Source: an uncultured Spirochaetota bacterium (GTDB lineage: Bacteria > Spirochaetota > Spirochaetia > SZUA-6 > Fen-1364). Taken from it: a stretch of 64,000 nt of DNA. Each line of letters begins with the position of its first letter. The first letter of the stretch is position 1. Below the pieces are notes generated by a model. It was given only the letters and a program-made list of their open reading frames with translations, was not told the origin of the DNA and searched no databases. This document shows, piece by piece, positions 1 through 64,000 of this stretch. The stretch spans positions 448,001-512,000 of the forward strand of contig CAWAHW010000001.1 in the NCBI GenBank assembly GCA_963781885.1, read 5' to 3'. The position numbers were made by a program, and so were the translations under genes.

Positions 1-470
1 CGTCCCCCACACTGTCGAGGGCAGCGACACGGAGAACTCCTGTGCCAGCAAGTTCGCTGCCACCGGCAAATGATGCTTGGAGTCTGTCGTGACTTTAAAC
101 TTTTTCTGCTGGATGCACTTCAGTCCCATCTCCTTTCTCAGGCGGGAAATATGATCGCGCCCAACCTGCTGGTTTTCAGCCGCCAGTTCCTCTTGGAGCC
201 TGAGCGGGCCGTAGGTGCCCCTGCTTCGTTTGTGCGCGCAGCTGATCAGCCTCTTCAACACTGAATCCTGAATCTCTCTGCGTGACGGTCCACGGGTCAG
301 CCACTTGTAGTATCCGCTACGGGATACCTCAAGCACCCTCGCCATGAGCTTTGTTGGATACACGAGCCTGTAGGCCTTCATGAACGCGTACCGGGCAATG
401 ACTCCTTTGCGAAGTACGCCGTGGCTTTTTTTAAGATTTCCCGCTCCATGCGGGCTTCGGCCAGTTCTTT
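1..470 (-). mobile_element. IS3-family element, 5'-truncated and running off the window (orfA C-terminus plus orfB N-terminal part)
   Basis: Minus strand reads orfA end KELAEARMEREILKKATAYFAKESLPGTRS* (TGA at 380-378), an A7G slippery motif at 432-425, then orfB RYAFMKAYR..VLEVSRSGYYKW..YGPLRLQEEL..KKFKVTTDSKHHLPVAANLLAQEF, typical of IS3-family transposases. The left IR and orfA start are missing. Confidence 0.9.
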
Positions 471-663
471 CAATGCCGCCGGGGTCCTGGGAAGAGTTGC
501 CAGTCAGGGTAAGAATGCTTCCGTCGGTCCAGTCGCTGAAATTTCCGTCGATCTGAATGGCCGCGCTGCTCACGGTTGGTGCAAATGTGGCAGCGAGATC
601 ACACCCAAACAAAAGAGAGACTGCGGCGGCAAGAATGAACGCACCAAAATATGAGCACTTCAA
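471..663 (-). pseudogene. 5' fragment of a lipoprotein gene, joined in frame to IS3 orfB
   Basis: RBS AAGGGAG, then TTG at 663. Reads MKCSYFGAFILAAAVSLLFG-CDLAATFAPTVSSAAIQIDGNFSDW.. with a lipobox Cys21. No stop before the window edge. Confidence 0.7.
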
Positions 664-894
664 CCGAGTTCTCCCTTAGGCGACTTTCCATAAGTGTTGG
701 CCATGCATATCGTTGTTTCTTCCCCATCTTACAGGGCTTGCGCCTTTCGTCAAGATAACTTTGGTCGCGTCATGACCTGCTTTTTCGAGAAGCGCGGCCT
801 CAAGCTTGGTCGAGGGAGCAAGCAGGAAACGGGCCGCTTCGCCCAAGAGAAGCTCGCGTTGGTGCTCCTTTCTTGGAGCGCTGAAAGGACGCCA

Positions 895-1833
895 TCATGG
901 AGCCTCCTGCAGAAAGAGGACGACTTCTTGGGCGATCAGGTCCGGGTATTGAAAAATCAAGCCGTGGCCAACTCCTCGAAGGCGAACAAGCCATGCGTCG
1001 GAAATGGCTTTGACCAAAAGGTCTGAGTTATCGGGCGGATCAATGACGTCATCTTCGCCAGTGATAACCAAGGTAGGCTGCATGATCTGCCCCAACCGAG
1101 AAAAAGATCCACTCCAATTCTGGATCGCCCGGTACTGACGTTCACAGTTCTCGACGGGGTTTATTGTCGTTCGGACCGGAAAGTAGCTGGGGATATTCGG
1201 GTTCTTCTGCAACCAGGCGTTCGGAAAGAGGGCCCGGATCAGGCGCATGCCGCGGTCTTGGGGAGTTCCCGAATTGTCGGTAAAGATCCCCATTCCCTCG
1301 GGCCGCGTCGGTATCTTCTCGTTTCCGCCAGGCGTCCCCGCCAAAAGGACGAGCTTCTCCACGCGGTCGGGACGGGTGAGGACGAGCTCCTGAGCGATGT
1401 CGGTGCCCATCGAGTAGCCTAGCACGGCGGCTTTCTCGATGCCCAGGGCGTCCATTAGCCCCAGGGTGTCGGCTGCAAAAAGCGGAATAGTGTATTCCTG
1501 TTCGGAGGATTGCGACCGCCCCATTCCTCGATTGTCGAACACGATAACCCGGTACGAGTCAGACAGGCGCTGGATCAAACGGGGGCTCCAGAGGTCCAAA
1601 GAACCCGCATACCCCATGATCATCACCAGTGGTTCCCCTGAACCGAATTCCTGATAGGCGACGTCGATATCTCCGACATGGACGAACTTGTCTTGGGCCG
1701 GATCGAGGATCGGCGTTTGCGCCGATGTCGAAGGGACCAAAATGGTCAATAACAGCAACGCCAGAATGGCAGAAGCCGCTTTCCGATAAGGAGTCAAAAC
1801 CCTCTTAAGGCCTGTTTTTTTCACGTCGATCAT
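895..1833 (-). CDS. Secreted alpha/beta hydrolase
   Basis: Signal-like N-terminus, FDNRGMGRS, nucleophile elbow GYSMG, GEDD and GVGH catalytic motifs. AAGGAG RBS before ATG 1833. Confidence 0.9.
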   Translation of the reverse strand: MIDVKKTGLKRVLTPYRKAASAILALLLLTILVPSTSAQTPILDPAQDKFVHVGDIDVAYQEFGSGEPLVMIMGYAGSLDLWSPRLIQRLSDSYRVIVFDNRGMGRSQSSEQEYTIPLFAADTLGLMDALGIEKAAVLGYSMGTDIAQELVLTRPDRVEKLVLLAGTPGGNEKIPTRPEGMGIFTDNSGTPQDRGMRLIRALFPNAWLQKNPNIPSYFPVRTTINPVENCERQYRAIQNWSGSFSRLGQIMQPTLVITGEDDVIDPPDNSDLLVKAISDAWLVRLRGVGHGLIFQYPDLIAQEVVLFLQEAP

Positions 1834-1870
1834 CGGTTTCTCCTTTTTTTGACGCGGGTCCTTTGCCTCT

Positions 1871-1886
1871 TGCAGTGCATATACCA
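1871..1886 (-). promoter_or_regulatory. Possible sigma54 -24/-12 promoter of the hydrolase gene
   Basis: TGGTATATGCACTGCA has GG-N10-GC spacing but is an imperfect match to consensus. Confidence 0.35.
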
Positions 1887-2533
1887 CGGGCCTTGTGGGT
1901 GACGGGTAGTGCCAAAAGTCATGGAATGGTCATGGTGCCTGGGAAAGAAAAGGCAATGGAGCTGGCACCCTATCCTCTTATAGCGGCCGAAAAGCCAAGC
2001 GACCGAAGGCGACTTATCGGTCTTTGCCTCCGCTTGTTCGTGCGATGAGAATTTTCTGCCCCGTCTGGTAGGTGAAATCGAGATTGGGTGGCTGCTCCGT
2101 ATGGCTTGGTCGGCAGTTTGTGCCTATATTCAATTCCTGACGCGCAGGCGAGTGGGGCGGTTTTCGTGAGAGGAGGGCTGAAGCAGTGGATCCGAAAAGA
2201 ACACGACTGTGCTCGCACCTGCCTTCAGTCCATCATCGCGTCTGTGCAGGAGCGGTTCTCCATCATTTCTGAGTTGGTCCAATCCGATCGTGTGCGACCA
2301 TTCTGCAAGGTCGCACACGCCGAGCAAAGCCCTTTGTAGGGATGGGTTGTTCCGAACCCCTCGTGTCACTGCCCTATTCCTGCCTTCTTGAAATATGGGA
2401 GAATAGACTTTATGTGGGCAAAGGTGAGTGCGTTGAGGATGTTGAAAATCCGGCCTAAGTCGAACACGCGGGAATCGGCGGCGCAACCGTCCTCGGGATG
2501 TTTTGAACTGCCTGCCGGGCGGGGGGGAGCAAG

Positions 2534-5137
2534 GTGAGAAAGCGAGTAAAACGCCTCCAGCACAACCTCGAACAAGAAAAAGCCATAGTGCGGACACTGA
2601 TTGACAATCTGCCCGATGGCATTGTCTTGAAAGACAGAGAAAGCCGCTTCATCTTCGCCAATCGGGTCATTGCGGAGCTGATGGGAGCGGCTGACCCATC
2701 GGTTCTGCCTGGCAAGACAGATCGCGATTTCTATCCCCAGGAGGTGGCCGATGCGTTGCTTGCAGAAGAGCGAGTTGTTATCGAGACCCGCAAGAGTTTG
2801 GTCAACAAGGAAGAGTCCAAATCGTTGTTGGGCGGGATGAGACGGGTCCTGACCACAAAGGTCCCGGTTTTTGACGCCGCCGGCGAGGTCACCGGCCTGC
2901 TTGGTATAACGCGCGACATCACGGAACGGCACAACGCGGAAGAAGACCTTCAAAGAAGTGACCGCCGCTACCGCGATCTCCTGGAGCAAGCCCCTGACGG
3001 GATCTTTCTCCTGGATGAAAAGGGGAACTTCCTCATCGCGAACATGACGATCTGCAATATGTTGGGATACTCGGAAGAAGAGCTGCTTCAGCGAGACATC
3101 CTGGATACCTACCCGCAAGAGTTACGGGAGGTGGGCAAGGCGCGTCTGGAAGAAATCATCTCAGAGGGGGCGGTACGATTCCAACGGCAGATGATGAGGA
3201 AGGATGGGTCTTCCTTTCCAGTTGAGATGAGTGCCCGAAGACTGGCAGATGGAAGGCTGCAAGGGATCGCGCACGACATCACGGAACGCAAACGCACCGA
3301 ATCTAAACTGGCTCTCGAGCGCAGGCTTCTCGAAGTCCTCCTGGACAATATTCCGGACTATATCTACTTCAAGGACACCCAAAGTCGCTTCATTCGTACA
3401 TCAAGGGCGCACGCAAGGATATTTGGCTTGCATGACGCCAAAGAGGCTATTGGAAAGACCGACATGGATTTTTTCTCCGAGGAGCATGCTCTGAAAGCTC
3501 TCGAAGATGAACAGCGCATCATTCGTACTGGCGAGCCCATTCTGAATGTGGAGGAAAAGGAGACCTGGCCAGATCGGCCGCAAACATGGGCCTTGACGAC
3601 CAAGATGCCCCTGCGTGATCAGGAAGGAAGCATCATCGGCACCTTCGGTATCTCACGTGACATCACCGAAACGAAGCGGGCCCAAGAAAGCATTTTGAGC
3701 CTCGCCCGATTTCCCGACGAAAGTCCTCACCCCGTCATGCGAGTCAAATCAGATGGGGCGGTCATTTACAAAAACAAGGCGAGTGAGGCTATGACATCAT
3801 CCTGGGCGGGTGTGGTTGACAGAAAAGCTCCCGAAGAGTTCTTACGTACGCTCACCCTTTCATGGGAATCGGGTGAGCAGAGGGAACTCGAGCTTCTCGA
3901 GGGCCAGAAGTCGTATGTTGTGACATTTGTGCCGTTTGCCGCCGAGGGGTATGTCAACATCTATGGCAGAGATGTGACAGAAGAAAAGAAACTGAGTGAA
4001 CGACTGAATCAGGCCCAGAAAATGGAGGCAATCGGTCAACTGACAGGAGGGGTCGCCCACGATTTTAACAATATCCTTCAGGCCATCACCGGCTATTGTG
4101 AGGTACTCAGACCGGGATTGGCCGAGAAGGACCAGAAGTTTTTGGCAGAGATCACCAAGGCGACTCAAAGGGCCGCGGCGCTCACCGCACAGCTTCTCGC
4201 ATTCAGTCGAAAGCAAATCTTAAGGCCTCAGGTTGTCGATACGAAGGATCTCATTGCCTTCATTCAAAAGATGCTCGAAAGGGTCATCGGGGAGGATATC
4301 GAGCTGCGAACCTCCATCGATCCCGATACGGGGAACTTTCTGGCAGACCCCGGGCAGATGGAACAGGTCCTGCTGAACCTCGCAGTCAACGCGCGGGACG
4401 CAATGCCTTCGGGGGGAACGTTCAGTATTGAAACTTCAAATCGCACATTCGACGAGGCCTATGTTCGCGATCACCCTGGGGCCAAGGCGGGGCTGTTTGT
4501 TTGCATCGCCGTGAGTGACACCGGAATCGGCATGGATCAAGAAACCCTCTCGCACATCTATGAACCGTTCTTTACCACCAAGGAGCTCGGGAAAGGGACC
4601 GGCTTGGGCCTGGCAACAGTTTTTGGGATCGTCAAGCAGAGTGAGGGCTATATCAACTGCTACAGCGAACCCGGCAAAGGAACGACGTTCACGATTTATC
4701 TCCCGGTTGTTCGCGCGGAGGCCGACAGACCGAAGGTTGTAGCCTCTGGAGTGCTTGCCCCGAGAGGGACGGAAACAATACTCCTCGTAGACGATGATAC
4801 GTCGGTTCGCAGCATTACACGGATCGCACTTGAGGGGGCGGGGTATTTCGTCATCGAGGCCTCAAGAGGAAAAGAGGCTCTGTCCGAGATCTCGACGCGC
4901 CACATTGCCGTCGCGCTGTTGGTCACCGATGTCGTCATGCCACAAATGAGCGGGAGAGAGCTCGCCCAGAAGCTGGAAGAGGCTTGCCCGGGAGTGAAGG
5001 TCCTTTATGTTTCGGGGTACACGGCGAATGTCATTTCGCACCATGGTATCCTTGAGACGGGAGTGGAATATTTGCAGAAGCCTTTCAGCACGATTGAGCT
5101 GCTCACCAAGGTGCGAGAGATACTGGACAGGCGATAA
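2534..5137 (+). CDS. Multi-PAS hybrid sensor histidine kinase/response regulator
   Basis: Several PAS/PAC repeats, H-box GGVAHDFNN, N-box LNLAVNARDA, FFTTK..GTGLGL, C-terminal receiver LLVDDD..TDVVMP. Confidence 0.95.
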   Translation: MRKRVKRLQHNLEQEKAIVRTLIDNLPDGIVLKDRESRFIFANRVIAELMGAADPSVLPGKTDRDFYPQEVADALLAEERVVIETRKSLVNKEESKSLLGGMRRVLTTKVPVFDAAGEVTGLLGITRDITERHNAEEDLQRSDRRYRDLLEQAPDGIFLLDEKGNFLIANMTICNMLGYSEEELLQRDILDTYPQELREVGKARLEEIISEGAVRFQRQMMRKDGSSFPVEMSARRLADGRLQGIAHDITERKRTESKLALERRLLEVLLDNIPDYIYFKDTQSRFIRTSRAHARIFGLHDAKEAIGKTDMDFFSEEHALKALEDEQRIIRTGEPILNVEEKETWPDRPQTWALTTKMPLRDQEGSIIGTFGISRDITETKRAQESILSLARFPDESPHPVMRVKSDGAVIYKNKASEAMTSSWAGVVDRKAPEEFLRTLTLSWESGEQRELELLEGQKSYVVTFVPFAAEGYVNIYGRDVTEEKKLSERLNQAQKMEAIGQLTGGVAHDFNNILQAITGYCEVLRPGLAEKDQKFLAEITKATQRAAALTAQLLAFSRKQILRPQVVDTKDLIAFIQKMLERVIGEDIELRTSIDPDTGNFLADPGQMEQVLLNLAVNARDAMPSGGTFSIETSNRTFDEAYVRDHPGAKAGLFVCIAVSDTGIGMDQETLSHIYEPFFTTKELGKGTGLGLATVFGIVKQSEGYINCYSEPGKGTTFTIYLPVVRAEADRPKVVASGVLAPRGTETILLVDDDTSVRSITRIALEGAGYFVIEASRGKEALSEISTRHIAVALLVTDVVMPQMSGRELAQKLEEACPGVKVLYVSGYTANVISHHGILETGVEYLQKPFSTIELLTKVREILDRR

Positions 5138-5325
5138 CAAGAGATGGTGAATCTGAAAAGGCGTTATTTGGGCAATGACCGCCGGCACCATGATGTTGAG
5201 CAGGCTGTTTTCGCAGATGACCCGCAGCTTATTGATTGATCCCCTCTCCTCGCAGGAGACAGAAAGCCCTTTAAGAGAGTATCCCCGAAAATGGAGATCG
5301 ATTATATTGATGAGGGTGGAGAGAC

Positions 5326-5568
5326 ATGGAAAGCCTCCTTCTGGACCTGCTGGAGTGGCTGGCAAAACACGATCGAAGCTATGATGAAGTAATGGACGCG
5401 TGGAGGACCTCCTGTCCCAGACTGCCGGTCTGGGAGGAAGCGAATGATCGCGGCCTTGTCGCAAGGACCCCCCTGCAGGGGCGCATTATGGTCGGGATCA
5501 CCCCATTGGGGCGAGCCTTGCTGGAGCAGCGCCGGCCCGGCGCAGTTGAAACGTTCCGCACCGCCTGA
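5326..5568 (+). CDS. Small conserved hypothetical protein
   Basis: RBS GGAGAG. Reads [27 protein letters not shown]. Ends 5 nt before the dehydrogenase start. Confidence 0.7.
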
Positions 5569-5573
5569 TTCCC

Positions 5574-6558
5574 ATGAAGGTCTCGATACTGGATGACTAC
5601 CACGACACGCTGCGCACGCTCGAATGCTTCCGCAAGCTTGACGGCCATGACGTCGAGGTCTGGAACGATCATGTACAGGACGCGGAGACGCTGGCCCGTC
5701 GCCTGAAGAACACGGAAGCCCTGGTGCTGATCCGCGAGCGAACCAGGATCGAGGCTCCACTCCTTGATCGCCTTTCCAAGCTGAAGCTGATCAGTCAACG
5801 GAGCGTCTACCCGCACATCGACGTCGACGCCTGCACCCGTCGCGGCATCATCGTGTCCTCGAACATGCACGCGGGCGCTCCATCGTATGCAGCGGCGGAA
5901 TTGACCTGGGGGCTCGTTCTTGCCGCAATGCGCGAGATTCCCGGACCAAGTGGCCGCGCTCAAAGCGGGGAAGTGGCAGGTTGGTGTCGGCAGCAGCGTG
6001 CGCGGGAAAACCCTCGGGATCTTCGGCTACGGTCGCATCGGGAGTGTGGTGGCGGGGTACGGCAAAGCCTTCGGCATGAGAGTGCTGGTGTGGTCGAGCG
6101 AACGGTCGCGGGCGCGGGCGTGGGCGGACGGCCATGAAACGGCGGTCGGGAAAGACCAGCTCTTTGAAGAATCCGACGTCGTGTCACTGCATCTACGCCT
6201 GGTGGAGGGCACACGCGGGATCGTCAAAGCGGGGGATCTGTCGCTCATGAAGCCCACGGCACTCATCGTGAATACAAGCCGAGCTCCTCTCATCGAACCG
6301 GGGGCGCTCGTGGAAGCGCTGCGGCGGGGTCGCCCGGGAATGGCGGCGGTGGACGTGTATGAAGAAGAGCCAATCGAGGACAGGCACAACCCCCTGCTGG
6401 AGATGAGCGGCGCCATCTGCACGCCGCACATCGGGTACGTCACCCGGGAGGAATTTGAAATACAATTCAGCGACATCTTCGACCAGATCACGGCATACTG
6501 CGCGGGAACGCCGATCAATGTCGTCAATCCGGAAGTGATAGCCGAGCTGAAGCGCTAA
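5574..6558 (+). CDS. D-2-hydroxyacid dehydrogenase family protein (one frameshift near 5941)
   Basis: ORFs 5574..6137 and 5920..6558 join. GYGRIG NAD-binding, VNTSR, DVYEEEP and TPHIGY motifs. Confidence 0.9.
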
Positions 6559-6623
6559 AGCCCGCCGGGGAATAGGCGATGGATGCGTCTACCGTGATGC
6601 CGCTCTTGTTAATCTTGTATCCC

Positions 6624-7871
6624 TCACCTATCTTCATTCAGCTCCCGTTCGAGTTTCGCCAGGCATTCAGGGCAGATCCCGTGGCTGAACTCCACCTCGG
6701 CGTGGTCCTTCATGTATGTCTCTACCTGATGCCAGTACCCCTTGTCATCACGGATTTTTTTGCATGAAGCGCAAATAGGTAGCAGGCCTCTGAGCTTCTT
6801 GACGTTCATAAGCGCGTCGCGCAGCTCGCCGATCAGTTTCTCTCGCTCTTCCTCAGCGCGCCGGCGTTCACTGATGTCGCGCAACAGAAGGATTCTCCCC
6901 ATCTTTCGCCCCGATCGGACCGAAATCTCAGCGACAGAGATTTCCAACGTTACTGACGGGTCACTCGAAAGAGATGGGGTGAGGGTTTCGCTCCCTGCGC
7001 GACGGCGAAGAGCTTCGGCAAGAGCCGGGAAAACTTCATCGAACTTGGTTCCGATCGCGAGGGAGTCGACGTGCAAGGCTCGTACCGCATTCTGGTTGAA
7101 ATCAGTGATCCGATCGAGTGAGTCCAGTACCATGAAACCCTCCTGAATGTGTTCCACCAGCGTCGCGCGCCCCTGGGGAACAAGGTCCAGGAAGTGAAGG
7201 CGATTGAACGCCGTGACGATGAGCACCGCGCTGATTGCAAATCCAAGGGAGGCGGTGTCCATTCCGGGGAATGGACCGTCGGGGATCAAGTAAAGGATGA
7301 CGCCAACCCACGGGATGAGAACGCTGACCACGAGGATGCCTGCTTGCGCGATATAGAGCCGAGCGGTCCGCATGACAACTCGCAGCAGATGGTAAAAGGC
7401 AATGAGGCATTGAGCGACGAACCAAGACAAGGCGATGTAGTACCAGATGCCTTGCTTGTAAATGACGGTGTTTGTCCCGCGAATCGGCCCTGGGGTGAAA
7501 CCAGTCCAAACGAGGTGGTGAAGGCCGTTGGTGAAGGCCAAAATGATTGTCGTTGTGGGGACAGCCCAAAAGCCTAAAAGCATCCACCCGTTCAGCGGCC
7601 AATCAGAACCAGCGTATTGGAGTGAGAAAACGAGGAACAGAGGCGGGACGTTGCAGAGGCCAACGTAGCTTACGGCGCGCCACAGGTATCTGTGTGAGGC
7701 ATCCAAGGAGGTCGTCTCCATCGCCGAGAAGAAGCACCAAATGGCGATCCCCAGGAGCGCAAAGGTCAAGGCCGAGCCTCCCGGGACCCTGCGCTTGCGC
7801 CACGCCGTGCCTGCCGCAAACAGGACGATCAGGGATGTGCCGAATAATATGCTTGAGAAGGGCGTGATCAT
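6624..7871 (-). CDS. HisKA_7TM-type membrane sensor + PAS + C-terminal Cys4 module (no kinase domain)
   Basis: About 7 TM segments with FTNGLHHLVW, a PAS-like region ending LLRDISERRRAEEE, tail LLPICASCKKIRDDKGYW..FSHGICPEC. Confidence 0.85.
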   Translation of the reverse strand: MITPFSSILFGTSLIVLFAAGTAWRKRRVPGGSALTFALLGIAIWCFFSAMETTSLDASHRYLWRAVSYVGLCNVPPLFLVFSLQYAGSDWPLNGWMLLGFWAVPTTTIILAFTNGLHHLVWTGFTPGPIRGTNTVIYKQGIWYYIALSWFVAQCLIAFYHLLRVVMRTARLYIAQAGILVVSVLIPWVGVILYLIPDGPFPGMDTASLGFAISAVLIVTAFNRLHFLDLVPQGRATLVEHIQEGFMVLDSLDRITDFNQNAVRALHVDSLAIGTKFDEVFPALAEALRRRAGSETLTPSLSSDPSVTLEISVAEISVRSGRKMGRILLLRDISERRRAEEEREKLIGELRDALMNVKKLRGLLPICASCKKIRDDKGYWHQVETYMKDHAEVEFSHGICPECLAKLERELNEDR

Positions 7872-8243
7872 TCTGGTGGTGCGATATGAGCCGAGGGCCT
7901 TACCGTGCGAACTGAAGTCGGCATGCGCTTTTCCTCGAATTGGGAGGTATGACTCACTCTTGACCTTCGATAATACAATGGTTTCGAGGTTTTCCAGTAG
8001 TTCTTTCGTCGGAATGCCAGGCCACCGAACATTGGCGCGAAGGGGCTTTGCGGCGCATTTCTGGGTCGCTCGTGGTGAACCCGTAGATCTCTATTCTCGC
8101 CCACTGCCGTATACTATGCTGCTCAGGGCACATCTCGGGGAGCGTGCGTGGCGTTTATCTGGACGCTGCATGAAGCCGAACGCGGGGGACGGCGGCGCGG
8201 ACGGCAACTTGCCTGAGTTGAATGTCTTGGCTGGAGGCAACGA

Positions 8244-9963
8244 ATGACACTGAAGTCGTTATTGATCAAACTTGTGTTTTCGACTGCTCTCATCTCGGGC
8301 GCCGCGTTTGCAGATGGCAGGAGTATCGAGCTTAGCCAAATCGACAAGCTGCTGCCGAACCTTCCAAAGAACCCATCCAGCATAAGCGAGCTGGCCGACA
8401 GCGTGAAAAAGGCGTCAGACATGGATTTGGTTCGCGCTCGACTGATTTACAAATGGATCATCACCAATATCCAGTACGACTACGCAACGCTGGTTTCATA
8501 TGAGATCGGAGCCAAGGGAGTGCTGGAGAGCACAAGCTGGGACCAGTTGGCGGCGAGGATTCTTCGGGAGAAGAAGGGCGTCTGTGGTGACATGTCCTTC
8601 CTCTACTGGGTCGCCGCCAAGGACGCTGGCCTCGAATGTGAGAGCATTCTTGGCTGGTTCTCGATGCAGGATGGTGAGCTTCCCAACGATGCGTGGCAGA
8701 GAGGCGTACCGAATCATCGTTGGAATGCGGTCAAAATCGACGGCAGCTGGAGACTTCTTGACTGTGCTGCGCAGGAGTTCCTTGACCCTCCAGATCAAAT
8801 GATACGAACCCATTATCCACTTGTGCCTTACTGGCAGCTTATGGACTACAGACGGCCGGCAAAAACCCCGACTGCTCCCCCACTGGACTACCCTGGCGCC
8901 GCCTCATCAGGAGTTCGCTTCATCACTCCTGTCAACTGCCTTAACTTCACCAATAGGGGTCCCTTCGAGTTCGAGCTGGCAAACCCATCCGGCACGCCCC
9001 TCTCCGTCGCTGTCTCCAAAGGCTGGGAGACCGAAACGGTTCCCGCAAAAGCTGAAAACAAGGACGGCAAGACCTATGTCACTGTCGACTTCACTGGACA
9101 CGACGAGAAGGACTACTACACTGCGTCTGTTTTCACTGACAAGGAACCGCTGTACTGCTTCTTTATTGTTCTAGATAGTGCACTGGGAAAGGATCCCTGC
9201 TTCTGGGTCTCGGTTTCGCCGGGCTCGGTTGCCGAAGCCCAGGGGGCCATCGCGACCAGTACGTTGAAAATACAGAGCTTCAACAAATTCGAAATCCGCA
9301 ACGGCAATAAGCGTTTCAGGTTTGCCACGCGGAGTGACGGCGACGCTCTCGACCAACCCGGCGACGCCCGTCGCCGACGGGAATCTGACTTCAACCCTGG
9401 TCTTCACTTCTTCCGCTTTTGCAGCAAGAGGTACAACAAATGTGACCGTCACAGGAACATCAGGATCAATGGATCAAACCGTTACAGTTCCCCTGACAGT
9501 GACCTCGAACATCACGGCGCAGTTCGCACTCGGCACCGGTCTCATAAACGGCGATGTCGATTTCTATGGGGGTGTGCGCTATGGCCTTGGCGGATTCCTG
9601 GTCGGCGGGAAGGTACCGCTTTGTTATGGAGTTGCGGCAAGATTGTCATACTTTGGAGCTGTCGATTCCGGAAGCAAAGTCTACTACAATTATATCGGCA
9701 TTCATGCGCTGGGCACTCTCGACCTTGCGTGGAAAGACGTCCTTCCCAATTCTGCCTGGGCCGCGCCAATCGATTGCTACATTGGTTTCGGGGCTGGTAC
9801 CTACCTTTACGGCGATAGTTCGGGGTCTTTCCAGCCCACTCCAGATCTTATGGCGCTCGTCGGTGTCAGTTGGACCATCACACCCACCCTTACGCTCAAC
9901 GAGGAGGAAAGCTACTGCGGCTATGGCTTCAGTGGAGGAATCGGCTTGCTCATTGCGCTCTAG
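8244..9963 (+). CDS. Secreted transglutaminase-like protein with Ig-like and beta-barrel-like C-terminus (frameshift near 9293)
   Basis: Signal peptide. IYKWIITNIQYD, GVCGDMS and NHRWNAVKIDGSWRLLD give a Cys-His-Asp triad. Removing one A at about 9293 joins SATAISVSGLPRGVTAT to ORF 9322..9963. Confidence 0.8.
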
Positions 9964-10070
9964 TGTTCTTTGGCAAATGCAGATCGTGCTCGACCGTGCC
10001 GCCGGCAAACACACCGGAGACGTGGCATCGACGTGAAAGGTCAGCGCACGCACAATGCAGGAGCCTTGCA

Positions 10071-12017
10071 TCACGTGGTGTCTAGGACCTGACGCACTTT
10101 GCTCGCCAAAGTCGTGAACTGCAGAGGCTTTTGCAGGAACTGTATACCCTCGTCAAGTACACCATGATTGACCACGACGGCGCTTGTATAGCCGGACATA
10201 TAAAGCACCTTCAAAGCCCTCCTGCCGGAGCGCAGACGCTCGTAGACCTCGCGTCCGTTGGATTCCCGAAGCACAACGTCCGTGAGAAGCAGATCGATTG
10301 AACCATCATAGCCGCTTGCGAGGCTCATGCATTCCTCGGGACCTTCGGCAGCGAGCACGTTGTAGCCGAGCCGACGCAGCATCTCGCAAGCAGTATTGCG
10401 GACCAACTTGTTGTCCTCGAGCACCAAAATGGTCTCGCCAGTGCGCCCCTGCGCCGAAGCCGGCGCAGGAGCGGCCCCGCTATACGTCGGGGCGTCGGTT
10501 TCCGCGACAGGCAGATAGATTTTGAAAGTGCTGCCGTGGCCTGGTTCAGAGCATACGGTGATGCTCCCGCCATGCTGCGTGACGATGCCGTAGGCCATCG
10601 ACAAGCCCAATCCGGTGCCGCGACCTCGCGCCTTGGTCGTGAAAAATGGCTCAAATATATGGGCCTGTGTTTGTTCATCCATTCCGTTGCCTGTATCGCT
10701 GACGGCGAGCTGGACATAGGAACCAGGATGAACCTCGGGATGGTTGGCGGCGTATTCCGCGTCGATCTGCACCTCCTGGACTTCGATAGTCAGCGTACCA
10801 CCCGCGGGCATAGCGTCCTGGGCATTGACGGCAAGGTTAAGCAGTACCTGTTCGATCTGCCCTGCGTCGGCGAGCACGGAGCGAGAGTTTGATACTGGCA
10901 CCATCAGCATGCGGATATCCTCGCGAAGCGTACGCCGTAGTATGAGCTCGAAGCGCCGTACGACTTCTCCCAAGTTCGTCCGTCGTAGCTCCAGAACTTG
11001 TTTGCGGCCAAAAGCAAGCAAGTTCTGAGTCAGCTCCTTGAGTCGCTCGGCTGCGTGCTGCATATCGCGCAGAAGAGTGGTTCGGTCGTCGTCGTTTGAG
11101 TCGAGAAGGAGTAGATCAGACCCGCCCAAAATGGGTGTCAGCAGGTTATTGAAGTCATGCGCGATGCCACCCGCGAGCATCCCGATACTTTCCATTTTCT
11201 GGGATTGGCGGAGCTGCTCTTCCAAGCGCTTGCGCTCGGTGACGTCGCGAACGATCCCGACGATGCGCTTCTCGCCGCCCGGGTCCGAAAAGCAGGTCTT
11301 CTTTGTGACGATTGTCCGCGTGCCCGCCCCCGCGGTCGTGACCTCCTCCTCGTTGATGTTCTCCCTGCCCGTCTCAAGGACAAGCTCGTCGAATGCACGG
11401 AAAATGCGTGCTTCGCTTTCTTGGAAAAGTTCGAAGTCGGACCTGCCGAGCAACTCGCCACGCGTGCGTCCGAGAAAGTCGCACATCGCTCGGTTGGCGA
11501 GCACCCAACGGTATTGATTGTCCTTGACGAACAGTGGATCGGCAATTGAGTCAATGATTTCGTCTAGATAACGGTTTGCGTGGGCGAGCTCCGCCGTACG
11601 CTCGGCTACACGCAACTCGAGCTGTGATGTAAGCTGACCGAGTTCGATATTTGTTGTTTTGAATGCCTCCTCCAGAGATACCCGGTTGGAGACGTTACGG
11701 CAAACCTCCGCGAAGGCGACAAGGAGACCCGACTCATTGAAAATGGTGGAACAGGCATTTTCCCAGAATGAGGTCGCCCCATTCGTATCGAACGCGGTCC
11801 GCAGGACTGTTGCGGACTGGCCCGTGCGGAACGCGGTCTTTAGACCACATCCTTGGCAGATCGTGCCTCTCTTTTCGTACACCTCATAACACTTCTCGCC
11901 GATATGGTTGCCAAAAACGCGCTGCATCGCCCGGTTCTGGTAGATGATAGTGAAATCGCAATCCTGAACGGTGACGCTATCGGCGAGGTATTCCAAGACC
12001 TGTTCTTGCAGCGACAT
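10071..12017 (-). CDS. PAS hybrid histidine kinase/response regulator
   Basis: Two PAS domains, [20 protein letters not shown], receiver VLEDN..TDVVL. Start taken at ATG 12017. Confidence 0.92.
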
Positions 12018-12115
12018 AATCCCATCTCCCTCGAGCGCCAGCCCATTGGACTCGCCGCGAGTCGATAGCAAACGGCATCCGCGGATACCTCGACGCAAGA
12101 CCTATCTTCTAAATA

Positions 12116-12131
12116 AGCAATATCTATGCCA
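12116..12131 (-). promoter_or_regulatory. sigma54 -24/-12 promoter
   Basis: TGGCATAGATATTGCT is close to consensus TGGCAC-N5-TTGCW. It lies about 100 nt upstream of the kinase ATG in AT-rich DNA. Confidence 0.7.
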
Positions 12132-12350
12132 TATGTGGAGGTGGCGGTGAGCTTGGGCTATTTCTGAAAATTAGCTTGTGTATTGGCAACCAACTATAGT
12201 GAAATGATTGCGAAAGCAACAAATGTGGCTATCTCAGAATAAGAGTTGCTCACCTGATCATTCTCAACTGGAACGCTATTGGAACGGTGTGGAACATCCC
12301 GTTCAGCCAACCATGTCTCGCGAGTTTCCTTAGGTATCGCCGCACCTACC

Positions 12351-13787
12351 TTACAGCGCCACACTGATCTTGGTGCCCCCACGGCTGATCTCCAGCGTTG
12401 CGCTCCGGCCCCCGGTCGCATTTAGGGCCCTGTAGAAATCCAAAAGCGTCTCCACCTGAACTCCGTTGGCTTCCGTGATGACGTCTTGAACATGGAGCCC
12501 CGCGACGGCGGCGGGAGACTTCTCATTCGTCATCGAAGCGACAGCCACCCCGCGCGTATCCTCTGGGATCCCCCACTTGGCGCGGAGCTCCGCTGAGAGA
12601 TTCGCCACGACGAAGCCGGGCCAGAGGTCCTGCGGCTGTGCCAAGGGAACCTTGTCCCTGATGTCGCGCTCGCCAATCGTGAGAGGCAAGTTCTTCTCCT
12701 CTCCGAGTCGGACGACTGTTACGCTCGTGCCGGTACCGCTGGCGAGAGAGAGAACAGCTTGTGTCAGTTGGGCGGAGCTCTCAATCGGTGTCGACCCGAC
12801 AGCCGTCACATAGTCGCCCACCATCAAACCCGCCGCGTCCGCTGGAGAGCCTTTGTAAATTCCAAGAACAAACGATCCATTGGTGGCTGAAAGATCCATG
12901 TCCTTGGCAAGCTGTTGTGTTGGGTCAATGTGCTTGATGTCATGAATGAAAAGCCCTATCCAGCTACGTCGAAACGGCTGAAAGTCCCTCAAGACCGCAA
13001 CCGCCTTTTTCTCATAGTCTGCATAGCTAGTTCTGCGATCAAACAGATCCTTCAGCTGCTTCTCTGGCCCGGAAAGTTGAGGGTAGCCGGAGAGGGCGAA
13101 ATAATCCCCGGCGTGAACGACGTTCGGCCAGAAGTCCCTCAACCGTGGATCGTCAAGAATGAGAACGGGGGTGATCTCAGAGAACGCCCAGACCTGCCAG
13201 TCACCGATTTCAGAACTGCGATATCGCTTTCGCACAAGTTGAAAGACATTGGAAAGCAAGATCTCGTGTGCAAGCACCCTTCGCTTGAGCTCTGGACTGC
13301 CGTCGAACTTGACCCCAACCTTGTTCCCTGACCAGCTGCTGACACCCGGATGAATTGAGGAGACAACGCACGTGTACGCGGAATGAACCCACGGCGATTC
13401 TGTAGACTCCATAACCACTTGTGAATACAACGGAAGCAGGTCCTTCCACTGGGCTTCAAAGTCCGCCATGGACGCCTCAATGGCTGCACCGTTACTCTTG
13501 AAACGCTCATCAACGAGCCTGTCGGCCAAAACCCGGGCCTCAAATGGATTGACGTCGCGGATCATGCGAGCCAGTTCAACGTCGACACCCATGCTCATGG
13601 CACGAGATTCAAGCCCAGCGGGGTCGTCGTTACGGAAGAGATTCAGAACATTCTCCGCATCGGCACGTTTGTCGATGCGGAAAGAAAGTCTCAGGCCGGG
13701 AACTTCAACAGCTCGTGTCGGGGTTGTCGCGCAGCCCAGTAAAGCCAACAAGAGGCCAACGCAACACACGACTCTGTTGACCTTCAT
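12351..13787 (-). CDS. Lipoprotein with uncharacterised N-terminal domain and two DegP-like PDZ domains
   Basis: Lipobox LLG-C. GSPADAAGL..GDYVT and SPAAVAGL..DVIT PDZ motifs. No HtrA GNSGG motif. Confidence 0.85.
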   Translation of the reverse strand: MKVNRVVCCVGLLLALLGCATTPTRAVEVPGLRLSFRIDKRADAENVLNLFRNDDPAGLESRAMSMGVDVELARMIRDVNPFEARVLADRLVDERFKSNGAAIEASMADFEAQWKDLLPLYSQVVMESTESPWVHSAYTCVVSSIHPGVSSWSGNKVGVKFDGSPELKRRVLAHEILLSNVFQLVRKRYRSSEIGDWQVWAFSEITPVLILDDPRLRDFWPNVVHAGDYFALSGYPQLSGPEKQLKDLFDRRTSYADYEKKAVAVLRDFQPFRRSWIGLFIHDIKHIDPTQQLAKDMDLSATNGSFVLGIYKGSPADAAGLMVGDYVTAVGSTPIESSAQLTQAVLSLASGTGTSVTVVRLGEEKNLPLTIGERDIRDKVPLAQPQDLWPGFVVANLSAELRAKWGIPEDTRGVAVASMTNEKSPAAVAGLHVQDVITEANGVQVETLLDFYRALNATGGRSATLEISRGGTKISVAL

Positions 13788-13959
13788 GCCTTGCCTGCCT
13801 TTCTGACATATTCCGAATATAACTCGATACTCATCGCGGCGTCCCTGCAATCGCGAATCGTTCGCCGTTTCGCGTTCTTATGGCGAATCGACCACGCCAT
13901 GTCCACCTTGCGTTCTCCCCGAGTGCGCGCAGCGATTCCGCCCAGTCGCCACGCGGTCT

Positions 13960-14514
13960 TCACCGCCTGAGGAGACGAAGCGCGTATACAAGGCAGCCAA
14001 GATCGAGGAGTACGAGCAAAAGCATCAGCGCGAACGGAATCCGCAGGGAGAGGGCAAGCCCGCCACCGGCCGCAAGCAGTCCCAGCGCAAACGCCTTTGC
14101 AAGAGAGACGACGTGCCTTTTCATCTCCTGCTCTTCGACCCGATCGTAACGACCCGGCCGCCTGTCGGTATGCGGCGATTCTCCAGGGCCCGCCGCTCCG
14201 TCCCCGTCGCGCAGGAAACGTTCGTGCTCCGCCAGGTCCCAGGCGGCCAGCGCCAGCGCACCCCCGGGAACCACGAGCAGCGCGGGCGCTCCTGCGACAG
14301 CCGCCGCTGCCGCGGCGCACACCATCGCCGCCAGGAAGACGTGCGCCGCCCACCCGCCGCGAGCCTTTGCCGGGAGCAACAGAAGCGCGCCCGGCAGCGC
14401 CGCGAGGCAGGCCGCGGGACCAAGGCCGATTTCCACGTACGCCGCCGCAAGGCACGCCACCGAAGCCGCAAGAGTGCCGAGAAGCGGGAGGCGGCGCGCG
14501 AACCCCGCCGTCAT
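13960..14514 (-). CDS. Membrane protein (MoxR cluster)
   Basis: Multiple hydrophobic helices. ATGA overlap with the DUF58 gene stop. Confidence 0.7.
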   Translation of the reverse strand: MTAGFARRLPLLGTLAASVACLAAAYVEIGLGPAACLAALPGALLLLPAKARGGWAAHVFLAAMVCAAAAAAVAGAPALLVVPGGALALAAWDLAEHERFLRDGDGAAGPGESPHTDRRPGRYDRVEEQEMKRHVVSLAKAFALGLLAAGGGLALSLRIPFALMLLLVLLDLGCLVYALRLLRR

Positions 14515-15794
14515 CGTCCGACTCCTCCCGCACATCCACGGGACCGCTGCAAGGCGCGGCGGACCAGCGGCGCCAGAGACGCTCCGACCTTCCAGTCGAT
14601 GACGCGAATCCCCAGCTCCGCCACCCGTTGCAGGTCAAGTCGTCTCTCCACGCGGGCCAGTCGGCTGGCGAGCCGGCTCACCGCGTCCCGGGCATCATGT
14701 TTCATGAAGTCGACAGGGTCCGGAGAGACGAGAAGCCCTTCGTTGCCCCTCGCGCGCAACCGGGGGAAGAGCTCACGCTCCTTGCCGGTCAGTGGGCTTA
14801 TGACGACGATCAAGGCACGGGTGGAAAACACACGCAGCGGTACCCTGTCGAGGGTGCAGCGGGATGACTCGGCATCCGCGTGGACCCCGGCAAGAGCACG
14901 GAGGATTCTATAGAGCTGCACCTTCCCGTAGCCCGGGGGCACGATGCCAATGGTTGCCTGCAGAAGGGCCAGGCCCACGCGATTTCCTCCCCGCAGGAAC
15001 ATCTCGGCGAGGGACGCCGCCGCGTCGACGGAAATCCGCGCCAAATCACGCGTGCCGGATCTGAGGTTGATCTCCGATCGCGCATCGAGGACGAGCCCGA
15101 CATCCGCAATCTCCTCCTGCTCGTTCTCACAGGTGAAGAGCTGCCCGGGATGTCGGGCGGCGCGCCCCCAATCCAGTCGGCGCATCTCGTCCCCGGGCCG
15201 ATACTCGCGAATACCCCAGAAGTCCGTTCCGCTTCCGGCCCGGCCCCCGAGTATCGACCCGGGAGAGTGCAGCGTCCGCTCCGGGCTCAAAGCGAAGGGC
15301 CGGAACCTTCTGACGCGCGGGAGAATGACGATCCCCCCCTCCGCCGGAAGGTCCACCGCTTTTTTGAACAGGCGAAATTGATCCGCGGCGACAACGTGCA
15401 CAGCGTCCCAGTGAATCACGCCCGTCAGCGCGTGAAAGACGTACTCCAGATTCATGGTTTGACCCGGGCGGAGGCTTCCGCATTTTGACGCGCTTCCGGT
15501 TCTGAGGCCTACACCGCCCGGAAGGGCGTCCGAAAGCCGCAGCGCGCCGACGGAAGCTCCCTCGTTCCTCACCCGCACGGTGACGTGCACGAGGGCGGTC
15601 GCCGCTGTCCGAACCGAATCCACCGAGCGTTCTGCGCTCAACTGCAGGCGGGAGGGCGGCGCCTCCCGCAGTCCCACCGCGACGTACGCGATGAATGGGA
15701 GAGACAGCAAGGCCAGCGTACCGCTGCGGGTGACGAGCGCGCCGAGCAGGAGCCCGATCCCGATCATGCAGATGAAGAGGCCCCGGCGGCTCAT
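14511..15794 (-). CDS. DUF58 domain protein
   Basis: GSGTDFWGIREYRPGDEMRRLDW motif, LVLD, adjacent to MoxR. Confidence 0.9.
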   Translation of the reverse strand: MSRRGLFICMIGIGLLLGALVTRSGTLALLSLPFIAYVAVGLREAPPSRLQLSAERSVDSVRTAATALVHVTVRVRNEGASVGALRLSDALPGGVGLRTGSASKCGSLRPGQTMNLEYVFHALTGVIHWDAVHVVAADQFRLFKKAVDLPAEGGIVILPRVRRFRPFALSPERTLHSPGSILGGRAGSGTDFWGIREYRPGDEMRRLDWGRAARHPGQLFTCENEQEEIADVGLVLDARSEINLRSGTRDLARISVDAAASLAEMFLRGGNRVGLALLQATIGIVPPGYGKVQLYRILRALAGVHADAESSRCTLDRVPLRVFSTRALIVVISPLTGKERELFPRLRARGNEGLLVSPDPVDFMKHDARDAVSRLASRLARVERRLDLQRVAELGIRVIDWKVGASLAPLVRRALQRSRGCAGGVGR

Positions 15795-16819
15795 GTCTCA
15801 CGGGCCCGGCCTGCGGCCGCCCGGGCCGGGACTACCGGGACGGGGACCTGGCGCAGGACTTCGTCGATCACTCCCCGATCCGACATTTTCACGTCCCACA
15901 GCGATGGGTCCAGGATGACGCGGTGAGCGAGGACAGGCTGGACGAACGGCTTGACATCATCCGGAATGACGTAGTCCCGCCCCTGCATGGCAGCCCACGC
16001 GCGTGCGAGCTTGAGCATCGCGAGTGACGCCCGCGGGCTGGCACCGACGACAACGTGGCGGTGCTGGCGGGTCTTGCCTACCACATCCACGATATAGCGG
16101 CCGACGTCAGGATCCACCCAGACCCGTTCCGCCGCCTCGCGCATGGCCAGGAGATCCTCCGGGCGAATCACTGCGTGCAAGTCCACCCGGTCCGTCATTC
16201 GCTCGGCCCGGCGGCGGAGGATCTGCGCTTCCTCTTCAGCGGTCGGGTACCCGACGGAAAGGCGGACGATGAAACGGTCGAGTTGGGCCTCCGGAAGAGG
16301 GAAGGTGCCTTCCGCCTCGATGGGGTTCTGCGTCGCGACGACGATGAACGGCGACGGCAGCCTTTCGGTCTCTCCTTCCAGCGTCACCTGCTGCTCCTGC
16401 ATGGCCTCCAGGAGGGCGGACTGCGTCTTGGGCGAGGCCCTGTTGATCTCGTCGGCGAGCAGCATCTGCGCGAAGATCGGTCCCCTGCGCAGGAGGAAAC
16501 TGTTCTCACTGCTGGAGAACACGTATCCGCCGGTGATGTCCCCGGGAAGCAGGTCGGGTGTGAACTGGATGCGCTTGAAGCTCATCCCCAGCGCCTCGGC
16601 GAACGAGTTGGCGATCAAGGTCTTGGCGAGGCCGGGATAGTCCTCTAGCAGGATGTGGCCTCCGGAGGAGAGCATCGCCGCCATCATCATCTCGAGAACG
16701 GGCCGCTTGCCGATGATGGCCTTTTCCACTTCCTGGATGACCGCGGCGCAGGTATCCGCGACTTGTTGTGCAGAGAGGGGCTTCTGTCGATCAGTGTCGG
16801 GCATCGGAATCGAGCTCAT
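15791..16819 (-). CDS. moxR: MoxR-family AAA+ ATPase
   Basis: HILLEDYPGLAKT, RIQFTPDLLPGDITG, LADEINRASPKTQSALLEAM, ATQNPIE, LPEAQLDRF. Confidence 0.95.
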   Translation of the reverse strand: MSSIPMPDTDRQKPLSAQQVADTCAAVIQEVEKAIIGKRPVLEMMMAAMLSSGGHILLEDYPGLAKTLIANSFAEALGMSFKRIQFTPDLLPGDITGGYVFSSSENSFLLRRGPIFAQMLLADEINRASPKTQSALLEAMQEQQVTLEGETERLPSPFIVVATQNPIEAEGTFPLPEAQLDRFIVRLSVGYPTAEEEAQILRRRAERMTDRVDLHAVIRPEDLLAMREAAERVWVDPDVGRYIVDVVGKTRQHRHVVVGASPRASLAMLKLARAWAAMQGRDYVIPDDVKPFVQPVLAHRVILDPSLWDVKMSDRGVIDEVLRQVPVPVVPARAAAGRARET

Positions 16820-17480
16820 CTGTCATCTCCAATCGTGTCTCCAGGAATGCCAGGACTTCGTCGACGGACCGTTCGTAGGCCGTCTCCCGGCGGCGTCTGG
16901 ACAAGGGGGCCCGCGCCGTCGCCGTGAGCGACCCCAGGGCGGCCTGCACGCGCCTGCGGGGATTCTCAAAGAAAGAAGGGGCGTGCCCTCGTGGAAGGGT
17001 CGACGCAAACAGAAAATCGTAGATGCCCGGCGGAATCGCGATCTGCCGCTCCTGCAGCGCATCACGCACCTGGTACGGCGCACCTCCGGGATGGGACGTG
17101 GTATAGAGGGACGACAACAGCCACCCCAGGTCGCGCCGAAGGGAGTCCTGAGACGGCTCAGAATCGATGTTCAGCAGGATCACGTTCCTCCAGTCGCGCG
17201 CCGGGTCCCACGCCGCTGCAGAAAAGAAGAAGCCCGCGACGCCGGACGTGGTCGTGCCGTGAGCCAGGAAGAGGACCAGGCCGATGACGGCTGCCGCAAT
17301 GACACCCCACCAATAGACCTCCTGGCCGATGCTCAGGACGAAGATGCGAAGAACGAGCCACAAGGACGTTGCTGCAGGCAGGATGATCTCTTGTAGAAAG
17401 AATTGCGGGAAGAGGAGAACCAGCAGGAGCACGACGCCGGGAAATGCAGCCGCGAGAACGAGACGAACCGGTTTATTCAT
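16791..17480 (-). CDS. Hypothetical membrane protein (MoxR cluster)
   Basis: N-terminal TM helices. ATGA overlap with the upstream gene. Confidence 0.65.
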   Translation of the reverse strand: MNKPVRLVLAAAFPGVVLLLVLLFPQFFLQEIILPAATSLWLVLRIFVLSIGQEVYWWGVIAAAVIGLVLFLAHGTTTSGVAGFFFSAAAWDPARDWRNVILLNIDSEPSQDSLRRDLGWLLSSLYTTSHPGGAPYQVRDALQERQIAIPPGIYDFLFASTLPRGHAPSFFENPRRRVQAALGSLTATARAPLSRRRRETAYERSVDEVLAFLETRLEMTDELDSDARH

Positions 17481-18358
17481 GCGGTCTCCCCCGCCGGCGC
17501 GGCTCGACGGCTGTGCTCGAGAATGGCATCCAGGCATGCAATGGCGGTCCTTTCGTCGCCTGAAACCGGCTCCTGGAGACTGTAGCGTGCCGCTTCGAAG
17601 AGGCGCGTGAGCTGGTGCACGGGATCTCGTGGAATGCCCTTGTCCGTCAGGAGCGACTCGAACTCACCGGCGGTCATGAACGTCTCACGCTCGATCCCCC
17701 GCTCTTCCTGAAGGGCCGCGGACATGAAGGTGTAGCACCGAATTATCACGTCGCGGAGGTCGCCACCGTTCAGGAGAGCCTGTCTGGCCCGGGCCACTTC
17801 CTGCACCCACGGACGCGTCTCCGGGCGACGTCGGGCCAGGAGCACGCGGAGGGACAGCGCCACCAGGAGTGCGCCCAGCACGATCCCTGCCACCCAAAAA
17901 AGGAACGCCGGCACAGGCCCAAGGGGCGCGGTCGCCAGTGGTCGAGGCTGAGGCAGCGGCCCCTCCCTCGCACTGCCTCCCGACCGCGGGAGCAGGCTTG
18001 CCACCACGAGCACGACGCACGCGACGAGCCCGATCTTCCATAATAATGACCATGAATCCGCAAGCAGTTTCTTCCAGGGAACACCGCGCATGGCGCGGAT
18101 CAGGAACGCGAGCAGGCACACGCCGAGCACGATCAGCCCCAGGATTGCGCCAAAGGACCCCATTCCCATTCCCACCGGGGCCTCGTCCCGCGCCGGCGCA
18201 AAGATCTGGCCGTTTTCGAAGGAGGGGAGAGGCATGCCCGGCTGGAACACCAGGTGCGGCAGCCCCGCCGCGATGACCGCAGTCAGGCAGAGGGAAAGGA
18301 GGAGGAGAAACAGGCAGCGCTTGTCTGATCCTGAAGTTGCACGTCTCTTTTGCGACAT
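17477..18358 (-). CDS. DUF4129-like membrane protein
   Basis: TM segments followed by IIRCY..TAGEF..LTRLFEAARYS. Confidence 0.8.
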   Translation of the reverse strand: MSQKRRATSGSDKRCLFLLLLSLCLTAVIAAGLPHLVFQPGMPLPSFENGQIFAPARDEAPVGMGMGSFGAILGLIVLGVCLLAFLIRAMRGVPWKKLLADSWSLLWKIGLVACVVLVVASLLPRSGGSAREGPLPQPRPLATAPLGPVPAFLFWVAGIVLGALLVALSLRVLLARRRPETRPWVQEVARARQALLNGGDLRDVIIRCYTFMSAALQEERGIERETFMTAGEFESLLTDKGIPRDPVHQLTRLFEAARYSLQEPVSGDERTAIACLDAILEHSRRAAPAGETA

Positions 18359-18566
18359 CTTCCGTTTCGCGTGCCTCGAGTGGCGATTCCCCGCCAATGG
18401 GTTCGCCCACGTAAAATTTCAACGTCCTTCGAAGGATTCCCGATTTTCAACGAACACTCCATTATCCTCCGGAACGGAGATCTGGCAACCTCCCGATGCG
18501 CACCCGGTCAAGGAAGAAGCTGCGTCTCTGCGCCGGTAATGAGACGATTGCCAGGAACCTGCGCGC

Positions 18567-19211
18567 TTACTGCGAGGCTTCCTGGAGTTGTCGATAGCCG
18601 GCGCTCCCTCTCGCCTGCGCATTGTTCTGCGCGTAATCAAAGGCCGTCTTTCCCGCACCATCTCTGGCTCTCGCATCAGCGCCCGCATTCAAGAGAGCCA
18701 AAATCACCTGGGGGTTTGGGTTGGACTTGGCAGCGTACATGAGCGGGGTGAGACCGAGATTCTCGTCCTGAGCGTTGACGTCGGCGCCAGCGGCAAGAAG
18801 GGCACCGATCGCCGCAGCATTCGTATTGTTCGCGGCTGCATACATCAAGGCAGTCGCACCATACAGGTTCCTTTCCTCGATATTTGCACCTGACTTGATG
18901 AGCGTCATGATCACTTCTGGATTCTGGTTTCGAGAAGCGGCCAGCATGAGCGGCGTCTCACCGGATATGTTCTGCGCATTGATGTGGGCACCGGCTTTGA
19001 GGAGCATCGTGATCACCTCCATGTTTTCGGTGAACCCGGCGGCTTCCATAAGGGGAGTGAGGTCGTCCTTGTCCCAGGCATTCACGTCCGCACCGTGACC
19101 AATGGCAGCTTGTACGCTTTTTGCGCTTCCGTTCTTTACAAGCTCTGAGAAATCCTCCATCTGTGCATATGCCGATGCCGCCAGAAGGAATGAAAGAAAC
19201 AGAACGATCAT
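18567..19211 (-). CDS. Secreted ankyrin-repeat protein
   Basis: Signal peptide ending ASAYA-Q. Repeated TPLMxAA..LLxAGADVN. The ORF-track start at 19655 is over-extended. Confidence 0.9.
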   Translation of the reverse strand: MIVLFLSFLLAASAYAQMEDFSELVKNGSAKSVQAAIGHGADVNAWDKDDLTPLMEAAGFTENMEVITMLLKAGAHINAQNISGETPLMLAASRNQNPEVIMTLIKSGANIEERNLYGATALMYAAANNTNAAAIGALLAAGADVNAQDENLGLTPLMYAAKSNPNPQVILALLNAGADARARDGAGKTAFDYAQNNAQARGSAGYRQLQEASQ

Positions 19212-19603
19212 TCGCTTCGTTACTTTTCCTCCAATGCGCCCATAGAGCGTCCTCTCATTCCAGAAAGACAAAGGGATGGGCCATCGTCGACTCTCGACTC
19301 TTTCGAAAAGTCCGGCGCGATTCGCCAAAGGCGCCACCGCGCCATTCCACGCCGTCCCGGGTGGGCCCGCAAGACGCATTTTTCCCCCTTTGCCATGTCT
19401 TTCTCCGTGCGGCGTCGGGTCTTTTGGAAAAGGTCCGTGGCCCTCGAATATCTGAGGCGTTTTCTTTTCTGTAAGACGGCCGTGAGCTCGTTGGACGATA
19501 CACCCCGTACCAGGGTCGGTCAACGACGGAAGAGGGGCGAAAGGCACGGCGTGTTCGCCATCCCGACCGTATCTCCTGCGGGAGCCGTTGCGCAGAATGG
19601 GTG

Positions 19604-19612
19604 TGGTATAAT
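19604..19612 (+). promoter_or_regulatory. Extended -10 promoter element
   Basis: TGGTATAAT about 90 nt upstream of ORF 19701. Confidence 0.45.
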
Positions 19613-19700
19613 CCAATACGGCGAGCAGTCGGATCGTTCTTTGCAGACCCGCCACGCGTATCGTCTGATCGTCGGCCGTTCTTCTTGAGGGAGGTGAGTC

Positions 19701-19907
19701 ATGGAAGGCTTTGCCTTTTTTTCAAGTCTGGCTGATTTTCCTTCGGCCCTTCAGCTTGGTATGCAAGAATTCAACAAAAAGAACCCCGATGCGATTGTGA
19801 AGTTCATTTCACAAAGCCAGAGCGGAACGCATCCTGATGAAACCGCGGTGTGCCTGACCATTTTCTACGAACGATCCGATCAACAGACAGGGAATCGTCC
19901 GCTGTAA
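19701..19907 (+). CDS. Small hypothetical protein (68 aa)
   Basis: Strong SD GGGAGGTGA before the ATG and an upstream extended -10. Confidence 0.6.
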   Translation: MEGFAFFSSLADFPSALQLGMQEFNKKNPDAIVKFISQSQSGTHPDETAVCLTIFYERSDQQTGNRPL

Positions 19908-20193
19908 GCTCGCTGGCATCCTCTTGCCAGGAGAGGTGCAACTCATATCCTCAGTCGCCATTGCATGGAAGAGCTCCGCCGTGTTTCGGTGAACCCTCAC
20001 CGGGGGTTCCAACGGTAGATGTCGCGCCAGTCTGGCTGCGAGGTGATATAATAAGCCCAAAAATGAAAGATCGAGCTGTCAAGATTCAACCTTAAGTCTG
20101 GCAAGCTTCTACAGTTCACTCCGATCTCCGCTGCCATGCGAATGGTTTGTTTGCAGGAGAACCTGAACTGTGCGGTCCTGCGGAGGCAGTGCA

Positions 20194-22588
20194 ATGGCGA
20201 GTGAAAAAAAAGGTACGCGCGACTCCTTCCATGAAAAAGGCAATCAGGGCGAGGCCGAGCGTGCGCTCCTGAAGACGCTGATTGATGCCGTGCCCGATCT
20301 TGTCTACCAGAAGGACCTGCGTGGACGATATGTGTTTGCGAATCGATCGTTTGCAGAAATCGCCGGATTGAGCGATTCGAAGGACGTGATCGGCAGGACG
20401 GACCGAGAGGTCTTCCCAAGAGAGATTGCGGACAAGCTCATCTGCGGATGACCGAATTGTCATTGAAGCAGCCCGGCAGCAGGAAAACATCGAAGAACCC
20501 GTCGTGTCCGCATCTGGATCGCTCTCGTGGGTGCTGACCACCAGGGTGCCTCTCTTCGACGAGACAGGACGCGTCACCGGGCTCGTTGGCATCGGCCGCG
20601 ACATCACCAGGCGAAAGGAGCGGGAAGACAAGAACCAGCAACTCGCAACGCTGGTGGAATCATCCGACGACGCCATCGTCAGTTTCGATCTTGATCGCAG
20701 GGTCACGGCGTGGAACGGAGCGGCGGAGCGACTCTACGGATACACGGCAGAGGAAATGATCGGCGCACCGACGTCTCTGACAATTCCACCCGAGTTGGAG
20801 GCGGAAGCGCGGCTCGTGCGCGAGCGCGTCATGCAGGGCGAACAAGTCACGCGCTATGAAACGACGCGTCTGCGCAAGGACGCATCGAGGGTCTCGGTTT
20901 CCCTGACTCTCTTCGCAACCCGCAACGTGGAAGGCGCCATTGTGGGCCTTGCGTCGGTTGCCCGCGATATCACGGAGCAGAAGAGAGCAGAGGAGGTGCT
21001 GCGGGAATCTGAACGGCGACTCACCGATATCTTCGATTTCCTGCCAGATGCCACGTTTGCCATCGACACGGGAGGAACAGTCACCGCCTGGAACCGGGCC
21101 ATTGAAAAGATGACGGGCTGGACGAAAGAGCAAATGCTCGGCTGTCGCGACAATGACTATGCCATCCCGTTCTACGGCGAGCGCCGCCCCATCCTCATTG
21201 ATCTTGCATTCTATGACCAAGAGGAAATTGCGCAAAAATACGCGTTCGTTGAACGAAACGGGGATACCTGCACCGCGGAAATCTTCGCTCCTGTGCTCCA
21301 TGATGGCGAAGGGGCCTATTTGTGGGGGGTCGCCACTCTCTTGAGGAATGAAAAAAGCGTCGTTGTCGGTGCCATCGAATCGATCCGCGACATCACTGAC
21401 CGAAAGAAGGCGGAGGAAGAGAAGGCCAGGCTCGAAGCGTGGCTTCTGCAGGCTCAGAAGATGGAATCCGTGGGGCGCCTGGCAGGCGGTGTCGCCCACG
21501 ATTTCAACAACATGCTGGGCGTCATCCTCGGCCATACGGAGATGGCACTGGAAGAGGTGGACTCGACAGAGCCGCTCCATGCCGACTTGGAAGAAATTCG
21601 CAAGGCAGCCTCGCGCTCCGCCGACTTGACTCGTCAACTGCTGGCCTTTGCCCGCAAGCAGGCCGTTGCGCCCAGGGTGCTGGACTTGAACGAGACAATT
21701 GGAGAGATGCTCACGATGCTGAAGCGGCTGGTCGGGGAGAATGTCCACCTTGTATGGCAGCCGAAGGCAGACCTGTGGCCGGTCATGGTGGACCGCTCCC
21801 AGATTGACCAGCTCCTGACCAACCTGTGTGTCAACGCCCGTGACGCCATTGTCGACGTGGGCCAGATCACCATCGAGACGGGAAACAGCATAATCGATGA
21901 CGCCTTCTGCGCCGATCACGCGGGATTCGTGCCGGGAGAGTATGCGCTGCTTGCCGTCGCCGATGATGGCCACGGCATGGACAAGGAAACGCAGTCTCAT
22001 CTTTTCGAGCCTTTCTTCACCACGAAGGGGATCGGGAAGGGAACCGGCCTGGGACTGGCGACAGTCTACGGCATCGTCAAGCAGAACTACGGCTTCATCA
22101 ATGTTTCCAGCACGCCAGGCAATGGATCAAGGTTCACGATCTATATGCCTCGGTATTTGGGCAACACGGAGCAAACGCGGGGACAGCGGGCGGAGCCGTC
22201 GGCCATGGCCCCGCGCGGGCGGGAGACCATCCTGCTGGTGGAAGACGAGCCGGCCAGCCTGAGACTGATCAGCAAGATGCTCGAAAAGCAGGGGTACACC
22301 GTATTGGCCGCAGGCACGCCAGGGGAAGCAATCCGCATGGCCCGCGAGCACGCCGGGGAGATTCACTTGTTGGCAACCGACGTGATAATGCCCGAAATGA
22401 ATGGCCGCGATCTGGCCAGGAATCTGCTGTCCCTTTTTCCGCGTCTCAAGATCTTGTTCGCGTCGGGATATACGGCCGATGTCATCACTCACCAAGGCGT
22501 CCTGGATGAGGGAGTGCACTTCATCCAGAAGCCCTTTTCGAGAAAAAAGCTGGCGGAAAAAGTGCGCGAAGTGCTGGAGAGCGAATGA
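20194..22588 (+). CDS. Multi-PAS hybrid histidine kinase/response regulator (frameshift near 20440)
   Basis: ORFs 20170..20451 and 20426..22588 join inside PAS1. GGVAHDFNN, NARDA, GTGLGL, receiver LVEDE..TDVIMP. Confidence 0.92.
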
Positions 22589-22649
22589 GGAGACATCGTG
22601 CGCTTCCCCCGCGCTCGACAGGACGGTGAGGAGAACACGCGCACCACTT

Positions 22650-22890
22650 TAAACCAGCGTGCAGCGCGAGGCCGGAGCGACGACGAGCAAAGCTGCGACA
22701 TCGCTGTTTTGCGAGGGCGGGGAGCCTCACGATCAGGCCATTCGCTGCCGCCCAGAGGGAGGTAGACGCACCCCGCGGCGAGGCAGCCGATCGCCATGGA
22801 GTTGTGCATGGGCTGCTTGTCTCTTGCCGTCAGTTGGGCGCCTGCGTAGAACAGGATGCCGACCGCGCACGCCAGAAGCAGGTGCGGCAT
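22650..22890 (-). pseudogene. Degraded 5' remnant of a membrane protein gene
   Basis: AGGAG RBS, then ATG 22890. Hydrophobic MPHLLLACAVGILFYAGAQL.. continues only through frame changes. Confidence 0.3.
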
Positions 22891-23664
22891 GGGCTATTAT
22901 CTCCTGGTTCAGGAAAAAAGTTCAAGTTTTTTTCTTGGACGAAAGTCCCGTCCCCTTTGCTCTACAATGGCTGTATTCCTACGACTTATGCGCGCCTCAA
23001 GCGTCAGCGAAAGGGCAGCGCGCCCACGTGCGACAACTGATCGGTAATCCGCGCTGTGAAGCTCTTCGAGCCGTCCGTACCCAGTGTCGCGCCATTCACA
23101 GAGAAGGGGACCCCGTTTGAAATTTCCGATGCCGTCAGTGTATGTGTTGCGATTGAGCCGCCATTGAGAAGTGTCAACGTTACCGGCACCTTTGGCGGAT
23201 CAGGCACGGCCTGGTACGTCACCTATACGGTATCCAGCGGGGACACGAACCAAGCGCAGGGTGGCATTCCCATCAGCGTCGCGCTCAAAGATGCCGCGGG
23301 AAACACATGCTCCCCCTATACAACAGTGACGGGCGGCACCCCGGGAGTGGATACGTTTGCGCCTGTCATCACCTCCGCCAGCTTCAGCCAGCCCAGCGGC
23401 TGGCTCAAGGCCGGCTCTTCCGTCACGCTGAGCATCACGACCGCGTTATCAGAGACCGGGCTGACGCCAAGCTCTATCACCGTCAACGGTGTCAACGTTA
23501 CCGGCACCTTCGGCGGGTCAGACACTAACTGGCACGCAACCTATATGGCCTCCGTCGGGGATACATACCGCGCGCAGGGTGCCATTCCCGTCAGCATCGC
23601 GCTGACAGATGCCGCAGGGAACACGTACTCCACCAGCGCGGTCACGGGGAACACTCTGGGGGTA

Positions 23665-24394
23665 GATACGGTTGCGCCCAGTGGCTACTCGGCGTCGATC
23701 ACGCAGCCGTATGTCAACAGTTCCAACGTCTCCTCAGTGAACATGAGCTTTGCCGGTGCGGAGACGGATGACTCCTACAGTTACAGCATATCCAGCTCGG
23801 GGGGAACGTGGGGTCCAATAACGGGTACTGTCAGCTCTTCCAACCAATCATTCTACGGTCTCAACCTGAGCGGCCTGGGCGACGGCACGCTCACGGTGTC
23901 GCTGACCCTCACCGACCCTGCCGGCAACATGGGCACACCTGCCGTAACCACCAAGACAAAGGATACCATGGCGCCCAGTGGCTACTCGGCGTCGATCACG
24001 CAGCCGTATGTCAATGCTTCCAACTTCAATTCAGTGAGCATGAGCTTTGCCGGTGCGGAGAAGGATGACTCCTACAGTTGCAGCATATCCAGCTCGGGGG
24101 GCGGAACGTTGATCCTATCGGGTACCGTGACATCTCCCACCCAAACATTCTCCGGTCTCAACCTGAGCGGCCTGGGCGACGGCACGCTCACGGTGTCCCT
24201 GACCCTCACCGACCCTGCCGGCAACCTGGGCACACCCGCCGCAACCACCAAGACAAAGGATACCATGGCGCCCAGTGGCTACTCGGCGTCGATCAACCAG
24301 CTTTATGTCAACAGTTCCAACGTCTTTTCAGTGAACATGAGCTTTGCCGGTGCGGAGGTGGGCGCCTCCTACAGTTACAGCATTTCCAGCTTAG
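23665..24394 (+). repeat. 297-bp tandem coding repeats (Ig-like units)
   Basis: GATAC..GCGCCCAGTGGCTACTCGGCGTCGATC starts at 23665, 23962 and 24259. The third unit continues after the IS at 25691-25854. Confidence 0.9.
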
Positions 24395-25686
24395 CAGGGT
24401 GTTGAAAAACTCAGCTTTTCATTGAGTAAGGCTTCGTTCCTTGGTAATCTTGTGAAGCAGGATTTCCAGGGAGGGAGTCGATGAGAGGCGCGAATCAGGA
24501 ACAAGACAGCATCTTTAGTTATCACTCACCTGCAGACCGTGTGCCGTCTAACCATCCGCTACGGGTGGTAAAGGAAATGGCGAATCGGGCTTTGAAGGGA
24601 CTGTCGGCAGATTTCAACAAGATGTATTCCGCTACCGGTCGGCCATCGATTCCGCCGGAGAAGCTCATTCGGGCGCTGTTGCTCCAGGTGTTGTACTCCA
24701 TCCGCAGTGAAAGGCTACTGATGGAGGAATTGAACTATAATCTGTTGTTCCGCTGGTTCGTCGGACTGTCGATGGAAGACGAGGTTCTGGGACCACTCCA
24801 CATTCTCCAAGAATCGGGATCGGCTGCTGAACGCGGACATCGTGGCGAAGTTTTTTATCCAGATTAGGGAGCAGGCCCGAGAGCAGGGGCTGCTGTCTGA
24901 TGAGCATTTCACTGTCGACGGGACACTCATTGAAGCCTGGGCATCTCAAAAGAGCTTCCAGCCGAAAGAGGGAGGACCCTCGGGACCAACAAGTGGCGAA
25001 AACGGTCGCAACGCAGATGTTGACTACCGCGGAGAAAAGAGGAGCAACGAGACACACGCCTCGACGACGGACCCCGATGCACGGCTGTCAAAGAAGAGCC
25101 ACGGAGGGGAAGCACGGCTGAGCTATATGGGCCACCTGCTGATGGAAAACCGCAACGGGTTGGTGGTGGAGCATCGCCTGAGCATCAGCAGCGGTACCGC
25201 CGAGCCAGAGGCGGCCGTGGAGATGGTGAAAGCGATCCCGGGCAATTACCGCATTACCGTTGGCATGGACAAGGGCTACGACAGAAGATCTTGTGTCAAG
25301 GAGTTGCGTAAGCTGAACGCTACTCCCCACGTTGCGCAGCGCAAGGATCATTCCGCCGTTGATGGACGCACCGTTCGTTGCGAAGGCTATGTGATCAGTC
25401 AGCGCGTTCGCAAACGAGTGGAAGAGATCTTTGGCTGGATGAAGACCGTCGGAGGATATCGAAAGACTCGCTTCCGTGGGGTACAACGCGTCGGTTGGGG
25501 ATTCACTCTTGCCATGGCCGTCTACAATATGGTCCGAATCCGCAATCTGTCGGCTCAGCTATCCGTGTAGAGGCCAAACGGGGCCAAGCCCACAATGGCC
25601 CCAATTTCTGATCCGCAATCGAGGACCCCAAATAGCACCGCTGAGGAGATAATGATTTCTCCAACAAGAACTTCTTCAACACCCTG
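24395..25686 (+). mobile_element. IS5/IS1182-type insertion sequence, 1292 bp
   Basis: Terminal IRs CAGGGTGTTGAAAAA (24395) and TTCTTCAACACCCTG (ending 25686). TTAG direct repeat at 24391-24394 and 25687-25690. Confidence 0.95.
24481..25570 (+). CDS. DDE transposase (frameshift near 24786)
   Basis: GRPSIPPEKL..YSIRSER..FRWFVGL, WDHSTFSKNRDRL, FTVDGTLIEAWAS, MDKGYD, RKRVEEIFGWMK. Confidence 0.92.
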
Positions 25687-26391
25687 TTAGGAGGAGGAGC
25701 GCCGGTCACGGGAACGGGCACTGTCATCTCGCCCACCCAATCCGTCTCAGGTCTCAACCTGAGCGGCCTGGGCGACGGCACGCTCACGGTGTCCCTGACC
25801 CTCACCGACCCGGCCGGCAACGCGGGCAGCCCTGCCGTAACCACAATAACAAAGGACACCGTGGCGCCTACAGCGTTCAGTGTGCAGTGCATGCGCCCAA
25901 ACGTAAACGTCTATTTCTCCGAAGGTGTTTATGGGGACTTAGGTGCTACCAGCCAACTGGGCATCAATAGCGTGTCGATATTTGATCAAACGCATCCCTC
26001 CTACACCGCGAACGTCACTGGGGTCGGGCACGGCCCGGGAATGCCCTCCGCAACATTCTACGTCAACTGGTCATATACGCCGCCCGGCGGGAGACATAGT
26101 CGTGGTGGTGGCGAATATGAACCAGATCTTCGACGCCGTGGGAAATGCGATCCCCGCCGGCCCGCTCGGCCAGGTAACGTGGCAGTGAAATGGAAGAGGC
26201 GCCCGCCGTGCGGTCACCCCCGTTGACGCTCCGCACAGAGGACGTCGACAGAGTCTGCCCGGTTGTCACGAAGAGGCACAGCTTGATGCGACGTTGACGC
26301 GTTTCTGTCTTCTGCCTATAAAGGGTGGCATATACCACGCGTCGGAAAACCCTTACAAAGTGAGCAAACGCTCGATTTCCAGAAAGCCGGA

Positions 26392-27108
26392 ATGAGGGGT
26401 TCTGCATTTTGCGCCGTGGTCCTTTGCCTATGCGCTCTCTCCGCCTGCGCCTCTCGGGGACATATCTCGGGCATTGAGATCGACCCGGCTGCATACTCCC
26501 ACCTGCCGGAAAGGGCCGTGATAAAGGTCGTTCTCATTCCACAAAACGACACGAAATCCTGCGCAACAACCTCCATCGCCATGGTCATCTCGTACTTCGA
26601 GGGGCGAAATAATGATCCCTTGGACAAGGAAGAGGTTTGGAAGATCTCAGGGACGAGCGAGCTTGTCGTGCATACCGTGGGCAACGACATGGCCGGCCTT
26701 TCGCAGATTGCGAAGCATTACGGCTACAGGAGTGAGTACGCCCAGGGCGTCACGCTGGAGCAGCTGGAGTACCTGCTCTCGAAGGGCATCCCCGTCATGG
26801 TGAATATCCGGCCCGATCCGATGAAATCGGCCACGCATGCATTGCTGATCGTCGGCTATGACAGGAACAGCCGGCTTTTCTACCTGAACGATCCCTCGCT
26901 CGTATTCAATGTGATGACTTTCGACGCTTTCGAGGCGCGGTGGTTTGCTTATTTGAGCTCGCCTCTTGGGATGTCGCGCAGGAGCGTCTTTATCGTCTAT
27001 CCCAAGGACGGCTGGAAAGTGGACGATGGTGTTCCAGCGGGCAGGGCGGACTTTCGGATATCACCCGGTCAAGGAACGTCTTGGCGAGTGTCACCGGATA
27101 TGGGATGA
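26392..27108 (+). CDS. C39-like cysteine peptidase lipoprotein
   Basis: Lipobox LSA-C. QNDTKSCATTSIAMV (Gln/Cys) and HALLIVGYD..YLNDP (His/Asp). Confidence 0.85.
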   Translation: MRGSAFCAVVLCLCALSACASRGHISGIEIDPAAYSHLPERAVIKVVLIPQNDTKSCATTSIAMVISYFEGRNNDPLDKEEVWKISGTSELVVHTVGNDMAGLSQIAKHYGYRSEYAQGVTLEQLEYLLSKGIPVMVNIRPDPMKSATHALLIVGYDRNSRLFYLNDPSLVFNVMTFDAFEARWFAYLSSPLGMSRRSVFIVYPKDGWKVDDGVPAGRADFRISPGQGTSWRVSPDMG

Positions 27109-27139
27109 CTCAATGTGCAGATGATACCGGAGGCAACAA

Positions 27140-28501
27140 ATGGGAAAGATGGCAAGCGTAGCGATGGTTCTTGCGGTGGCATGGGTGACGTCTACATATG
27201 CACAGACAGACCTTCTTGAGCTTGCGGGAAGCGGAACACCACAGGAGGTTCAGGCAGCCATCGACAACGGCGCGGACGTGTCGGCTCGAGACGCGAATGA
27301 AAGAACCCCGATAATGTACGCCGCCTGGAAGAATCCGGATCCCGACGTGATCACGACGCTTCTGAAGGCGGGGGCGAAGGTAAATGTTCAAGACATGGAT
27401 GGCAGCACCGCGCTGATGCTCGCCGCAGGTGGGGACCCTATGAATAGCAACAGCATAGAAGTGATGGCCGCGCTTCTGAAAGCGGGCGCAGACGTGAATG
27501 CCGGGGATAGCGTCGGCACCACCGCGTTGATGCTCGCCGCCCGGCATAATCACCCCGCGGCGATCGCTCTGCTCCTCAAGGCGGGGGCAAAAGTGAATGC
27601 GCAGAACAGCAGCGGCAGCACGTCTCTGATGTGGGCCGTCTATAACCCGGATCCCGAGGTGATTGTTGCACTCTTAAAAGCCGGCGCGGATGCGAAGGTG
27701 AAAGACGTAGAGGGAAAGACCGCCTTTGATTCTGCCCAGGAAAATGAAAACTTGAGAGGGACCGATGCCTGGGCTTCTTTGGCGGCGGCGGACTTCTTGA
27801 GCTTTGTAAAGGACGGAACGGTACAGGACATCCGGGCCGCCCTTGACAATGGCGCGAGCATCAAGACCGCAAACCGCGACGGAACGACAGCGTTGATGAG
27901 TGCTGCCGGCTACAATCAAAATCCTGAGGTCATCACGGCGCTCATTGCGGCGGGAGCGGACATCAAGGCCCGGGACAAACATGGATTTACTCCGTTGATG
28001 TGGGCAGCCACGTACAATCCAAACCCGGATGTGATCACCGCGCTTGTTTCGGCGGGAGCAGATATCAAGACCGTTGACAAGGATGGTGCGCCGGTTTTGA
28101 AGTGGGCCATCTGGAACCAACAGAACACTGATGTGATGAACGCCCTTCTTGCCGCGGGAGCGCAGGTCAAGACGCGAGATGCTGCGGGCGTTACTCCGTT
28201 GATGTGGGCGGCGGCATACAGCCAGGAACCCGCGGCGCTCCGTGTGCTTCTTGCAGCCGGTGCGGACGTGAATGCGCGTGACAGCGATGGCTGGACTCCC
28301 CTGATGTACGCTCTCAGCTCAAAGGACGCGGAAAGGCCAATCAAATACGTCTATCCCGAAGTGATCATTGCTCTTCTGGATGCGGGCGCCGACGCAACAA
28401 TAAGAAACAAAGCGGGGAAGAATGCCCTTTCTTACGCAGAACGTGTCCTGAGCCTGAAAGGGACGGACGCCTTTCAGAAACTTGAAGAAGCGTCGAAGTA
28501 G
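27140..28501 (+). CDS. Secreted ankyrin-repeat protein (two tandem modules)
   Basis: Signal peptide ending STYA-Q, many TxLMxAA..LLxAGADVN repeats, GGAGG RBS. Confidence 0.92.
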   Translation: MGKMASVAMVLAVAWVTSTYAQTDLLELAGSGTPQEVQAAIDNGADVSARDANERTPIMYAAWKNPDPDVITTLLKAGAKVNVQDMDGSTALMLAAGGDPMNSNSIEVMAALLKAGADVNAGDSVGTTALMLAARHNHPAAIALLLKAGAKVNAQNSSGSTSLMWAVYNPDPEVIVALLKAGADAKVKDVEGKTAFDSAQENENLRGTDAWASLAAADFLSFVKDGTVQDIRAALDNGASIKTANRDGTTALMSAAGYNQNPEVITALIAAGADIKARDKHGFTPLMWAATYNPNPDVITALVSAGADIKTVDKDGAPVLKWAIWNQQNTDVMNALLAAGAQVKTRDAAGVTPLMWAAAYSQEPAALRVLLAAGADVNARDSDGWTPLMYALSSKDAERPIKYVYPEVIIALLDAGADATIRNKAGKNALSYAERVLSLKGTDAFQKLEEASK

Positions 28502-28609
28502 GCGCAAAGTCACCCGACGACGTGCGACGGCAAGCCGCCGCGGCGCGCGGCGTCTTTGGCGCTTTTCGGTGGTGCCGCGGGTCAATAGTCTCTGCCGTTC
28601 AGCCGCAGC

Positions 28610-29101
28610 TCACTGACTGAAGAAAGCGCCGACGATGGGTATCACCATTCCCAGGAAAGTCGTGGCCAGGTTCTTCACGATATCGGGTGTTTCAGGGCTC
28701 CGAAAAATCCAGGTCGCAATGGCAGCGGCTCCCCACACGATGTACACCAGCGCATAGGCGCTGAGAAGGGCGGGTTGCAGAACGACGGCTGTTGGGGCCC
28801 CGGGAATACTGCTCAGACCTTTGAGGTTTCTCTTCAGTCGGCTGGTCGCGCCGTCCTGGGGCGGCTTCAAACCGAAGCTGACCGCCACGATTCCTCCCAC
28901 GAGCGCGGCTACTGCCGTCGCAACATAGAGGAGCGCTTCGCTGTATTCCGGAGGTAGGCCGGGGGAGGCTGCCCACGTCTGATACATTGCCCATGCAAAA
29001 ATGCCGGCGAAGGCGAGCCCCGTCAGGATGACCATCAAGGCCGTGAGGATTGTCCGAACGACTTCCGGCAAGGCTCCCGCTGGCGTGGTTGGACTTGACA
29101 T
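28610..29101 (-). CDS. Hypothetical membrane protein (about 4 TM)
   Basis: AAGGAG RBS before ATG 29101, hydrophobic helices. Confidence 0.75.
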   Translation of the reverse strand: MSSPTTPAGALPEVVRTILTALMVILTGLAFAGIFAWAMYQTWAASPGLPPEYSEALLYVATAVAALVGGIVAVSFGLKPPQDGATSRLKRNLKGLSSIPGAPTAVVLQPALLSAYALVYIVWGAAAIATWIFRSPETPDIVKNLATTFLGMVIPIVGAFFSQ

Positions 29102-29200
29102 TTCAGTCTCCTTTTTAAAAATAGCTTTTTCGACATGATATACCCTGGTCCGAACCGGCGCCAGAGGCCCCTCCCGAACGCGGAAGAAGCTTCGCGGCGC

Positions 29201-29228
29201 TTGACATGCCGGAGGGGCATGATATTCT
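29201..29228 (+). promoter_or_regulatory. sigma70-type promoter upstream of the S53 peptidase
   Basis: TTGACA-16 nt-TATTCT with a TG extension. Confidence 0.55.
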
Positions 29229-29452
29229 GAAAAAAAGGAGAGCAAAAAGCAGCAAGGAAAATATATCTGCGAATTGCGGTCTGAGCTTCAACACGGAGCG
29301 GCCGCAGGAACGGTTGCCATTGCGGGTGTCGAGGCACTCGCCCCACCAGCCAGCGCCATTGCAGCATGTGCCATCATCGACACAATCACCAACCATGGAC
29401 GGATGGATGCCCATCTCAATAAAAGAGTAACCAGGAAAAAAGGAGCAATGTC

Positions 29453-31092
29453 ATGGCGACAATCGATATGAGTGATCGCAAAGTATTTCACGACAGCGTG
29501 ACCGCGATTCAAGCGGAGCACGGTCTCACGGTGGACGGGCTGATGGTCAGCGAGGCCCTGCCCGAACATCGAACGGAAAAGATGACGCTTCACTTCTCGC
29601 TGGATATCCCGCCCCGGCGCAGGCGGAATTGGAAGAAAAGGTCGCCGGCGGCCAAGTTGTCACCCCAGAAGAGCTGAAGAAGGACTATGGGCCGGCCGAT
29701 GAGGACGTCAAGAAGCTTGAGGCGTGGCTGAAACAGGAAGGGTTCGAGATTCTGCCCGTTCAACAAGACGGCAGCAGCATCTATGCGCGAGCGAGCGTGG
29801 GCCAGATCGAGAAGAGTCTGGCCGTCAGGACGGTTCGCGTGACCAAGGAAGGTGTCACGTACACCGCCGCGCAGGACGCGCCGAGCCTGCCGGTCGATGT
29901 GGGCAGGGCCGTTCATGCCATCATCGGGTTGCAGCCGTATCGGAAAGCCCGCAAGCATTTCCGGGTCATGAGTCCCCGGGAGGAAAATCGGATCTCGCTC
30001 GGAACGGGCGATGGTCCGGCGGCATCTCCATCACCGAACGTGGCAAATCACCCGCCCTACCTCGTGTCGGAGATACTCGGCGCTTATGACGCAAAGAACC
30101 TGGGCGTCACCGGACATGGCCAGACGATCGCCATCCTGATCGACACTTTCCCCGCCGACGCGGACCTGACGGCGTTTTGGAGGGCGAATGGCGTGCCCTG
30201 CACCCTGACGCAAATCCAGAAGATCAATGTCACGGGCGGAGCGCTTCCCGCGCAGGAAGGCGAAGAGACGCTTGACGCTTCATGGGCCAGCGGAATCGCG
30301 CCGGGGGCGACCATCAGAATCTACGCCACCGGCTCGCTCAGCTTCGTGAACCTTGACATGGCTCTTGACCGCATCATCACGGACCTGGCGACGGTGCCGG
30401 GCATGCGTCAGTTGTCCATCAGTCTCGGCCTTGGCGAACACTACATGGGGGGCGCCAACGGCGAGGTTGCCACGCAGCATCAGAAGTTCTTGAAGCTTGC
30501 CGCTGCCGGCGTCAATGTCTTCGTTTCCAGCGGAGATGCGGGGTCAAATCCCGACAGCACGGGGCATAGCCCGAGCGGTCCCACCCAGGCCGAGTACGAG
30601 TCTTCCGATTCCTGCGTCGTCGGCGTCGGCGGCACCAGTTTGAAGCTGAACGCAACGGGCGCCATCGCCGGTGAAACGGGATGGACGAGCAGCGGCGGCG
30701 GAAAGAGCATTTTTTTCACTCGCCCTTCTTGGCAAACCGGGGCTGGCGTGCCGGCGGGAAAGAACAGGCTGGTTCCCGACGTCAGCCTTACCGCCGATCC
30801 CAACGAGGGCGCCTATCTCGTGCTGCACGGGCATGTCGTCCAGATTGGCGGAACAAGCTGGAGCGCGCCCGTCTGGGCCGGTTTCTGCGCACTGATCAAT
30901 GAGGCACGCCAGAAGGCGCGCAAGCCCTTGCTGTCATTTCTCAACCCGTTGCTGTACCCGCTGGCACGCACGCCGTGTTTCCGCGACATTCAATCCGGGA
31001 ATAATGGCGCATACAGCGCGGGGCCTGGATACGACATGGTCACCGGACTCGGCGTGCCGGATATCGCGCAGCTCATCAAGATACTGAAGTAA
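29453..31092 (+). CDS. S53 (sedolisin/kumamolisin-like) peptidase with prodomain (frameshift near 29612)
   Basis: EETLD (Glu/Asp), SSGDAG, VPDVS, GGTSWSAP (Ser), GYDMVTGLG Ca-binding tail. Confidence 0.92.
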
Positions 31093-31133
31093 CTGATTTG
31101 AATGGAAACGGCCTCCGCCAGGAGGCCGTTTGA

Positions 31134-31580
31134 TCATGAGCGGTCTTCTTCCTGGGACAATCGATACAGATTCTGCAGAAAGCCGTCCTTCCGATTTCCC
31201 AGGCGATCGAGAAAGAACTGCCGGTCAAAGGTCTCGACGATGGGGACGGCCCGGTCGGCGACCGTGGCGCCCTTTGGGGTGATTCGCAGCACCTTGGCGC
31301 GCCGATCCCGATCGTCGTCCTGCCGGTCGACCCAGCCTTTGGTTGCCAGTGTCCTGATCACCGCCGAGACGGTCATTTCATCGCATCCCGTATGCTTCGA
31401 CAGCTCGACCTGGCTTGATCCATCGAGCCATCTCAGGCTGGCAAGAAGGACATATTGGGTATGGGTCAGGTCGAGGGGGGCCAGCAGATCGCGGATACCC
31501 CGTTGCCAGAGGGCCGAGACCTTCCAGAACAGGTATCCCGAGCTCTGGTTGGCGGTCTCAACCGAGAATGGTCCCTTCAT
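31134..31580 (-). CDS. MarR-family regulator
   Basis: LTHTQYVLL..MTVSAVIRTL..DRRAK winged helix. Confidence 0.9.
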   Translation of the reverse strand: MKGPFSVETANQSSGYLFWKVSALWQRGIRDLLAPLDLTHTQYVLLASLRWLDGSSQVELSKHTGCDEMTVSAVIRTLATKGWVDRQDDDRDRRAKVLRITPKGATVADRAVPIVETFDRQFFLDRLGNRKDGFLQNLYRLSQEEDRS

Positions 31581-32002
31581 AGTCCCACTGTAACCGATCG
31601 TGCCCGTTCGATCAGCGCCTCAGTCTGTTCCTTCATGCCTGCGGCAATTCCGCGGACGACCAGCTTGTTCCAGAGGGCGGCCAGCGGACCCCGGATACGC
31701 ATGATCGTGATGACGTCCGTGCCTCCCTCAGCGAGGGGAAGGAAGCGGTGCTCGCCTTCCAGGACAGCCAGCGGAAAGGTCGTGCGGTCGGTCCACAGCC
31801 GCCCCTCCTCCCAGGCGGCCACGCGGATCGTGACGGCCTTCCCACCCCGGGGCTTGAGCGAGAATATCCTCCGGTCCCGGTCGACCCAGTGTGTTTCTTC
31901 CAGGCCCTTGTCCCAGAGATTCCAGTGCTCAAGGTCGTTGAAAGCAGCCCAGAGGCGATCCGCTGCAACGCCGGTCCGAAGCTCATGACGGTATGTCTTC
32001 AT
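31577..32002 (-). CDS. SRPBCC/polyketide-cyclase-like protein
   Basis: LWAAFNDLEHWNLWD..GPLAALW. ATGA overlaps on both sides. Confidence 0.85.
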   Translation of the reverse strand: MKTYRHELRTGVAADRLWAAFNDLEHWNLWDKGLEETHWVDRDRRIFSLKPRGGKAVTIRVAAWEEGRLWTDRTTFPLAVLEGEHRFLPLAEGGTDVITIMRIRGPLAALWNKLVVRGIAAGMKEQTEALIERARSVTVGL

Positions 32003-32439
32003 GACCGTACCCCCATGGCCTTCGAGATGAAGCGAAAGTCGGTTTCCGTGATTTCGAGGAAGCCGAAACGAAACGGCGCCGCCCAGCGGGTCTTGTTGCC
32101 GATGAATGACAGGCTTTCGATCAGGGGGTGGATGTCGGCCTCTTGCGCCTTCTCCCAGGCAACGCGACGACGCCAGGGGGAGAAGCCGGGAGCCTGGTTC
32201 ACCTGGACGGGTGCCTCGTTCACGACCGTGCCCAGCGCGGTGAACCGCTGGCAGGGCGTCGCCTCCCCGTAGACTTCCTTGCCCGAGTAATAGATCAGGC
32301 CGTCGCCGGCTTTCAGTCGGCGGGCGGGCCCTTGCTTGCCATGATTGAACTGGGCGAATCCGCCTTCGACCCCGAAGCGAACGTGCTCCCTCGACGCGAC
32401 ACCGATCCAGTAACGACGGCCCTTGTCTTGTTGTGTCAT
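31999..32439 (-). CDS. EVE domain protein
   Basis: YWIGVASREHV..HGKQGP..GDGLIYYS..FTALG..FRFGFLEI..DF..I..AM. Confidence 0.9.
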   Translation of the reverse strand: MTQQDKGRRYWIGVASREHVRFGVEGGFAQFNHGKQGPARRLKAGDGLIYYSGKEVYGEATPCQRFTALGTVVNEAPVQVNQAPGFSPWRRRVAWEKAQEADIHPLIESLSFIGNKTRWAAPFRFGFLEITETDFRFISKAMGVRS

Positions 32440-32460
32440 GATGTCCCTCCGCAAAGGAAG

Positions 32461-32496
32461 GTAAGCATGCTTAGCGAAAAAGGCAAGTGCGCTTAC
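32461..32496. promoter_or_regulatory. Tandem palindromic operators (putative MarR sites)
   Basis: GTAAGCATGCTTAG (32461-32474) and GCAAGTGCGCTTAC (32483-32496), 22 bp apart, directly upstream of the EVE gene. Confidence 0.6.
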
Positions 32497-32545
32497 TATT
32501 TATGTTCCGGGCTGCGCGCCGCGGCGCGCGTGCGGTGGCACGAGC

Positions 32546-33028
32546 TCATTCCGCGGCCGAAAGCCGCGCGATTCCTTCAAGAATCGTTTCAATTGCGTCG
32601 GCAAAGCGCTTTTTTTCCGGCATCCCCAAGCGATCCAGGGCGCCGCAGACGAGCTCGGTTCGCCGCTCGATTTCTGCGTTCAACCGGGCATTGCCCGCGG
32701 CGGTGAGCTCATAGCTCACGTTCCTCCTGTCGTCGGGGTTTCCCTCACGTGAGGCGAACCCCTCTTCGACCATGCGGTTGAGCATGATGCAGAGGGCCGA
32801 CGAAGAAAGCCCGTCATGCGCGGCAAGCGTCTTGAGGTAGCCCTTCCCGTGGTAGCGGAGCGTGAGAAGGGTCCGAAATCTCTCTTCGCTCATGCCGCCG
32901 CCCGCCGGAGGCGGAAGCTGCTCCCGGACGTAACGCTTCATAGCTCCCAGCAGCTCGAGAAACCGGCCTGCCACCTCACGGTCGAGCGCTCCTGCTTCAG
33001 GGGACGGTCGTGCAGTGGCTTTGTTCAT
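32546..33028 (-). CDS. MarR-family regulator
   Basis: MNKAT.. start overlaps the MFS stop. LSSSAL..LNRMVEEG..DDRRNV..LT. Confidence 0.85.
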   Translation of the reverse strand: MNKATARPSPEAGALDREVAGRFLELLGAMKRYVREQLPPPAGGGMSEERFRTLLTLRYHGKGYLKTLAAHDGLSSSALCIMLNRMVEEGFASREGNPDDRRNVSYELTAAGNARLNAEIERRTELVCGALDRLGMPEKKRFADAIETILEGIARLSAAE

Positions 33029-34518
33029 TCGCCGCCCGCTCCACTCTGACGCGAGGGCTCGGCGGTCGATCCCCGGTTTTCTTTTCCACGCACCAGGGAG
33101 AAACATGCCGCGACCAGGCAGAGCACGAGGGAAACGAGAAACGTGTTGCGGATCCCGGCGACGAATGCCTGCATCGTCGCGGAGCCAAGCGTGACGTTCG
33201 TGCCGACGAAGAGCTGCATCATTGCATCCCGTGGGAGGCTGCCAGCGGCAACCGCGAGGGCCAGGGCGAAGCTTGTCACCATGCCCGTCTGCCGCAGCGT
33301 CGCGAGCGTCGCCGATGCAATGCCCAGCCGTTGTCGCGGGGCTCCATTCATCGCGGCGCTCGTGTTGGGGGAAAAGAAAAGCCCGCCGCCCAGCCCGACC
33401 AGCACCAGCCCGAAAGCGATGGAGCCGTAGCTGGAGGTCGGCGTCAGCCGCAGCACGAACCACACGAGCGCCCCCGCCTGGAGCAGCAGACCCGCCGTGG
33501 CGGGGATCCGCGCGCCGATGCGGTCGGCCAGGAGCCCGCTCAACGGCCCGGTGACCGCGCTCATGACGGAAAGGGGAATGAGGAAGAGGGCAGCGGTGAG
33601 CGGGCTGTAGCCGCGCACTCCCTGGAAATAGAAGACGATGAGGAAGTTCACGGCGAACATCGCCAGGGACTGCAGCAACGCCGATACGACCGAAAAGCTG
33701 TAGACGCGGTTGCTGAACAGGCCGAGATCGAGCACGGGGTTCGCGACGCGCCGCTCCCGCCGGAGAAATATGGCGAGCATCAGGACGAAAAGAGCGAACA
33801 GGGAGAGGATGGGGAGCGAGGTCCAGCTCATCTGGATGCCGAGCGTGAGAGCAAAGAGGATCGCGATGAGTCCAAGGCTGAACATTCCCGCGCCGATGAG
33901 ATCGAAGCTTTCCGTCCTGCTGCGCGCGGACATCTCCTTCAGCGCCAGGAAACCCCACACGGTGCCGAGGATGCCGATGGGCACGTTGATGAAAAAGATC
34001 CATCGCCAGTTCGCGGCGGCCAGAATCAGGCCGCCGAGGAGGGGACCGGCGATGCCGCCCAGCGCCCAGGTGATGCCGTTGATTCCCAACGCCCTTCCCC
34101 GTTGATGGGGCGGGAACACCTCGGCGATGATGGCGGGGCTGTTCACCATCATGAAGGCGGCCCCGCCGCCCTGTACGATACGGAAGATGATGAGCTGCGT
34201 TGCGCTCTGCGAGATGCCGCACAGCGCGGAGCCCACCGTGAATATGATGAAGCCGAGATTGTACATCCGCACGCGTCCGAACATGTCCGCGATGCGTCCG
34301 AATGTCAGGAGACAGACCGTGCTCATGAGGATGTAGGCCATGATGACCCACACCATCTCGACCAGCCCCGCGTGCAGCTTCACCATCATGTCCGGCAGGG
34401 CGAGGGTCACGATGGTGCCGTCGATCGCCGCCATGAGGGCGCCGATGGTCGTCACGCTGAGGGCGATCCACTTGTAGTCGATCCGCCGATGCGAAGAAAG
34501 GGTAACCGGTGCGTGCAT
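33025..34518 (-). CDS. DHA2 (EmrB/QacA-like) MFS efflux transporter
   Basis: DGTIVTLALP, GRIADMFGRVR, WRWIFFINVPIG, about 14 TM. Confidence 0.93.
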   Translation of the reverse strand: MHAPVTLSSHRRIDYKWIALSVTTIGALMAAIDGTIVTLALPDMMVKLHAGLVEMVWVIMAYILMSTVCLLTFGRIADMFGRVRMYNLGFIIFTVGSALCGISQSATQLIIFRIVQGGGAAFMMVNSPAIIAEVFPPHQRGRALGINGITWALGGIAGPLLGGLILAAANWRWIFFINVPIGILGTVWGFLALKEMSARSRTESFDLIGAGMFSLGLIAILFALTLGIQMSWTSLPILSLFALFVLMLAIFLRRERRVANPVLDLGLFSNRVYSFSVVSALLQSLAMFAVNFLIVFYFQGVRGYSPLTAALFLIPLSVMSAVTGPLSGLLADRIGARIPATAGLLLQAGALVWFVLRLTPTSSYGSIAFGLVLVGLGGGLFFSPNTSAAMNGAPRQRLGIASATLATLRQTGMVTSFALALAVAAGSLPRDAMMQLFVGTNVTLGSATMQAFVAGIRNTFLVSLVLCLVAACFSLVRGKENRGSTAEPSRQSGAGGE

Positions 34519-34656
34519 GGAACCTTCCGTCAGACGTCGCGGGCCGCGCCCGCGCGAATCGTTCTATTGTAAAATCGTTTTACTACAAAACATTATGCCG
34601 CGTCAAGGACCGGTGATGTCTCGCTATCCGGGCCCGCCACCCCGGCGTGGGAGACA

Positions 34657-35412
34657 TCAGGCAGGGACGCGCGAGCGCAGCGTACCGTCCAGCAGCTCCA
34701 TGAGCTTTGCAAATCCGCGCTCCGCCTGCTGCGGGTGATATACCTTGCCGCCTGGCACCATCCATCCGTGGAGCGCGCCGTCGTACGTTTCACTCTCGAA
34801 CAAGCCGCCCCAGGCGCGAAGCGCGGCGTCCAGTTTCTCCACGGCCTCGGCCGGCATGCTGCGGTCTTGCGTAGCGTGCCCGAAGTAGAGGCGCGCTTTC
34901 ACCGCGGGCAGCACGAGATGCGGGCTCTGGTCGCCGTCGATGGCAAGGCGCCCGCCATGGAACGACGCTGCCGCGACGATCTTATCCGGCCGTGCAGCCG
35001 CGGTCCGCAGCGCGAACTGGCCGGCGAAGCAGAAGCCGACGACGCCCATCGGCCCGCGGCTGACGCGCGGCTGCGCGGCGAGGTAGTCGACGTACGCGGC
35101 GCCGTCCTGCGCCATCGCCTCCGGCGTGAGCGGGGTCGTGAGCTCCCGGAAACGGCTCATCGTCCGCTCGCTCGTGAAGTCCGCGTCGGAATCGAAGGCC
35201 GGCGGCCTGGTCGTGCGGTAGAAGATGTTGGGCGTGAGAACGACATAGCCGGCCTCCGCGATGCGTTTCGACAGCTCCACATGCGCCGGGCGGAATCCAA
35301 GCCCGTCGGTGAGCTGGATGATGCCGGGCAGCGCTTCCGCCGTGTCGGGCCCCACTATTAGCGCATCGATCGTCCCGGCAGCGGTGGGTATCTCAACCTG
35401 GTTCGTGAACAT
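34657..35412 (-). CDS. Dienelactone hydrolase family protein
   Basis: GFCFAG nucleophile, ASFHGG, YDGALHGW. Confidence 0.92.
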   Translation of the reverse strand: MFTNQVEIPTAAGTIDALIVGPDTAEALPGIIQLTDGLGFRPAHVELSKRIAEAGYVVLTPNIFYRTTRPPAFDSDADFTSERTMSRFRELTTPLTPEAMAQDGAAYVDYLAAQPRVSRGPMGVVGFCFAGQFALRTAAARPDKIVAAASFHGGRLAIDGDQSPHLVLPAVKARLYFGHATQDRSMPAEAVEKLDAALRAWGGLFESETYDGALHGWMVPGGKVYHPQQAERGFAKLMELLDGTLRSRVPA

Positions 35413-35567
35413 GCGGCCTCCATCTCTGGAACCCGGGGCAAGGAGAATGCAAATTGCCCGCCTGGGGTCCTTGCCGAATAATAATATAGAAAAAGACCTG
35501 CGACCAGGGGAGGCTCACAATGGGCATTCGCGTGCGGGAGGAAGGGCGTGGCCGTGAAATATTTTTA

Positions 35568-35595
35568 TTGCAATACTGGTGTTTTTGTATATAAT
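35568..35595 (+). promoter_or_regulatory. sigma70-type promoter of the SBP-peptide-rSAM unit
   Basis: TTGCAA-16 nt-TATAAT in an AT-rich patch. Confidence 0.55.
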
Positions 35596-35619
35596 GGAGA
35601 AACAACTTTGTCCATCTGT

Positions 35620-37205
35620 ATGGAGAGGCGGCGTTCTTTGAGGTGGCTGCTCCTTCTGGCCATTCTTGCAATCCTGGCGGTCCCTGTTTTTGCCGACGGC
35701 AATCCGTACGGCGGAACAATTGTATTTGCCTACTACGATGAGCCGACGAAGCTCAATCCGCTTTATGCCGCGAGAGGGATATGCGGCAGCAATTGCCAAC
35801 TTTTTTACGGATGGGCTTATCACATTCAATGCGGCCAAAGAGGTCGTTCCAGACCTTGCTGAAAGCTGGGATGTCTCTCCTGACGGCCTTACATGGACAT
35901 TTCATCTCAGGAAAGGTGTCAAGTTTTCAGACGGGACCGAGATGACTGCCGACGACGTGCAGTTTACTTATGAACAGGGAACCAGTCCCAAGTATGGCAA
36001 TCCGTATTCCGATTTCTTGCAGGTCGTGAGAGGATTCAAGGCAGAAGGAAAGTACACTTTCAAGGTTTTTTCAAAGAGCCCCTACGGAGCCCTTCCAACG
36101 ATAATGAGCAGACCGATTGTTCCCAAGCACTGTTTCCTGAACGAGGCCACTGAAAAAGAGTACGACAAACACCGTGTCGGAACTGGCCCGTTCAAACTGA
36201 CGGAATGGAGGTCTGGGCAATTAACCTTTGATGCAAATCTCGATTATTTTCTGGGTCGGCCCCATCTGGACAGGGTTGTTTTCAAGCTTTTCCCCGATAA
36301 TAAAGTTGCATGGGCTTCGCTGTTGCGCGGGGAAGCCGACTATGTGCCGGAGATTGATTACGAGGATTACGCGGTAATAAAAGACGACCCACGTTTCTCT
36401 GCCTATGGGTATCTCGACGATTTTTGTTGCTCACTTTTCTTCAATAACAAAGATCCTCTTTTGTCGAATCGAAAGATTCGACAGGCCATTTCGATGGCAA
36501 TCGACAGGAAGGACCTTATTGACAAAGTACTTCAGGGTGGGGGCCTTGCCGCAAACGGTCCCTTCAAGCCGGGTACCTGGCCCTACAACCCGGATCCTGC
36601 GCTCCAGGCCTACAACCCGGCATTAGCAATGAAGATATTCGCCGATCTCGGATGGAAAAATAAAAACAACGAATGGGTACTGGAGCAAAGCGGCCAGGAG
36701 CTGAAATTCAAGGTTGCCATTTTTTCCGGGAGCAGCTCCGAAGAAATGACAGCCAAGAGGCTGCAATGGCAGCTCCTCTTGCGGGGATAAAAATGGAGAT
36801 AGAGGAAATGTCTCTCCAGGACCTCTTTAAGAAGACATCGCAACCCGGCTCTTTCCAGGCAATGCTTATTCCGTTCAACACATACCCAGATCCCGATACT
36901 TGCGCACGAAGTTTCTGGTATTCCGGCACATGAAAATCCCAGGGAATCTTCGCCTCTTACAGCAACCCTGCCGTCAACAGGCTGATCGATTTGGGCGGAC
37001 TCCTCTGATTTCAACACACGAAAAGGAATTTACCAGAAAATCCACAGCATGATTGCCCAGGATGCTCCAGCCGCATTTCTGTATTTCAACAAGAGATACA
37101 CGGCGACATCCGCGCGATTGCACGTGCCTGGCTTTGCTGAACATTTCGCAGTTAGCTGGTTATGTGCAGGACTGGTATGTGACAGATTCCAAGGAAAGGA
37201 GGTGA
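35620..37205 (+). pseudogene. Family-5 (peptide/nickel) ABC substrate-binding protein with multiple frameshifts
   Basis: Signal peptide. VPDLAESWDVSPDGLTWTFHLRKGVKFSDG, GTGPFKL, RQAISMAIDR. Frame breaks near 35770, 36780, 36930-37010 and 37130. Ends GYVQDWYVTDSKERR*. The breaks may be sequencing errors. Confidence 0.85.
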
Positions 37206-37210
37206 GGCAA

Positions 37211-37306
37211 ATGATTATCGAAATCGTCGAAGAGGGCTACTAGGAACTGGATGAGATGGGACCCATGATGTGCTGCGGTCTTGTCGTCGGTTCCACGGGT
37301 CGTTAA
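37211..37306 (+). CDS. Putative RiPP precursor peptide MIIEIVEEGY(TAG)ELDEMGPMMCCGLVVGSTGR
   Basis: Very strong SD AAGGAGGTG. Acidic leader plus Cys-Cys/Gly-rich core, immediately upstream of the rSAM/SPASM gene. In-frame TAG at 37241-37243. Confidence 0.75.
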
Positions 37307-37317
37307 GACATGATGCA

Positions 37318-37343
37318 GGGGAAAGGGCGAAAGCCTTTTCCCC
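37318..37343 (+). terminator. Stem-loop between precursor and maturase genes
   Basis: GGGGAAAGGGC-GAAA-GCCTTTTCCCC forms an 11-bp stem (one G-U) with a GNRA loop and no U tract. Confidence 0.65.
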
Positions 37344-37354
37344 GGAAAGATCAC

Positions 37355-38689
37355 ATGATCCCTTCACGATTCAATGTCACCGTCCCTGATTTTCCCGGGA
37401 GCGGCAAGTATCTGCTCTACAACACGGTCACGCAGGCCCAGGTCGTCATTGATGACGCGCTGAGGGCAATACTCGGGGAGCTCCCGACCTTGCCGGAGAA
37501 GGAAGAGGCCCGGACCGCGGTCGCCCAACTCCAGCGAATGGGCTTTCTTGCCGCCTCGGAAAGCGACGATACCGCGGCGCTGGAGAACCTCTTCAAGAAG
37601 GTATGGGATGACCATTCGGTCATTCGCGCCACGGTCCTGATGACATACTCCTGCAACTTCCGCTGCGTGTACTGCGTTGAAGAAGGAGTCAAGGAGCCGG
37701 TCTTCATGGATGAGAAGACGGCCTTGGAAGCGGTCGAATACATAGAAGGCAAGCTCAAGGAGTATGGCGCAAGGAAGATCGACGTTTACTTCTACGGCGG
37801 CGAGCCCCTCCTGAACGTGCCCGCCATCCGCACCATGGCTCGGGGCTTGAGCGATTTCTGCCGCGCCAACAATGTGCCCTTCACTTTCGGTTTCAACACC
37901 AATGGCGCCCTTCTGACTTCCGAGCTCATCGCGGAGCTCATGCCGCTGGGCCTGAGCTGGGCGAGGATCACAATCGACGGCCCGAAGGAAAGCCACGACA
38001 GGTATCGGCCCTTCAAGAACGGTAAAGGGAGCTTCGACACCGTCACGGCAAGGCTCACCGAGGCATGCACCCTCATGCCCGTGGACGTCAACATCAACTA
38101 CGACCAGTCGAATGTCGGAAAGGTGCCGGCCTTGCTTTCTTACCTGCAGGATGTCGGCCTTGCCGCAAAAATCGGCAAGGTAACCTTCACGCCCATCACC
38201 CCGACCCCGAAGGACCGGGAAGGGCTCCGGCCCGCAACGGAGATGGACCGCGCCATGATGACGGTGGAAACCGCCGGGCAGTTGATCGAGCTTTCACGCG
38301 CGGCGCTGGACAAGGGCTACAAGGTCGACGTGGGGGTGCAGGCCCGCGCCTGCGAGATGGTCCTTCGGCGCACGAGCTTCATCATCGACCCCCGGGGAGA
38401 CCTCTATGGGTGCAGCGCGTTGGCGGGGCGCAAGGAATTCCGGCTTGGGAATTTCCGCGGCGAGCAGAAGGACCCCTTCAAGGGCCTGGAGCTCTGGAGG
38501 CGGTGCGCGGGCTGCGTCTATGCGCCTCTCTGCGGCGACGGCTGTCCCTTTGGCGCGTACATCCGCTACGGCGATCCTCTTGCGCTGAATTGCATGAAGG
38601 AGACGATGGATTACTTTGTGAGGGAGAGTCTGAAGCTGAGCTACCTGAACAAGAAGAAGGCGAAAGCAGAAGCCGCCCGCGTCCCCTGA
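37355..38689 (+). CDS. Radical SAM/SPASM peptide maturase
   Basis: N-terminal RRE-like YLLYNTVT..LQRMGFL, CNFRCVYC, YGGEPLL, ITIDG, SPASM C..DPRGDLYGC..CAGCVYAPLCGDGCP..C. Confidence 0.92.
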   Translation: MIPSRFNVTVPDFPGSGKYLLYNTVTQAQVVIDDALRAILGELPTLPEKEEARTAVAQLQRMGFLAASESDDTAALENLFKKVWDDHSVIRATVLMTYSCNFRCVYCVEEGVKEPVFMDEKTALEAVEYIEGKLKEYGARKIDVYFYGGEPLLNVPAIRTMARGLSDFCRANNVPFTFGFNTNGALLTSELIAELMPLGLSWARITIDGPKESHDRYRPFKNGKGSFDTVTARLTEACTLMPVDVNINYDQSNVGKVPALLSYLQDVGLAAKIGKVTFTPITPTPKDREGLRPATEMDRAMMTVETAGQLIELSRAALDKGYKVDVGVQARACEMVLRRTSFIIDPRGDLYGCSALAGRKEFRLGNFRGEQKDPFKGLELWRRCAGCVYAPLCGDGCPFGAYIRYGDPLALNCMKETMDYFVRESLKLSYLNKKKAKAEAARVP

Positions 38690-39031
38690 ACTGTTTTCGC
38701 CGCAGCAAAACTCTGCAAAGGGTGCGGCAACGGATTCGCCGTCATCCCGATCAAGCTTCGCCTGGGAATATTCGGGGAGCAATCGGATTTCGGGATCGGG
38801 CTGGCGTCCGGCATCGAGTACTACGCCCTTCCGCTGTTCTTCGATTCCAATGACAACATCGTGCTTTCCGGCGACCCTTCGCTTGCAGGCTTTTTCCTCA
38901 CCCTGAAGGCGCTCGTGGAGCTCGACTACTGGGGCGGCAGGCTCACGCCCTGGGTGATGGGCGGCGCAACGCTGATCGGCACGATTGGCGGTGACGGGGG
39001 CGGCGACACCTACTATTACTACTACTACTGA
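38690..39031 (+). pseudogene. Start-less reading frame, beta-strand rich, ending in six Tyr
   Basis: 113 open codons in the rSAM frame after its TGA: ..FAVIPIKLRLGIF..IGLASGIEYY..LTLKALVELDYW..GGGDTYYYYYY*. Confidence 0.5.
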
Positions 39032-39064
39032 GACCGTGGCTTTGAACGACCCGCGTCGAATCGA

Positions 39065-39769
39065 TCAGCGACCGTGCGCGCTGTAGCTCTGCAGCTCCCA
39101 TCGCTGCAGCGGTGAGCCCGGACCGCCGGAGGGGCTTTCGGATTTCACGAGGAAGTGGGGAACGTCCGCGGAAAACCAGTATGACGACTTGCCCATGAGC
39201 GATCCCATGAATCCGCCGATCCCCAGCTGCACCTTCCAGCAGTCGTAGCTTCTCCCGCCGGCCGTGACCGTCTCCCGTGCCGCGACCGTGAGCTTCGGTG
39301 AGAATTGAAAGCCCCGGCCGCCGGCGCCAAGGAAAAGGATGTTCGCCGAGGTGAATGTGCCCCAGGGAAGGCCGCGCAGGGTGATGGGAAGAGAATTGAA
39401 ATCCGCGATGACGACTTCATTCGCCTTCGGTTGGGCCGTCATCCTGAGGATTTCCGTCGTCCGCTTGATGAGAGAGTCCACGCTGTGCGACGTGACCTCG
39501 GAGGACCGGGGAAAGAGGGTGGTCGGATCCAGGCGCATCACGATGTCGGATTCGGGCGAGCTCGACCGGAACTCGTACCAGGAATCGCCCTTCGCCGTCT
39601 TTAGGCTCAGGCTCTGCGTCACCGTCCATGCGTCGCCGCCGATGCTCTCCGTGTAGACGAGGCTTTCTTCCTGCGGCAGCGATGGGTTTCTGATGACGAT
39701 CTGGGCGCAGAGGGGAGGTGCCCCCAGCGCAACGGCGAAGAGAATCGCAAGGAGCGCTTCGCGCTGCAT
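39065..39769 (-). CDS. Secreted beta-rich hypothetical protein (DUF3108-like)
   Basis: Signal peptide. ETVTAGGRSYDCWKV..YWFSADVPHFLVK pattern. Confidence 0.7.
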   Translation of the reverse strand: MQREALLAILFAVALGAPPLCAQIVIRNPSLPQEESLVYTESIGGDAWTVTQSLSLKTAKGDSWYEFRSSSPESDIVMRLDPTTLFPRSSEVTSHSVDSLIKRTTEILRMTAQPKANEVVIADFNSLPITLRGLPWGTFTSANILFLGAGGRGFQFSPKLTVAARETVTAGGRSYDCWKVQLGIGGFMGSLMGKSSYWFSADVPHFLVKSESPSGGPGSPLQRWELQSYSAHGR

Positions 39770-39868
39770 GGAGCAAAGTATACCTCTGAACGTCCGCACG
39801 GTTCATGAAAAGTAATAACAAATCACCGGGCGCGCTACATTTCCGTCGCAGCCGCCTGTATAATCGGT

Positions 39869-40576
39869 ATGAGCGCGGAAGAAGCGGTGGCGAACAACCG
39901 GGTCATCATCATAGAAGACGATATCGAGCTCGGCGATCTTGTGCGCATCTATGTCGCGCGCGAGGGGGTGGAGGCGTCGCTCTGCGGCAGCGCGGAGTCG
40001 GGGCTCGCCCTTTTCCGCAGCATCGGGGCTGACCTGATCGTGCTGGATATCAACCTGCCGGGCATGGACGGCTTCGCGTTTCTTCGGACGCTGCGCAGGG
40101 AGAGTGCCGTTCCCGTCATCATCATCTCCGCCCGGGAATCCGACGAGGACATCGTCATGGGTCTCGGGATCGGCGCCGACGAGTTCGTGACCAAGCCGTT
40201 CGTCCCGCGCGTGCTCGTGGCGCGCATCAGCGCGATGCTCCGGCGAAACGGCGCCATGAAGCCGAAGACGATCGGCTTCGATTCCTACGTCCTTGACTAT
40301 GAGGGGTACACCCTCACGCGGGACGGTCGACGGGTCGTTCTCTCCACCCGGGAGTTCGAGCTCCTGCGCCATTTGCTTTCCCACCCCGGCGTCGCCATGA
40401 CACCGGAGGAGATTTATCGCGACGTGTGGGGATCGCACTATGGAGACCTCACCGCGGTTGCCGTCTACGTGCGGCGTCTGCGGTTGAAGATCGAGGAGGA
40501 GCCCGCCAATCCGCGCTACCTCCAGACCATCCACGGCCGCGGGTATCGTTTCAATCCGGACGTCGTGAAGGGGTAG
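39869..40576 (+). CDS. OmpR-family response regulator
   Basis: IIEDD, LDINLPGMDG, KPF, LSTREFELL, IHGRGYRF. Confidence 0.95.
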   Translation: MSAEEAVANNRVIIIEDDIELGDLVRIYVAREGVEASLCGSAESGLALFRSIGADLIVLDINLPGMDGFAFLRTLRRESAVPVIIISARESDEDIVMGLGIGADEFVTKPFVPRVLVARISAMLRRNGAMKPKTIGFDSYVLDYEGYTLTRDGRRVVLSTREFELLRHLLSHPGVAMTPEEIYRDVWGSHYGDLTAVAVYVRRLRLKIEEEPANPRYLQTIHGRGYRFNPDVVKG

Positions 40577-40580
40577 GGCG

Positions 40581-41921
40581 ATGCGGCTGGAAACGAAGTT
40601 CGTCTTCCTGATCGTGGGCACGATCGTCGTTCCCCTGGTCACGATATTCCTCATGGTGCTGGTGGCCTTTGCATTCCTTCCCGACCGGACGGGGTTCACG
40701 GCCGCCGTGCGCACCGCGTTTGTCGCCGATTCCCTCCGTCACCGATCCATCTCCCCCGGCGACATCGTGCCGTTCGTGCGCGAGGCATCTCCCGCCCTGG
40801 AGGTGATGGTCTTCGACGATCGCGGCACGCTCATCTCCTCCACCCTCCCCACCGACTCGCTCACGGAGCTTTTGTCCGGCGGCGCCAGCTCGCGGTTCCT
40901 TGCTTTCAACAAGTTCCCCATGCGCGCGCCCGACGGCACGCGCTATGCAATGGCCATCGGCATCCCCATGAAGGATGCGTCGCAGGCGCCGTGGCAACGC
41001 TATATCCCGATGATCGCCCTCCTGTCGCTGCTGGCGTTCATGACGCTGATGTCGGTGGTCATCATCCGGTCCATCAACGTGTCCATCGCGCACCTGGAGG
41101 AGGGCACGCGGCGCATCAGTGAAGGAAACCTCGACTTCGAGCTCACCGCGCGGGGAAATGACCGCATCGCCTCTCTCACGCGCTCGTTTGACGACATGCG
41201 CCGGCGCGTCCAGGAGGAGACCGCCACCCGCTCGCGCTTCATCATGGCGGTGTCCCATGACCTGAAGACCCCGCTCGCGAGCATCACGGGCTACGTCGAC
41301 GCAATAGGCGACGGGATTGCTTCCGACCCGGGGCAGCTGGAGAGATACCTTGCCATCATCCGCGACAAGGCGGGCCTCCTGGGCAGCAGGATCGGCCAGC
41401 TCATCGACTACGTGAAGCTCGATACGGCGGACTGGAGGCGCTCGCGGGAGAGCGTCCTGCTGCTCCCCTTCCTCAACGAGGCGGTGACCGTGTTCCGCAC
41501 CGAGGCGGAGGTGCGGGGATTCGGATTCGACTCCTCGATCGACATCGGCCCGGACACCTTCATATTCATGGATGCCGACCTGGTCTACCGGGCGCTGGAA
41601 AACCTCGTGCAGAACGCCTTTCGCTACGGGGAGGCCTCCTCCACGATTGCGTTCCGCGCCGGTGCAGCCGATGGCCGCATCACCCTCGCCGTCACGAATC
41701 GGGGCACGCCAATCCCCCCCGAGGACCTTCCCTTTATCTTCGAGCCATTCTTCCGCGGCACCCGGGCGCGCCGGGAGGGCGGCTTCGGCCTGGGGCTGTC
41801 TGTCGTGAAGTCCGTCGTGGCGAGCCACGGCTGGAGCATCACGGCGGTGTCTCGTGACGGCAGCACGTCTTTTGCCATCGAGATTCCGCCCGCCGGTGCG
41901 CAGGCATATAACAAGTTGTAA
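40581..41921 (+). CDS. HAMP sensor histidine kinase
   Basis: Two TM, HAMP, VSHDLKTPL, NLVQNA, GFGLGL. Confidence 0.95.
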   Translation: MRLETKFVFLIVGTIVVPLVTIFLMVLVAFAFLPDRTGFTAAVRTAFVADSLRHRSISPGDIVPFVREASPALEVMVFDDRGTLISSTLPTDSLTELLSGGASSRFLAFNKFPMRAPDGTRYAMAIGIPMKDASQAPWQRYIPMIALLSLLAFMTLMSVVIIRSINVSIAHLEEGTRRISEGNLDFELTARGNDRIASLTRSFDDMRRRVQEETATRSRFIMAVSHDLKTPLASITGYVDAIGDGIASDPGQLERYLAIIRDKAGLLGSRIGQLIDYVKLDTADWRRSRESVLLLPFLNEAVTVFRTEAEVRGFGFDSSIDIGPDTFIFMDADLVYRALENLVQNAFRYGEASSTIAFRAGAADGRITLAVTNRGTPIPPEDLPFIFEPFFRGTRARREGGFGLGLSVVKSVVASHGWSITAVSRDGSTSFAIEIPPAGAQAYNKL

Positions 41922-41993
41922 GAATTTTTCATTCCGTGAAAATTGTCTTTCTCTCCCCCTTTCGTATCTTGGTACGGGAGAACGGGAGAACAC

Positions 41994-42749
41994 ATGACAA
42001 TCATCGAGCTGAAGGACGCGCGCAAGGTGTACCTGCTGGGCAAGGTGCAGGTGGAGGCGGTCAAGAGCGTGAGCTTCGCGATCGAGAAGGGGGATTTCGT
42101 CTCGATTGCCGGGCCGTCGGGATCGGGCAAGTCGACGATCCTGAACCTCATCGGCCTCATCGACACACCGACCGCCGGAAGCGTGGAGATCGAGGGGAAG
42201 CCCACGGCGGGCTACTCGGACACGGAGCTCACCCGGCTGCGGCATGACGCGATAGGGTTCATTTTTCAGAGCTTCAATCTCATACCCGTTCTGGACGTGT
42301 ACGAGAACATCGAGTTTCCCCTCCTCCTGGGCAGCGTGAAGGGCCCGAAAAAGGAGAGGCGCGAATGGGTGGAGTCGCTCATCGCCGAGGTGGGGCTCGA
42401 GCAGTGGCGCCGGCACAAGCCGAACGAGCTCTCCGGCGGACAGCGGCAGCGTGTTGCCATTGCCCGCGCCCTGGTGACCCGTCCGGCCATCGTGCTTGCC
42501 GACGAGCCCACCGCGAACCTCGATTCGAAAATCGGCGAGCAGATCATCTCCCTCATGAAGAAGATCAACCGCGACCTCTCCACGACGTTCATATTCTCCA
42601 CGCACGATGCGAATATCGTCGGCATCGCCGACCACGTCATCCGCCTGCATGACGGAGAGGTGGTGGAGAACACGCGCAACGTCGTGGCGGCAACGGGTCG
42701 CGGAGACGGGGCGGGCATTGGCTCCCTCTCTCCCATCGGGCAGGTCTAG
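41994..42749 (+). CDS. ABC transporter ATP-binding protein (LolD/MacB-like)
   Basis: GPSGSGKS, LSGGQRQRVAIARAL, LADEPTANLD, STHD. Confidence 0.95.
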   Translation: MTIIELKDARKVYLLGKVQVEAVKSVSFAIEKGDFVSIAGPSGSGKSTILNLIGLIDTPTAGSVEIEGKPTAGYSDTELTRLRHDAIGFIFQSFNLIPVLDVYENIEFPLLLGSVKGPKKERREWVESLIAEVGLEQWRRHKPNELSGGQRQRVAIARALVTRPAIVLADEPTANLDSKIGEQIISLMKKINRDLSTTFIFSTHDANIVGIADHVIRLHDGEVVENTRNVVAATGRGDGAGIGSLSPIGQV

Positions 42750-42752
42750 CGC

Positions 42753-44207
42753 ATGGGCGTCCTGATCAGGATCGCGCTGCGCAACCTGCGCGAGCACACC
42801 TCAAAGAGTCTCATCATCGGCACGCTCATCGTGCTGGGCGTCATCATCATCGTCGTGGGCAACAGCGTGCTGGACACCGCCGAGCAGGGCGTCCACCGCA
42901 TGTTCATCGACAACTACACCGGCGACGTGTTCATCTCAGGCATCCCCGTGACGCGCGGGGCGTCGGTGAGCCTGTTCGGGCTCCAGGCGGCAGGGGACTC
43001 GGAGAGCACGCCGGTGCTGCCGGAAATTGACGCGCTGCGGGCTCACCTTGCGGCGGACACGCGCGTGCAGGGTATCACGAGCCAGGTCACCGGCATGGGC
43101 CTCGTGGGCGTGGACGGCAACGACAACCACGCCATCGCGATCCTTTTCGGCGTGGACCCCGCGACTTATCCGCAGCTCTTCAAGGATACCCATCTCGTGG
43201 AGGGAAGCTACCTGAAGCCCGGCCAGGAAGGCCTGGTGGTGTCCCGCGGATGGCTTGCGAGCGCGGACAAATCGCTGAAGACGACCCTCACGGTCGGGGA
43301 CAAGGTGATTGTGAACGGGTTCGGCCGCGCGGGGTTCAAGATCCGCGAGGCGACCATCGTCGGCGTCGTGGATTTCAGCGCGGAGTCCGAGGGCATGAGC
43401 ATGATCGCGTGGGCCAACGCCGACATGGTGCGTATCCTGAGCGGCGTCGACGTCACCGCGGATGACGTGACCCTCACCAAGGACCAGACGGCGCTCCTGA
43501 ACGCGGGAAATGAGAACGACATATTCGGCTCCGCGGAGACGACGCTCACCGCCGCGCAGGCACGCGCGCCCGTCATTGCCACCGCCGCTGCGAAAGCCCC
43601 GGCAACCGCCGCGACGGGGGAAGGCTCCTGGCACTTCATCCTCGTACGGCTGAAGGATTCCGGTCAGGCCACGCGCTTCATCAACGATACCAATGCGTGG
43701 CTTTCAAGCCAGGGCATCGCGGCAAAGGCAGCGGGATGGAAAGCCGCCGCCGGCCCCCTGGCCCAGAGCATCGACGTGATCCGCATCGTGTTTTCCATCG
43801 CCATCCTCATCGTCGCCATCGTCGCCATCATCATCATCATGAACACGCTCGTGATATCGGTCATCGAGCGCACGGGGGAAATCGGCACGATGCGGGCGCT
43901 GGGCGCGCAGAAACCCTTTGTCTGGCTCATGTTCCTCGTGGAGACGCTCACCGTGACGATTGCGTTCGGCATCGTCGGCATCGTCCTGGCCTCGGGCATC
44001 ATCGGGGTGGTGAACCTCGCGCACGTCTCCACCACGGACTTCTTCACGCAGCTCGTATTCGGCGGCAAGGTGCTCCGGTTGGGAATACGCCCCATCTCTT
44101 TCCTGAGCACGCTCCTCATGGTGGCGGCCGTCGGGCTCGTGTCCCACCTCTATCCGGTCATCGTCGCGCTGAAGGTCCCGCCGGTGCGGGCGATGCAGGG
44201 CGAGTAG
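42753..44207 (+). CDS. ABC permease (FtsX/LolE-like)
   Basis: IALRNL, large periplasmic domain, ERTGEIGTMRALG. Confidence 0.9.
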   Translation: MGVLIRIALRNLREHTSKSLIIGTLIVLGVIIIVVGNSVLDTAEQGVHRMFIDNYTGDVFISGIPVTRGASVSLFGLQAAGDSESTPVLPEIDALRAHLAADTRVQGITSQVTGMGLVGVDGNDNHAIAILFGVDPATYPQLFKDTHLVEGSYLKPGQEGLVVSRGWLASADKSLKTTLTVGDKVIVNGFGRAGFKIREATIVGVVDFSAESEGMSMIAWANADMVRILSGVDVTADDVTLTKDQTALLNAGNENDIFGSAETTLTAAQARAPVIATAAAKAPATAATGEGSWHFILVRLKDSGQATRFINDTNAWLSSQGIAAKAAGWKAAAGPLAQSIDVIRIVFSIAILIVAIVAIIIIMNTLVISVIERTGEIGTMRALGAQKPFVWLMFLVETLTVTIAFGIVGIVLASGIIGVVNLAHVSTTDFFTQLVFGGKVLRLGIRPISFLSTLLMVAAVGLVSHLYPVIVALKVPPVRAMQGE

Positions 44208-44216
44208 GGAGAACGC

Positions 44217-45542
44217 ATGGCGCTTTCAACAATCGCATTCAAGAACTTAAACCGGCAGAAGAAGAGGACGTTCCTCCTGGGCGGGGCAATCGCATTCGGC
44301 GTGCTGATCGTGACGCTCATCGACGGCTTCTCCGGGGCGTTCAAGCAGAACGTGAGCGAGAACTTCGCCGACATCGCCGCCGGTCACATCTTCGTGGAGG
44401 GAAGCGAGAAGAGCGAGTCAGGACGGGTCGTGACGGTGATCCGCGACGACTCGGTCCTCACGAACGTGCTGCAGCAGACCGGCATCCCCGCGCAGTACCT
44501 GTCGAAGCGCTCCATCGCGCAGGGCACGCTGATATTCGAGAGCAAGAAGACACAGCTCAACATCCAGGGCGTGGATTTCGCCAACGAGCGCTATCTCACG
44601 GAGCGCCTCGTGCTCTCCCACGGCTCCTTTGCCGCGATGAGCAACAGGCACGGCCTCATCCTGAGCGAGCAGACGGCGACGAAGCTCAATGCGCAGATCG
44701 GGGACAGCCTCCTGTTCCAGCTCACCACCGTGACGGGGCAGCAGAATGTCGGCGACATGGTGCTCGTGGCCACGACGCCGGACACCGGGCTCCTGTCGGG
44801 CTTCTCCGCGTACGCGAATCTCTCCTATCTCAACGAGCTTCTGAATCTCGGCGACGGCGAGTACCAGACGCTGGGCATCTACCTGCCGTCGCTCGCGGGC
44901 ATGGACAGCTACGCCACGACGTATTACGAGGCGCTGCGCAAGCAGGCCAACGTGAAGGAGCGCGCGAAAACGGCGGACACGCAGGGGACGGGCTTCGGGC
45001 CGATGGCGGCCTTCATGGGCGGCGGCACGACGGAGGACAGCTGGACGGGGGTCCGTTACCGGGTCTTCACCCTCGATGACCTTCTCTCCTCCGTCCAGCA
45101 AATCGTGAACGTGCTCAATTCCGTCTCCATCGGCATCCTCATTGTGCTCTTCGTCATCATCATGGTGGGCATCCTCAATACGTTCCGCATGACCATGTAC
45201 GAAAGGATCCGGGAGATCGGGACGATGCGGGCGCTGGGCATGCTCCGATCCGGTGTGAGGAACCTCTTCCTGCTGGAGGCGCTTTTCCTCGCCCTGGCAG
45301 GTGTCGTGGTGGGCTTCGCGGCGGCCGGCGTGGTCATGGGCGTGCTGTCCCTCTTCAACCTGGGGACCAGCTCGCCGCTTTTCATCCTGCTGCGGGCGGG
45401 GCACTTGAGCTTCCACGTGCCCCTTGCGCAGGCGGTCGTGAACATCCTCATCATCGCCGCGCTCACACTCGTGGCCGCCTATTTCCCCGCACGGGCCGCG
45501 GCGCGGCTTTCGCCGGCGCTTGCCCTGCGGACAACCAAGTAA
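44217..45542 (+). CDS. ABC permease (FtsX/LolE-like)
   Basis: IAFKNL, ERIREIGTMRALG, PARAAARL. Confidence 0.9.
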   Translation: MALSTIAFKNLNRQKKRTFLLGGAIAFGVLIVTLIDGFSGAFKQNVSENFADIAAGHIFVEGSEKSESGRVVTVIRDDSVLTNVLQQTGIPAQYLSKRSIAQGTLIFESKKTQLNIQGVDFANERYLTERLVLSHGSFAAMSNRHGLILSEQTATKLNAQIGDSLLFQLTTVTGQQNVGDMVLVATTPDTGLLSGFSAYANLSYLNELLNLGDGEYQTLGIYLPSLAGMDSYATTYYEALRKQANVKERAKTADTQGTGFGPMAAFMGGGTTEDSWTGVRYRVFTLDDLLSSVQQIVNVLNSVSIGILIVLFVIIMVGILNTFRMTMYERIREIGTMRALGMLRSGVRNLFLLEALFLALAGVVVGFAAAGVVMGVLSLFNLGTSSPLFILLRAGHLSFHVPLAQAVVNILIIAALTLVAAYFPARAAARLSPALALRTTK

Positions 45543-45560
45543 AGCGATCGGGAGGTCGTC

Positions 45561-46325
45561 ATGCGCTTTTCAAGAAAAGGAATCCTCATTCTTCTCGCGC
45601 TCGCGCTGATCGGGGCGGCGGGCGCCGCCGCCGAGACGCCGGATTTCGCGTCCATGCTCAAGGCCATCGACGCGAATGGCGACTTCGGCACGCAGGATTA
45701 CTCGGCCGTGTTCACCATCGTCACGCAGAAGCCGACGGAGAAGGATTCCGTGATGCAGGTGAAGTTGTTCCGCCGCGACGATCACGACCAGATGGTGTGG
45801 ATCATGCAGAAGCCCGACGCGCAGAAGGGGCAGGGCTTCCTGAAGGTCGATGAGAACGTCTGGATGTACGACCCCGAGTCCGGGAAGTTCAGCCACAGTA
45901 CGATGAAGGAAACCATCCAGAACTCGAAGGCCAAGAGCTCCGACCTCAAGAAGACCACGTTCGGGGACGACTACACCGTCGCCTCGTGGGAGGAGGGGAT
46001 GCTGGGCAAGTACCCCGTCTACGTCCTCACCTTGAAGGCGAAGAACGACGAGGTGAGCTACCCGACGCTGAAGCTCTCCGTCCGCAAGGACAAGCCCCTT
46101 GCGCTCAAGGAGGAGGACTACAGCCTCTCCGACCGGCTCATGCGCACCGTGCTCTTCCCTCCCCGGTACATCGACGTGGCGGGCAAGACCGTGTGCTCGC
46201 AGATGCTCATCGAGGACGACCTGAACCCGGGCGAAAAGAGCCAGCTCACCATTGCCGACGTGTCGGTGGCGAAGCTGCCCGACGCGACATTCTCCAAGGC
46301 TTTCCTGGGACAATCGGCGCGGTAG
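45561..46325 (+). CDS. LolA-like outer-membrane lipoprotein-sorting protein
   Basis: Signal peptide, KPDAQKGQGFLKVDENVWMYDP, LPDATFSKAFL. Confidence 0.85.
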   Translation: MRFSRKGILILLALALIGAAGAAAETPDFASMLKAIDANGDFGTQDYSAVFTIVTQKPTEKDSVMQVKLFRRDDHDQMVWIMQKPDAQKGQGFLKVDENVWMYDPESGKFSHSTMKETIQNSKAKSSDLKKTTFGDDYTVASWEEGMLGKYPVYVLTLKAKNDEVSYPTLKLSVRKDKPLALKEEDYSLSDRLMRTVLFPPRYIDVAGKTVCSQMLIEDDLNPGEKSQLTIADVSVAKLPDATFSKAFLGQSAR

Positions 46326-46343
46326 CCGCACACGGAGGAAACG

Positions 46344-47867
46344 ATGAATGCAAAAACCGGTTTCATCACGGCGCTGGCACTCGGCACCCTGCTCGCCCTT
46401 CCCCTTGGAGCGCAGGACGCCACCGCGTCGTCGGGCGACGACGTGTTCAACAACGATGAGAGTGTGACGACCACGAATGACCAGACGCAGAATGCCACCC
46501 CCCGCGACGACCTTCTGAAAGAGGCGGCTCCCCGGCTCACCGGCACGTTCACCGGGAGCGTGGGTGCTTCGTGGAACTGGAGCGACATCTACAACGCGCC
46601 CTTCGATCTCCTGTCGCCGACCAGCAGCAGCCTCAACCAGCAGGGGACGGAGCTTGCCGTCGGCTTCGTGGCGCGTCCCGACACCGACATCAGCTTCACG
46701 AGCGAGATACGCACCAATTATCCGTTCGTCCAGCAGATCACGACCGGCACGGGCTCCACGGCATCGACCACCGTCGTCCCCGATTTCACCGTCTGGTCGC
46801 TGTATGCGAAGTTCACCTGGAACGATTCGCTCTTCTTCACCTTCGGCAAGCAGCCGCTGAAATGGGGAACGGGCTACTTCTTCAGCCCGGCGGACGACGT
46901 GTTCGCGCAGAGCGCGGTGGACGTCTCCAATCCCACCGCCCCGCGCGAGGGACCCCTTGCCTTCAAGGTCCAGTACCCGATCCCGACGACGGAGGACAAT
47001 CTTTACTTTATCGCGGCCTTTCCCGCGTCCAACAGCGCCACGACGCTCGCCTCATACCTGCCCCAGGACATCGCCGTGGCCGCCAAGGCGGAGTTTCTCT
47101 TCGGCAACACGGAGCTTGCCGCTGCCGGCTACTACCAGCGGCAGCAGCGGCCCCGGGCAATCCTCATGGGAACGACCGGCAACGGCAACTTCAACTTCTT
47201 TGCGGAGGGACTGGTCGCTTTTCCCGGCACGCAGAGCGAGGCGTATGTGGAGACGGCTGCAAGCCCCCTTACCTGGGCCACGGGCACCTCCGCTTACACG
47301 GTCGTCGACAACAGCGGTACGACATACCTGAAGGCGACCGCCGGCATCATGTACACGAACCAGGACTGGAACTTCACCTTCGTGGGCCAGTATCTCTACA
47401 ACGGCCAGGGCTACGGCACGCTCAGCGTGCAGGACATCCTCCAGGCGGTGATGGACAGGGCGCGCGGGCAGCCCGCGGGCGAGCCGAGTCTGAACGCCGC
47501 AAGCCTTGCCGACACATTCGGCGGACTGGGCCAGATCGGCGTGCACTATGGCGTCGTCTACCTGAGCTGGACCTCGATCGCCAACAGCAAGGCCGATCTC
47601 TCCGTGCTGGGAATCATGAACTTTTCCGACGGATCGGGGTACGTGAGCCCGACGGTCGCCTTCACCATGTTCACATACGTCAAGCTCTCCCTTGGCGCAA
47701 GTCTTTCGTGGGGCGCGGCAGGGACCGAGTTCGCCGACCCGACCGGATTCGCAAGCAGCTTCCCGACGATCAACGGTCAGCCGAACCCGAGCTACAACCC
47801 CGACTATGTCGCCAAACCGACGCTCGCACTGCTCCTGAATGCGAGCGTCGGCACGGGATCGTTCTGA
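46344..47867 (+). CDS. Putative outer-membrane beta-barrel protein
   Basis: Signal peptide, FGKQPLKWGTGYFFSPAD, amphipathic strands, terminal Phe. Confidence 0.75.
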   Translation: MNAKTGFITALALGTLLALPLGAQDATASSGDDVFNNDESVTTTNDQTQNATPRDDLLKEAAPRLTGTFTGSVGASWNWSDIYNAPFDLLSPTSSSLNQQGTELAVGFVARPDTDISFTSEIRTNYPFVQQITTGTGSTASTTVVPDFTVWSLYAKFTWNDSLFFTFGKQPLKWGTGYFFSPADDVFAQSAVDVSNPTAPREGPLAFKVQYPIPTTEDNLYFIAAFPASNSATTLASYLPQDIAVAAKAEFLFGNTELAAAGYYQRQQRPRAILMGTTGNGNFNFFAEGLVAFPGTQSEAYVETAASPLTWATGTSAYTVVDNSGTTYLKATAGIMYTNQDWNFTFVGQYLYNGQGYGTLSVQDILQAVMDRARGQPAGEPSLNAASLADTFGGLGQIGVHYGVVYLSWTSIANSKADLSVLGIMNFSDGSGYVSPTVAFTMFTYVKLSLGASLSWGAAGTEFADPTGFASSFPTINGQPNPSYNPDYVAKPTLALLLNASVGTGSF

Positions 47868-48057
47868 GGCCGTGTGAGACGGCCGCCGCGCGGCGCGGGC
47901 AGAGGCGCCGGCCCCGCCCCGCCGCACGACCTCATGCGCGGCGCCGCGATTTGCTTCATGAACTAAAGTGCTCCATATTATTAGGTGTGAGGACAGCCGG
48001 TGGGAATTTGAGCGTGCGCCGATGCCGTATCCGTCCAGATGAGAGAAGGAGAGCGTC

Positions 48058-48453
48058 ATGACCGCGAGGGTTGAATACGTTCCCGGGGTCTGCAACATAG
48101 GGCCGGCCGAGATCAGGCGGCGACGCCAGAGCGGATGGTTCGGGCTGGCCGTGACGGTCCTGGCATGGGCGGCTTTTTTCATCTTTCGTGTTCCCGCGCC
48201 GTGGAGACTGCTGCTTTTTCTTCCGGCCATGGCAGGGGCAACGGGATTCTTTCAGGCAGCCCTGCATTTCTGCGCCGGCTTTGCGATGCGGGGGGTCTTC
48301 AATTTCGGCTCCGAGGTCGGGAAGACCGACACAGTTGAGCAGGCTGAGTTCCGGGAGAAGGACCGGCAAAAGGCGCGCTTGATCGGGCTCTATTCTGCCC
48401 TTGTCGGAATCGCGGTTGCGGTCGCGGGGTATTTCCTGGTTTTCCCCGGCTAG
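48058..48453 (+). CDS. Conserved small membrane protein
   Basis: AAGGAG RBS. YVPGVCNIGPAEIRRRR..FQAALHFCAGFA, 3 TM. Confidence 0.75.
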   Translation: MTARVEYVPGVCNIGPAEIRRRRQSGWFGLAVTVLAWAAFFIFRVPAPWRLLLFLPAMAGATGFFQAALHFCAGFAMRGVFNFGSEVGKTDTVEQAEFREKDRQKARLIGLYSALVGIAVAVAGYFLVFPG

Positions 48454-48524
48454 GCTTTCACCCGCGCCCGAAATGCCGTGCGGCACGGGCGGTCCTGAGC
48501 GCACCAGGAGCCCTGCTCCTGGGT

Positions 48525-49049
48525 CTACGGGCCGAACACCTTCAGAAAGACCTTTTCGCCGGGCGCCACGACCATCTTCATCCAGAGTCTCGTTGCCGCC
48601 GGAAAGCCCTTCGAGGCGGCGAGCTCACGGAAACCCGTCCTGACGAAGTCCCGCGACCGCAGAAGCCCGATCGATGGGATGTTGTCCGTCCGCGCGCAGG
48701 CGAACGCCTCCGTTGCCCCTGACGTCAGAAGCTGCCGAAGGGCGTCATCGAGAAGAAGCCCTCCGACGCCCCCTGCCCGAAGAGCGGGGATGACCGCGAG
48801 ATAGTAGATGTACCCGGAGCGTGCGCCCAGCATCGTGAACATCGCCACGCCCGCCTTCGCGTCGCCCCGGACCGCTTCCGTCACCCATCGGATCGAAGCG
48901 AGCGTCTTTTTGGCATGCCAGCGGTACAGGCCCGTGAAGCTTTGGTCGAGGATCGGTCTCAGGCTGCCGCGTGATTCATTTGGCACCCCGCGGATGCGCA
49001 GGGCAGAATCGGCTCCCCGCTCCCCGGCGCCCGGGGAACTGGCGTTCAT
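48525..49049 (-). CDS. GNAT-family acetyltransferase
   Basis: YIYYLAV..RAGGVGGLL motif A, N.PSI. Confidence 0.8.
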   Translation of the reverse strand: MNASSPGAGERGADSALRIRGVPNESRGSLRPILDQSFTGLYRWHAKKTLASIRWVTEAVRGDAKAGVAMFTMLGARSGYIYYLAVIPALRAGGVGGLLLDDALRQLLTSGATEAFACARTDNIPSIGLLRSRDFVRTGFRELAASKGFPAATRLWMKMVVAPGEKVFLKVFGP

Positions 49050-49885
49050 TTCGTCAGGCTTTCACAGATGCTCCAGAGACGCTCTTCGCTCTCCCTGTTT
49101 CTGAATAAACAGGGGATCTCCTTCCTGTTCTCGAAGAGCCGACCGGACACCCCTTCGACCTCCGGGCTGCTTGCAAGCCAGACGGCGGTATCGGCGCCAT
49201 CAGAAGGGGTCCGACCGCCCCCACGCTCGCGCAACCTCGCCATTGCCTCGGGCGGCATGTTGCGGTAGAGCCCGGTATCGACGATCAGCCCGGGCGCCAT
49301 GGCGTTCGCCGTCACGCCGCTGCCCTCGAGCCTCCGCGCCAGCGCCCACGTGAGCAGCCTGTCGCACGCCTTCGATTGGGCGTACGCCTTCATGCCGTCG
49401 AAGGGACGGCGCTGGAATTGCAGGTCGTCAAGGTCAAGGTCGCTTGCAAAGGTGGAGGCGACATTGACGATGCGGGCGGTCCTGTTTTCGCGAAGGCGGG
49501 GCAGCAGGAGGGTGCTCGTCAGGAAGTAACCGAGAACGTTCGTCGCGAACGTCAGCTCGATTCCCTCGTCGTTCTTCGCCAAGGGCTGTGGCCCGCGGCT
49601 GGTTCCGGCATTGTTGACGAGCACGTCCAGACGCGCATGCCGCGCAAAGACCTGGCGGGCGAACTCTTGGATCGACCTTCGGCTCGAAAGATCCACCTGA
49701 ATCACGTCGATCGATCGGGCAGACGGGGAAGGGGCGAGCGCGCGCTCAAGGTTCCTGCCCGCGGCGGCATCGCGGCAGCCGAGCACAAGGTCCGCGCCGA
49801 GTCCCGCAAGCTTGATCGCGATTTCTTTTCCGATGCCGGAGGTGGGGCCGGTGATCACGACCGTCCTGCCTTGGAGGATTGTCAT
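49046..49885 (-). CDS. SDR oxidoreductase (retinol-dehydrogenase-like)
   Basis: TGPTSGIG, NNAG, YAQSK. Confidence 0.92.
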   Translation of the reverse strand: MTILQGRTVVITGPTSGIGKEIAIKLAGLGADLVLGCRDAAAGRNLERALAPSPSARSIDVIQVDLSSRRSIQEFARQVFARHARLDVLVNNAGTSRGPQPLAKNDEGIELTFATNVLGYFLTSTLLLPRLRENRTARIVNVASTFASDLDLDDLQFQRRPFDGMKAYAQSKACDRLLTWALARRLEGSGVTANAMAPGLIVDTGLYRNMPPEAMARLRERGGGRTPSDGADTAVWLASSPEVEGVSGRLFENRKEIPCLFRNRESEERLWSICESLTK

Positions 49886-49960
49886 GCTTCCATTAATGCC
49901 CGCAAGGGCGCGAAGATTCAAGGTCTCTCGATGCCTGCGGCCAAAGGAAGCCGCGCCCGC

Positions 49961-50263
49961 CTAGACGAAACCGAAAGACCCCACTTCCGTGAGAGGCTGC
50001 GGGTCCGGCAGCTCGTCGCAGCGATCCTTCAGGTCCTTCTGGAATGCCTTGAAGGCCGGGGACTGCGTCAGGACCGCCTCTTTTTCCTTCGAAGGGAATG
50101 AGGCGATGTGGACGAATGTGCGGCCGTCATTCAGCTTGAATGTCGCATAGTGGACGTCGAGGTCGTTTATCTGGCGCAGGCCGTTGTAGACCGCACGGAC
50201 GAGCGATTCGTTTTCGGCCACCTTGTCGGCCTTGACCTTGTAACGGACGAGCAATCTCAGCAT
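49961..50263 (-). CDS. Small ABM-like dimeric alpha/beta barrel protein
   Basis: VRYKVKADKVAENESLVRAVY..FVHIA..AFKAFQ. Confidence 0.75.
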   Translation of the reverse strand: MLRLLVRYKVKADKVAENESLVRAVYNGLRQINDLDVHYATFKLNDGRTFVHIASFPSKEKEAVLTQSPAFKAFQKDLKDRCDELPDPQPLTEVGSFGFV

Positions 50264-50453
50264 GTCTGCCCTTTCCCTGTCAGTGCAGGAGCCCGAAGAT
50301 GAGACCGGAGAGCCTGGCGGCGTGCGCGCTCATCGCCGGTGAACGCCATAAAAGGGACAACCCGCTGCATGAAGCGCGCCTCCTTCCCGGTACCAAGTAT
50401 AGAGACGCAGATGCAAATCGGGAAGAAGGGGCAAAAACGGCGTGTAAACGGCG

Positions 50454-51598
50454 CTACGTGTCCAGACAGGCGTAGACGGCACGACAGAGCGAGGAGGCGC
50501 GCGCATCGAGGCCGAAGATCATGCGGTTCATGACGTAGCCGAACGCCAGTCGCCAGGAGGGATCGGCGAACCCCAGGGAGCCGCCCATGCCGGGATGACC
50601 GAACGCCGTTGCCGGTCGGGATCCCCGCGGCCGGGATCGGCGAGCATGAAGCCGAGCGAACGCCTTGCGAAACCTGCCACGACGTCCTTTCCCCTGAAAC
50701 ATTCCGCGCTGGCGCGCGTCACATTTGCTTCCGAGAGAAGGCGCACGCCCGGCACCGCCCCGCCGAGGGCGAGCGGGGTGTACAGCCGCGCGAGACCCCG
50801 GGCGCTTGCGTGACCGTTGGAGGAGGGTATCTGCGCTTCCCGCCAGCGCCGCGAGCTTGCCGCCCGCGCGGGGCGCGGGGGGTTCGTGAAGGCGAGCCTT
50901 CGTGCCCTGCCGCCCATTGCCAGGCCGAGGCGAAAGGCGGCGACACCGAAGGGTGAAGGCGGGATGATGTCCGCGGCGCGGGCGATCTCCTCCGGCGTCA
51001 GGCCGACGAAAATGTCCGCCTTCAAAGGACCAGCAATGTGCACGCGGAGGAATTCCCCGACCGACATGCCGGTGATCCTCCGAAGCACCTCGCCGTTCAG
51101 CCATCCGAAGCTGCCGGCGTGGTAGCCGCATTTCGTGCCCGGCTCCCACAACAGGGTGGAGTGCGCAAGGTTGTGCACCATGGCGTCCCAGTCGTAGATC
51201 GCATCATCCGGCACCTGCATCGTACAGCCTGGAAGGCCCGCCGTGTGGGCAAGGAGGTGGCGCACGAGGACGCCTTCCTTTCCTTCGGCCGCGAACTCCG
51301 GCCAATAGCGTGCAACCGGCGCGTCCAGGTCGAGCAGGCCGCGGTCCACCAGCATGTGCATCGCCAGGGCGAGCCATCCCTTTGTCGTCGACCATACGTT
51401 CGCCAGCGTGTCCGGTTGCCAGGGCCGTGTTGAGGCGGCATCCGCCGCGCCGCCCCAGAGATCGACCACAGACTCCCCGTCCATGGTCACGTGGAGGGCG
51501 GCGCCCACCTCGCGGCGCTTTTCAAGGTTGGATTCGAAGACCGCGCGAACGCGCGCGAAGCGCGGCGCGACCGTCCCTGAGATTGGGAACCGGCTCAT
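50454..51598 (-). CDS. Serine hydrolase, beta-lactamase/EstB-like (frameshift near 50612)
   Basis: WSTTK (SxxK), LLAHTAGL, GYH, FGHPGMGGS in the shifted frame. Confidence 0.88.
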
Positions 51599-52638
51599 TG
51601 CATCTCCTTGCGCGTGGAACGCGCGGCGGCCACCAGGGCATCGACATTTGCGGCCGGCGTGCCCGCCGACATTCCCCCTCCCGCGGAAAGCAGAAAGCCG
51701 GGGTGACCCGCATTTCCTTCGATGCACCGACGGGCGTGGCTGCCCACCGCTTCCGCGTCCCCCTTGGCAAGCACCTCCAGGGGCGGCACGTTGCCCATGA
51801 GACACATCTTGTCGCCGACCCTTGCCCGGACCGAGGCGATGCTCTGCAAGTGGGTGAAGTTGAAGACATTCGCGCCCGTCTCTCCGACGAGCTCATAGCA
51901 GACAGGGGAATCGGTGTCATTGTGGAAGACTTTCACGCCCGCCGGCAGCGTGAATATGTCGCGGAGATACGGATGGGCGAACTCGAGGTAGTCATCACGG
52001 GAAAGGAAGCCCACAACGTCGTCGAGCACCATGATGCCGTCACAGTGCGCCAGCGCCTCCGCCTGCGCCGAGAGCCAGTCCTTTGCAAGCTGCGTCGTGG
52101 TGCGCAGGAGCTTGTGCGTCATCTGCGGTTCCGTCTTGAGCCCCGTGAGGAATGCCGTGAGACCGAGCAGGTGGGAGGCCACGGCGAGCGGGCCCCGGGC
52201 GGCCACCATCCTGATGTCCATGCCGGCGTCCTGGATCCGGGGCAGCGCATGCCGGTACTGCGCGAGGACCAGGGGCATCAATCCGTCGCGCCGGGGATTC
52301 GGTTGCTCCAGCCCGCCCACCTCGGAGATGTCCGAGGCGATGTGGTGCACGGAGGGAGGCTGATTCGGGGAGAACTCTATTCGACAGCCGAAGCCCGACG
52401 GCTCGGAGGCCATGCCCGGCTCGACCCAGAAACCGGGGAGGAAGATCACCTCGGGAAAGCGCTTCAGGATGGCGAGGTTTGCGGAGAACCAGACATCGGA
52501 GACGCTGATGTAGTCCACCGTCGATATGCCGAGAAAAGGCGGTATCCACGGCGTATCCACGATCAAGGCGACCGGCGTCTGCGGGAGCCGTTCACCGTGG
52601 ACAGCGCGGACAAGTGTGTGCCACTGATCGTTTCGCAC
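51595..52638 (-). CDS. Uroporphyrinogen decarboxylase/MtaA-CmuA family protein
   Basis: RGPL, LDDVVGFLS..Y.EFAHPY, FHND, LMGNVPP, LSAGGG..GTPAANV. Confidence 0.85.
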   Translation of the reverse strand: MRNDQWHTLVRAVHGERLPQTPVALIVDTPWIPPFLGISTVDYISVSDVWFSANLAILKRFPEVIFLPGFWVEPGMASEPSGFGCRIEFSPNQPPSVHHIASDISEVGGLEQPNPRRDGLMPLVLAQYRHALPRIQDAGMDIRMVAARGPLAVASHLLGLTAFLTGLKTEPQMTHKLLRTTTQLAKDWLSAQAEALAHCDGIMVLDDVVGFLSRDDYLEFAHPYLRDIFTLPAGVKVFHNDTDSPVCYELVGETGANVFNFTHLQSIASVRARVGDKMCLMGNVPPLEVLAKGDAEAVGSHARRCIEGNAGHPGFLLSAGGGMSAGTPAANVDALVAAARSTRKEMQ

Positions 52639-52707
52639 GCGTCCTCCCGTGTATGGAGGAAGGCTGGCACAATCGAGCCCCCGCGTCCAGCGGATACGGC
52701 GCGGGCC

Positions 52708-52739
52708 AAAAAAAGGGATGGGGATCGATCCCCATCCCT
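52708..52739 (-). terminator. Rho-independent terminator of degP
   Basis: AGGGATGGGGATCGATCCCCATCCCT palindrome followed by a U run on the minus strand. Confidence 0.85.
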
Positions 52740-52758
52740 GCCCGGACCTCCGCGGGTC

Positions 52759-54237
52759 CTATCGATCCAGTCCGATGCTCACCTCCGAGCCTTCGCGCTC
52801 GACGGTGAACATCACGGTGCGGCCCGATCCCTCATTCAGTGCCTTGAAGTAGTCCATCATGTTGCGGACCTGCTTGCCGTTCACCGCGGTGATCACGTCG
52901 CCCGGCTTCAGCCCCGCGACCGCGGCCGGCGAGCTCTCATCGGGGACGTAACCCACGACCACGCCGTTGACGCCGGCCGGAATGTTCGCCTGCTGGCGCA
53001 GGTCATCGGTGATGTCGACGGCCGTCATGCCGGGCCAGAGGTTTTTCGCCTGGGCAACCTGGTCCTGGCTGTCACGCACACCGATCGTCACGGGCACGTT
53101 TTTCGTCTCGCCGTAACGGATGAGGGTGAACGTGTAGGTCTTGCCCGCCGCAAGACCGCCGACCGCCTGCGTGAGTGCCTGCGCGTTTGCGATCTCGGTT
53201 CCTTCGACGCTCGTGATGTAGTCGCCGGGAAGGATGCCCGCCTTGTCTGCCGGCGAGCCCTTGTAGGTCTCCATGACGAAGGCGCCCTTCACGTTCGCGA
53301 GCTTCAGGTCCGCGGCGAATCCAGGATAGGTGTCGTTGTCCTGGACGTCGGCGATCTGCGCTCCCAGCCATCCGTAGTCGACCCTGCCTTTTGCGATGAA
53401 GTCCTGGATGGGTTGCCGGGCATTGTTGATGGGGATGGCGAAGCCCAGGCCGATATTGCCGCCCGTGGGACCGGCGATCCAGGTGTTCATTCCGATGACA
53501 TCACCGTTGATGTTCACCAGCGCGCCGCCCGAGTTTCCTTCGTTGATGGCCGCATCGGTCTGGATGTAGTCCGTGTAGCTGGCGATGTCCCCTTGGCCGG
53601 ACCGCCCCAGGGCGCTCACAATGCCCATGGTCACCGTCGATTCGTAGCCGAAGGGGTTTCCGATCGCAAGCACGATGTCGCCGACCTGGACGCCGTTGGA
53701 GTCGCCAAGCGTCGCCACCGGCAAGCTGTCAGCCGTGTCGAACGAGACGAGGGCGACGTCCTTGCGCGGGTCGGTCCCCACCGTGCGCGCCTTGAACACG
53801 CGCTGGTCGCTCAGCTTCACGCTGATGTCGGTCGCGTTCGCCACGACGTGGTTGTTCGTAAGGACGTAGTAGCGGCCGCCGGCGTGCTGGACGATGATGC
53901 CCGAACCGAGCCCCGACTGCCGGAACTGCCTGCCGCCCCCATTGCCATTGCCCTGACCCTGGCCGAAGGGGAAGGCGAAGGGGGAATTCGGTTGCGGGGA
54001 CTGCTGCTGCGTGATCGTCTGGGTGACGTCGATCTCGACGACCGTCGGGAGCACCTTCTGCGATACCGTGCGAAGGGCCGCCTGCAGCGGACCCAGCGTC
54101 GTCGCCAGAGTCGCACCAGAGGGGGTCGGCGATGACTTGGCCTGCGCGAAGGCGCCGACCGGGGAAGAAAGGAACAGAGCCATTCCCAGGACCGCGACCG
54201 CCGCACCCGCTGTCATGGAGTATGTTTTTCGATTCAT
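52759..54237 (-). CDS. degP: HtrA/DegP serine protease with two PDZ domains
   Basis: GSG, LTNNHVV, DVAL, QTDAAINEGNSGG, two PDZ domains. Confidence 0.95.
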   Translation of the reverse strand: MNRKTYSMTAGAAVAVLGMALFLSSPVGAFAQAKSSPTPSGATLATTLGPLQAALRTVSQKVLPTVVEIDVTQTITQQQSPQPNSPFAFPFGQGQGNGNGGGRQFRQSGLGSGIIVQHAGGRYYVLTNNHVVANATDISVKLSDQRVFKARTVGTDPRKDVALVSFDTADSLPVATLGDSNGVQVGDIVLAIGNPFGYESTVTMGIVSALGRSGQGDIASYTDYIQTDAAINEGNSGGALVNINGDVIGMNTWIAGPTGGNIGLGFAIPINNARQPIQDFIAKGRVDYGWLGAQIADVQDNDTYPGFAADLKLANVKGAFVMETYKGSPADKAGILPGDYITSVEGTEIANAQALTQAVGGLAAGKTYTFTLIRYGETKNVPVTIGVRDSQDQVAQAKNLWPGMTAVDITDDLRQQANIPAGVNGVVVGYVPDESSPAAVAGLKPGDVITAVNGKQVRNMMDYFKALNEGSGRTVMFTVEREGSEVSIGLDR

Positions 54238-54323
54238 ATTTGTGACCTCCGCAAGACAAGATAATGCCGGGAGGTTCAGGCCGGGTTATGGATGTGTTAA
54301 GATTTCTTTGAAAGGCGGAGGCG

Positions 54324-54647
54324 ATGCATTTCTACGGCGCATTCAATGAAGGGCTGCGGCATAAGCGCGCGCGGGTGTCCCTCAATTCCCTGACGGGCGA
54401 TCGGATGCAGCTCACGTACGTCCGTCTCGAGCCGGGTGAGTCCACCGACCACGCCCACGACAACGAGCAGATGGGCTACATCCTGAGCGGTGAGGCGGAG
54501 GTCACCATCGACGGCGAGACGCGGACCTGCCGGCCAGGGGACGCCTATTCCGTGCCGGCGAATGTTCCTCATGGCTTCCGCGTCCTGGATCGCCCGGTGG
54601 AATACCTTGAAGCTTTTGCGCCGCCAAAAGGGGAAAACAAGGCGTAG
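54324..54647 (+). CDS. Cupin domain protein
   Basis: HAHDNEQMGYILSG..PGD..VPANVPH. Confidence 0.9.
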   Translation: MHFYGAFNEGLRHKRARVSLNSLTGDRMQLTYVRLEPGESTDHAHDNEQMGYILSGEAEVTIDGETRTCRPGDAYSVPANVPHGFRVLDRPVEYLEAFAPPKGENKA

Positions 54648-54657
54648 GCCGCGGGCA

Positions 54658-54774
54658 GTCCGAAAACGGACACAGGTGTATCATGGGCGGACATCGGCGG
54701 CAAGTCGCGCCATCAGCTAAGAGCACTCATTTCTTTATATAATAAAGACTTGCCGACATGGCACGGTCCATGCT
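54658..54774 (+). promoter_or_regulatory. sigma54 promoter with upstream palindromic enhancer
   Basis: TGGCACGGTCCATGCT at 54759-54774 (GG-N10-GC). GTCCG-AAAA-CGGAC at 54658-54671 plus a second CGGACA half-site. AT-rich spacer. Confidence 0.7.
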
Positions 54775-54800
54775 TATGAAAGCATGGGAATCCCATGGGA

Positions 54801-56065
54801 ATGGACCGCGTCATTACAAAGAGAAAGCTGCCACTCGGCTGGGTCGTCGGGATTGTCGCCGTTGCCGCAGCCATCTCGTTCTTTGTTTATCAGCTCGCCG
54901 TGGTCGACAAGACATCGATCCAGACGACCAGGAAATCCGCCATCAAGCTTTCCACGGCAAAGAAGGGCGACTTCCAGGAGTACTTCCTCGCCAATGGATA
55001 CGTGGCGGCGGGCAAGAGCATTTACATCGATTTGCAGGAAGCGGGAATCGTCAAGACGATCCCCGTCGAGCAGGGAAACATCGTTCCCAAGGGGACGCTG
55101 CTGGTCACGTTTAAAAACGACGAGCTGGAATCAGAGCTGTCGCTCAAGGAAGCATCCCTCAAAAGCGAGATCACCGACCAGCAGACCATCGGGATGCGCC
55201 GGGCAGCAGATGCGGCTTCGCGACCAGGAGCAGCTCCTGGATCTCGACCACCAGATCGACCTTTTGCAAAACGACCTCGATCGCAAGGAGCAGCAGTACA
55301 AGATCGGGGCGATTCCCGAGATCGAGCTCCAGAAGGCGCGCAAGGATCTTGCGTACAGCACCGACAAGCGCGTCCTGCTCCTGCAGGCGAACGAGCTCGA
55401 CCTTGCGCTGCTCGACCAGGAAGCGGCCAGGACCGGCGAAAACATCGACATCATGAGGCTCGACCTGCAGCGCATACGCGACCGCCTTGCCAACCTCACG
55501 ATCGTCGCCCCGGCGTATGGGCAGATCACCGCGCTTGACGCGTCGGTCGGCGAGGCGAAGAACGCCGGTTCGCGCATCGCGAAGCTTGACCTCATGGATA
55601 CCCTGAAGATGAAGGCGAACCTGGAGGAGTTCTACCTGCCGAAGGTGGAGGTCGGAAAGAAAGCTTCCTTCACCTACCTTGCGGCCAACGCGGATGAGGT
55701 TCCCAGCTCCCTGACGCTGTCCTGGATTTCCCCGGACGTGAAAAATAATTCATTCGACGTGGAGTTCAAATTCGACGGCATGCCGCCGAATATCCGCATC
55801 GGGCAGCGCTTCCTCATCCGCGTTGAGCTGGGCAAAGACGCAGGAAGCGGTGATGGTGGAGCAGGGCCAGTTCCTGCAGAGCAGCGGCGGCGCCTGGGTG
55901 TACGTCCTCGATCCGTCAGGGGAGGGCGCCACCCGGCGGGCGATTTCCATCGGCAGGAGCAATCCCGACTATGTCGAGGTGCTGAAAGGGCTCGCGCCCG
56001 GCGAGAAGGTGATCGTCTCCGACTATTCGGAATTCAACGGCCAGGAAAAAATACGCATACGGTAG
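54801..56065 (+). CDS. Efflux periplasmic adaptor (MacA/HlyD-like), frameshifts near 55200 and 55840
   Basis: MDRVITKRK, TM anchor, G.IV.KG, coiled coil, IVAPAYG, VEVLKGLAPGEKVIVSDY. Confidence 0.88.
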
Positions 56066-56075
56066 GAGCACCAAC

Positions 56076-56754
56076 ATGATCAAGACGACGAATCTAAAAA
56101 AGATCTTTCGCACCGACGAGGTGGAAACCTACGCACTCGACGATGTTCTGTCTGGACGTCAAGAAGGGAGAGTTCGTCTCCATCATGGGGCCGTCGGGGT
56201 GCGGGAAATCCACGCTCATGAATCTCCTCGGGCTCCTGGACAATCCGTCGGACGGACACTACTACCTGATGGATGAGGAGGTGTCGCGGTATTCCGAAAG
56301 GAAGCGGGCGGAGATACGCCGCGGCAACATCGGTTTCGTGTTCCAGAGCTTCAACCTGGTCGACGAGCTCACCGTCTATGAAAACATCGAGCTCCCCCTC
56401 CTGTACCTGAAGGAGGCAAAACCGAAACGCAAGGCGCGGATCCAGTTCGTCATGGAAAAGATGAACATCGGGCACCGCGCGAAGCATTTTCCCCAGCAGC
56501 TTTCCGGCGGACAGCAGCAGCGCGTCGCCGTGGCGCGGGCCATCGTCGCAAGCCCCCCGCTCATCCTTGCCGACGAGCCGACGGGAAATCTCGATTCCCG
56601 CAATGGCGAAGAGGTCATGAACATCCTCCTGGACCTCAACCGGGAAGGCACCACCGTCGTCATGGTGACCCACTCGTCGGTGTACGCCGGGTACTCCGGC
56701 CGGGTCGTGTATCTCTACGACGGGAAGATCGTGTCGGAAAACACGGAGGCGTGA
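56076..56754 (+). CDS. ABC ATP-binding protein (frameshift near 56145)
   Basis: FRTDEVETYAL, GPSGCGKS, LSGGQQQRVAVARA, ADEPTGNLD. Confidence 0.92.
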
Positions 56755-56757
56755 GGC

Positions 56758-59220
56758 ATGTTTCGCAACTACGTCATCACTGCCCTGCGCAACATCCGCA
56801 AGAACACGCTCACGTCGCTCATCAGCGTGATCGGATTCTCCATCGGCATCGCCTGCGCGTCGTTCATCCTCCTCTACGTGCAGAACGAGCTGTCGTTCGA
56901 CAGGTTCCTTCCCGGGTACGACCGTATCCAGCGCCTGCTGATCAAGGCCACCACGTCCGACGGCACGGAGCTCCTGACGCCTCTCATGAACATCAGCATC
57001 AGGAATATCCTGCCATTGGATACGGGGGTGGAGAGCTTCACGCAATTCATCGTGAGCGACGCGATCCTGGGGACCGACACCCGCAGCCGCTACGAGGCGA
57101 ACAACTTCTATCTTGCCGACTCCTCATTCCTGAAGGTCTTTGATTATCCACTCGCCATCGGGGACAGGAACACCGCCCTGGAGAAGCCGAACTCGGTGAT
57201 CCTCACCTCCGCCATGGCCAGGAAATACTTCGGAGACGTGAGCCCCCTGGGCAAGGTCCTCACCTTCAAGAACACCATGATGGGCGATACCGCCTATTAC
57301 CTGACCGTGACCGGTGTCTTTGCGGAGATCCCGACGAACACCACCTTCCAGTTCGGGTTCGTCATGAACTGCCCGTTTGAAAAGTACCTTGCAACCATCC
57401 TGGCCTTCTACGAGCAGGTGTACAAGGTCGACGCCCCTGAAGACTACGCCAAAATAGAAGTGCAGACGTACGTGATGCTGAAGCCCGGTGCGTCGCTCCG
57501 CCTTTTCCAGGGCACCCTGCGGAAAGCGATCGAGCGGTTGCCGACGAACGACGCGACATACATCTACAAGAACTACCAGCTTCTGAGCGAGCCCCTTGAC
57601 GGCATCTACCTCCATTCGAAGATCGAATCCCCCAACGAAAAAAAGGGAAACGTCCTGTTCATCCTCCTCCTGATCGGCCTGGGGCTCATTGTCATCGTCA
57701 TCGCGTGCATCAATGTCATCAACCTCACGACGGCACGGGCGCTCACCCGGGAGAAGGAGATCGGCATCAGGAAGACTCTTGGGGCCTCCCGGAGGGAATT
57801 GATCGTCCAGCACCTGGTCGAATCGGTGCTCCTGAGCTTCATCTCCTTCTGGTTTGCCCTGGTGATCGTGGAGGTTTGCCTTCCCCTGTTCAACCAGCTC
57901 GTCCAGCGATCGCTTGAGGTCCATTACCTGCAGAACCCCGCCTACCTGCTTTCCGCGCTCGCCGTCGCGCTCCTCATCGGCATCCTGGCCGGGCTCTACC
58001 CGGCGTTCGGCATTTCTTCCTTTAACGTCATCAGGGCGCTGAAGGGACAGAAGACCCCCGGCTCCCGGCGCTTCCGCGAGATCATGGTCGTCGTCCAATT
58101 CGTCTTCTCCATCGGGTTGTTCATCCTTTCCGCCGTCATCCTGCGGGAGTTCCAGACGCTGAAGAGCACGAGCTCGGGTCTCGATACCAAGGACGTGTAC
58201 ATGATGAGATTGAACGTGCCGGCGGTCGAGAATGAGCTTCCCACCCTCAAGAAATCGGTCCTCGCTCTTCCGGGCGTCACCGATGTCGCCGCATCGTCAT
58301 TTGCGGGGTGGCAATACGGCGGTCTGGTCAAGGATTTCCCGCTCGTCGCGTCGGTCAAGACGCGCCACGTCGACATCATGGTGGTCGACGCGGGCTATCT
58401 CCACATCAATGGCATCCCTGTCGTCAAGGGCAGGGATTTTGACGAAAACGGCGACACGGCGGAAATACTGCAGCTCGTCGTCAACGAGGCGGCGCACCGC
58501 CAACTGGGCCTGGAGATCGGGAGCCTCGTGGAAGAAAATCAGATCAGGGGAAGGGTCGTGGGCATCGCCGGGGACTTCGACTATCTGCCACCCTCCGGCA
58601 GGATGAGGCCGTTGATCCTGACGATCCACTCACCCTTCCTCACGAATACGTCCTACGCGCCGACGCCCATCCACCTCGCCTACCTGCTCGTCAAGATCCG
58701 ACCGGACGCGCAGGCGCAGACGCTGGAAAAAGTCGGCGCCATCTGGAACGATCTCAACCCGAATGCCGCCTTCGAGTGTCAATCGGTGGACAAGGCGATG
58801 CAGGACCAGCTTGACGCCCTGAACCGCTCGTTCGAAGCCGTCCTCGACATCTCCACCTTCCTGGCTTTCCTGCTCTCGGGTCTCGGGCTTTTCGGCCTGG
58901 CGTCGTTCGAGATCGAGCGGCGCACGAAGGAGGTGGGCATCCGCAAGGCCCTCGGGGCGACCTCCGCGCAGATCGCGCTGCAGTTCATCGGCGGTTTCCT
59001 GAAGCTGGTCGCGCTGGCGAACGTCGTGGCGTGGCCGCTGGCCTTCGCGCTGATCCGGCTCGTCTTCACCATGATCCAGTACCCGCATCCCCTGGTGATC
59101 GGGCCGACGATCTTTTTCGAGGTGGGGCTCATCTCGGTGGCCGTCATGGTGGTGACCGTCGGCTCGCAGACCCTGCGCGCCGCGTCGGTGAATCCCGTCA
59201 ATACTTTACGCTATGAATAG
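56758..59220 (+). CDS. Duplicated MacB/FtsX-type ABC permease
   Basis: MFRNYVITALRN, REKEIGIRKTLGA and RTKEVGIRKALGA, NPVNTLRYE. Confidence 0.92.
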   Translation: MFRNYVITALRNIRKNTLTSLISVIGFSIGIACASFILLYVQNELSFDRFLPGYDRIQRLLIKATTSDGTELLTPLMNISIRNILPLDTGVESFTQFIVSDAILGTDTRSRYEANNFYLADSSFLKVFDYPLAIGDRNTALEKPNSVILTSAMARKYFGDVSPLGKVLTFKNTMMGDTAYYLTVTGVFAEIPTNTTFQFGFVMNCPFEKYLATILAFYEQVYKVDAPEDYAKIEVQTYVMLKPGASLRLFQGTLRKAIERLPTNDATYIYKNYQLLSEPLDGIYLHSKIESPNEKKGNVLFILLLIGLGLIVIVIACINVINLTTARALTREKEIGIRKTLGASRRELIVQHLVESVLLSFISFWFALVIVEVCLPLFNQLVQRSLEVHYLQNPAYLLSALAVALLIGILAGLYPAFGISSFNVIRALKGQKTPGSRRFREIMVVVQFVFSIGLFILSAVILREFQTLKSTSSGLDTKDVYMMRLNVPAVENELPTLKKSVLALPGVTDVAASSFAGWQYGGLVKDFPLVASVKTRHVDIMVVDAGYLHINGIPVVKGRDFDENGDTAEILQLVVNEAAHRQLGLEIGSLVEENQIRGRVVGIAGDFDYLPPSGRMRPLILTIHSPFLTNTSYAPTPIHLAYLLVKIRPDAQAQTLEKVGAIWNDLNPNAAFECQSVDKAMQDQLDALNRSFEAVLDISTFLAFLLSGLGLFGLASFEIERRTKEVGIRKALGATSAQIALQFIGGFLKLVALANVVAWPLAFALIRLVFTMIQYPHPLVIGPTIFFEVGLISVAVMVVTVGSQTLRAASVNPVNTLRYE

Positions 59221-60626
59221 CGGGGACTATACTCGGCCCATGCATCGCGCAAAGGTGCTCGCCATTGACGACGATGCGGACGTCCTCCTTGCCCTCGAGC
59301 TGCTCTTGAAGGAAAACGGCCATTCGGTCACGGTCGACACGCATCCGGCGAATATCCCGTCCCTCCTGAAAGCCTGCCCCTATGACGTCGTGTTTCTCGA
59401 CATGAACTTCGCCAAGGAAGCCACCGACGGGAAGGAGGGTCTGCACTGGCTGCGGGAGATCCGCGCGCGGGATCCCGACGCGACGATCGTCCCCCTCACC
59501 GCGTTCGGGGACGTCGATCTTGCCGTGCGCGCCATGAAGGAGGGGGCGGCGGATTTCATCCTGAAGCCCTGGAAGAACGAGAAGCTGCTCGGCACGCTGT
59601 CGATGGTGCTCCAGCTGCGGGAGTCCCGGCGGGAGATCGAGCGCCTGCGATCGCAGCGGAAGCAGCTCGTCGCGGACATGGATCAACAGGTCGGGGACAT
59701 GATCGGAAGGTGCGACGCGATGCAGCGCGTCTTCGCGCTGATCCACAAGGTGGCGGCCACGGACGCCAACGTGCTCGTCATGGGGGAAAACGGCACCGGC
59801 AAGGAGCTCGTCGCGCGGGCGCTCCATCGGCAGTCCCTGCGGGCGGCGCAGGTCTTCATCGGGGTGGACATGGCGTCCATCGTGGACAATCTTTTCGAAA
59901 GCGAATTGTTCGGGCACGTCCGGGGCGCCTTCACGGACGCGCGGGAGAACCGGGTGGGGCGTTTTGAAAGCGCGACGGGCGGCACGCTTTTCCTCGACGA
60001 GATCGGCAACCTGCCGCTCGCAATGCAGGCGAAGCTGCTGCGGGCAATCGAAACGCAGGAGGTCACGCCGGTGGGATCCAACAAGCCGCGGCCGATCGAC
60101 ATCCGTCTCATCTGCGCGACGAACATGCCCGTGCACGAGATGGTGACGGCAAAAGAGTTCCGCCAGGACCTCCTCTACCGCATCAACACGATCGAGATCC
60201 GCCTCCCGCCCCTCCGCGAGAGGCGGGAGGACATCCCCCTCCTGATCGAGCATTTCGCGTCCCAGTATTACCGCAAGTACAAGATATTCCCCAAGAAGAT
60301 GCCTCGACAGACCATCGCCACCCTCCAGGAGTACGACTGGCCCGGGCAATGTCCGGGAGCTGAAGCACGCGCTGGAGCGGGCGATCATCGTGAGCGATTC
60401 CCCGTATCTGTCGCCGCAGGACTTCCTGCTCCCGTCACGGGGCGCGCGGGAGACGGATAGCGGGCGCGCCGGCAGCAGTCTCGAATCCGTGGAAAAAGAG
60501 TGCATCCAGAAGAGCCTGGAAAAGACCGGGGGAAACGTCAGCCGCGCGGCGGACGACCTGGGCATCTCGCGGGCGTCCCTGTACCGGCGGATTGAAAAGT
60601 ATGGTCTTCAGAAACTATCGGGTTAA
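59213..60626 (+). CDS. NtrC-family sigma54-dependent response regulator (frameshift near 60345)
   Basis: IDDD, LDMNF, GENGTGKE, ESELFGH, GAFTDA, FLDEIG, WPGNVREL across the shift, Fis-type HTH. Confidence 0.92.
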
Positions 60627-61947
60627 CCTCATCGCGAGGGTCATCCTCCTGTCGCTCTCCCTGTATCTGTTTTTCTTCGTGCTGCAGAACACGCACTATC
60701 CCGTCACGGTGACCGTCATCGGCGCGCTCTCCCTCGTGCAGTGCGGGCTCCTGGTCCACAGCATCGACAGGAACAACAGGATGTGGGCGCACTTCTTCGC
60801 CGCGATCCGCAGCGCCTCATTCGCCCAGAGCTTCTCATTCCCGGAGGGCGGTTCGTTCGACGACCTGAAAAAAGAGTACGCGCAGGTGATGGACGTGCTG
60901 AAGAAAACCAGCCTCGACAGGGAAAAACAGTCCCACTACATGCGCACCGTCGCGCGGAGCATCGGGGTCGGCGTCTGCGTCGTCGATCAGCACGGCGACA
61001 TCGATTTTGCAAATGAGGCGTGCAAGACGCTTCTGGGGACCGCCTCGCTGCGCACGATCCGGCAGGTGGAGGAGGTGAGCGGGGACCTGCATCGCGCCAT
61101 CAAGGGACTCCCGAATGGCGGCAAGGAGCTGCTGCGCATCAGCGTCGACAGGGAGTCGCTCCACGTGATCGTCGCGGTGACGGACTTCGTCGTGCTGCGG
61201 GAAAAGTACCGGCTGGTGTCCATCCAGAACATACGCCGGGAGCTGGAAGAGAACGAGATGGACGCGTGGCAGAAGCTCGCCCGGGTCCTCACCCACGAGA
61301 TCATGAACTCCATCACGCCCATCTCGTCACTGGCCTCCACCGCCACCGGCATCCTCGCCCGGCGGCCGACCGCGAATGCCGCGCGCGGCGCCGACGGTGA
61401 CAGGTCGCGGGACGTCCTTTCCGCGCTGCAATCGATAGAAAGACGGAGCCAGAGCCTGTTGTCCTTCGTGGAAAAGTACCGCGAGTTCCTGCGGGTCCCC
61501 CTGCCGGTCCTCCGCAGCCAGCCGTGCCGCGACATCCTTGCCCGCGTGAAGACGCTCATGAGCGGCATCCTCGATGAGAAGCGGATCGCCTTCCGCTGCG
61601 CCGTCACGCCGCAGAACCTCGAATTGCTCGCCGACTCCGATTTGATCGAGCAGGTGCTCATCAACGTGATCACGAACTCCATCGAGGCCCTGGGGAAGAC
61701 GAAGAAACCGGCGATAGAAATCACCGCGCGCGTTTCCCACAACAGGCCGGTCATCGAGATCGCCGACAATGGCCACGGCATTGCCCCGGACCTGCTGGAC
61801 AAGATATTCATCCCGTTTTTCACCACGAGGAGCGAGGGCTCGGGAATCGGCCTGAGCCTCTGCCGCCAGATCATGCGGCTGCACAACGGCGCGATCACCG
61901 TGGTGTCGGCGCCGGGACAGCGCACCGTGTTCACCCTTTCGTTCTGA
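60601..61947 (+). CDS. Sensor histidine kinase (PAS)
   Basis: RVLTHEIMNSITP, INVITNS, DNGHG, GSGIGL. Confidence 0.93.
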   Translation: MVFRNYRVNLIARVILLSLSLYLFFFVLQNTHYPVTVTVIGALSLVQCGLLVHSIDRNNRMWAHFFAAIRSASFAQSFSFPEGGSFDDLKKEYAQVMDVLKKTSLDREKQSHYMRTVARSIGVGVCVVDQHGDIDFANEACKTLLGTASLRTIRQVEEVSGDLHRAIKGLPNGGKELLRISVDRESLHVIVAVTDFVVLREKYRLVSIQNIRRELEENEMDAWQKLARVLTHEIMNSITPISSLASTATGILARRPTANAARGADGDRSRDVLSALQSIERRSQSLLSFVEKYREFLRVPLPVLRSQPCRDILARVKTLMSGILDEKRIAFRCAVTPQNLELLADSDLIEQVLINVITNSIEALGKTKKPAIEITARVSHNRPVIEIADNGHGIAPDLLDKIFIPFFTTRSEGSGIGLSLCRQIMRLHNGAITVVSAPGQRTVFTLSF

Positions 61948-61980
61948 GGTTTTTTCCCGGACAGTCCTCACGGAAAGAGT

Positions 61981-62009
61981 TTGCATCGCGGCAGAGTTGA
62001 TCCTATAAT
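61981..62009 (+). promoter_or_regulatory. sigma70 promoter, likely leaderless transcript
   Basis: TTGCAT-17 nt-TATAAT with the ATG 8 nt downstream and no SD. Confidence 0.6.
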
Positions 62010-62017
62010 CGCTTCCC

Positions 62018-63436
62018 ATGGAGAATGCGAGCCCGGACTTCCTTCACCGCCTCGAGGACGCGCTTGCCCGGCGCGGGGTCTGGCTGGAGGCACATCGCAT
62101 CCCGCTCCTGAAAGACCTCGCGGGCACCTATCGGACGCTTTTTGAGAGCGTGGTCGGGACGCTCGTGAAGAAGGGGCTCCTCCGCGAGGATCCCTACGAC
62201 TACGACGCCAAGGTGAGCGCGATCCTCGTGCCGCCGGACACCGTTCTGCCCGAAGCGGAAGAGGACACGGAGCTGAGCCGGCGCATCTCCCTCTATCGCC
62301 GTCAGCTGGAGCTCCTCCTGGCCGAAACTCCCTTCACGCTCGCCTCCCTGGACCTGTCGCTTCTCAAAAAGATCTCCACTCTTTTTTCCTACGTGGACTG
62401 GGAGGGATTCGGCGAGACGTCGCACAGCCCCACGACGCGCGCGGTGGCGCACCGGGTGTCGAACGTGGGGCTCTCCCGGGACGCACTGTCGTCCCGGGTT
62501 CTCCACGAATCGCGGGTGCAGCTGGAGAAGCTGAGCCGCGACATCCGCGAACGTCTCGCGGAGGTGGAGGCATGGCAGCGCGAATCGTGGAAAGCAGCGC
62601 TGCGCGCGAAAGCGCTCCCGCGCATGCCGGCGCCGGAGGCGCGGACCGCCGAAGAACGGGCGGCGCTCGCGCGGGAGATGAAGAAGGCGTTCGACGCGGC
62701 CTCACCCGGCGGCGCGTGGCACCCGCATCTCGTGCAAGAGATACTCGGCGAGGATCACCCCCCGGGCGCAGAAGAGCGCCGGGAAAAGCTGCTCGCCTCC
62801 CTTGCCCTGCCCCAGCCCGGGGCGGCAAAACCGGACGACGGGCCCCGGCGCCGCGCCGAGCTCCTGGAGTCCATTCGCGGCCTCTGCCGCGCGGGGGAGG
62901 AGATCGGTCTCTGCCGTGAGGTCCTGGAGGAGAACGAGCGGGTCATGGACGCGCGGAAGCTCGGCGTCCTCCAGCGATTCCGACGATGGCTGCGCCGGCG
63001 CCTGGGAAGGCGCGAGGACCGCTTCTACCAGATCGAGTATCGCACGTCCGCGGGCGCGGAGCTCCTGACGGAGACAGTCGATTTTCTGCGGCTTTTGTCC
63101 GAGATGCAGGAATTGCAGGGCGTGCTCGCCGACGTCGCGCAACCGGGAAGCCCCGGGCATCGACGCGTCGAGGCGATGGACGAGGAGAGGCTCTGCGATT
63201 TCCTCGACTGGCAGGTCCGCCAGCTCCGTCAGCTCCATCGCCGCATGGAGGGGCTGAACGCGCTCTTCCAGATGAAGGCGGTGGAGGCCCGGGGCGCGTC
63301 GCCGCGGAGCATCAAGCTGGAGCTCCTGGCGATAGAGAACGGCCTCATCCGCGCCGACGCCGCGCGGCGGGAAAGCGCCGCCTGCCGGGAGACCCACGCC
63401 CGCCCGCCGGCTCCGCCGCTGCCCGCGCCCCCTTGA
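62018..63436 (+). CDS. Helical hypothetical protein (spirochaete-type conserved)
   Basis: 472-aa ORF with its own promoter. LVKKGLLREDPYDYD motif. Confidence 0.75.
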   Translation: MENASPDFLHRLEDALARRGVWLEAHRIPLLKDLAGTYRTLFESVVGTLVKKGLLREDPYDYDAKVSAILVPPDTVLPEAEEDTELSRRISLYRRQLELLLAETPFTLASLDLSLLKKISTLFSYVDWEGFGETSHSPTTRAVAHRVSNVGLSRDALSSRVLHESRVQLEKLSRDIRERLAEVEAWQRESWKAALRAKALPRMPAPEARTAEERAALAREMKKAFDAASPGGAWHPHLVQEILGEDHPPGAEERREKLLASLALPQPGAAKPDDGPRRRAELLESIRGLCRAGEEIGLCREVLEENERVMDARKLGVLQRFRRWLRRRLGRREDRFYQIEYRTSAGAELLTETVDFLRLLSEMQELQGVLADVAQPGSPGHRRVEAMDEERLCDFLDWQVRQLRQLHRRMEGLNALFQMKAVEARGASPRSIKLELLAIENGLIRADAARRESAACRETHARPPAPPLPAPP

Positions 63437-63473
63437 CGCAAAGGTGATTACATGGTATTTATCATGTAATCAC
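63433..63473 (+). promoter_or_regulatory. Promoter/operator palindrome
   Basis: TTGACG at 63433. Perfect 11-bp inverted repeat GTGATTACATG-N8-CATGTAATCAC at 63444-63473. Confidence 0.75.
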
Positions 63474-63496
63474 TCAAGAGAGAGGGGGTGGCAGCC

Positions 63497-63910
63497 ATGC
63501 GCGTGCCCATCGTCGACATCGGCAATTCGAAAGGCATCCGCATTCCCCAGGCCATCCTGAAACAGGTGCAGTTCGCGGATGAGGTGGAGATGGACGTCTC
63601 CGAGGGGAGGATCACCCTGCGCAGGTCCATCGACCCTTCCTTCGTGCCGGAGTTCCGCTCCATCGCCTCCCTGGACGATCCCACCATCCAGCGCATCCTT
63701 CGCAAGATCGGCGGATCGGACCTGATCACCGCCCTGGTCGGCGCGGACAAGAAGGTGAAGGACGCCATCTACCGCAATCTCTCCGAACGGGCGAAATCCT
63801 ACGTCGCCCCCGCGGTGGCGCGGCTGGAAAAGGGCGACGTGCGCGATCTCATCATCGAAAGGAGCCGCAACCTCCTCTGCGAGGCGCTCCTTGACGTCAT
63901 ACGGGAATAG
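63497..63910 (+). CDS. AbrB/MazE-type DNA-binding domain fused to a FliG C-terminal-like domain
   Basis: IVDIGNSKGIRIPQAILKQ..EVEMDVSEGRITL, then FRSIASLDDPTIQRILRKI..LITALVGA..VKDAIYRNLSERA. Confidence 0.8.
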   Translation: MRVPIVDIGNSKGIRIPQAILKQVQFADEVEMDVSEGRITLRRSIDPSFVPEFRSIASLDDPTIQRILRKIGGSDLITALVGADKKVKDAIYRNLSERAKSYVAPAVARLEKGDVRDLIIERSRNLLCEALLDVIRE

Positions 63911-63920
63911 GGGGTGAGAG

Positions 63921-64000
63921 GTGGCGATCAAAGGTGAATGGATCCGTTACGGCCGGGGCTCGGGGTACTTCGCGAGGCCCGAGAAGGCGGTGACGCCGCT
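63921..64000 (+). CDS. 5' end of a gene, possibly dienelactone hydrolase family (runs off the window)
   Basis: GTG start, MAIKGEWIRYGRGSGYFARPEKAVTP.. Confidence 0.45.
   Translation, partial: MAIKGEWIRYGRGSGYFARPEKAVTP

Follow-up and report, generated by a model that had tools for sequence, protein, structure and literature searches.

The locus lies within a 64-kb stretch of DNA that was analysed as a whole (henceforth the window), and is a spirochaete locus from a sister branch, itself unnamed, of the geopeptide family of RiPPs, which has been defined computationally. Its genes are arranged in the order binding-protein gene, 31-codon precursor and RRE-radical SAM (rSAM)/SPASM maturase. Taken as a whole, the locus is best explained as a geopeptide-sister cassette which would operate as a peptide signal circuit in relatives and which is decaying in this genome, a reading that is considered fairly probable. 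The pairing of a precursor with an RRE-rSAM/SPASM enzyme of the RiPP type, as had been proposed in an earlier note on this DNA, is upheld by a conserved upstream Cys-Cys peptide, by a predicted RRE and by similarity to the maturase family TIGR04280. The assignment to a probable spirochaete is likewise sustained, the closest named relatives being Spirochaetaceae metagenome-assembled genomes (MAGs).

Organization of the precursor and maturase genes

The geopeptide-like precursor gene (positions 37211-37306, plus strand) is present in the sequence as previously described, and consists of 31 codons that specify MIIEIVEEGY*ELDEMGPMMCCGLVVGSTGR*, i.e. the leader MIIEIVEEG and a core with two adjacent cysteines (..CC..), interrupted by an in-frame TAG at codon 11 (37241-37243). 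Located 5 nt ahead of its ATG is the Shine-Dalgarno sequence AAGGAGGTGA (37196-37205, plus strand), which the earlier note had ranked as the strongest in the window and which is indeed the sole exact copy in the entire 64 kb; a search tolerating one mismatch gave 12 matches versus 3.6 expected. The TGA contained in this element terminates the binding-protein gene located upstream, and the element itself is kept as GAAAGGAGGTGA in three relative loci (L135, L138 and L136). When a peptide profile derived from 17 relatives was compared with the 102,944 stop-to-stop frames of the genome, the half of the window peptide following the TAG ranked first (E 0.0008), the runner-up being found at an E value of 0.29. 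No second geopeptide-like precursor was detected in the genome by motif or profile, and the window precursor (with X at the position of the TAG) produced no Pfam or NCBIfam match, TIGR04229 (cut-off 30 bits) included.

The interval between the precursor and the rSAM gene contains an 11-bp hairpin with a GAAA loop (GGGGAAAGGGC-GAAA-GCCUUUUCCCC; 37318-37343, plus strand), so that the GNRA hairpin earlier placed downstream of the precursor was recovered. Folding of a 59-nt stretch yielded a dG of -23 kcal/mol (z -4.2), and none of 200 shuffles folded equally well; the same interval scored z -3.6 in L135, with a different stem sequence, and z -1.8 in L138. The terminator scan does not list this hairpin because its stem is not followed by a T-run, and its likely role would be that of an mRNA stabiliser or attenuator.

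The longest rSAM open reading frame (37310-38689) encompasses 459 codons. Since seven homologues align from M16, the likely start is at 37355, the ATG at 37310 being the alternative, and the resulting intact maturase (37355-38689, plus strand) is 444 aa long, this numbering being used for the cysteine residues below. The CxxxCxxC radical-SAM cluster motif (CNFRCVYC, 37652-37675, plus strand) comprises C100, C104 and C107, and the SPASM region (38351-38593, plus strand) includes the seven cysteines C333, C353, C384, C387, C393, C397 and C413, in the pattern C-x14-G-x4-C ... C-x2-C-x5-C-x3-C ... C, that is, seven Cys for two auxiliary clusters. Both sets, the full complement of which had been noticed from the sequence, proved to be invariant in 67 homologues. 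The Pfam search of the maturase returned PF04055 (53.3 bits versus a cut-off of 29.5), with no SPASM match and no PqqD match. Residues 1-87 (37355-37615, plus strand) are predicted to form an RRE-like domain of three strands (7-11, 18-23 and 28-33) and three helices (34-41, 50-61 and 69-85), modelled by AF2 with a pLDDT of 93.8. Structural alignments of the maturase with CteB (Z 27.7-27.9) and TigE (Z 26.2) already begin at residue 1-4, the RRE-like N-terminus suggested earlier thus being backed by a predicted fold and by alignment with the N-termini of these two enzymes.

Relation to the geopeptide family and conservation of the cassette

The earlier note had pointed to a resemblance to the geopeptide family and had proposed an HMM search of the rSAM enzyme against NCBIfam models. 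This search returned TIGR04280 as the top NCBIfam match of the maturase (263.4 bits, E 3.6e-78; the cut-off of 400 is not reached), with coverage of residues 17-440 of the 459 and of profile positions 2-420 of 428; the enzyme is also approximately 31% identical to geopeptide maturases named by NCBI. When four peptides from relatives were compared with TIGR04229 (cut-off 30 bits), two matched, at 16.0 and 19.3 bits (E 0.008 for the peptide of L008 and 0.0007 for that of L013), and two produced no match. The resemblance consequently stands as a relationship, with TIGR04280 as the best family and TIGR04229 weakly touched, and falls as a membership by NCBIfam cut-offs; homology to the geopeptide family as such is hardly in doubt.

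In the maturase tree, a geopeptide-proper clade (11 rows, 98*) is separate from a binding-protein clade (33 rows, 89), and the spirochaete sequences form a clade of 14 rows (99*) in which the window is paired with L135 (100*). Matches to the maturase were present in 0 of 300 other genomes at E <= 1e-60 versus 8 of 40 relatives at E <= 1e-20, one of these eight (G032, 27% identity) probably representing another family; this shows a patchy distribution across the sampled genomes, without being proof of absence. Searches of the main texts of papers retrieved none containing the name geopeptide or the accession TIGR04280, and none on an rSAM/SPASM system of this kind, whether in the company of TonB receptors, binding proteins or kinases or in Geobacter.

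The search for a conserved short peptide next to homologous rSAM genes, a check that had been proposed for the precursor, gave a positive outcome: a Cys-Cys peptide of the form MI(L/V)E(I/V)..G...CC was found just upstream of the rSAM gene in 24 of 32 assessable loci, and in 7 of the remaining 8 a single-Cys peptide was located just downstream of it. The leader and Cys-Cys plan was also observed in 11 of the 12 geopeptide-proper loci inspected. A family-5 (AppA-like, SBP_bac_5) binding protein is encoded at 28 of 29 assessable loci, with AppA, an oligopeptide binder, as the nearest solved match of its profile (1xoc, E 1e-109), and no importer permease was seen next to it. A sensor histidine kinase, mostly with a dCache domain and frequently of the hybrid type that includes a receiver domain, is present at 25 of 30 assessable loci. 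Among the non-spirochaete loci, seven carry a TonB receptor and at least six an ABC exporter; at L025 the exporter is a MatE protein. No TonB receptor was found within the flanks of the 14 spirochaete loci.

Probable decay of the cassette in the window

Upstream of the precursor, a gene for a family-5 (AppA/OppA-like) periplasmic solute-binding protein with a signal peptide (35620-37205, plus strand) is distributed over at least four frames and is a probable pseudogene. The interval delimited in the earlier note includes this gene, which was not recognised there as a part of the cassette. It is preceded by a candidate sigma-70-like promoter (TTGCAA-16-TATAAT, 35568-35595, plus strand, 10/12 matches), which is weak when taken alone as two such sites occur in the region versus 1.4 expected. 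The longest in-frame piece (35774-36787) matches PF00496 with 274.7 bits, the gene as a whole not forming a single ORF, and tblastn with intact orthologues needed three reading frames and encountered in-frame stops. About 5-7 frame-breaking indels are present, which when positioned relative to L022 correspond to +1 near 35770, -1 near 36777, a cluster at approximately 36931-36951, -2 near 36996 and +1 near 37129-37133. In L135 the C-terminus of the binding protein is encoded in one frame, and six genes neighbouring the broken one (approximately 6.9 kb in total) all have full-length Pfam matches and single open frames. The dN/dS ratio was 0.123/1.47 = 0.08 for the binding-protein piece (versus L022) and 0.106/0.778 = 0.14 for the rSAM gene (versus L135), low values from which it follows that both genes were long under purifying selection and that any decay is recent.

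The TAG of the precursor, for which the earlier note had foreseen a repair before co-expression, does not look incidental: it replaces the CAG (Gln) that is present at this place in the closest relative, L135, and is an ordinary stop in this genome. Recoding of TAG was rejected since no CUA anticodon occurs among the 47 tRNAs and since TAG closes 1015 of 3629 long frames. A leaderless product initiated at an internal ATG (MGPMMCC...) is unlikely, as the conserved leader would be missing.

No kinase or kinase remnant was found after the window rSAM gene, a weak tblastn kinase match at 38356-38715 having been discarded as an alternative frame over the rSAM 3' end of the query. The highest-ranking kinase match lies elsewhere in the genome, on contig C2, where the frame changes between HisKA and HATPase, this being the only split among approximately 25 matches to kinase paralogues genome-wide; no rSAM or binding-protein remnants were found beside this kinase at E values of up to 10. 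In L022, a near relative in which the state of this region is visible, a linked kinase is also missing, and linkage of the kinase may therefore be dispensable in the sub-lineage of the window.

In view of the TAG in the precursor, the broken binding-protein gene and the lack of an adjacent kinase, an active pathway in this genome is doubtful; with the maturase gene alone intact, production of a mature peptide is not anticipated, unless the assembly is at fault at these sites. Both the TAG and the indels are known from the assembly only, a MAG of seven contigs, in which a local accumulation of errors would look no different. The corresponding alternative, in which the living organism has an undamaged cassette, the TAG and frameshifts are errors of the metagenome consensus and the peptide is made, is considered rather unlikely. 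It agrees with the dN/dS of 0.08 still displayed by the broken gene, with the intact state of the binding-protein C-terminus, peptide and rSAM in L135, and with the occurrence of a single frameshift in another gene of the genome, the C2 kinase. Among sequencing runs, one DNA run (X1, 8% of words) was matched, providing six Logan contig pieces which are all positioned outside 37211-37306; in this X1 relative (approximately 98% identical) one base is missing at 37133, a difference that would bring the reading frame back at this point. No RNA runs with the locus were listed. The same alternative has to accommodate a concentration of some 5-7 frame breaks within 1.6 kb versus none in the 1.33-kb rSAM gene and five other neighbours, the presence of only one split among the roughly 25 kinase paralogue matches, the position of the indels outside long homopolymers and the nature of the TAG, which is a substitution and no indel. 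Decay of the cassette in this genome is therefore judged to be probably real, and this copy, being probably non-functional, should contribute no biosynthetic capacity to any count unless reads confirm it.

Proposed pathway and function

In relatives with intact cassettes, the leader MI(L/V)E(I/V)..G would dock on the N-terminal RRE of the enzyme, which would then modify the Cys-Cys core, one or two thioether cross-links from Cys to downstream residues, of the kind found in sacti- and ranthipeptides, being the likeliest outcome. The product would be exported, taken up in the periplasm by the AppA-like binding protein of the same cassette and reported to the adjacent histidine kinase (with dCache in most loci), so as to form a self-made peptide signal circuit. 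In the genome analysed here such a circuit would probably be decaying, given the nonsense codon in the precursor, the frameshifts and the lack of a linked cognate kinase. That the peptide is the substrate of the maturase is very likely; thioether chemistry has slightly less than an even chance of being correct, and the signalling role is put forward tentatively. We infer chemistry, export, binding and sensing only from homology and gene neighbourhood, the conserved partners of the cassette suggesting a modified peptide that is secreted and is then bound and sensed in the periplasm. Modelling of a hypothetical complex of the binding protein of L018 (residues 25-529) with the sensor domain of the L018 kinase (residues 34-268) produced scores of 0.32, 0.36 and 0.28, versus 0.17 for a single control. 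A more elaborate version, in which an rSAM-cross-linked Cys peptide acts as a diderm autoinducer that is secreted, enters by TonB where this is present and is passed from an orphan AppA-like binder to a dCache kinase, with production and perception being lost gene by gene in the lineage of the window and the maturase lingering, is speculative and rather unlikely to hold in full. With a peptide-type binding protein and a sensor kinase as its two constant partners, the sister branch gives rise to a signalling hypothesis that is open to experiment, and the small intact cassettes of L016/L017, L018, L020 and L021 are suited to reconstitution.

At the level of the family, the modified Cys peptide could instead be a metallophore that is re-imported through the TonB receptor and the binding protein, with the kinase reporting uptake. 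The surroundings of the Cys peptide, i.e. TonB receptor, family-5 binding protein and exporter (an ABC protein at several loci and a MatE protein at L025), are compatible with such a role, and methanobactin, according to passages of PMC7558416, uses a comparable set formed by MbnT, MbnE (OppA/AppA-like) and MbnM. This interpretation is nonetheless improbable when set against the 14 spirochaete loci, which are devoid of a TonB receptor in their flanks and of an importer permease by the binding protein, against the seven loci in which one Cys suffices and against the constancy of the sensor kinase (25 of 30 assessable loci); moreover, MbnE was not among the best 60 solved relatives of the binding protein.

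The maturase might also have been retained because it now acts on a different substrate or in a different function, unconnected with the dead precursor, which is considered very improbable. It is the sole intact gene of the cassette, its dN/dS is 0.14 and none of the sites invariant in 13 clade relatives has been lost, all of which would fit a retained function; on the other hand, the genome contains no other geopeptide-like ORF by motif or profile, and the rSAM branch of the window has accumulated 28 unique residue changes versus 11 for L135 (p 0.009), i.e. it evolves 2.5 times faster than its sister, in better agreement with relaxed constraint.

Finally, it is scarcely credible that the short ORF exists by chance and that the rSAM protein belongs to the SPASM enzymes outside RiPP biosynthesis, for instance the anaerobic sulfatase maturases (anSME), or acts on the binding protein, for although a solved anSME aligns over the core (Z about 27), a sulfatase gene comes after the rSAM gene at one geopeptide-proper locus (L104) and protein thioether cross-linking by SPASM enzymes is described in PMC13692751, the maturase scores 63.5 bits versus a cut-off of 349 for TIGR03942, the anSME alignment begins only at residue 88, anSME being without the N-terminal RRE common to the maturase, CteB and TigE, and the peptide is both conserved across phyla (24 plus 7 of 32 loci) and, in the window, the top profile match of its genome.

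Comparison with known systems

The geopeptide system (TIGR04229 plus TIGR04280), defined in databases by computation, shares with the present cassette a leader with the pattern (I/V)x(V/I)(L/I)(D/E)xG, followed after 10-14 residues by Cys-Cys and a short tail, a same-strand peptide gene directly upstream of the maturase gene, and nearby genes for outer-membrane/periplasmic uptake and sensing. It differs in that the leader of the window clade is without the Lys-rich N-terminal extension, in that the window belongs to a separate clade and its precursor is interrupted, and in gene context: a TonB receptor is encoded at 12 of 18 geopeptide-proper loci, an adjacency that is used here as the context seen in these loci and not as a published criterion, whereas the window and the 14 spirochaete loci possess an SBP_bac_5 gene instead.

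Among solved structures, the best match to the maturase is CteB (PDB 5WHY/5WGG; Foldseek E 4e-20), which forms the thioethers of a sactipeptide in Clostridium thermocellum. The predicted likeness extends over the full-length fold (RRE, rSAM barrel and SPASM) with the Z scores given above, 381-393 aligned residues and an rmsd of 4.0-4.1, and the substrate of CteB is also a Cys-bearing peptide; identity is, however, only 19%, and the substrate and ring pattern of CteB are unrelated. SCIFF/ranthipeptide systems similarly employ related SPASM maturases on Cys-rich cores, and PMC8102284, citing Chen et al. 2020, connects ranthipeptides of clostridia with a regulation resembling quorum sensing. The window maturase nevertheless scores 89 versus a cut-off of 425 for TIGR03974 and 119 versus 340 for PapB (NF047865), its scores to PapB, ScfB, CcpM and RumMC all being far under the cut-offs; in addition, SCIFF/ranthipeptide systems are without a binding-protein or kinase cassette, and the organisms considered here are diderm.

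The maturation enzymes of methanobactin are MbnBC, without involvement of a radical SAM enzyme. Mbn clusters are also without a dCache kinase; the likeness lies in a RiPP that is encoded together with a TonB receptor (MbnT), a family-5 binder (MbnE) and an exporter (MbnM).

In the LuxP-LuxQ system, a periplasmic binding protein is docked on a hybrid sensor kinase. The binding protein of the present cassette belongs to another family and would have another ligand, but the gene arrangement is alike in that an orphan binding protein without permease genes adjoins a membrane kinase which is often a receiver-domain hybrid.

Occurrence of the peptide among homologous loci

The earlier note had proposed a RiPP system composed of a short Cys-Cys precursor and a radical SAM/SPASM maturase (rSAM), and had suggested looking for conserved CC peptides upstream of homologous enzymes. 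Among 40 related genomes, 8 contain homologues of the rSAM at E ≤ 1e-20, and in seven of these the match reaches E ≤ 1e-100; public MAGs and metagenome contigs yielded further ones. No match was obtained in 300 other genomes of the phylum, and among the genomes sampled the spirochaete clade is confined to the window's order. The census, which is based on tblastn with few query proteins and depends on contig ends, comprised those fetched loci with the window's enzyme as best rSAM match at ≥ 150 bits (n=34 besides the window). L024 was excluded as it lies on the same contig as L018; L005, L007 and L015 represent the same contig as L022, and L135 possibly derives from the same population as L022.

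Gene adjacency, leader and Cys core are conserved in the relatives. A same-strand short ORF ending 15-260 nt before the rSAM gene and encoding a CC peptide (MI(L/V)E(I/V)..G, 5-20 residues, CC, and a tail of 7-20 residues) is present in 24 of the 32 assessable loci, L026 and L041 being truncated, and the conservation sought in the earlier note was thus found. In seven of the other eight loci a single-Cys peptide with the same type of leader (e.g. MKLKVVKKG...C.W...) is located just downstream of the rSAM gene, L042 carrying neither. In this single-Cys, reversed-order branch (L032, L037, L039, L040, L044, L046 and L048) the genes are arranged as rSAM, peptide, binding protein and kinase, with the peptide 300-1500 nt after the rSAM and containing one Cys followed by aromatic residues (e.g. 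MKLKVVKKG...WCFWYLYV), which indicates that a vicinal Cys pair is not essential to the superfamily. When a profile of 17 of these peptides was searched against 102,944 frames from the genome carrying the window, the top match was the post-TAG half of the window's own ORF (E 0.0008; runner-up E 0.29), and no second precursor copy was found.

Precursor frame and flanking signals

The precursor frame (37211-37306, plus strand) has the translation MIIEIVEEGY*ELDEMGPMMCCGLVVGSTGR* and is preceded, at a distance of 5 bases, by AAGGAGGTGA, the sole exact copy of this sequence in the 64-kb window. The TGA inside it is the stop codon of the preceding binding-protein gene, the final codons of which (K-E-R-R-stop, 37196-37213) double as the ribosome-binding site of the precursor. 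The overlap is conserved in L135, L136, L138, L016 and L017, which points to coupled expression of binding protein and peptide. Downstream of the precursor, a GAAA-loop hairpin with an 11-bp stem is located at 37318-37343 (59-nt stretch, -23 kcal/mol, z -4.2). The precursor-rSAM intergenic region of L017 (minus strand, ~8215-8282) contains a 24-nt direct duplication, each copy with a GCACGG-TACT-CCGTGC hairpin, so that the position of the hairpin is kept and its sequence is not.

Sequence and predicted fold of the maturase

The rSAM ORF opens at 37310; the start at 37355 (gene 37355-38689) is likely because seven homologues align from Met16. The CxxxCxxC motif and seven SPASM cysteines are invariant among 67 homologues, and Pfam matches are limited to Radical_SAM and Fer4_12. 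In an AlphaFold2 model based on 67 sequences (pLDDT 93.8, pTM 0.90), three strands and three helices are predicted ahead of the barrel. Among solved structures, the closest are CteB, a sactipeptide synthase (Foldseek E 4e-20; VIA Z 27.7-27.9, model residues 4-434), and TigE (Z 26.2, residues 1-434); anSME aligns from residue 88 onward only. These matches support assignment of the model as an RRE-rSAM-SPASM peptide maturase, and the predicted N-terminus, aligned with those of CteB and TigE, agrees with the RRE-like domain previously noticed from sequence; the predicted fold does not fix the chemistry.

The wider cassette

The conserved cassette is larger than the system described in the earlier note, the peptide/rSAM pair having as constant partners a sensor kinase and a periplasmic binding protein of the peptide type. 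In the window, the stretch upstream of the precursor (35620-37205, plus strand) is filled by a gene for a family-5 solute-binding protein that bears a signal peptide and whose profile is nearest to AppA, which binds oligopeptides (1xoc, E 1e-109). Such a gene adjoins the pair in 28 of 29 assessable loci, without importer permease genes beside it in the spirochaete loci, and a membrane histidine kinase occurs in 25 of 30. This kinase, usually with dCache_1, HAMP and PAS domains, is often a hybrid or has a regulator of the LuxR, AraC or sigma-54 type after it. The kinases after the rSAM in L016 (6086-8278) and L017 (4986-7217), whose genomes belong to the same genus, have no dCache domain; a short loop joins their two membrane helices, which looks like a deletion of the sensor domain. 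Outside the spirochaetes, a TonB-dependent receptor is encoded at seven loci (Planctomycetota, Omnitrophota, Auribacterota and delta-proteobacterial MAGs) and an ABC exporter at at least six; L025 carries a MatE gene.

State of the copy in the window

Codon 11 of the precursor is TAG in the window and CAG in its closest relative L135, the flanks matching base for base; the rSAM of L135 is 81% identical and uninterrupted. TAG closes 1015 of 3629 long frames in the window's genome, and none of its 47 tRNAs reads TAG. On contig C3 of this genome (12551-12638) ARAGORN reports an 88-nt tRNA-like gene, 'tRNA-???', with an odd anticodon loop. Relative to the intact orthologues of L022 and L017, the binding-protein gene requires three frames and contains in-frame stops, and in an alignment at the DNA level the indels fall near 35770 (+1), near 36777 (-1), in a cluster at 36931-36951, near 36996 (-2) and near 37129-37133 (+1), none of them at a long homopolymer. 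The neighbouring MFS transporter, dienelactone hydrolase, rSAM, response regulator, kinase and ABC ATPase genes give full-length matches in single open frames.

Neither a kinase nor a kinase remnant follows the window's rSAM, the next gene being DUF3108-like and on the opposite strand, as in L022. This 244-aa ORF (39068-39799, minus strand) has a signal-peptide-like start and no Pfam match at E ≤ 1e-5, and is syntenic with an L022 gene that has a weak DUF3108 match (E 8.9e-6). Within the window's genome, the cassette kinase is matched best on contig C2 (~314750-317500; L139:5753-8492, minus strand), with 65-70% identity to the L017 kinase; the gene there encodes a dCache-HAMP-PAS-HisKA hybrid with a change of frame between HisKA and HATPase/REC, neighbours neither an rSAM nor a binding-protein gene, and may once have belonged to the window's cassette as a partner since relocated and broken. 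Among relatives at the genome level, the closest (L022/L005, contig C19 of G005, 1906-3184) has an intact precursor and binding-protein gene and an rSAM split into two frames between residues ~322 and 354, the near-identical metagenome contig L135 being uninterrupted; this split is a second, different lesion in the window's sub-lineage.

The lesions of the window are fairly probably due to recent decay. Unique changes on the rSAM branch number 28 for the window versus 11 for L135 (p 0.009); counted against decay are the dN/dS values (0.14 for the rSAM versus L135; 0.08 for the longest binding-protein piece versus L022) and the retention by the window's rSAM of every clade-invariant site. The main rival is assembly error, favoured by X1, the sole public sequencing run with related sequence, the coverage of which leaves out the peptide frame: a ~98% identical strain in X1 has one T fewer in the GGCTTTG stretch at 37133, a difference that would join LHVP... 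to ...LAGYVQDWYV in one frame at the C-terminus of the binding protein. With recent decay as the preferred reading, the study of the window adds a spirochaete clade, a single-Cys, reversed-order branch and an example of stepwise loss.

Relation to known systems

A resemblance to the geopeptide family, a computational NCBIfam family, had been suggested in the earlier note. The relationship stands, since the maturase model TIGR04280 is the best NCBIfam model for the window's enzyme (followed by CefB and TIGR04463), whereas membership by the curated cut-offs does not: the score of 263.4 bits is below the cut-off of 400, and the enzyme falls in a separate clade, making it a sister-branch relative. 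Identity as an anaerobic sulfatase maturase was rejected (63.5 versus a cut-off of 349), contrary to the grouping that the earlier note had named as a threat to its claim. The precursor model TIGR04229 matches two of four relatives' peptides weakly (16 and 19 bits versus a cut-off of 30). Proteins named geopeptide maturase by NCBI, mostly at loci of Desulfatiglans and other Thermodesulfobacteriota, are ~31% identical to the window's enzyme. In a quick maximum-likelihood search with 52 rSAMs and several long branches, these geopeptide-proper sequences form a clade (SH-aLRT 98) separate from that with the binding-protein gene (89), within which the 14 spirochaete sequences group together (99), L135 being the sister of the window (100). 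Geopeptide-proper peptides share the plan of the window clade's, but are Lys-rich at the N-terminus, have ..CC....P(F/Y)R as their tail, and are encoded directly behind a TonB-dependent receptor gene. The geopeptide-proper locus L119 (~4180-4345) has two tandem precursors, one CC and one CF; it is filed under a Candidatus Aenigmatarchaeota MAG although the cluster looks bacterial, and this assignment may be a binning artefact. In the literature we found no paper for the name geopeptide or accession TIGR04280, and nothing on the rSAM/SPASM system with receptor, binding protein and kinase.

In the working proposed here, the leader would bind the RRE and the enzyme would form a cross-link between Cys and a residue further downstream. 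Two positions past the last Cys, residues are commonly aromatic or hydrophobic, and a single Cys would suffice in the single-Cys branch. The product would leave the cell and return to, or stay in, the periplasm, via the TonB receptor where present, and the binding protein would bind it and then inform the kinase. By analogy with methanobactin, for which PMC7558416 describes an OppA/AppA-like binding protein alongside a TonB transporter, the modified peptide might have a metallophore role. The proposed signalling through binding protein and kinase may be set beside the ranthipeptides, which are linked in PMC8102284 to quorum-sensing-like regulation.

Follow-up and report, generated by a model that had tools for sequence, protein, structure and literature searches.

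The 137-amino-acid protein encoded at the end of the analysed window, a stretch of 64,000 nucleotides from an uncultured Spirochaetota bacterium, joins a predicted AbrB/MazE-type DNA-binding domain to a FliG_C-like domain, and its gene is preceded by a conserved pair of palindromic half-sites. We estimate a probability of about 65% that this protein is a self-repressing local regulator whose FliG_C-like domain stands off the flagellar switch and serves for oligomerisation or for input from a partner. The C-terminal domain of FliG is the rotor part that takes torque from the stator, and here this torque domain would find a second use as the effector domain of an antitoxin-type repressor, whose family numbers hundreds of sequence clusters and has a very well-defined putative operator.

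The putative regulator gene lies on the forward strand and, according to its open reading frame, extends from ATG 63497 to the stop codon TAG at 63908-63910. Since all orthologues in the alignment begin at the methionine of this ATG, GTG 63488 is not the start codon of the fusion gene. The fusion family comprised 324 protein clusters (E <= 0.001), the best 120 of which were mostly 137 amino acids long and 67-100% identical, and in 38 aligned members the mean column identity was 78% over both domains, the N-terminal domain being the most conserved portion of the protein. Among more distant proteins, P0123, P0125, P0128, P0129, P0136 and P0138 were retained as true AbrB-FliG_C fusions. P0124, P0127, P0130, P0132, P0134, P0139, P0141 and P0147 were rejected as such and proved to be FliG_C-only paralogues with a degenerate N-terminus. 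Neither a MazE nor an ankyrin domain was present in the 34 longer multi-domain distant FliG_C proteins that were scanned, the 25 pattern matches on viral contigs included no relative of the fusion protein, and this protein matched no family of PADLOC-DB, a set of anti-phage defence models, at E <= 0.01. In the sources, the fusion proteins go by the name 'flagellar motor switch protein FliG' or by that of 'antitoxin component of MazEF'. Neither name suits them, and their annotation is corrected here. The original prediction knew of no characterised example of this architecture, and none was found in our literature search outside subscription journals, which included the available part of PMC13066512.

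Profile matches place a predicted AbrB/MazE-type (swapped-hairpin) DNA-binding domain at residues 1-45 (63497..63631, forward strand). For this protein, the Pfam profile MazE_antitoxin (PF04014) gave E 0.0016 and 18.8 bits, under the cut-off of 24.7, and NCBIfam gave weak matches to doc_partner, ChpS and MazE. In the aligned family, 35 of the 38 members matched MazE_antitoxin at E <= 0.01 (best 1.5e-6), and the motif IGNSKGIRIP was nearly invariant among the 38. The family profile matched 7d2n, an AbrB/MazE/SpoVT domain protein, at 4e-4 in the PDB, and MazE chains at about 0.02. Judged by these profiles, membership of the AbrB/MazE/SpoVT superfamily, as first predicted, is weak for this protein singly and clear at the family level. 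The nearest relatives of the domain were antitoxin-sized MazE/AbrB-type proteins of about 80 amino acids with 45-57% identity over residues 1-47. Residues 1-50 of the monomer AlphaFold2 model showed a block pLDDT of 46-57, a low confidence that would be consistent with a fold requiring a dimer.

Upstream of the gene, the sequence and an alignment of orthologues allowed us to read a sigma-70-type promoter with a -35 box TTGACG (63433..63438, forward strand), which at most orthologous loci is TTGACA or a near match located 4-5 nt before the left half-site. Orthologue conservation delimited the putative left operator half-site GTGATTAC, of 8 bp, at 63444..63451, and the putative right half-site GTAATCAC, its reverse complement, lies at 63466..63473, 22 bp away centre to centre. 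A TG-n element with the -10 box TATTTA (63453..63461, forward strand) falls within the 14-bp spacer between the half-sites, 17 nt past the -35 box. This box matches TATAAT at only three of six positions, and the orthologue hexamer is mostly TATACT-like; we infer its assignment in this genome from the alignment with the orthologous promoters. A consensus promoter scan over this locus (L001 6000-10000) called no promoter. The ribosome-binding site AGGGGGTGG was read from the sequence at 63483..63491 on the forward strand, and orthologues carry a GGAGG-like run at equal distance.

The inverted repeat noticed at first was confirmed as two perfect 11-mer arms (63444-63454 and 63463-63473) at the gene's own promoter, and it is conserved ahead of orthologues. 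Allowing up to one mismatch, chance would give 0.39 +/- 0.67 matches of the 11-mer per window, and the repeat by itself is only mildly unusual, because 6 of 100 shuffles reached two or more. The palindrome gains its weight because it is conserved across orthologous promoters and is the sole paired site in the 4.64-Mb genome. Over 36 distinct 30-mers from orthologous loci, position 1 of the left half-site was G in 35, positions 2 and 7 were T and A in all 36, and position 8 was C in 28. The half-site spacer measured 14 bp in 37 of the 38 loci scored, including L023, L030 and L031, which scoring had mis-registered and whose sites were placed by eye. Nearly all loci with readable upstream DNA displayed the order TTGACA, 4-5 nt, half-site, 14 bp with the -10 box, half-site, and this layout was present at protein identities of 55-95% and also ahead of a 34%-identical relative. 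Within loci, 238 of 296 positions of the left half-site agreed with the right one when that was reverse-complemented, against 219.3 +/- 4.5 in across-locus shuffles, 1 of 5000 of which reached 238, a contrast inflated by the kinship of the loci.

When the operator was defined as a GT....AC frame in 22-bp phase and searched for in 278,097 bases of orthologous loci, it matched the orthologue promoters, an in-phase third half-site in both L023 and L040, one extra site in L096 and nothing else. The genome scan for operator sites that the original prediction had called for gave a single paired site; GTRATYAC occurred 151 times in this genome, and only one pair at 10-18 bp spacing was detected, at the fusion promoter. 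The operator forms an island of 30% GC adjoining DNA of 87.5% GC; the contigs of this genome range from 61 to 64% GC. A looser search in five other genomes (up to three mismatches) yielded matches no commoner than those of a reversed-pattern control, and only sites with up to one mismatch are informative there. Genome G179, where the fusion gene stands alone, has a second copy of the operator and promoter, with one mismatch, ahead of an unlinked FliG_C-only gene, which would amount to a regulon link in trans.

The C-terminal half proved to be FliG_C-like, as predicted. Residues 46-137 (63632..63907, forward strand) are a predicted six-helix bundle of this type by Pfam, PDB sequence matches, an AlphaFold2 model, Foldseek and VIA-align. 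Pfam FliG_C (PF01706) matched residues 52-117 with E 6.5e-12 and 46.1 bits (cut-off 23.3) and was matched in all 38 aligned family members. All PDB sequence matches of the fusion protein were FliG, the best being 8ucs (6e-8), a FliG fragment solved with the MotAB stator bound. The AlphaFold2 model showed a helical bundle with a block pLDDT of 76-92 over residues 51-137, all 15 Foldseek matches listed down to E 5.9e-3 (within ranks 1-16) were FliG, and VIA-align gave Z 15.1 and an rmsd of 1.1 Å over 87 residues against 1lkv, which holds FliG 229-320 of T. maritima, the next non-FliG row having Z 5.7. Sequence comparison argues against identity with full-length FliG. The corresponding profile TIGR00207 reached 39.4 bits, the cut-off being 226.7, and was covered at positions 241-294 of 338 only; the N and M domains are missing, as is the region preceding the MFXF position, which in FliG holds the FliM-binding ARM_C. 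In the tree, the C-domains of the fusions grouped separately from true FliG, in a clade of their own (support 100/98), and the three true FliG genes of this genome all lie elsewhere.

As anticipated, the next gene is not a toxin. It encodes a 272-amino-acid protein of the dienelactone-hydrolase (DLH) family (Pfam DLH, 2.4e-43), begins with GTG 63921, 10 nt after the fusion stop and co-oriented with it, and continues past the window (63921..64000, forward strand). A scan of the stretch that separates the two genes turned up no terminator-like site. In 49 distinct orthologous loci, where all downstream genes had the strand of the fusion, those genes encoded an ankyrin protein in 17 cases (plus one truncated), a DLH protein in 12, a FliG_C-only protein in 12, a small membrane protein in 6 and a GNAT protein in 1-2, and some of the FliG_C-only proteins retained a degenerate copy of the N-domain. 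Two loci (L024 and L088) had no recognised downstream partner despite at least 3 kb of downstream DNA. This genome contains no FliG_C-only gene, gave only generic ankyrin-repeat matches (27-50% identity) for the linked ankyrin family, and has no flagellar gene among the neighbours of the fusion gene. In PADLOC-DB, the ankyrin protein linked to the fusion at other loci matched generic ankyrin-bearing models only. The C-domain is highly conserved even in lineages such as this one, which are without the ankyrin and FliG_C-only genes, a hint that some partner or function is conserved as well. The variable partner genes (ankyrin, FliG_C-only, small membrane protein, hydrolase) offer a route to what a free-standing FliG_C binds.

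In the mechanism that we propose, the N-terminal AbrB/MazE-type domain would dimerise and bind DNA, and two dimers would sit as a dimer of dimers on the two 8-bp palindromic half-sites GT(A/G)AT(T/C)AC, two helical turns apart. Because these half-sites bracket the gene's own -10 box, their occupancy would repress the operon, and the fusion protein thus probably shuts off its own promoter. The operon would consist here of the fusion gene, the DLH gene and possibly the genes for an anaerobic sulfatase maturase and a LUD-domain protein. The C-terminal FliG_C-like bundle, which would have departed from the flagellar switch, may act as an oligomerisation module, as a partner-binding (input) module or as both. 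Candidate partners encoded just downstream in other lineages are the small ankyrin-repeat protein and the FliG_C-only paralogues, and the latter could work as SinI-like antagonists. A binding site predictable to the base makes this a clean, testable system.

The original prediction also considered a regulator that couples transcription to components of the flagellar motor, which we regard as unlikely. Here the C-domain would bind a partner of the real FliG, such as the MotA stator unit or a FliG-binding brake or clutch, and the state of the motor would then show in operator occupancy, or the fusion protein would act by titrating a factor that binds FliG, possibly the linked ankyrin protein. 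The closeness of the fold to that of the torque-helix subdomain (Z 15.1), the MotAB-bound fragment as top PDB match and the strong conservation of the C-domain whichever genes neighbour it speak for such coupling, as does the fact that all carriers among the genomes identified here are Spirochaetota plus Sporosalibacterium. In G179, moreover, the operator-bearing FliG_C-only gene sits before flgN-flgK, the sole flagellar adjacency seen. The torque helix itself bears on both sides. Aligned with this genome's own FliG proteins, it retains two arginine positions and the RN-S-R start, but the lysine position is Val, Ala-Pro stands in place of the acidic pair, which is Glu-Asp in the FliG of this genome, with variation among relatives, and two inserted residues follow the helix, with an invariant LEKGD motif. 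In E. coli FliG, five charged torque-helix residues meet MotA; by this alignment, that set of charged residues is not retained in the fusion protein. The separate clade and the missing pre-MFXF region further weigh against a role at the motor, and this genome has no paired operator near flagellar genes, nor any other than that of the fusion gene, whose neighbours are non-flagellar. The search for the architecture across Spirochaetota, which the original prediction had proposed, found the fusion gene in 7 of the 401 genomes sampled from the phylum; it was also present in 5 of 41 relatives and in 2 of 21 genomes of the genus. The gene is accessory and patchily distributed, conserved but rarely carried, and is therefore no core motor part. 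On this evidence, the suggested coupling to the motor is not supported.

Acting as a FliG-mimic switch, a DNA-tethered C-domain could alternatively compete with the real rotor domain for a protein that binds FliG (the linked ankyrin protein or a stator unit), and this we consider improbable as well. If true, occupancy of the promoter would reflect the state of the motor, or the module would act as a buffer for a motility brake, and it would be the first example of the torque domain put to regulatory use, as a sensor or a decoy.

There is only a slim chance that the locus is a type II toxin-antitoxin-like module, in which the FliG_C-like domain would neutralise a non-canonical downstream toxin (the hydrolase here; ankyrin, GNAT or membrane proteins elsewhere). 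The antitoxin-sized N-domain relatives, the weak NCBIfam matches, the patchy gene distribution and the antitoxin-first order with a self-operator and variable downstream partners, as in promiscuous antitoxin families, are compatible with such a module. However, none of the recurrent downstream genes scanned belonged to a nuclease-type toxin family (MazF, PIN, Doc), although GNAT acetyltransferases, whose fold is shared by some known toxins, occurred at two loci. The DLH hydrolase needs no antidote, because 16 of 20 genomes of the same genus carry the DLH-sulfatase maturase pair but lack the fusion. The partnerless L024 and L088 and the absence of PADLOC matches and of relatives on viral contigs also disfavour such a module. 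Neither an adjacent cognate toxin nor the short, largely disordered toxin-binding C-terminus of type II antitoxins was found, the C-terminal part being well folded in the model with no disordered tail. The idea of an antitoxin-type head in which a folded FliG_C-like domain took the place of the neutralising tail is supported, and none of the observations named beforehand as fatal was made, namely a C-terminal half with no FliG_C match or fold, a singleton or misassembly, or a cognate toxin just beyond the window.

An alternative in which the palindrome serves some other regulator, or is only a promoter feature, and the protein is an adaptor that does not bind DNA would agree with the sub-threshold N-domain score of this protein and with a DNA binding that is only predicted. 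It is very improbable given that the operator accompanies the gene through many differing flanks and recurs in G179 at an unlinked gene of the same set, and that no part of the protein is more conserved than the N-domain.

The self-repressing local regulator that we favour resembles MazE/AbrB-type type II antitoxins in its N-terminal domain of about 45 amino acids, of the same superfamily by sequence, its place as first gene of the operon and the palindromic operator over its own promoter; it differs from them in that no toxin gene follows and a folded FliG_C-like bundle replaces the short toxin-binding tail. With the C-terminal domain of FliG (PF01706) it shares a score above the Pfam cut-off, the fold (Z 15.1, rmsd 1.1 Å) and the RN-S-R start of the torque helix, whereas the N and M domains and the acidic pair are missing, the LEKGD insertion is added, the clade is separate and the distribution is accessory. 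SinR/SinI of B. subtilis is a repressor with a helical-only antagonist paralogue. The parallel would be one of working, not of membership, in that a DNA-binding head is joined to a helical oligomerisation domain and an adjacent small helical-only paralogue is present at some loci, FliG_C-only genes following the fusion in 12 of the 49; the folds are unrelated, an antagonist role of the FliG_C-only proteins is conjectural, and this genome has none. Among Bacillus regulators, the C-terminal domain of AbrB builds higher oligomers and the GAF domain of SpoVT senses a signal. By analogy with these proteins, as covered in the available parts of PMC4022651 and bioRxiv 10.1101/2024.08.12.607668, the fusion would combine a swapped-hairpin DNA-binding head with a C-terminal oligomerising or sensing domain. 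Its C-terminal fold is different, its putative operator is a strict pair of 8-bp palindromes in place of the loose AbrB sites, and, with one paired site in the genome, it would be a local and not a global regulator.

The fusion gene occupies 63497 to 63910 on the forward strand, with an ATG at 63497 and a TAG at 63908-63910, and encodes 137 residues; a purine-rich ribosome-binding site was read directly at 63483-63491 (+). GTG 63488 appeared in the ORF list as an alternative start and was discarded, all 38 aligned relatives beginning at the methionine of 63497. Pfam analysis of the protein detected FliG_C at residues 52-117 (E 6.5e-12; 46.1 bits versus a cut-off of 23.3). NCBIfam gave only partial or weak matches, with fliG at 39.4 bits versus a cut-off of 226.7 and the doc_partner, ChpS and MazE scores far under their cut-offs. 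An AlphaFold2 model was built from a 38-sequence alignment; in it, residues 51-137 had a block pLDDT of 76-92 and residues 1-50 one of 46-57. When this model was compared with the PDB by Foldseek, FliG accounted for 15 of 15 rows down to E 5.9e-3 (ranks 1-16, one rank omitted), the highest target-normalised TM, 0.75, being that of the T. maritima C-domain in isolation. A second, Foldseek-independent search of 48,161 chains superposed 87 residues on FliG 229-320 of 1lkv (Z 15.1, rmsd 1.1 Å), followed by three further FliG C-domains at Z 13.5-14.8, after which the next matches, further FliG domains and MgtE, had a Z of at most 6.7. Because of the matches in both fold searches, the C-terminal two thirds of the protein is a true FliG_C six-helix bundle, in agreement with the original prediction of a FliG-C-like part.

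That prediction had also placed an AbrB/MazE-type domain at the N-terminus. In the fusion protein alone, MazE_antitoxin matched residues 8-42 with 18.8 bits (E 0.0016), under the cut-off of 24.7. The same family was found at E ≤ 0.01 in 35 of the 38 family members (best 1.5e-6), and the family profile matched 7d2n, a structure with an AbrB/MazE/SpoVT domain, at 4e-4, with MazE chains following at about 0.02. Judged from these profiles, the proposed domain is weak on this sequence and clear for the family, the level at which the claim holds. In the AbrB/MazE/SpoVT superfamily the fold arises only as an interleaved dimer, and the low confidence of the modelled N-terminal domain would fit such a fold.

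A word-indexed search matched the protein to 324 clusters at E ≤ 0.001, so that the fusion is not a singleton, an objection (singleton or misassembly) raised together with the original prediction. Among the 120 matches listed of these 324, most were 137 aa long, with identities of 67-100%, and their source names were 'flagellar motor switch protein FliG', 'antitoxin component of MazEF' or 'hypothetical'. Conservation covered both domains (mean column identity of 78% in the 38-member alignment). An exhaustive search added further true fusions at 33-47% identity (P0123, P0125, P0128, P0129, P0136 and P0138), one of them from Sporosalibacterium faouarense, of the phylum Bacillota; in a 73-member atlas cluster, FliG_C was present in 100% and MazE_antitoxin in 21%. 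No relatives were found in the viral contigs searched. The fusion gene is an accessory gene: a full-length orthologue was present in only 5 of the 41 genomes of relatives, in 2 of 21 from the genus, and in 7 of 401 phylum-sample genomes (6 of 153 genera). On one MAG contig (L022, 6001-6409) the orthologue is split over two frames (residues 1-70 and 67-136) and therefore carries a frameshift or an assembly error.

The 11-bp inverted-repeat arms originally described upstream of the gene are exact in the window sequence. Comparison of orthologues defined the operator unit as two 8-bp half-sites whose centres are 22 bp apart, the spacer between them being constant at 14 bp. Read against these orthologues, the left half-site is GTGATTAC (63444-63451) and the right one GTAATCAC (63466-63473), and the half-site consensus GTAATTAC is a palindrome in its own right. 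The −35 box TTGACG (63433-63438) lies 5 nt before the left half-site, and the −10 position TATTTA (63456-63461), with TG-n before it, lies within the spacer. A repressor occupying the two half-sites would lie over the −10 box, so that autorepression by the fusion protein would be the natural reading of this arrangement.

The 14-bp spacer gave the best score in 37 of 38 orthologous loci, which comprise 36 distinct 30-mers; these show no variation at positions 2, 7 or 24, and 34-35 of the 36 agree at positions 1, 29 and 30. Operator scoring placed L023, L030 and L031 out of register, the sites being visible there at the usual position. The layout was also present 5′ of six phylum-sample orthologues, one of them only 34% identical. 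Over 278,097 bases of fetched loci, the frame-based definition recovered only fusion promoters, third half-sites in two loci (L023, 7270-7321; L040, 3926-3977), located 22 bp further upstream and in phase with the operator pair, and one site in L096. The inner four half-site bases are variable, AT-rich in most loci and G/C-rich in the clade of the fusion gene studied here, and tend to covary between half-sites: left and reverse-complemented right half-sites matched at 238 of 296 positions versus 219.3 ± 4.5 in across-locus shuffles (1 in 5000 as high), a comparison inflated by shared ancestry. In the source genome (G000), GTRATYAC occurs in 151 copies, and a pair at 10-18 bp spacing is found only at the fusion promoter, where the operator forms a 30% GC island beside DNA of 87.5% GC.

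Upstream of the fusion gene lie genes for a TP0584-family protein, a histidine kinase and a sigma-54 activator. The TP0584-family ORF (62018-63436, +; 472 aa) has no Pfam match and scores 299 bits in NCBIfam (cut-off 125); elsewhere in the genus, this gene and the hydrolase gene are on different contigs. The sigma-54 activator (receiver and AAA+; 59213-60460, +) has its Fis-type helix-turn-helix in another frame (60390-60626, +), probably by a frameshift or sequencing error. Downstream, a dienelactone-hydrolase-family gene starts at GTG 63921, 10 nt past the fusion stop (Pfam DLH, 2.4e-43), and no terminator-like site was found between both genes. Past the window edge come genes for an anaerobic sulfatase maturase (TIGR03942; 379.5 bits, cut-off 349.45) and a protein with a LUD domain. 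As had been claimed, the next gene is not toxin-like, and no toxin family is present among the genes around the fusion gene, including those beyond the window edge. A 2031-aa ORF four genes downstream (L001, the locus on the window's own contig, 9789-15884) showed faint, sub-threshold Pfam matches only. Among 20 other genomes of the genus the fusion gene was present only in G005; in 16 of the 20, the hydrolase-maturase DNA match begins at the edge of the hydrolase gene or slightly within it, with no fusion gene, and thus the hydrolase does not need the fusion protein. The genes upstream of the fusion-less hydrolase vary by locus in the four cases inspected.

We also surveyed the genes downstream of 49 distinct fusion orthologues, with families checked by Pfam; all those listed are co-oriented with the fusion gene. 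A three-repeat ankyrin protein of about 105-150 aa, from one conserved family, was found in 17 loci, plus a truncated one in L040; no orthologue of it was found in the source genome. The hydrolase (DLH) was found in 12 loci, small FliG_C-only proteins in 12 (often alongside the ankyrin gene), a four-helix membrane protein of about 130 aa without family match in six, GNAT in one (L059), and DUF4180 with two GNATs in L090. No recognised partner was detected in L024 and L088, despite at least 3 kb of downstream DNA, and L060 has only a 77-aa ORF without Pfam match; four loci were too short to judge (L025, L039, L055 and L057). The membrane protein (L035, 4414-4842; L048, 4427-4819; L054, 1937-2326; L091; L099, 2343-2726) is predicted to have four membrane helices, contains a conserved loop, matches neither Pfam nor NCBIfam, and recurs 3′ of fusion or FliG_C-only genes. 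In a midpoint-rooted tree of 48 fusion proteins, without the duplicates L030, L049 and L052 and the frameshifted L022, hydrolase-linked fusions clustered (3 changes) within a 16-row clade (support 100/95) and ankyrin-linked ones were scattered (7 changes). This spread under the midpoint root suggests that the ankyrin link is the older one and the hydrolase link derived.

FliG_C-only paralogues, none of which was found in the source genome, are of two kinds, one of about 85 aa and one of about 135-150 aa whose N-terminus resembles a decayed AbrB-type domain. The longer kind (L051, 4459-4905; L061, 1328-1741 and 1717-2208; L062, 1576-1974) keeps the FliG_C-like domain and has lost the conserved DNA-binding motif. 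In a C-domain tree, from which three rows were dropped for short coverage, true FliG formed one clade (18 rows, 100/98) and all fusion and FliG_C-only domains fell in the other. In G179, another genome with the fusion gene, that gene stands alone at its locus, and a second promoter-operator copy with one mismatch (L096, 2663-2692) precedes an unlinked 85-aa FliG_C-only gene (2738-2995). No other observation ties the operator to the fusion/FliG_C-only gene set as strongly as this copy. The gene is followed by flgN and flgK (3386-5809), the only flagellar adjacency seen. A search with the G179 protein found the kind of about 85 aa in 3 of 301 phylum-sample genomes, a rarity equal to that of the fusion.

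The fusion C-domain was aligned with the FliG proteins of the source genome, which has three full-length FliG genes on other contigs (L002, 730-1857; L003, 754-1857; L004, 1471-2580), two near-identical in the C-domain and the third divergent. Its first residue aligns with the final Phe of the MFXF position, and therefore the preceding ARM_C part is absent. As in FliG, the torque helix opens with RN-S-R, and an Arg further along is retained; unlike FliG, the fusion protein has Val at the torque-helix Lys position, Ala-Pro in place of the acidic pair (variable in relatives), and a two-residue insertion within the family-invariant LEKGD...ERSRN stretch. In FliG, the charged residues of the torque helix are those that meet MotA. 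Given the absence of ARM_C, the changed torque-helix residues and the rarity of the gene, this comparison argues against a FliG-like place of the fusion protein in the C-ring; it may bind a motor protein. Distant hits (P0142-P0215) included two to four tandem FliG_C domains, DUF4116 with FliG_C, a 996-aa FliM-DUF4116-FliG_M-FliG_C protein, and a 948-aa protein with a weak MotA_ExbB match and FliG_C; hence FliG_C is not as strictly confined to FliG as is commonly supposed.

Databases carry the family under automatic names only. Paper listings and abstracts yielded no paper on the AbrB/MazE-FliG_C architecture; one passage, in PMC13066512, concerns a Leptospira gene with a different annotation. 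From its domains and operator, we infer that the fusion protein is probably an autorepressor of the AbrB/MazE type whose effector domain has no known precedent, and gene and operator together make a sharply defined, testable system. In the mechanism that we propose, two swapped-hairpin dimers would sit on the two half-sites, on the same DNA face, with the FliG_C-like domains bridging the dimers or taking up a partner. Operator occupancy would block the −10 box and keep the operon low until a partner or signal released the repressor and switched the operon on. The ankyrin protein would be a second candidate partner of the fusion C-domain. The first would be the FliG_C-only paralogues, pairing with that domain as SinI does with SinR, with the paralogues in the role of SinI and the fusion repressor in that of SinR.
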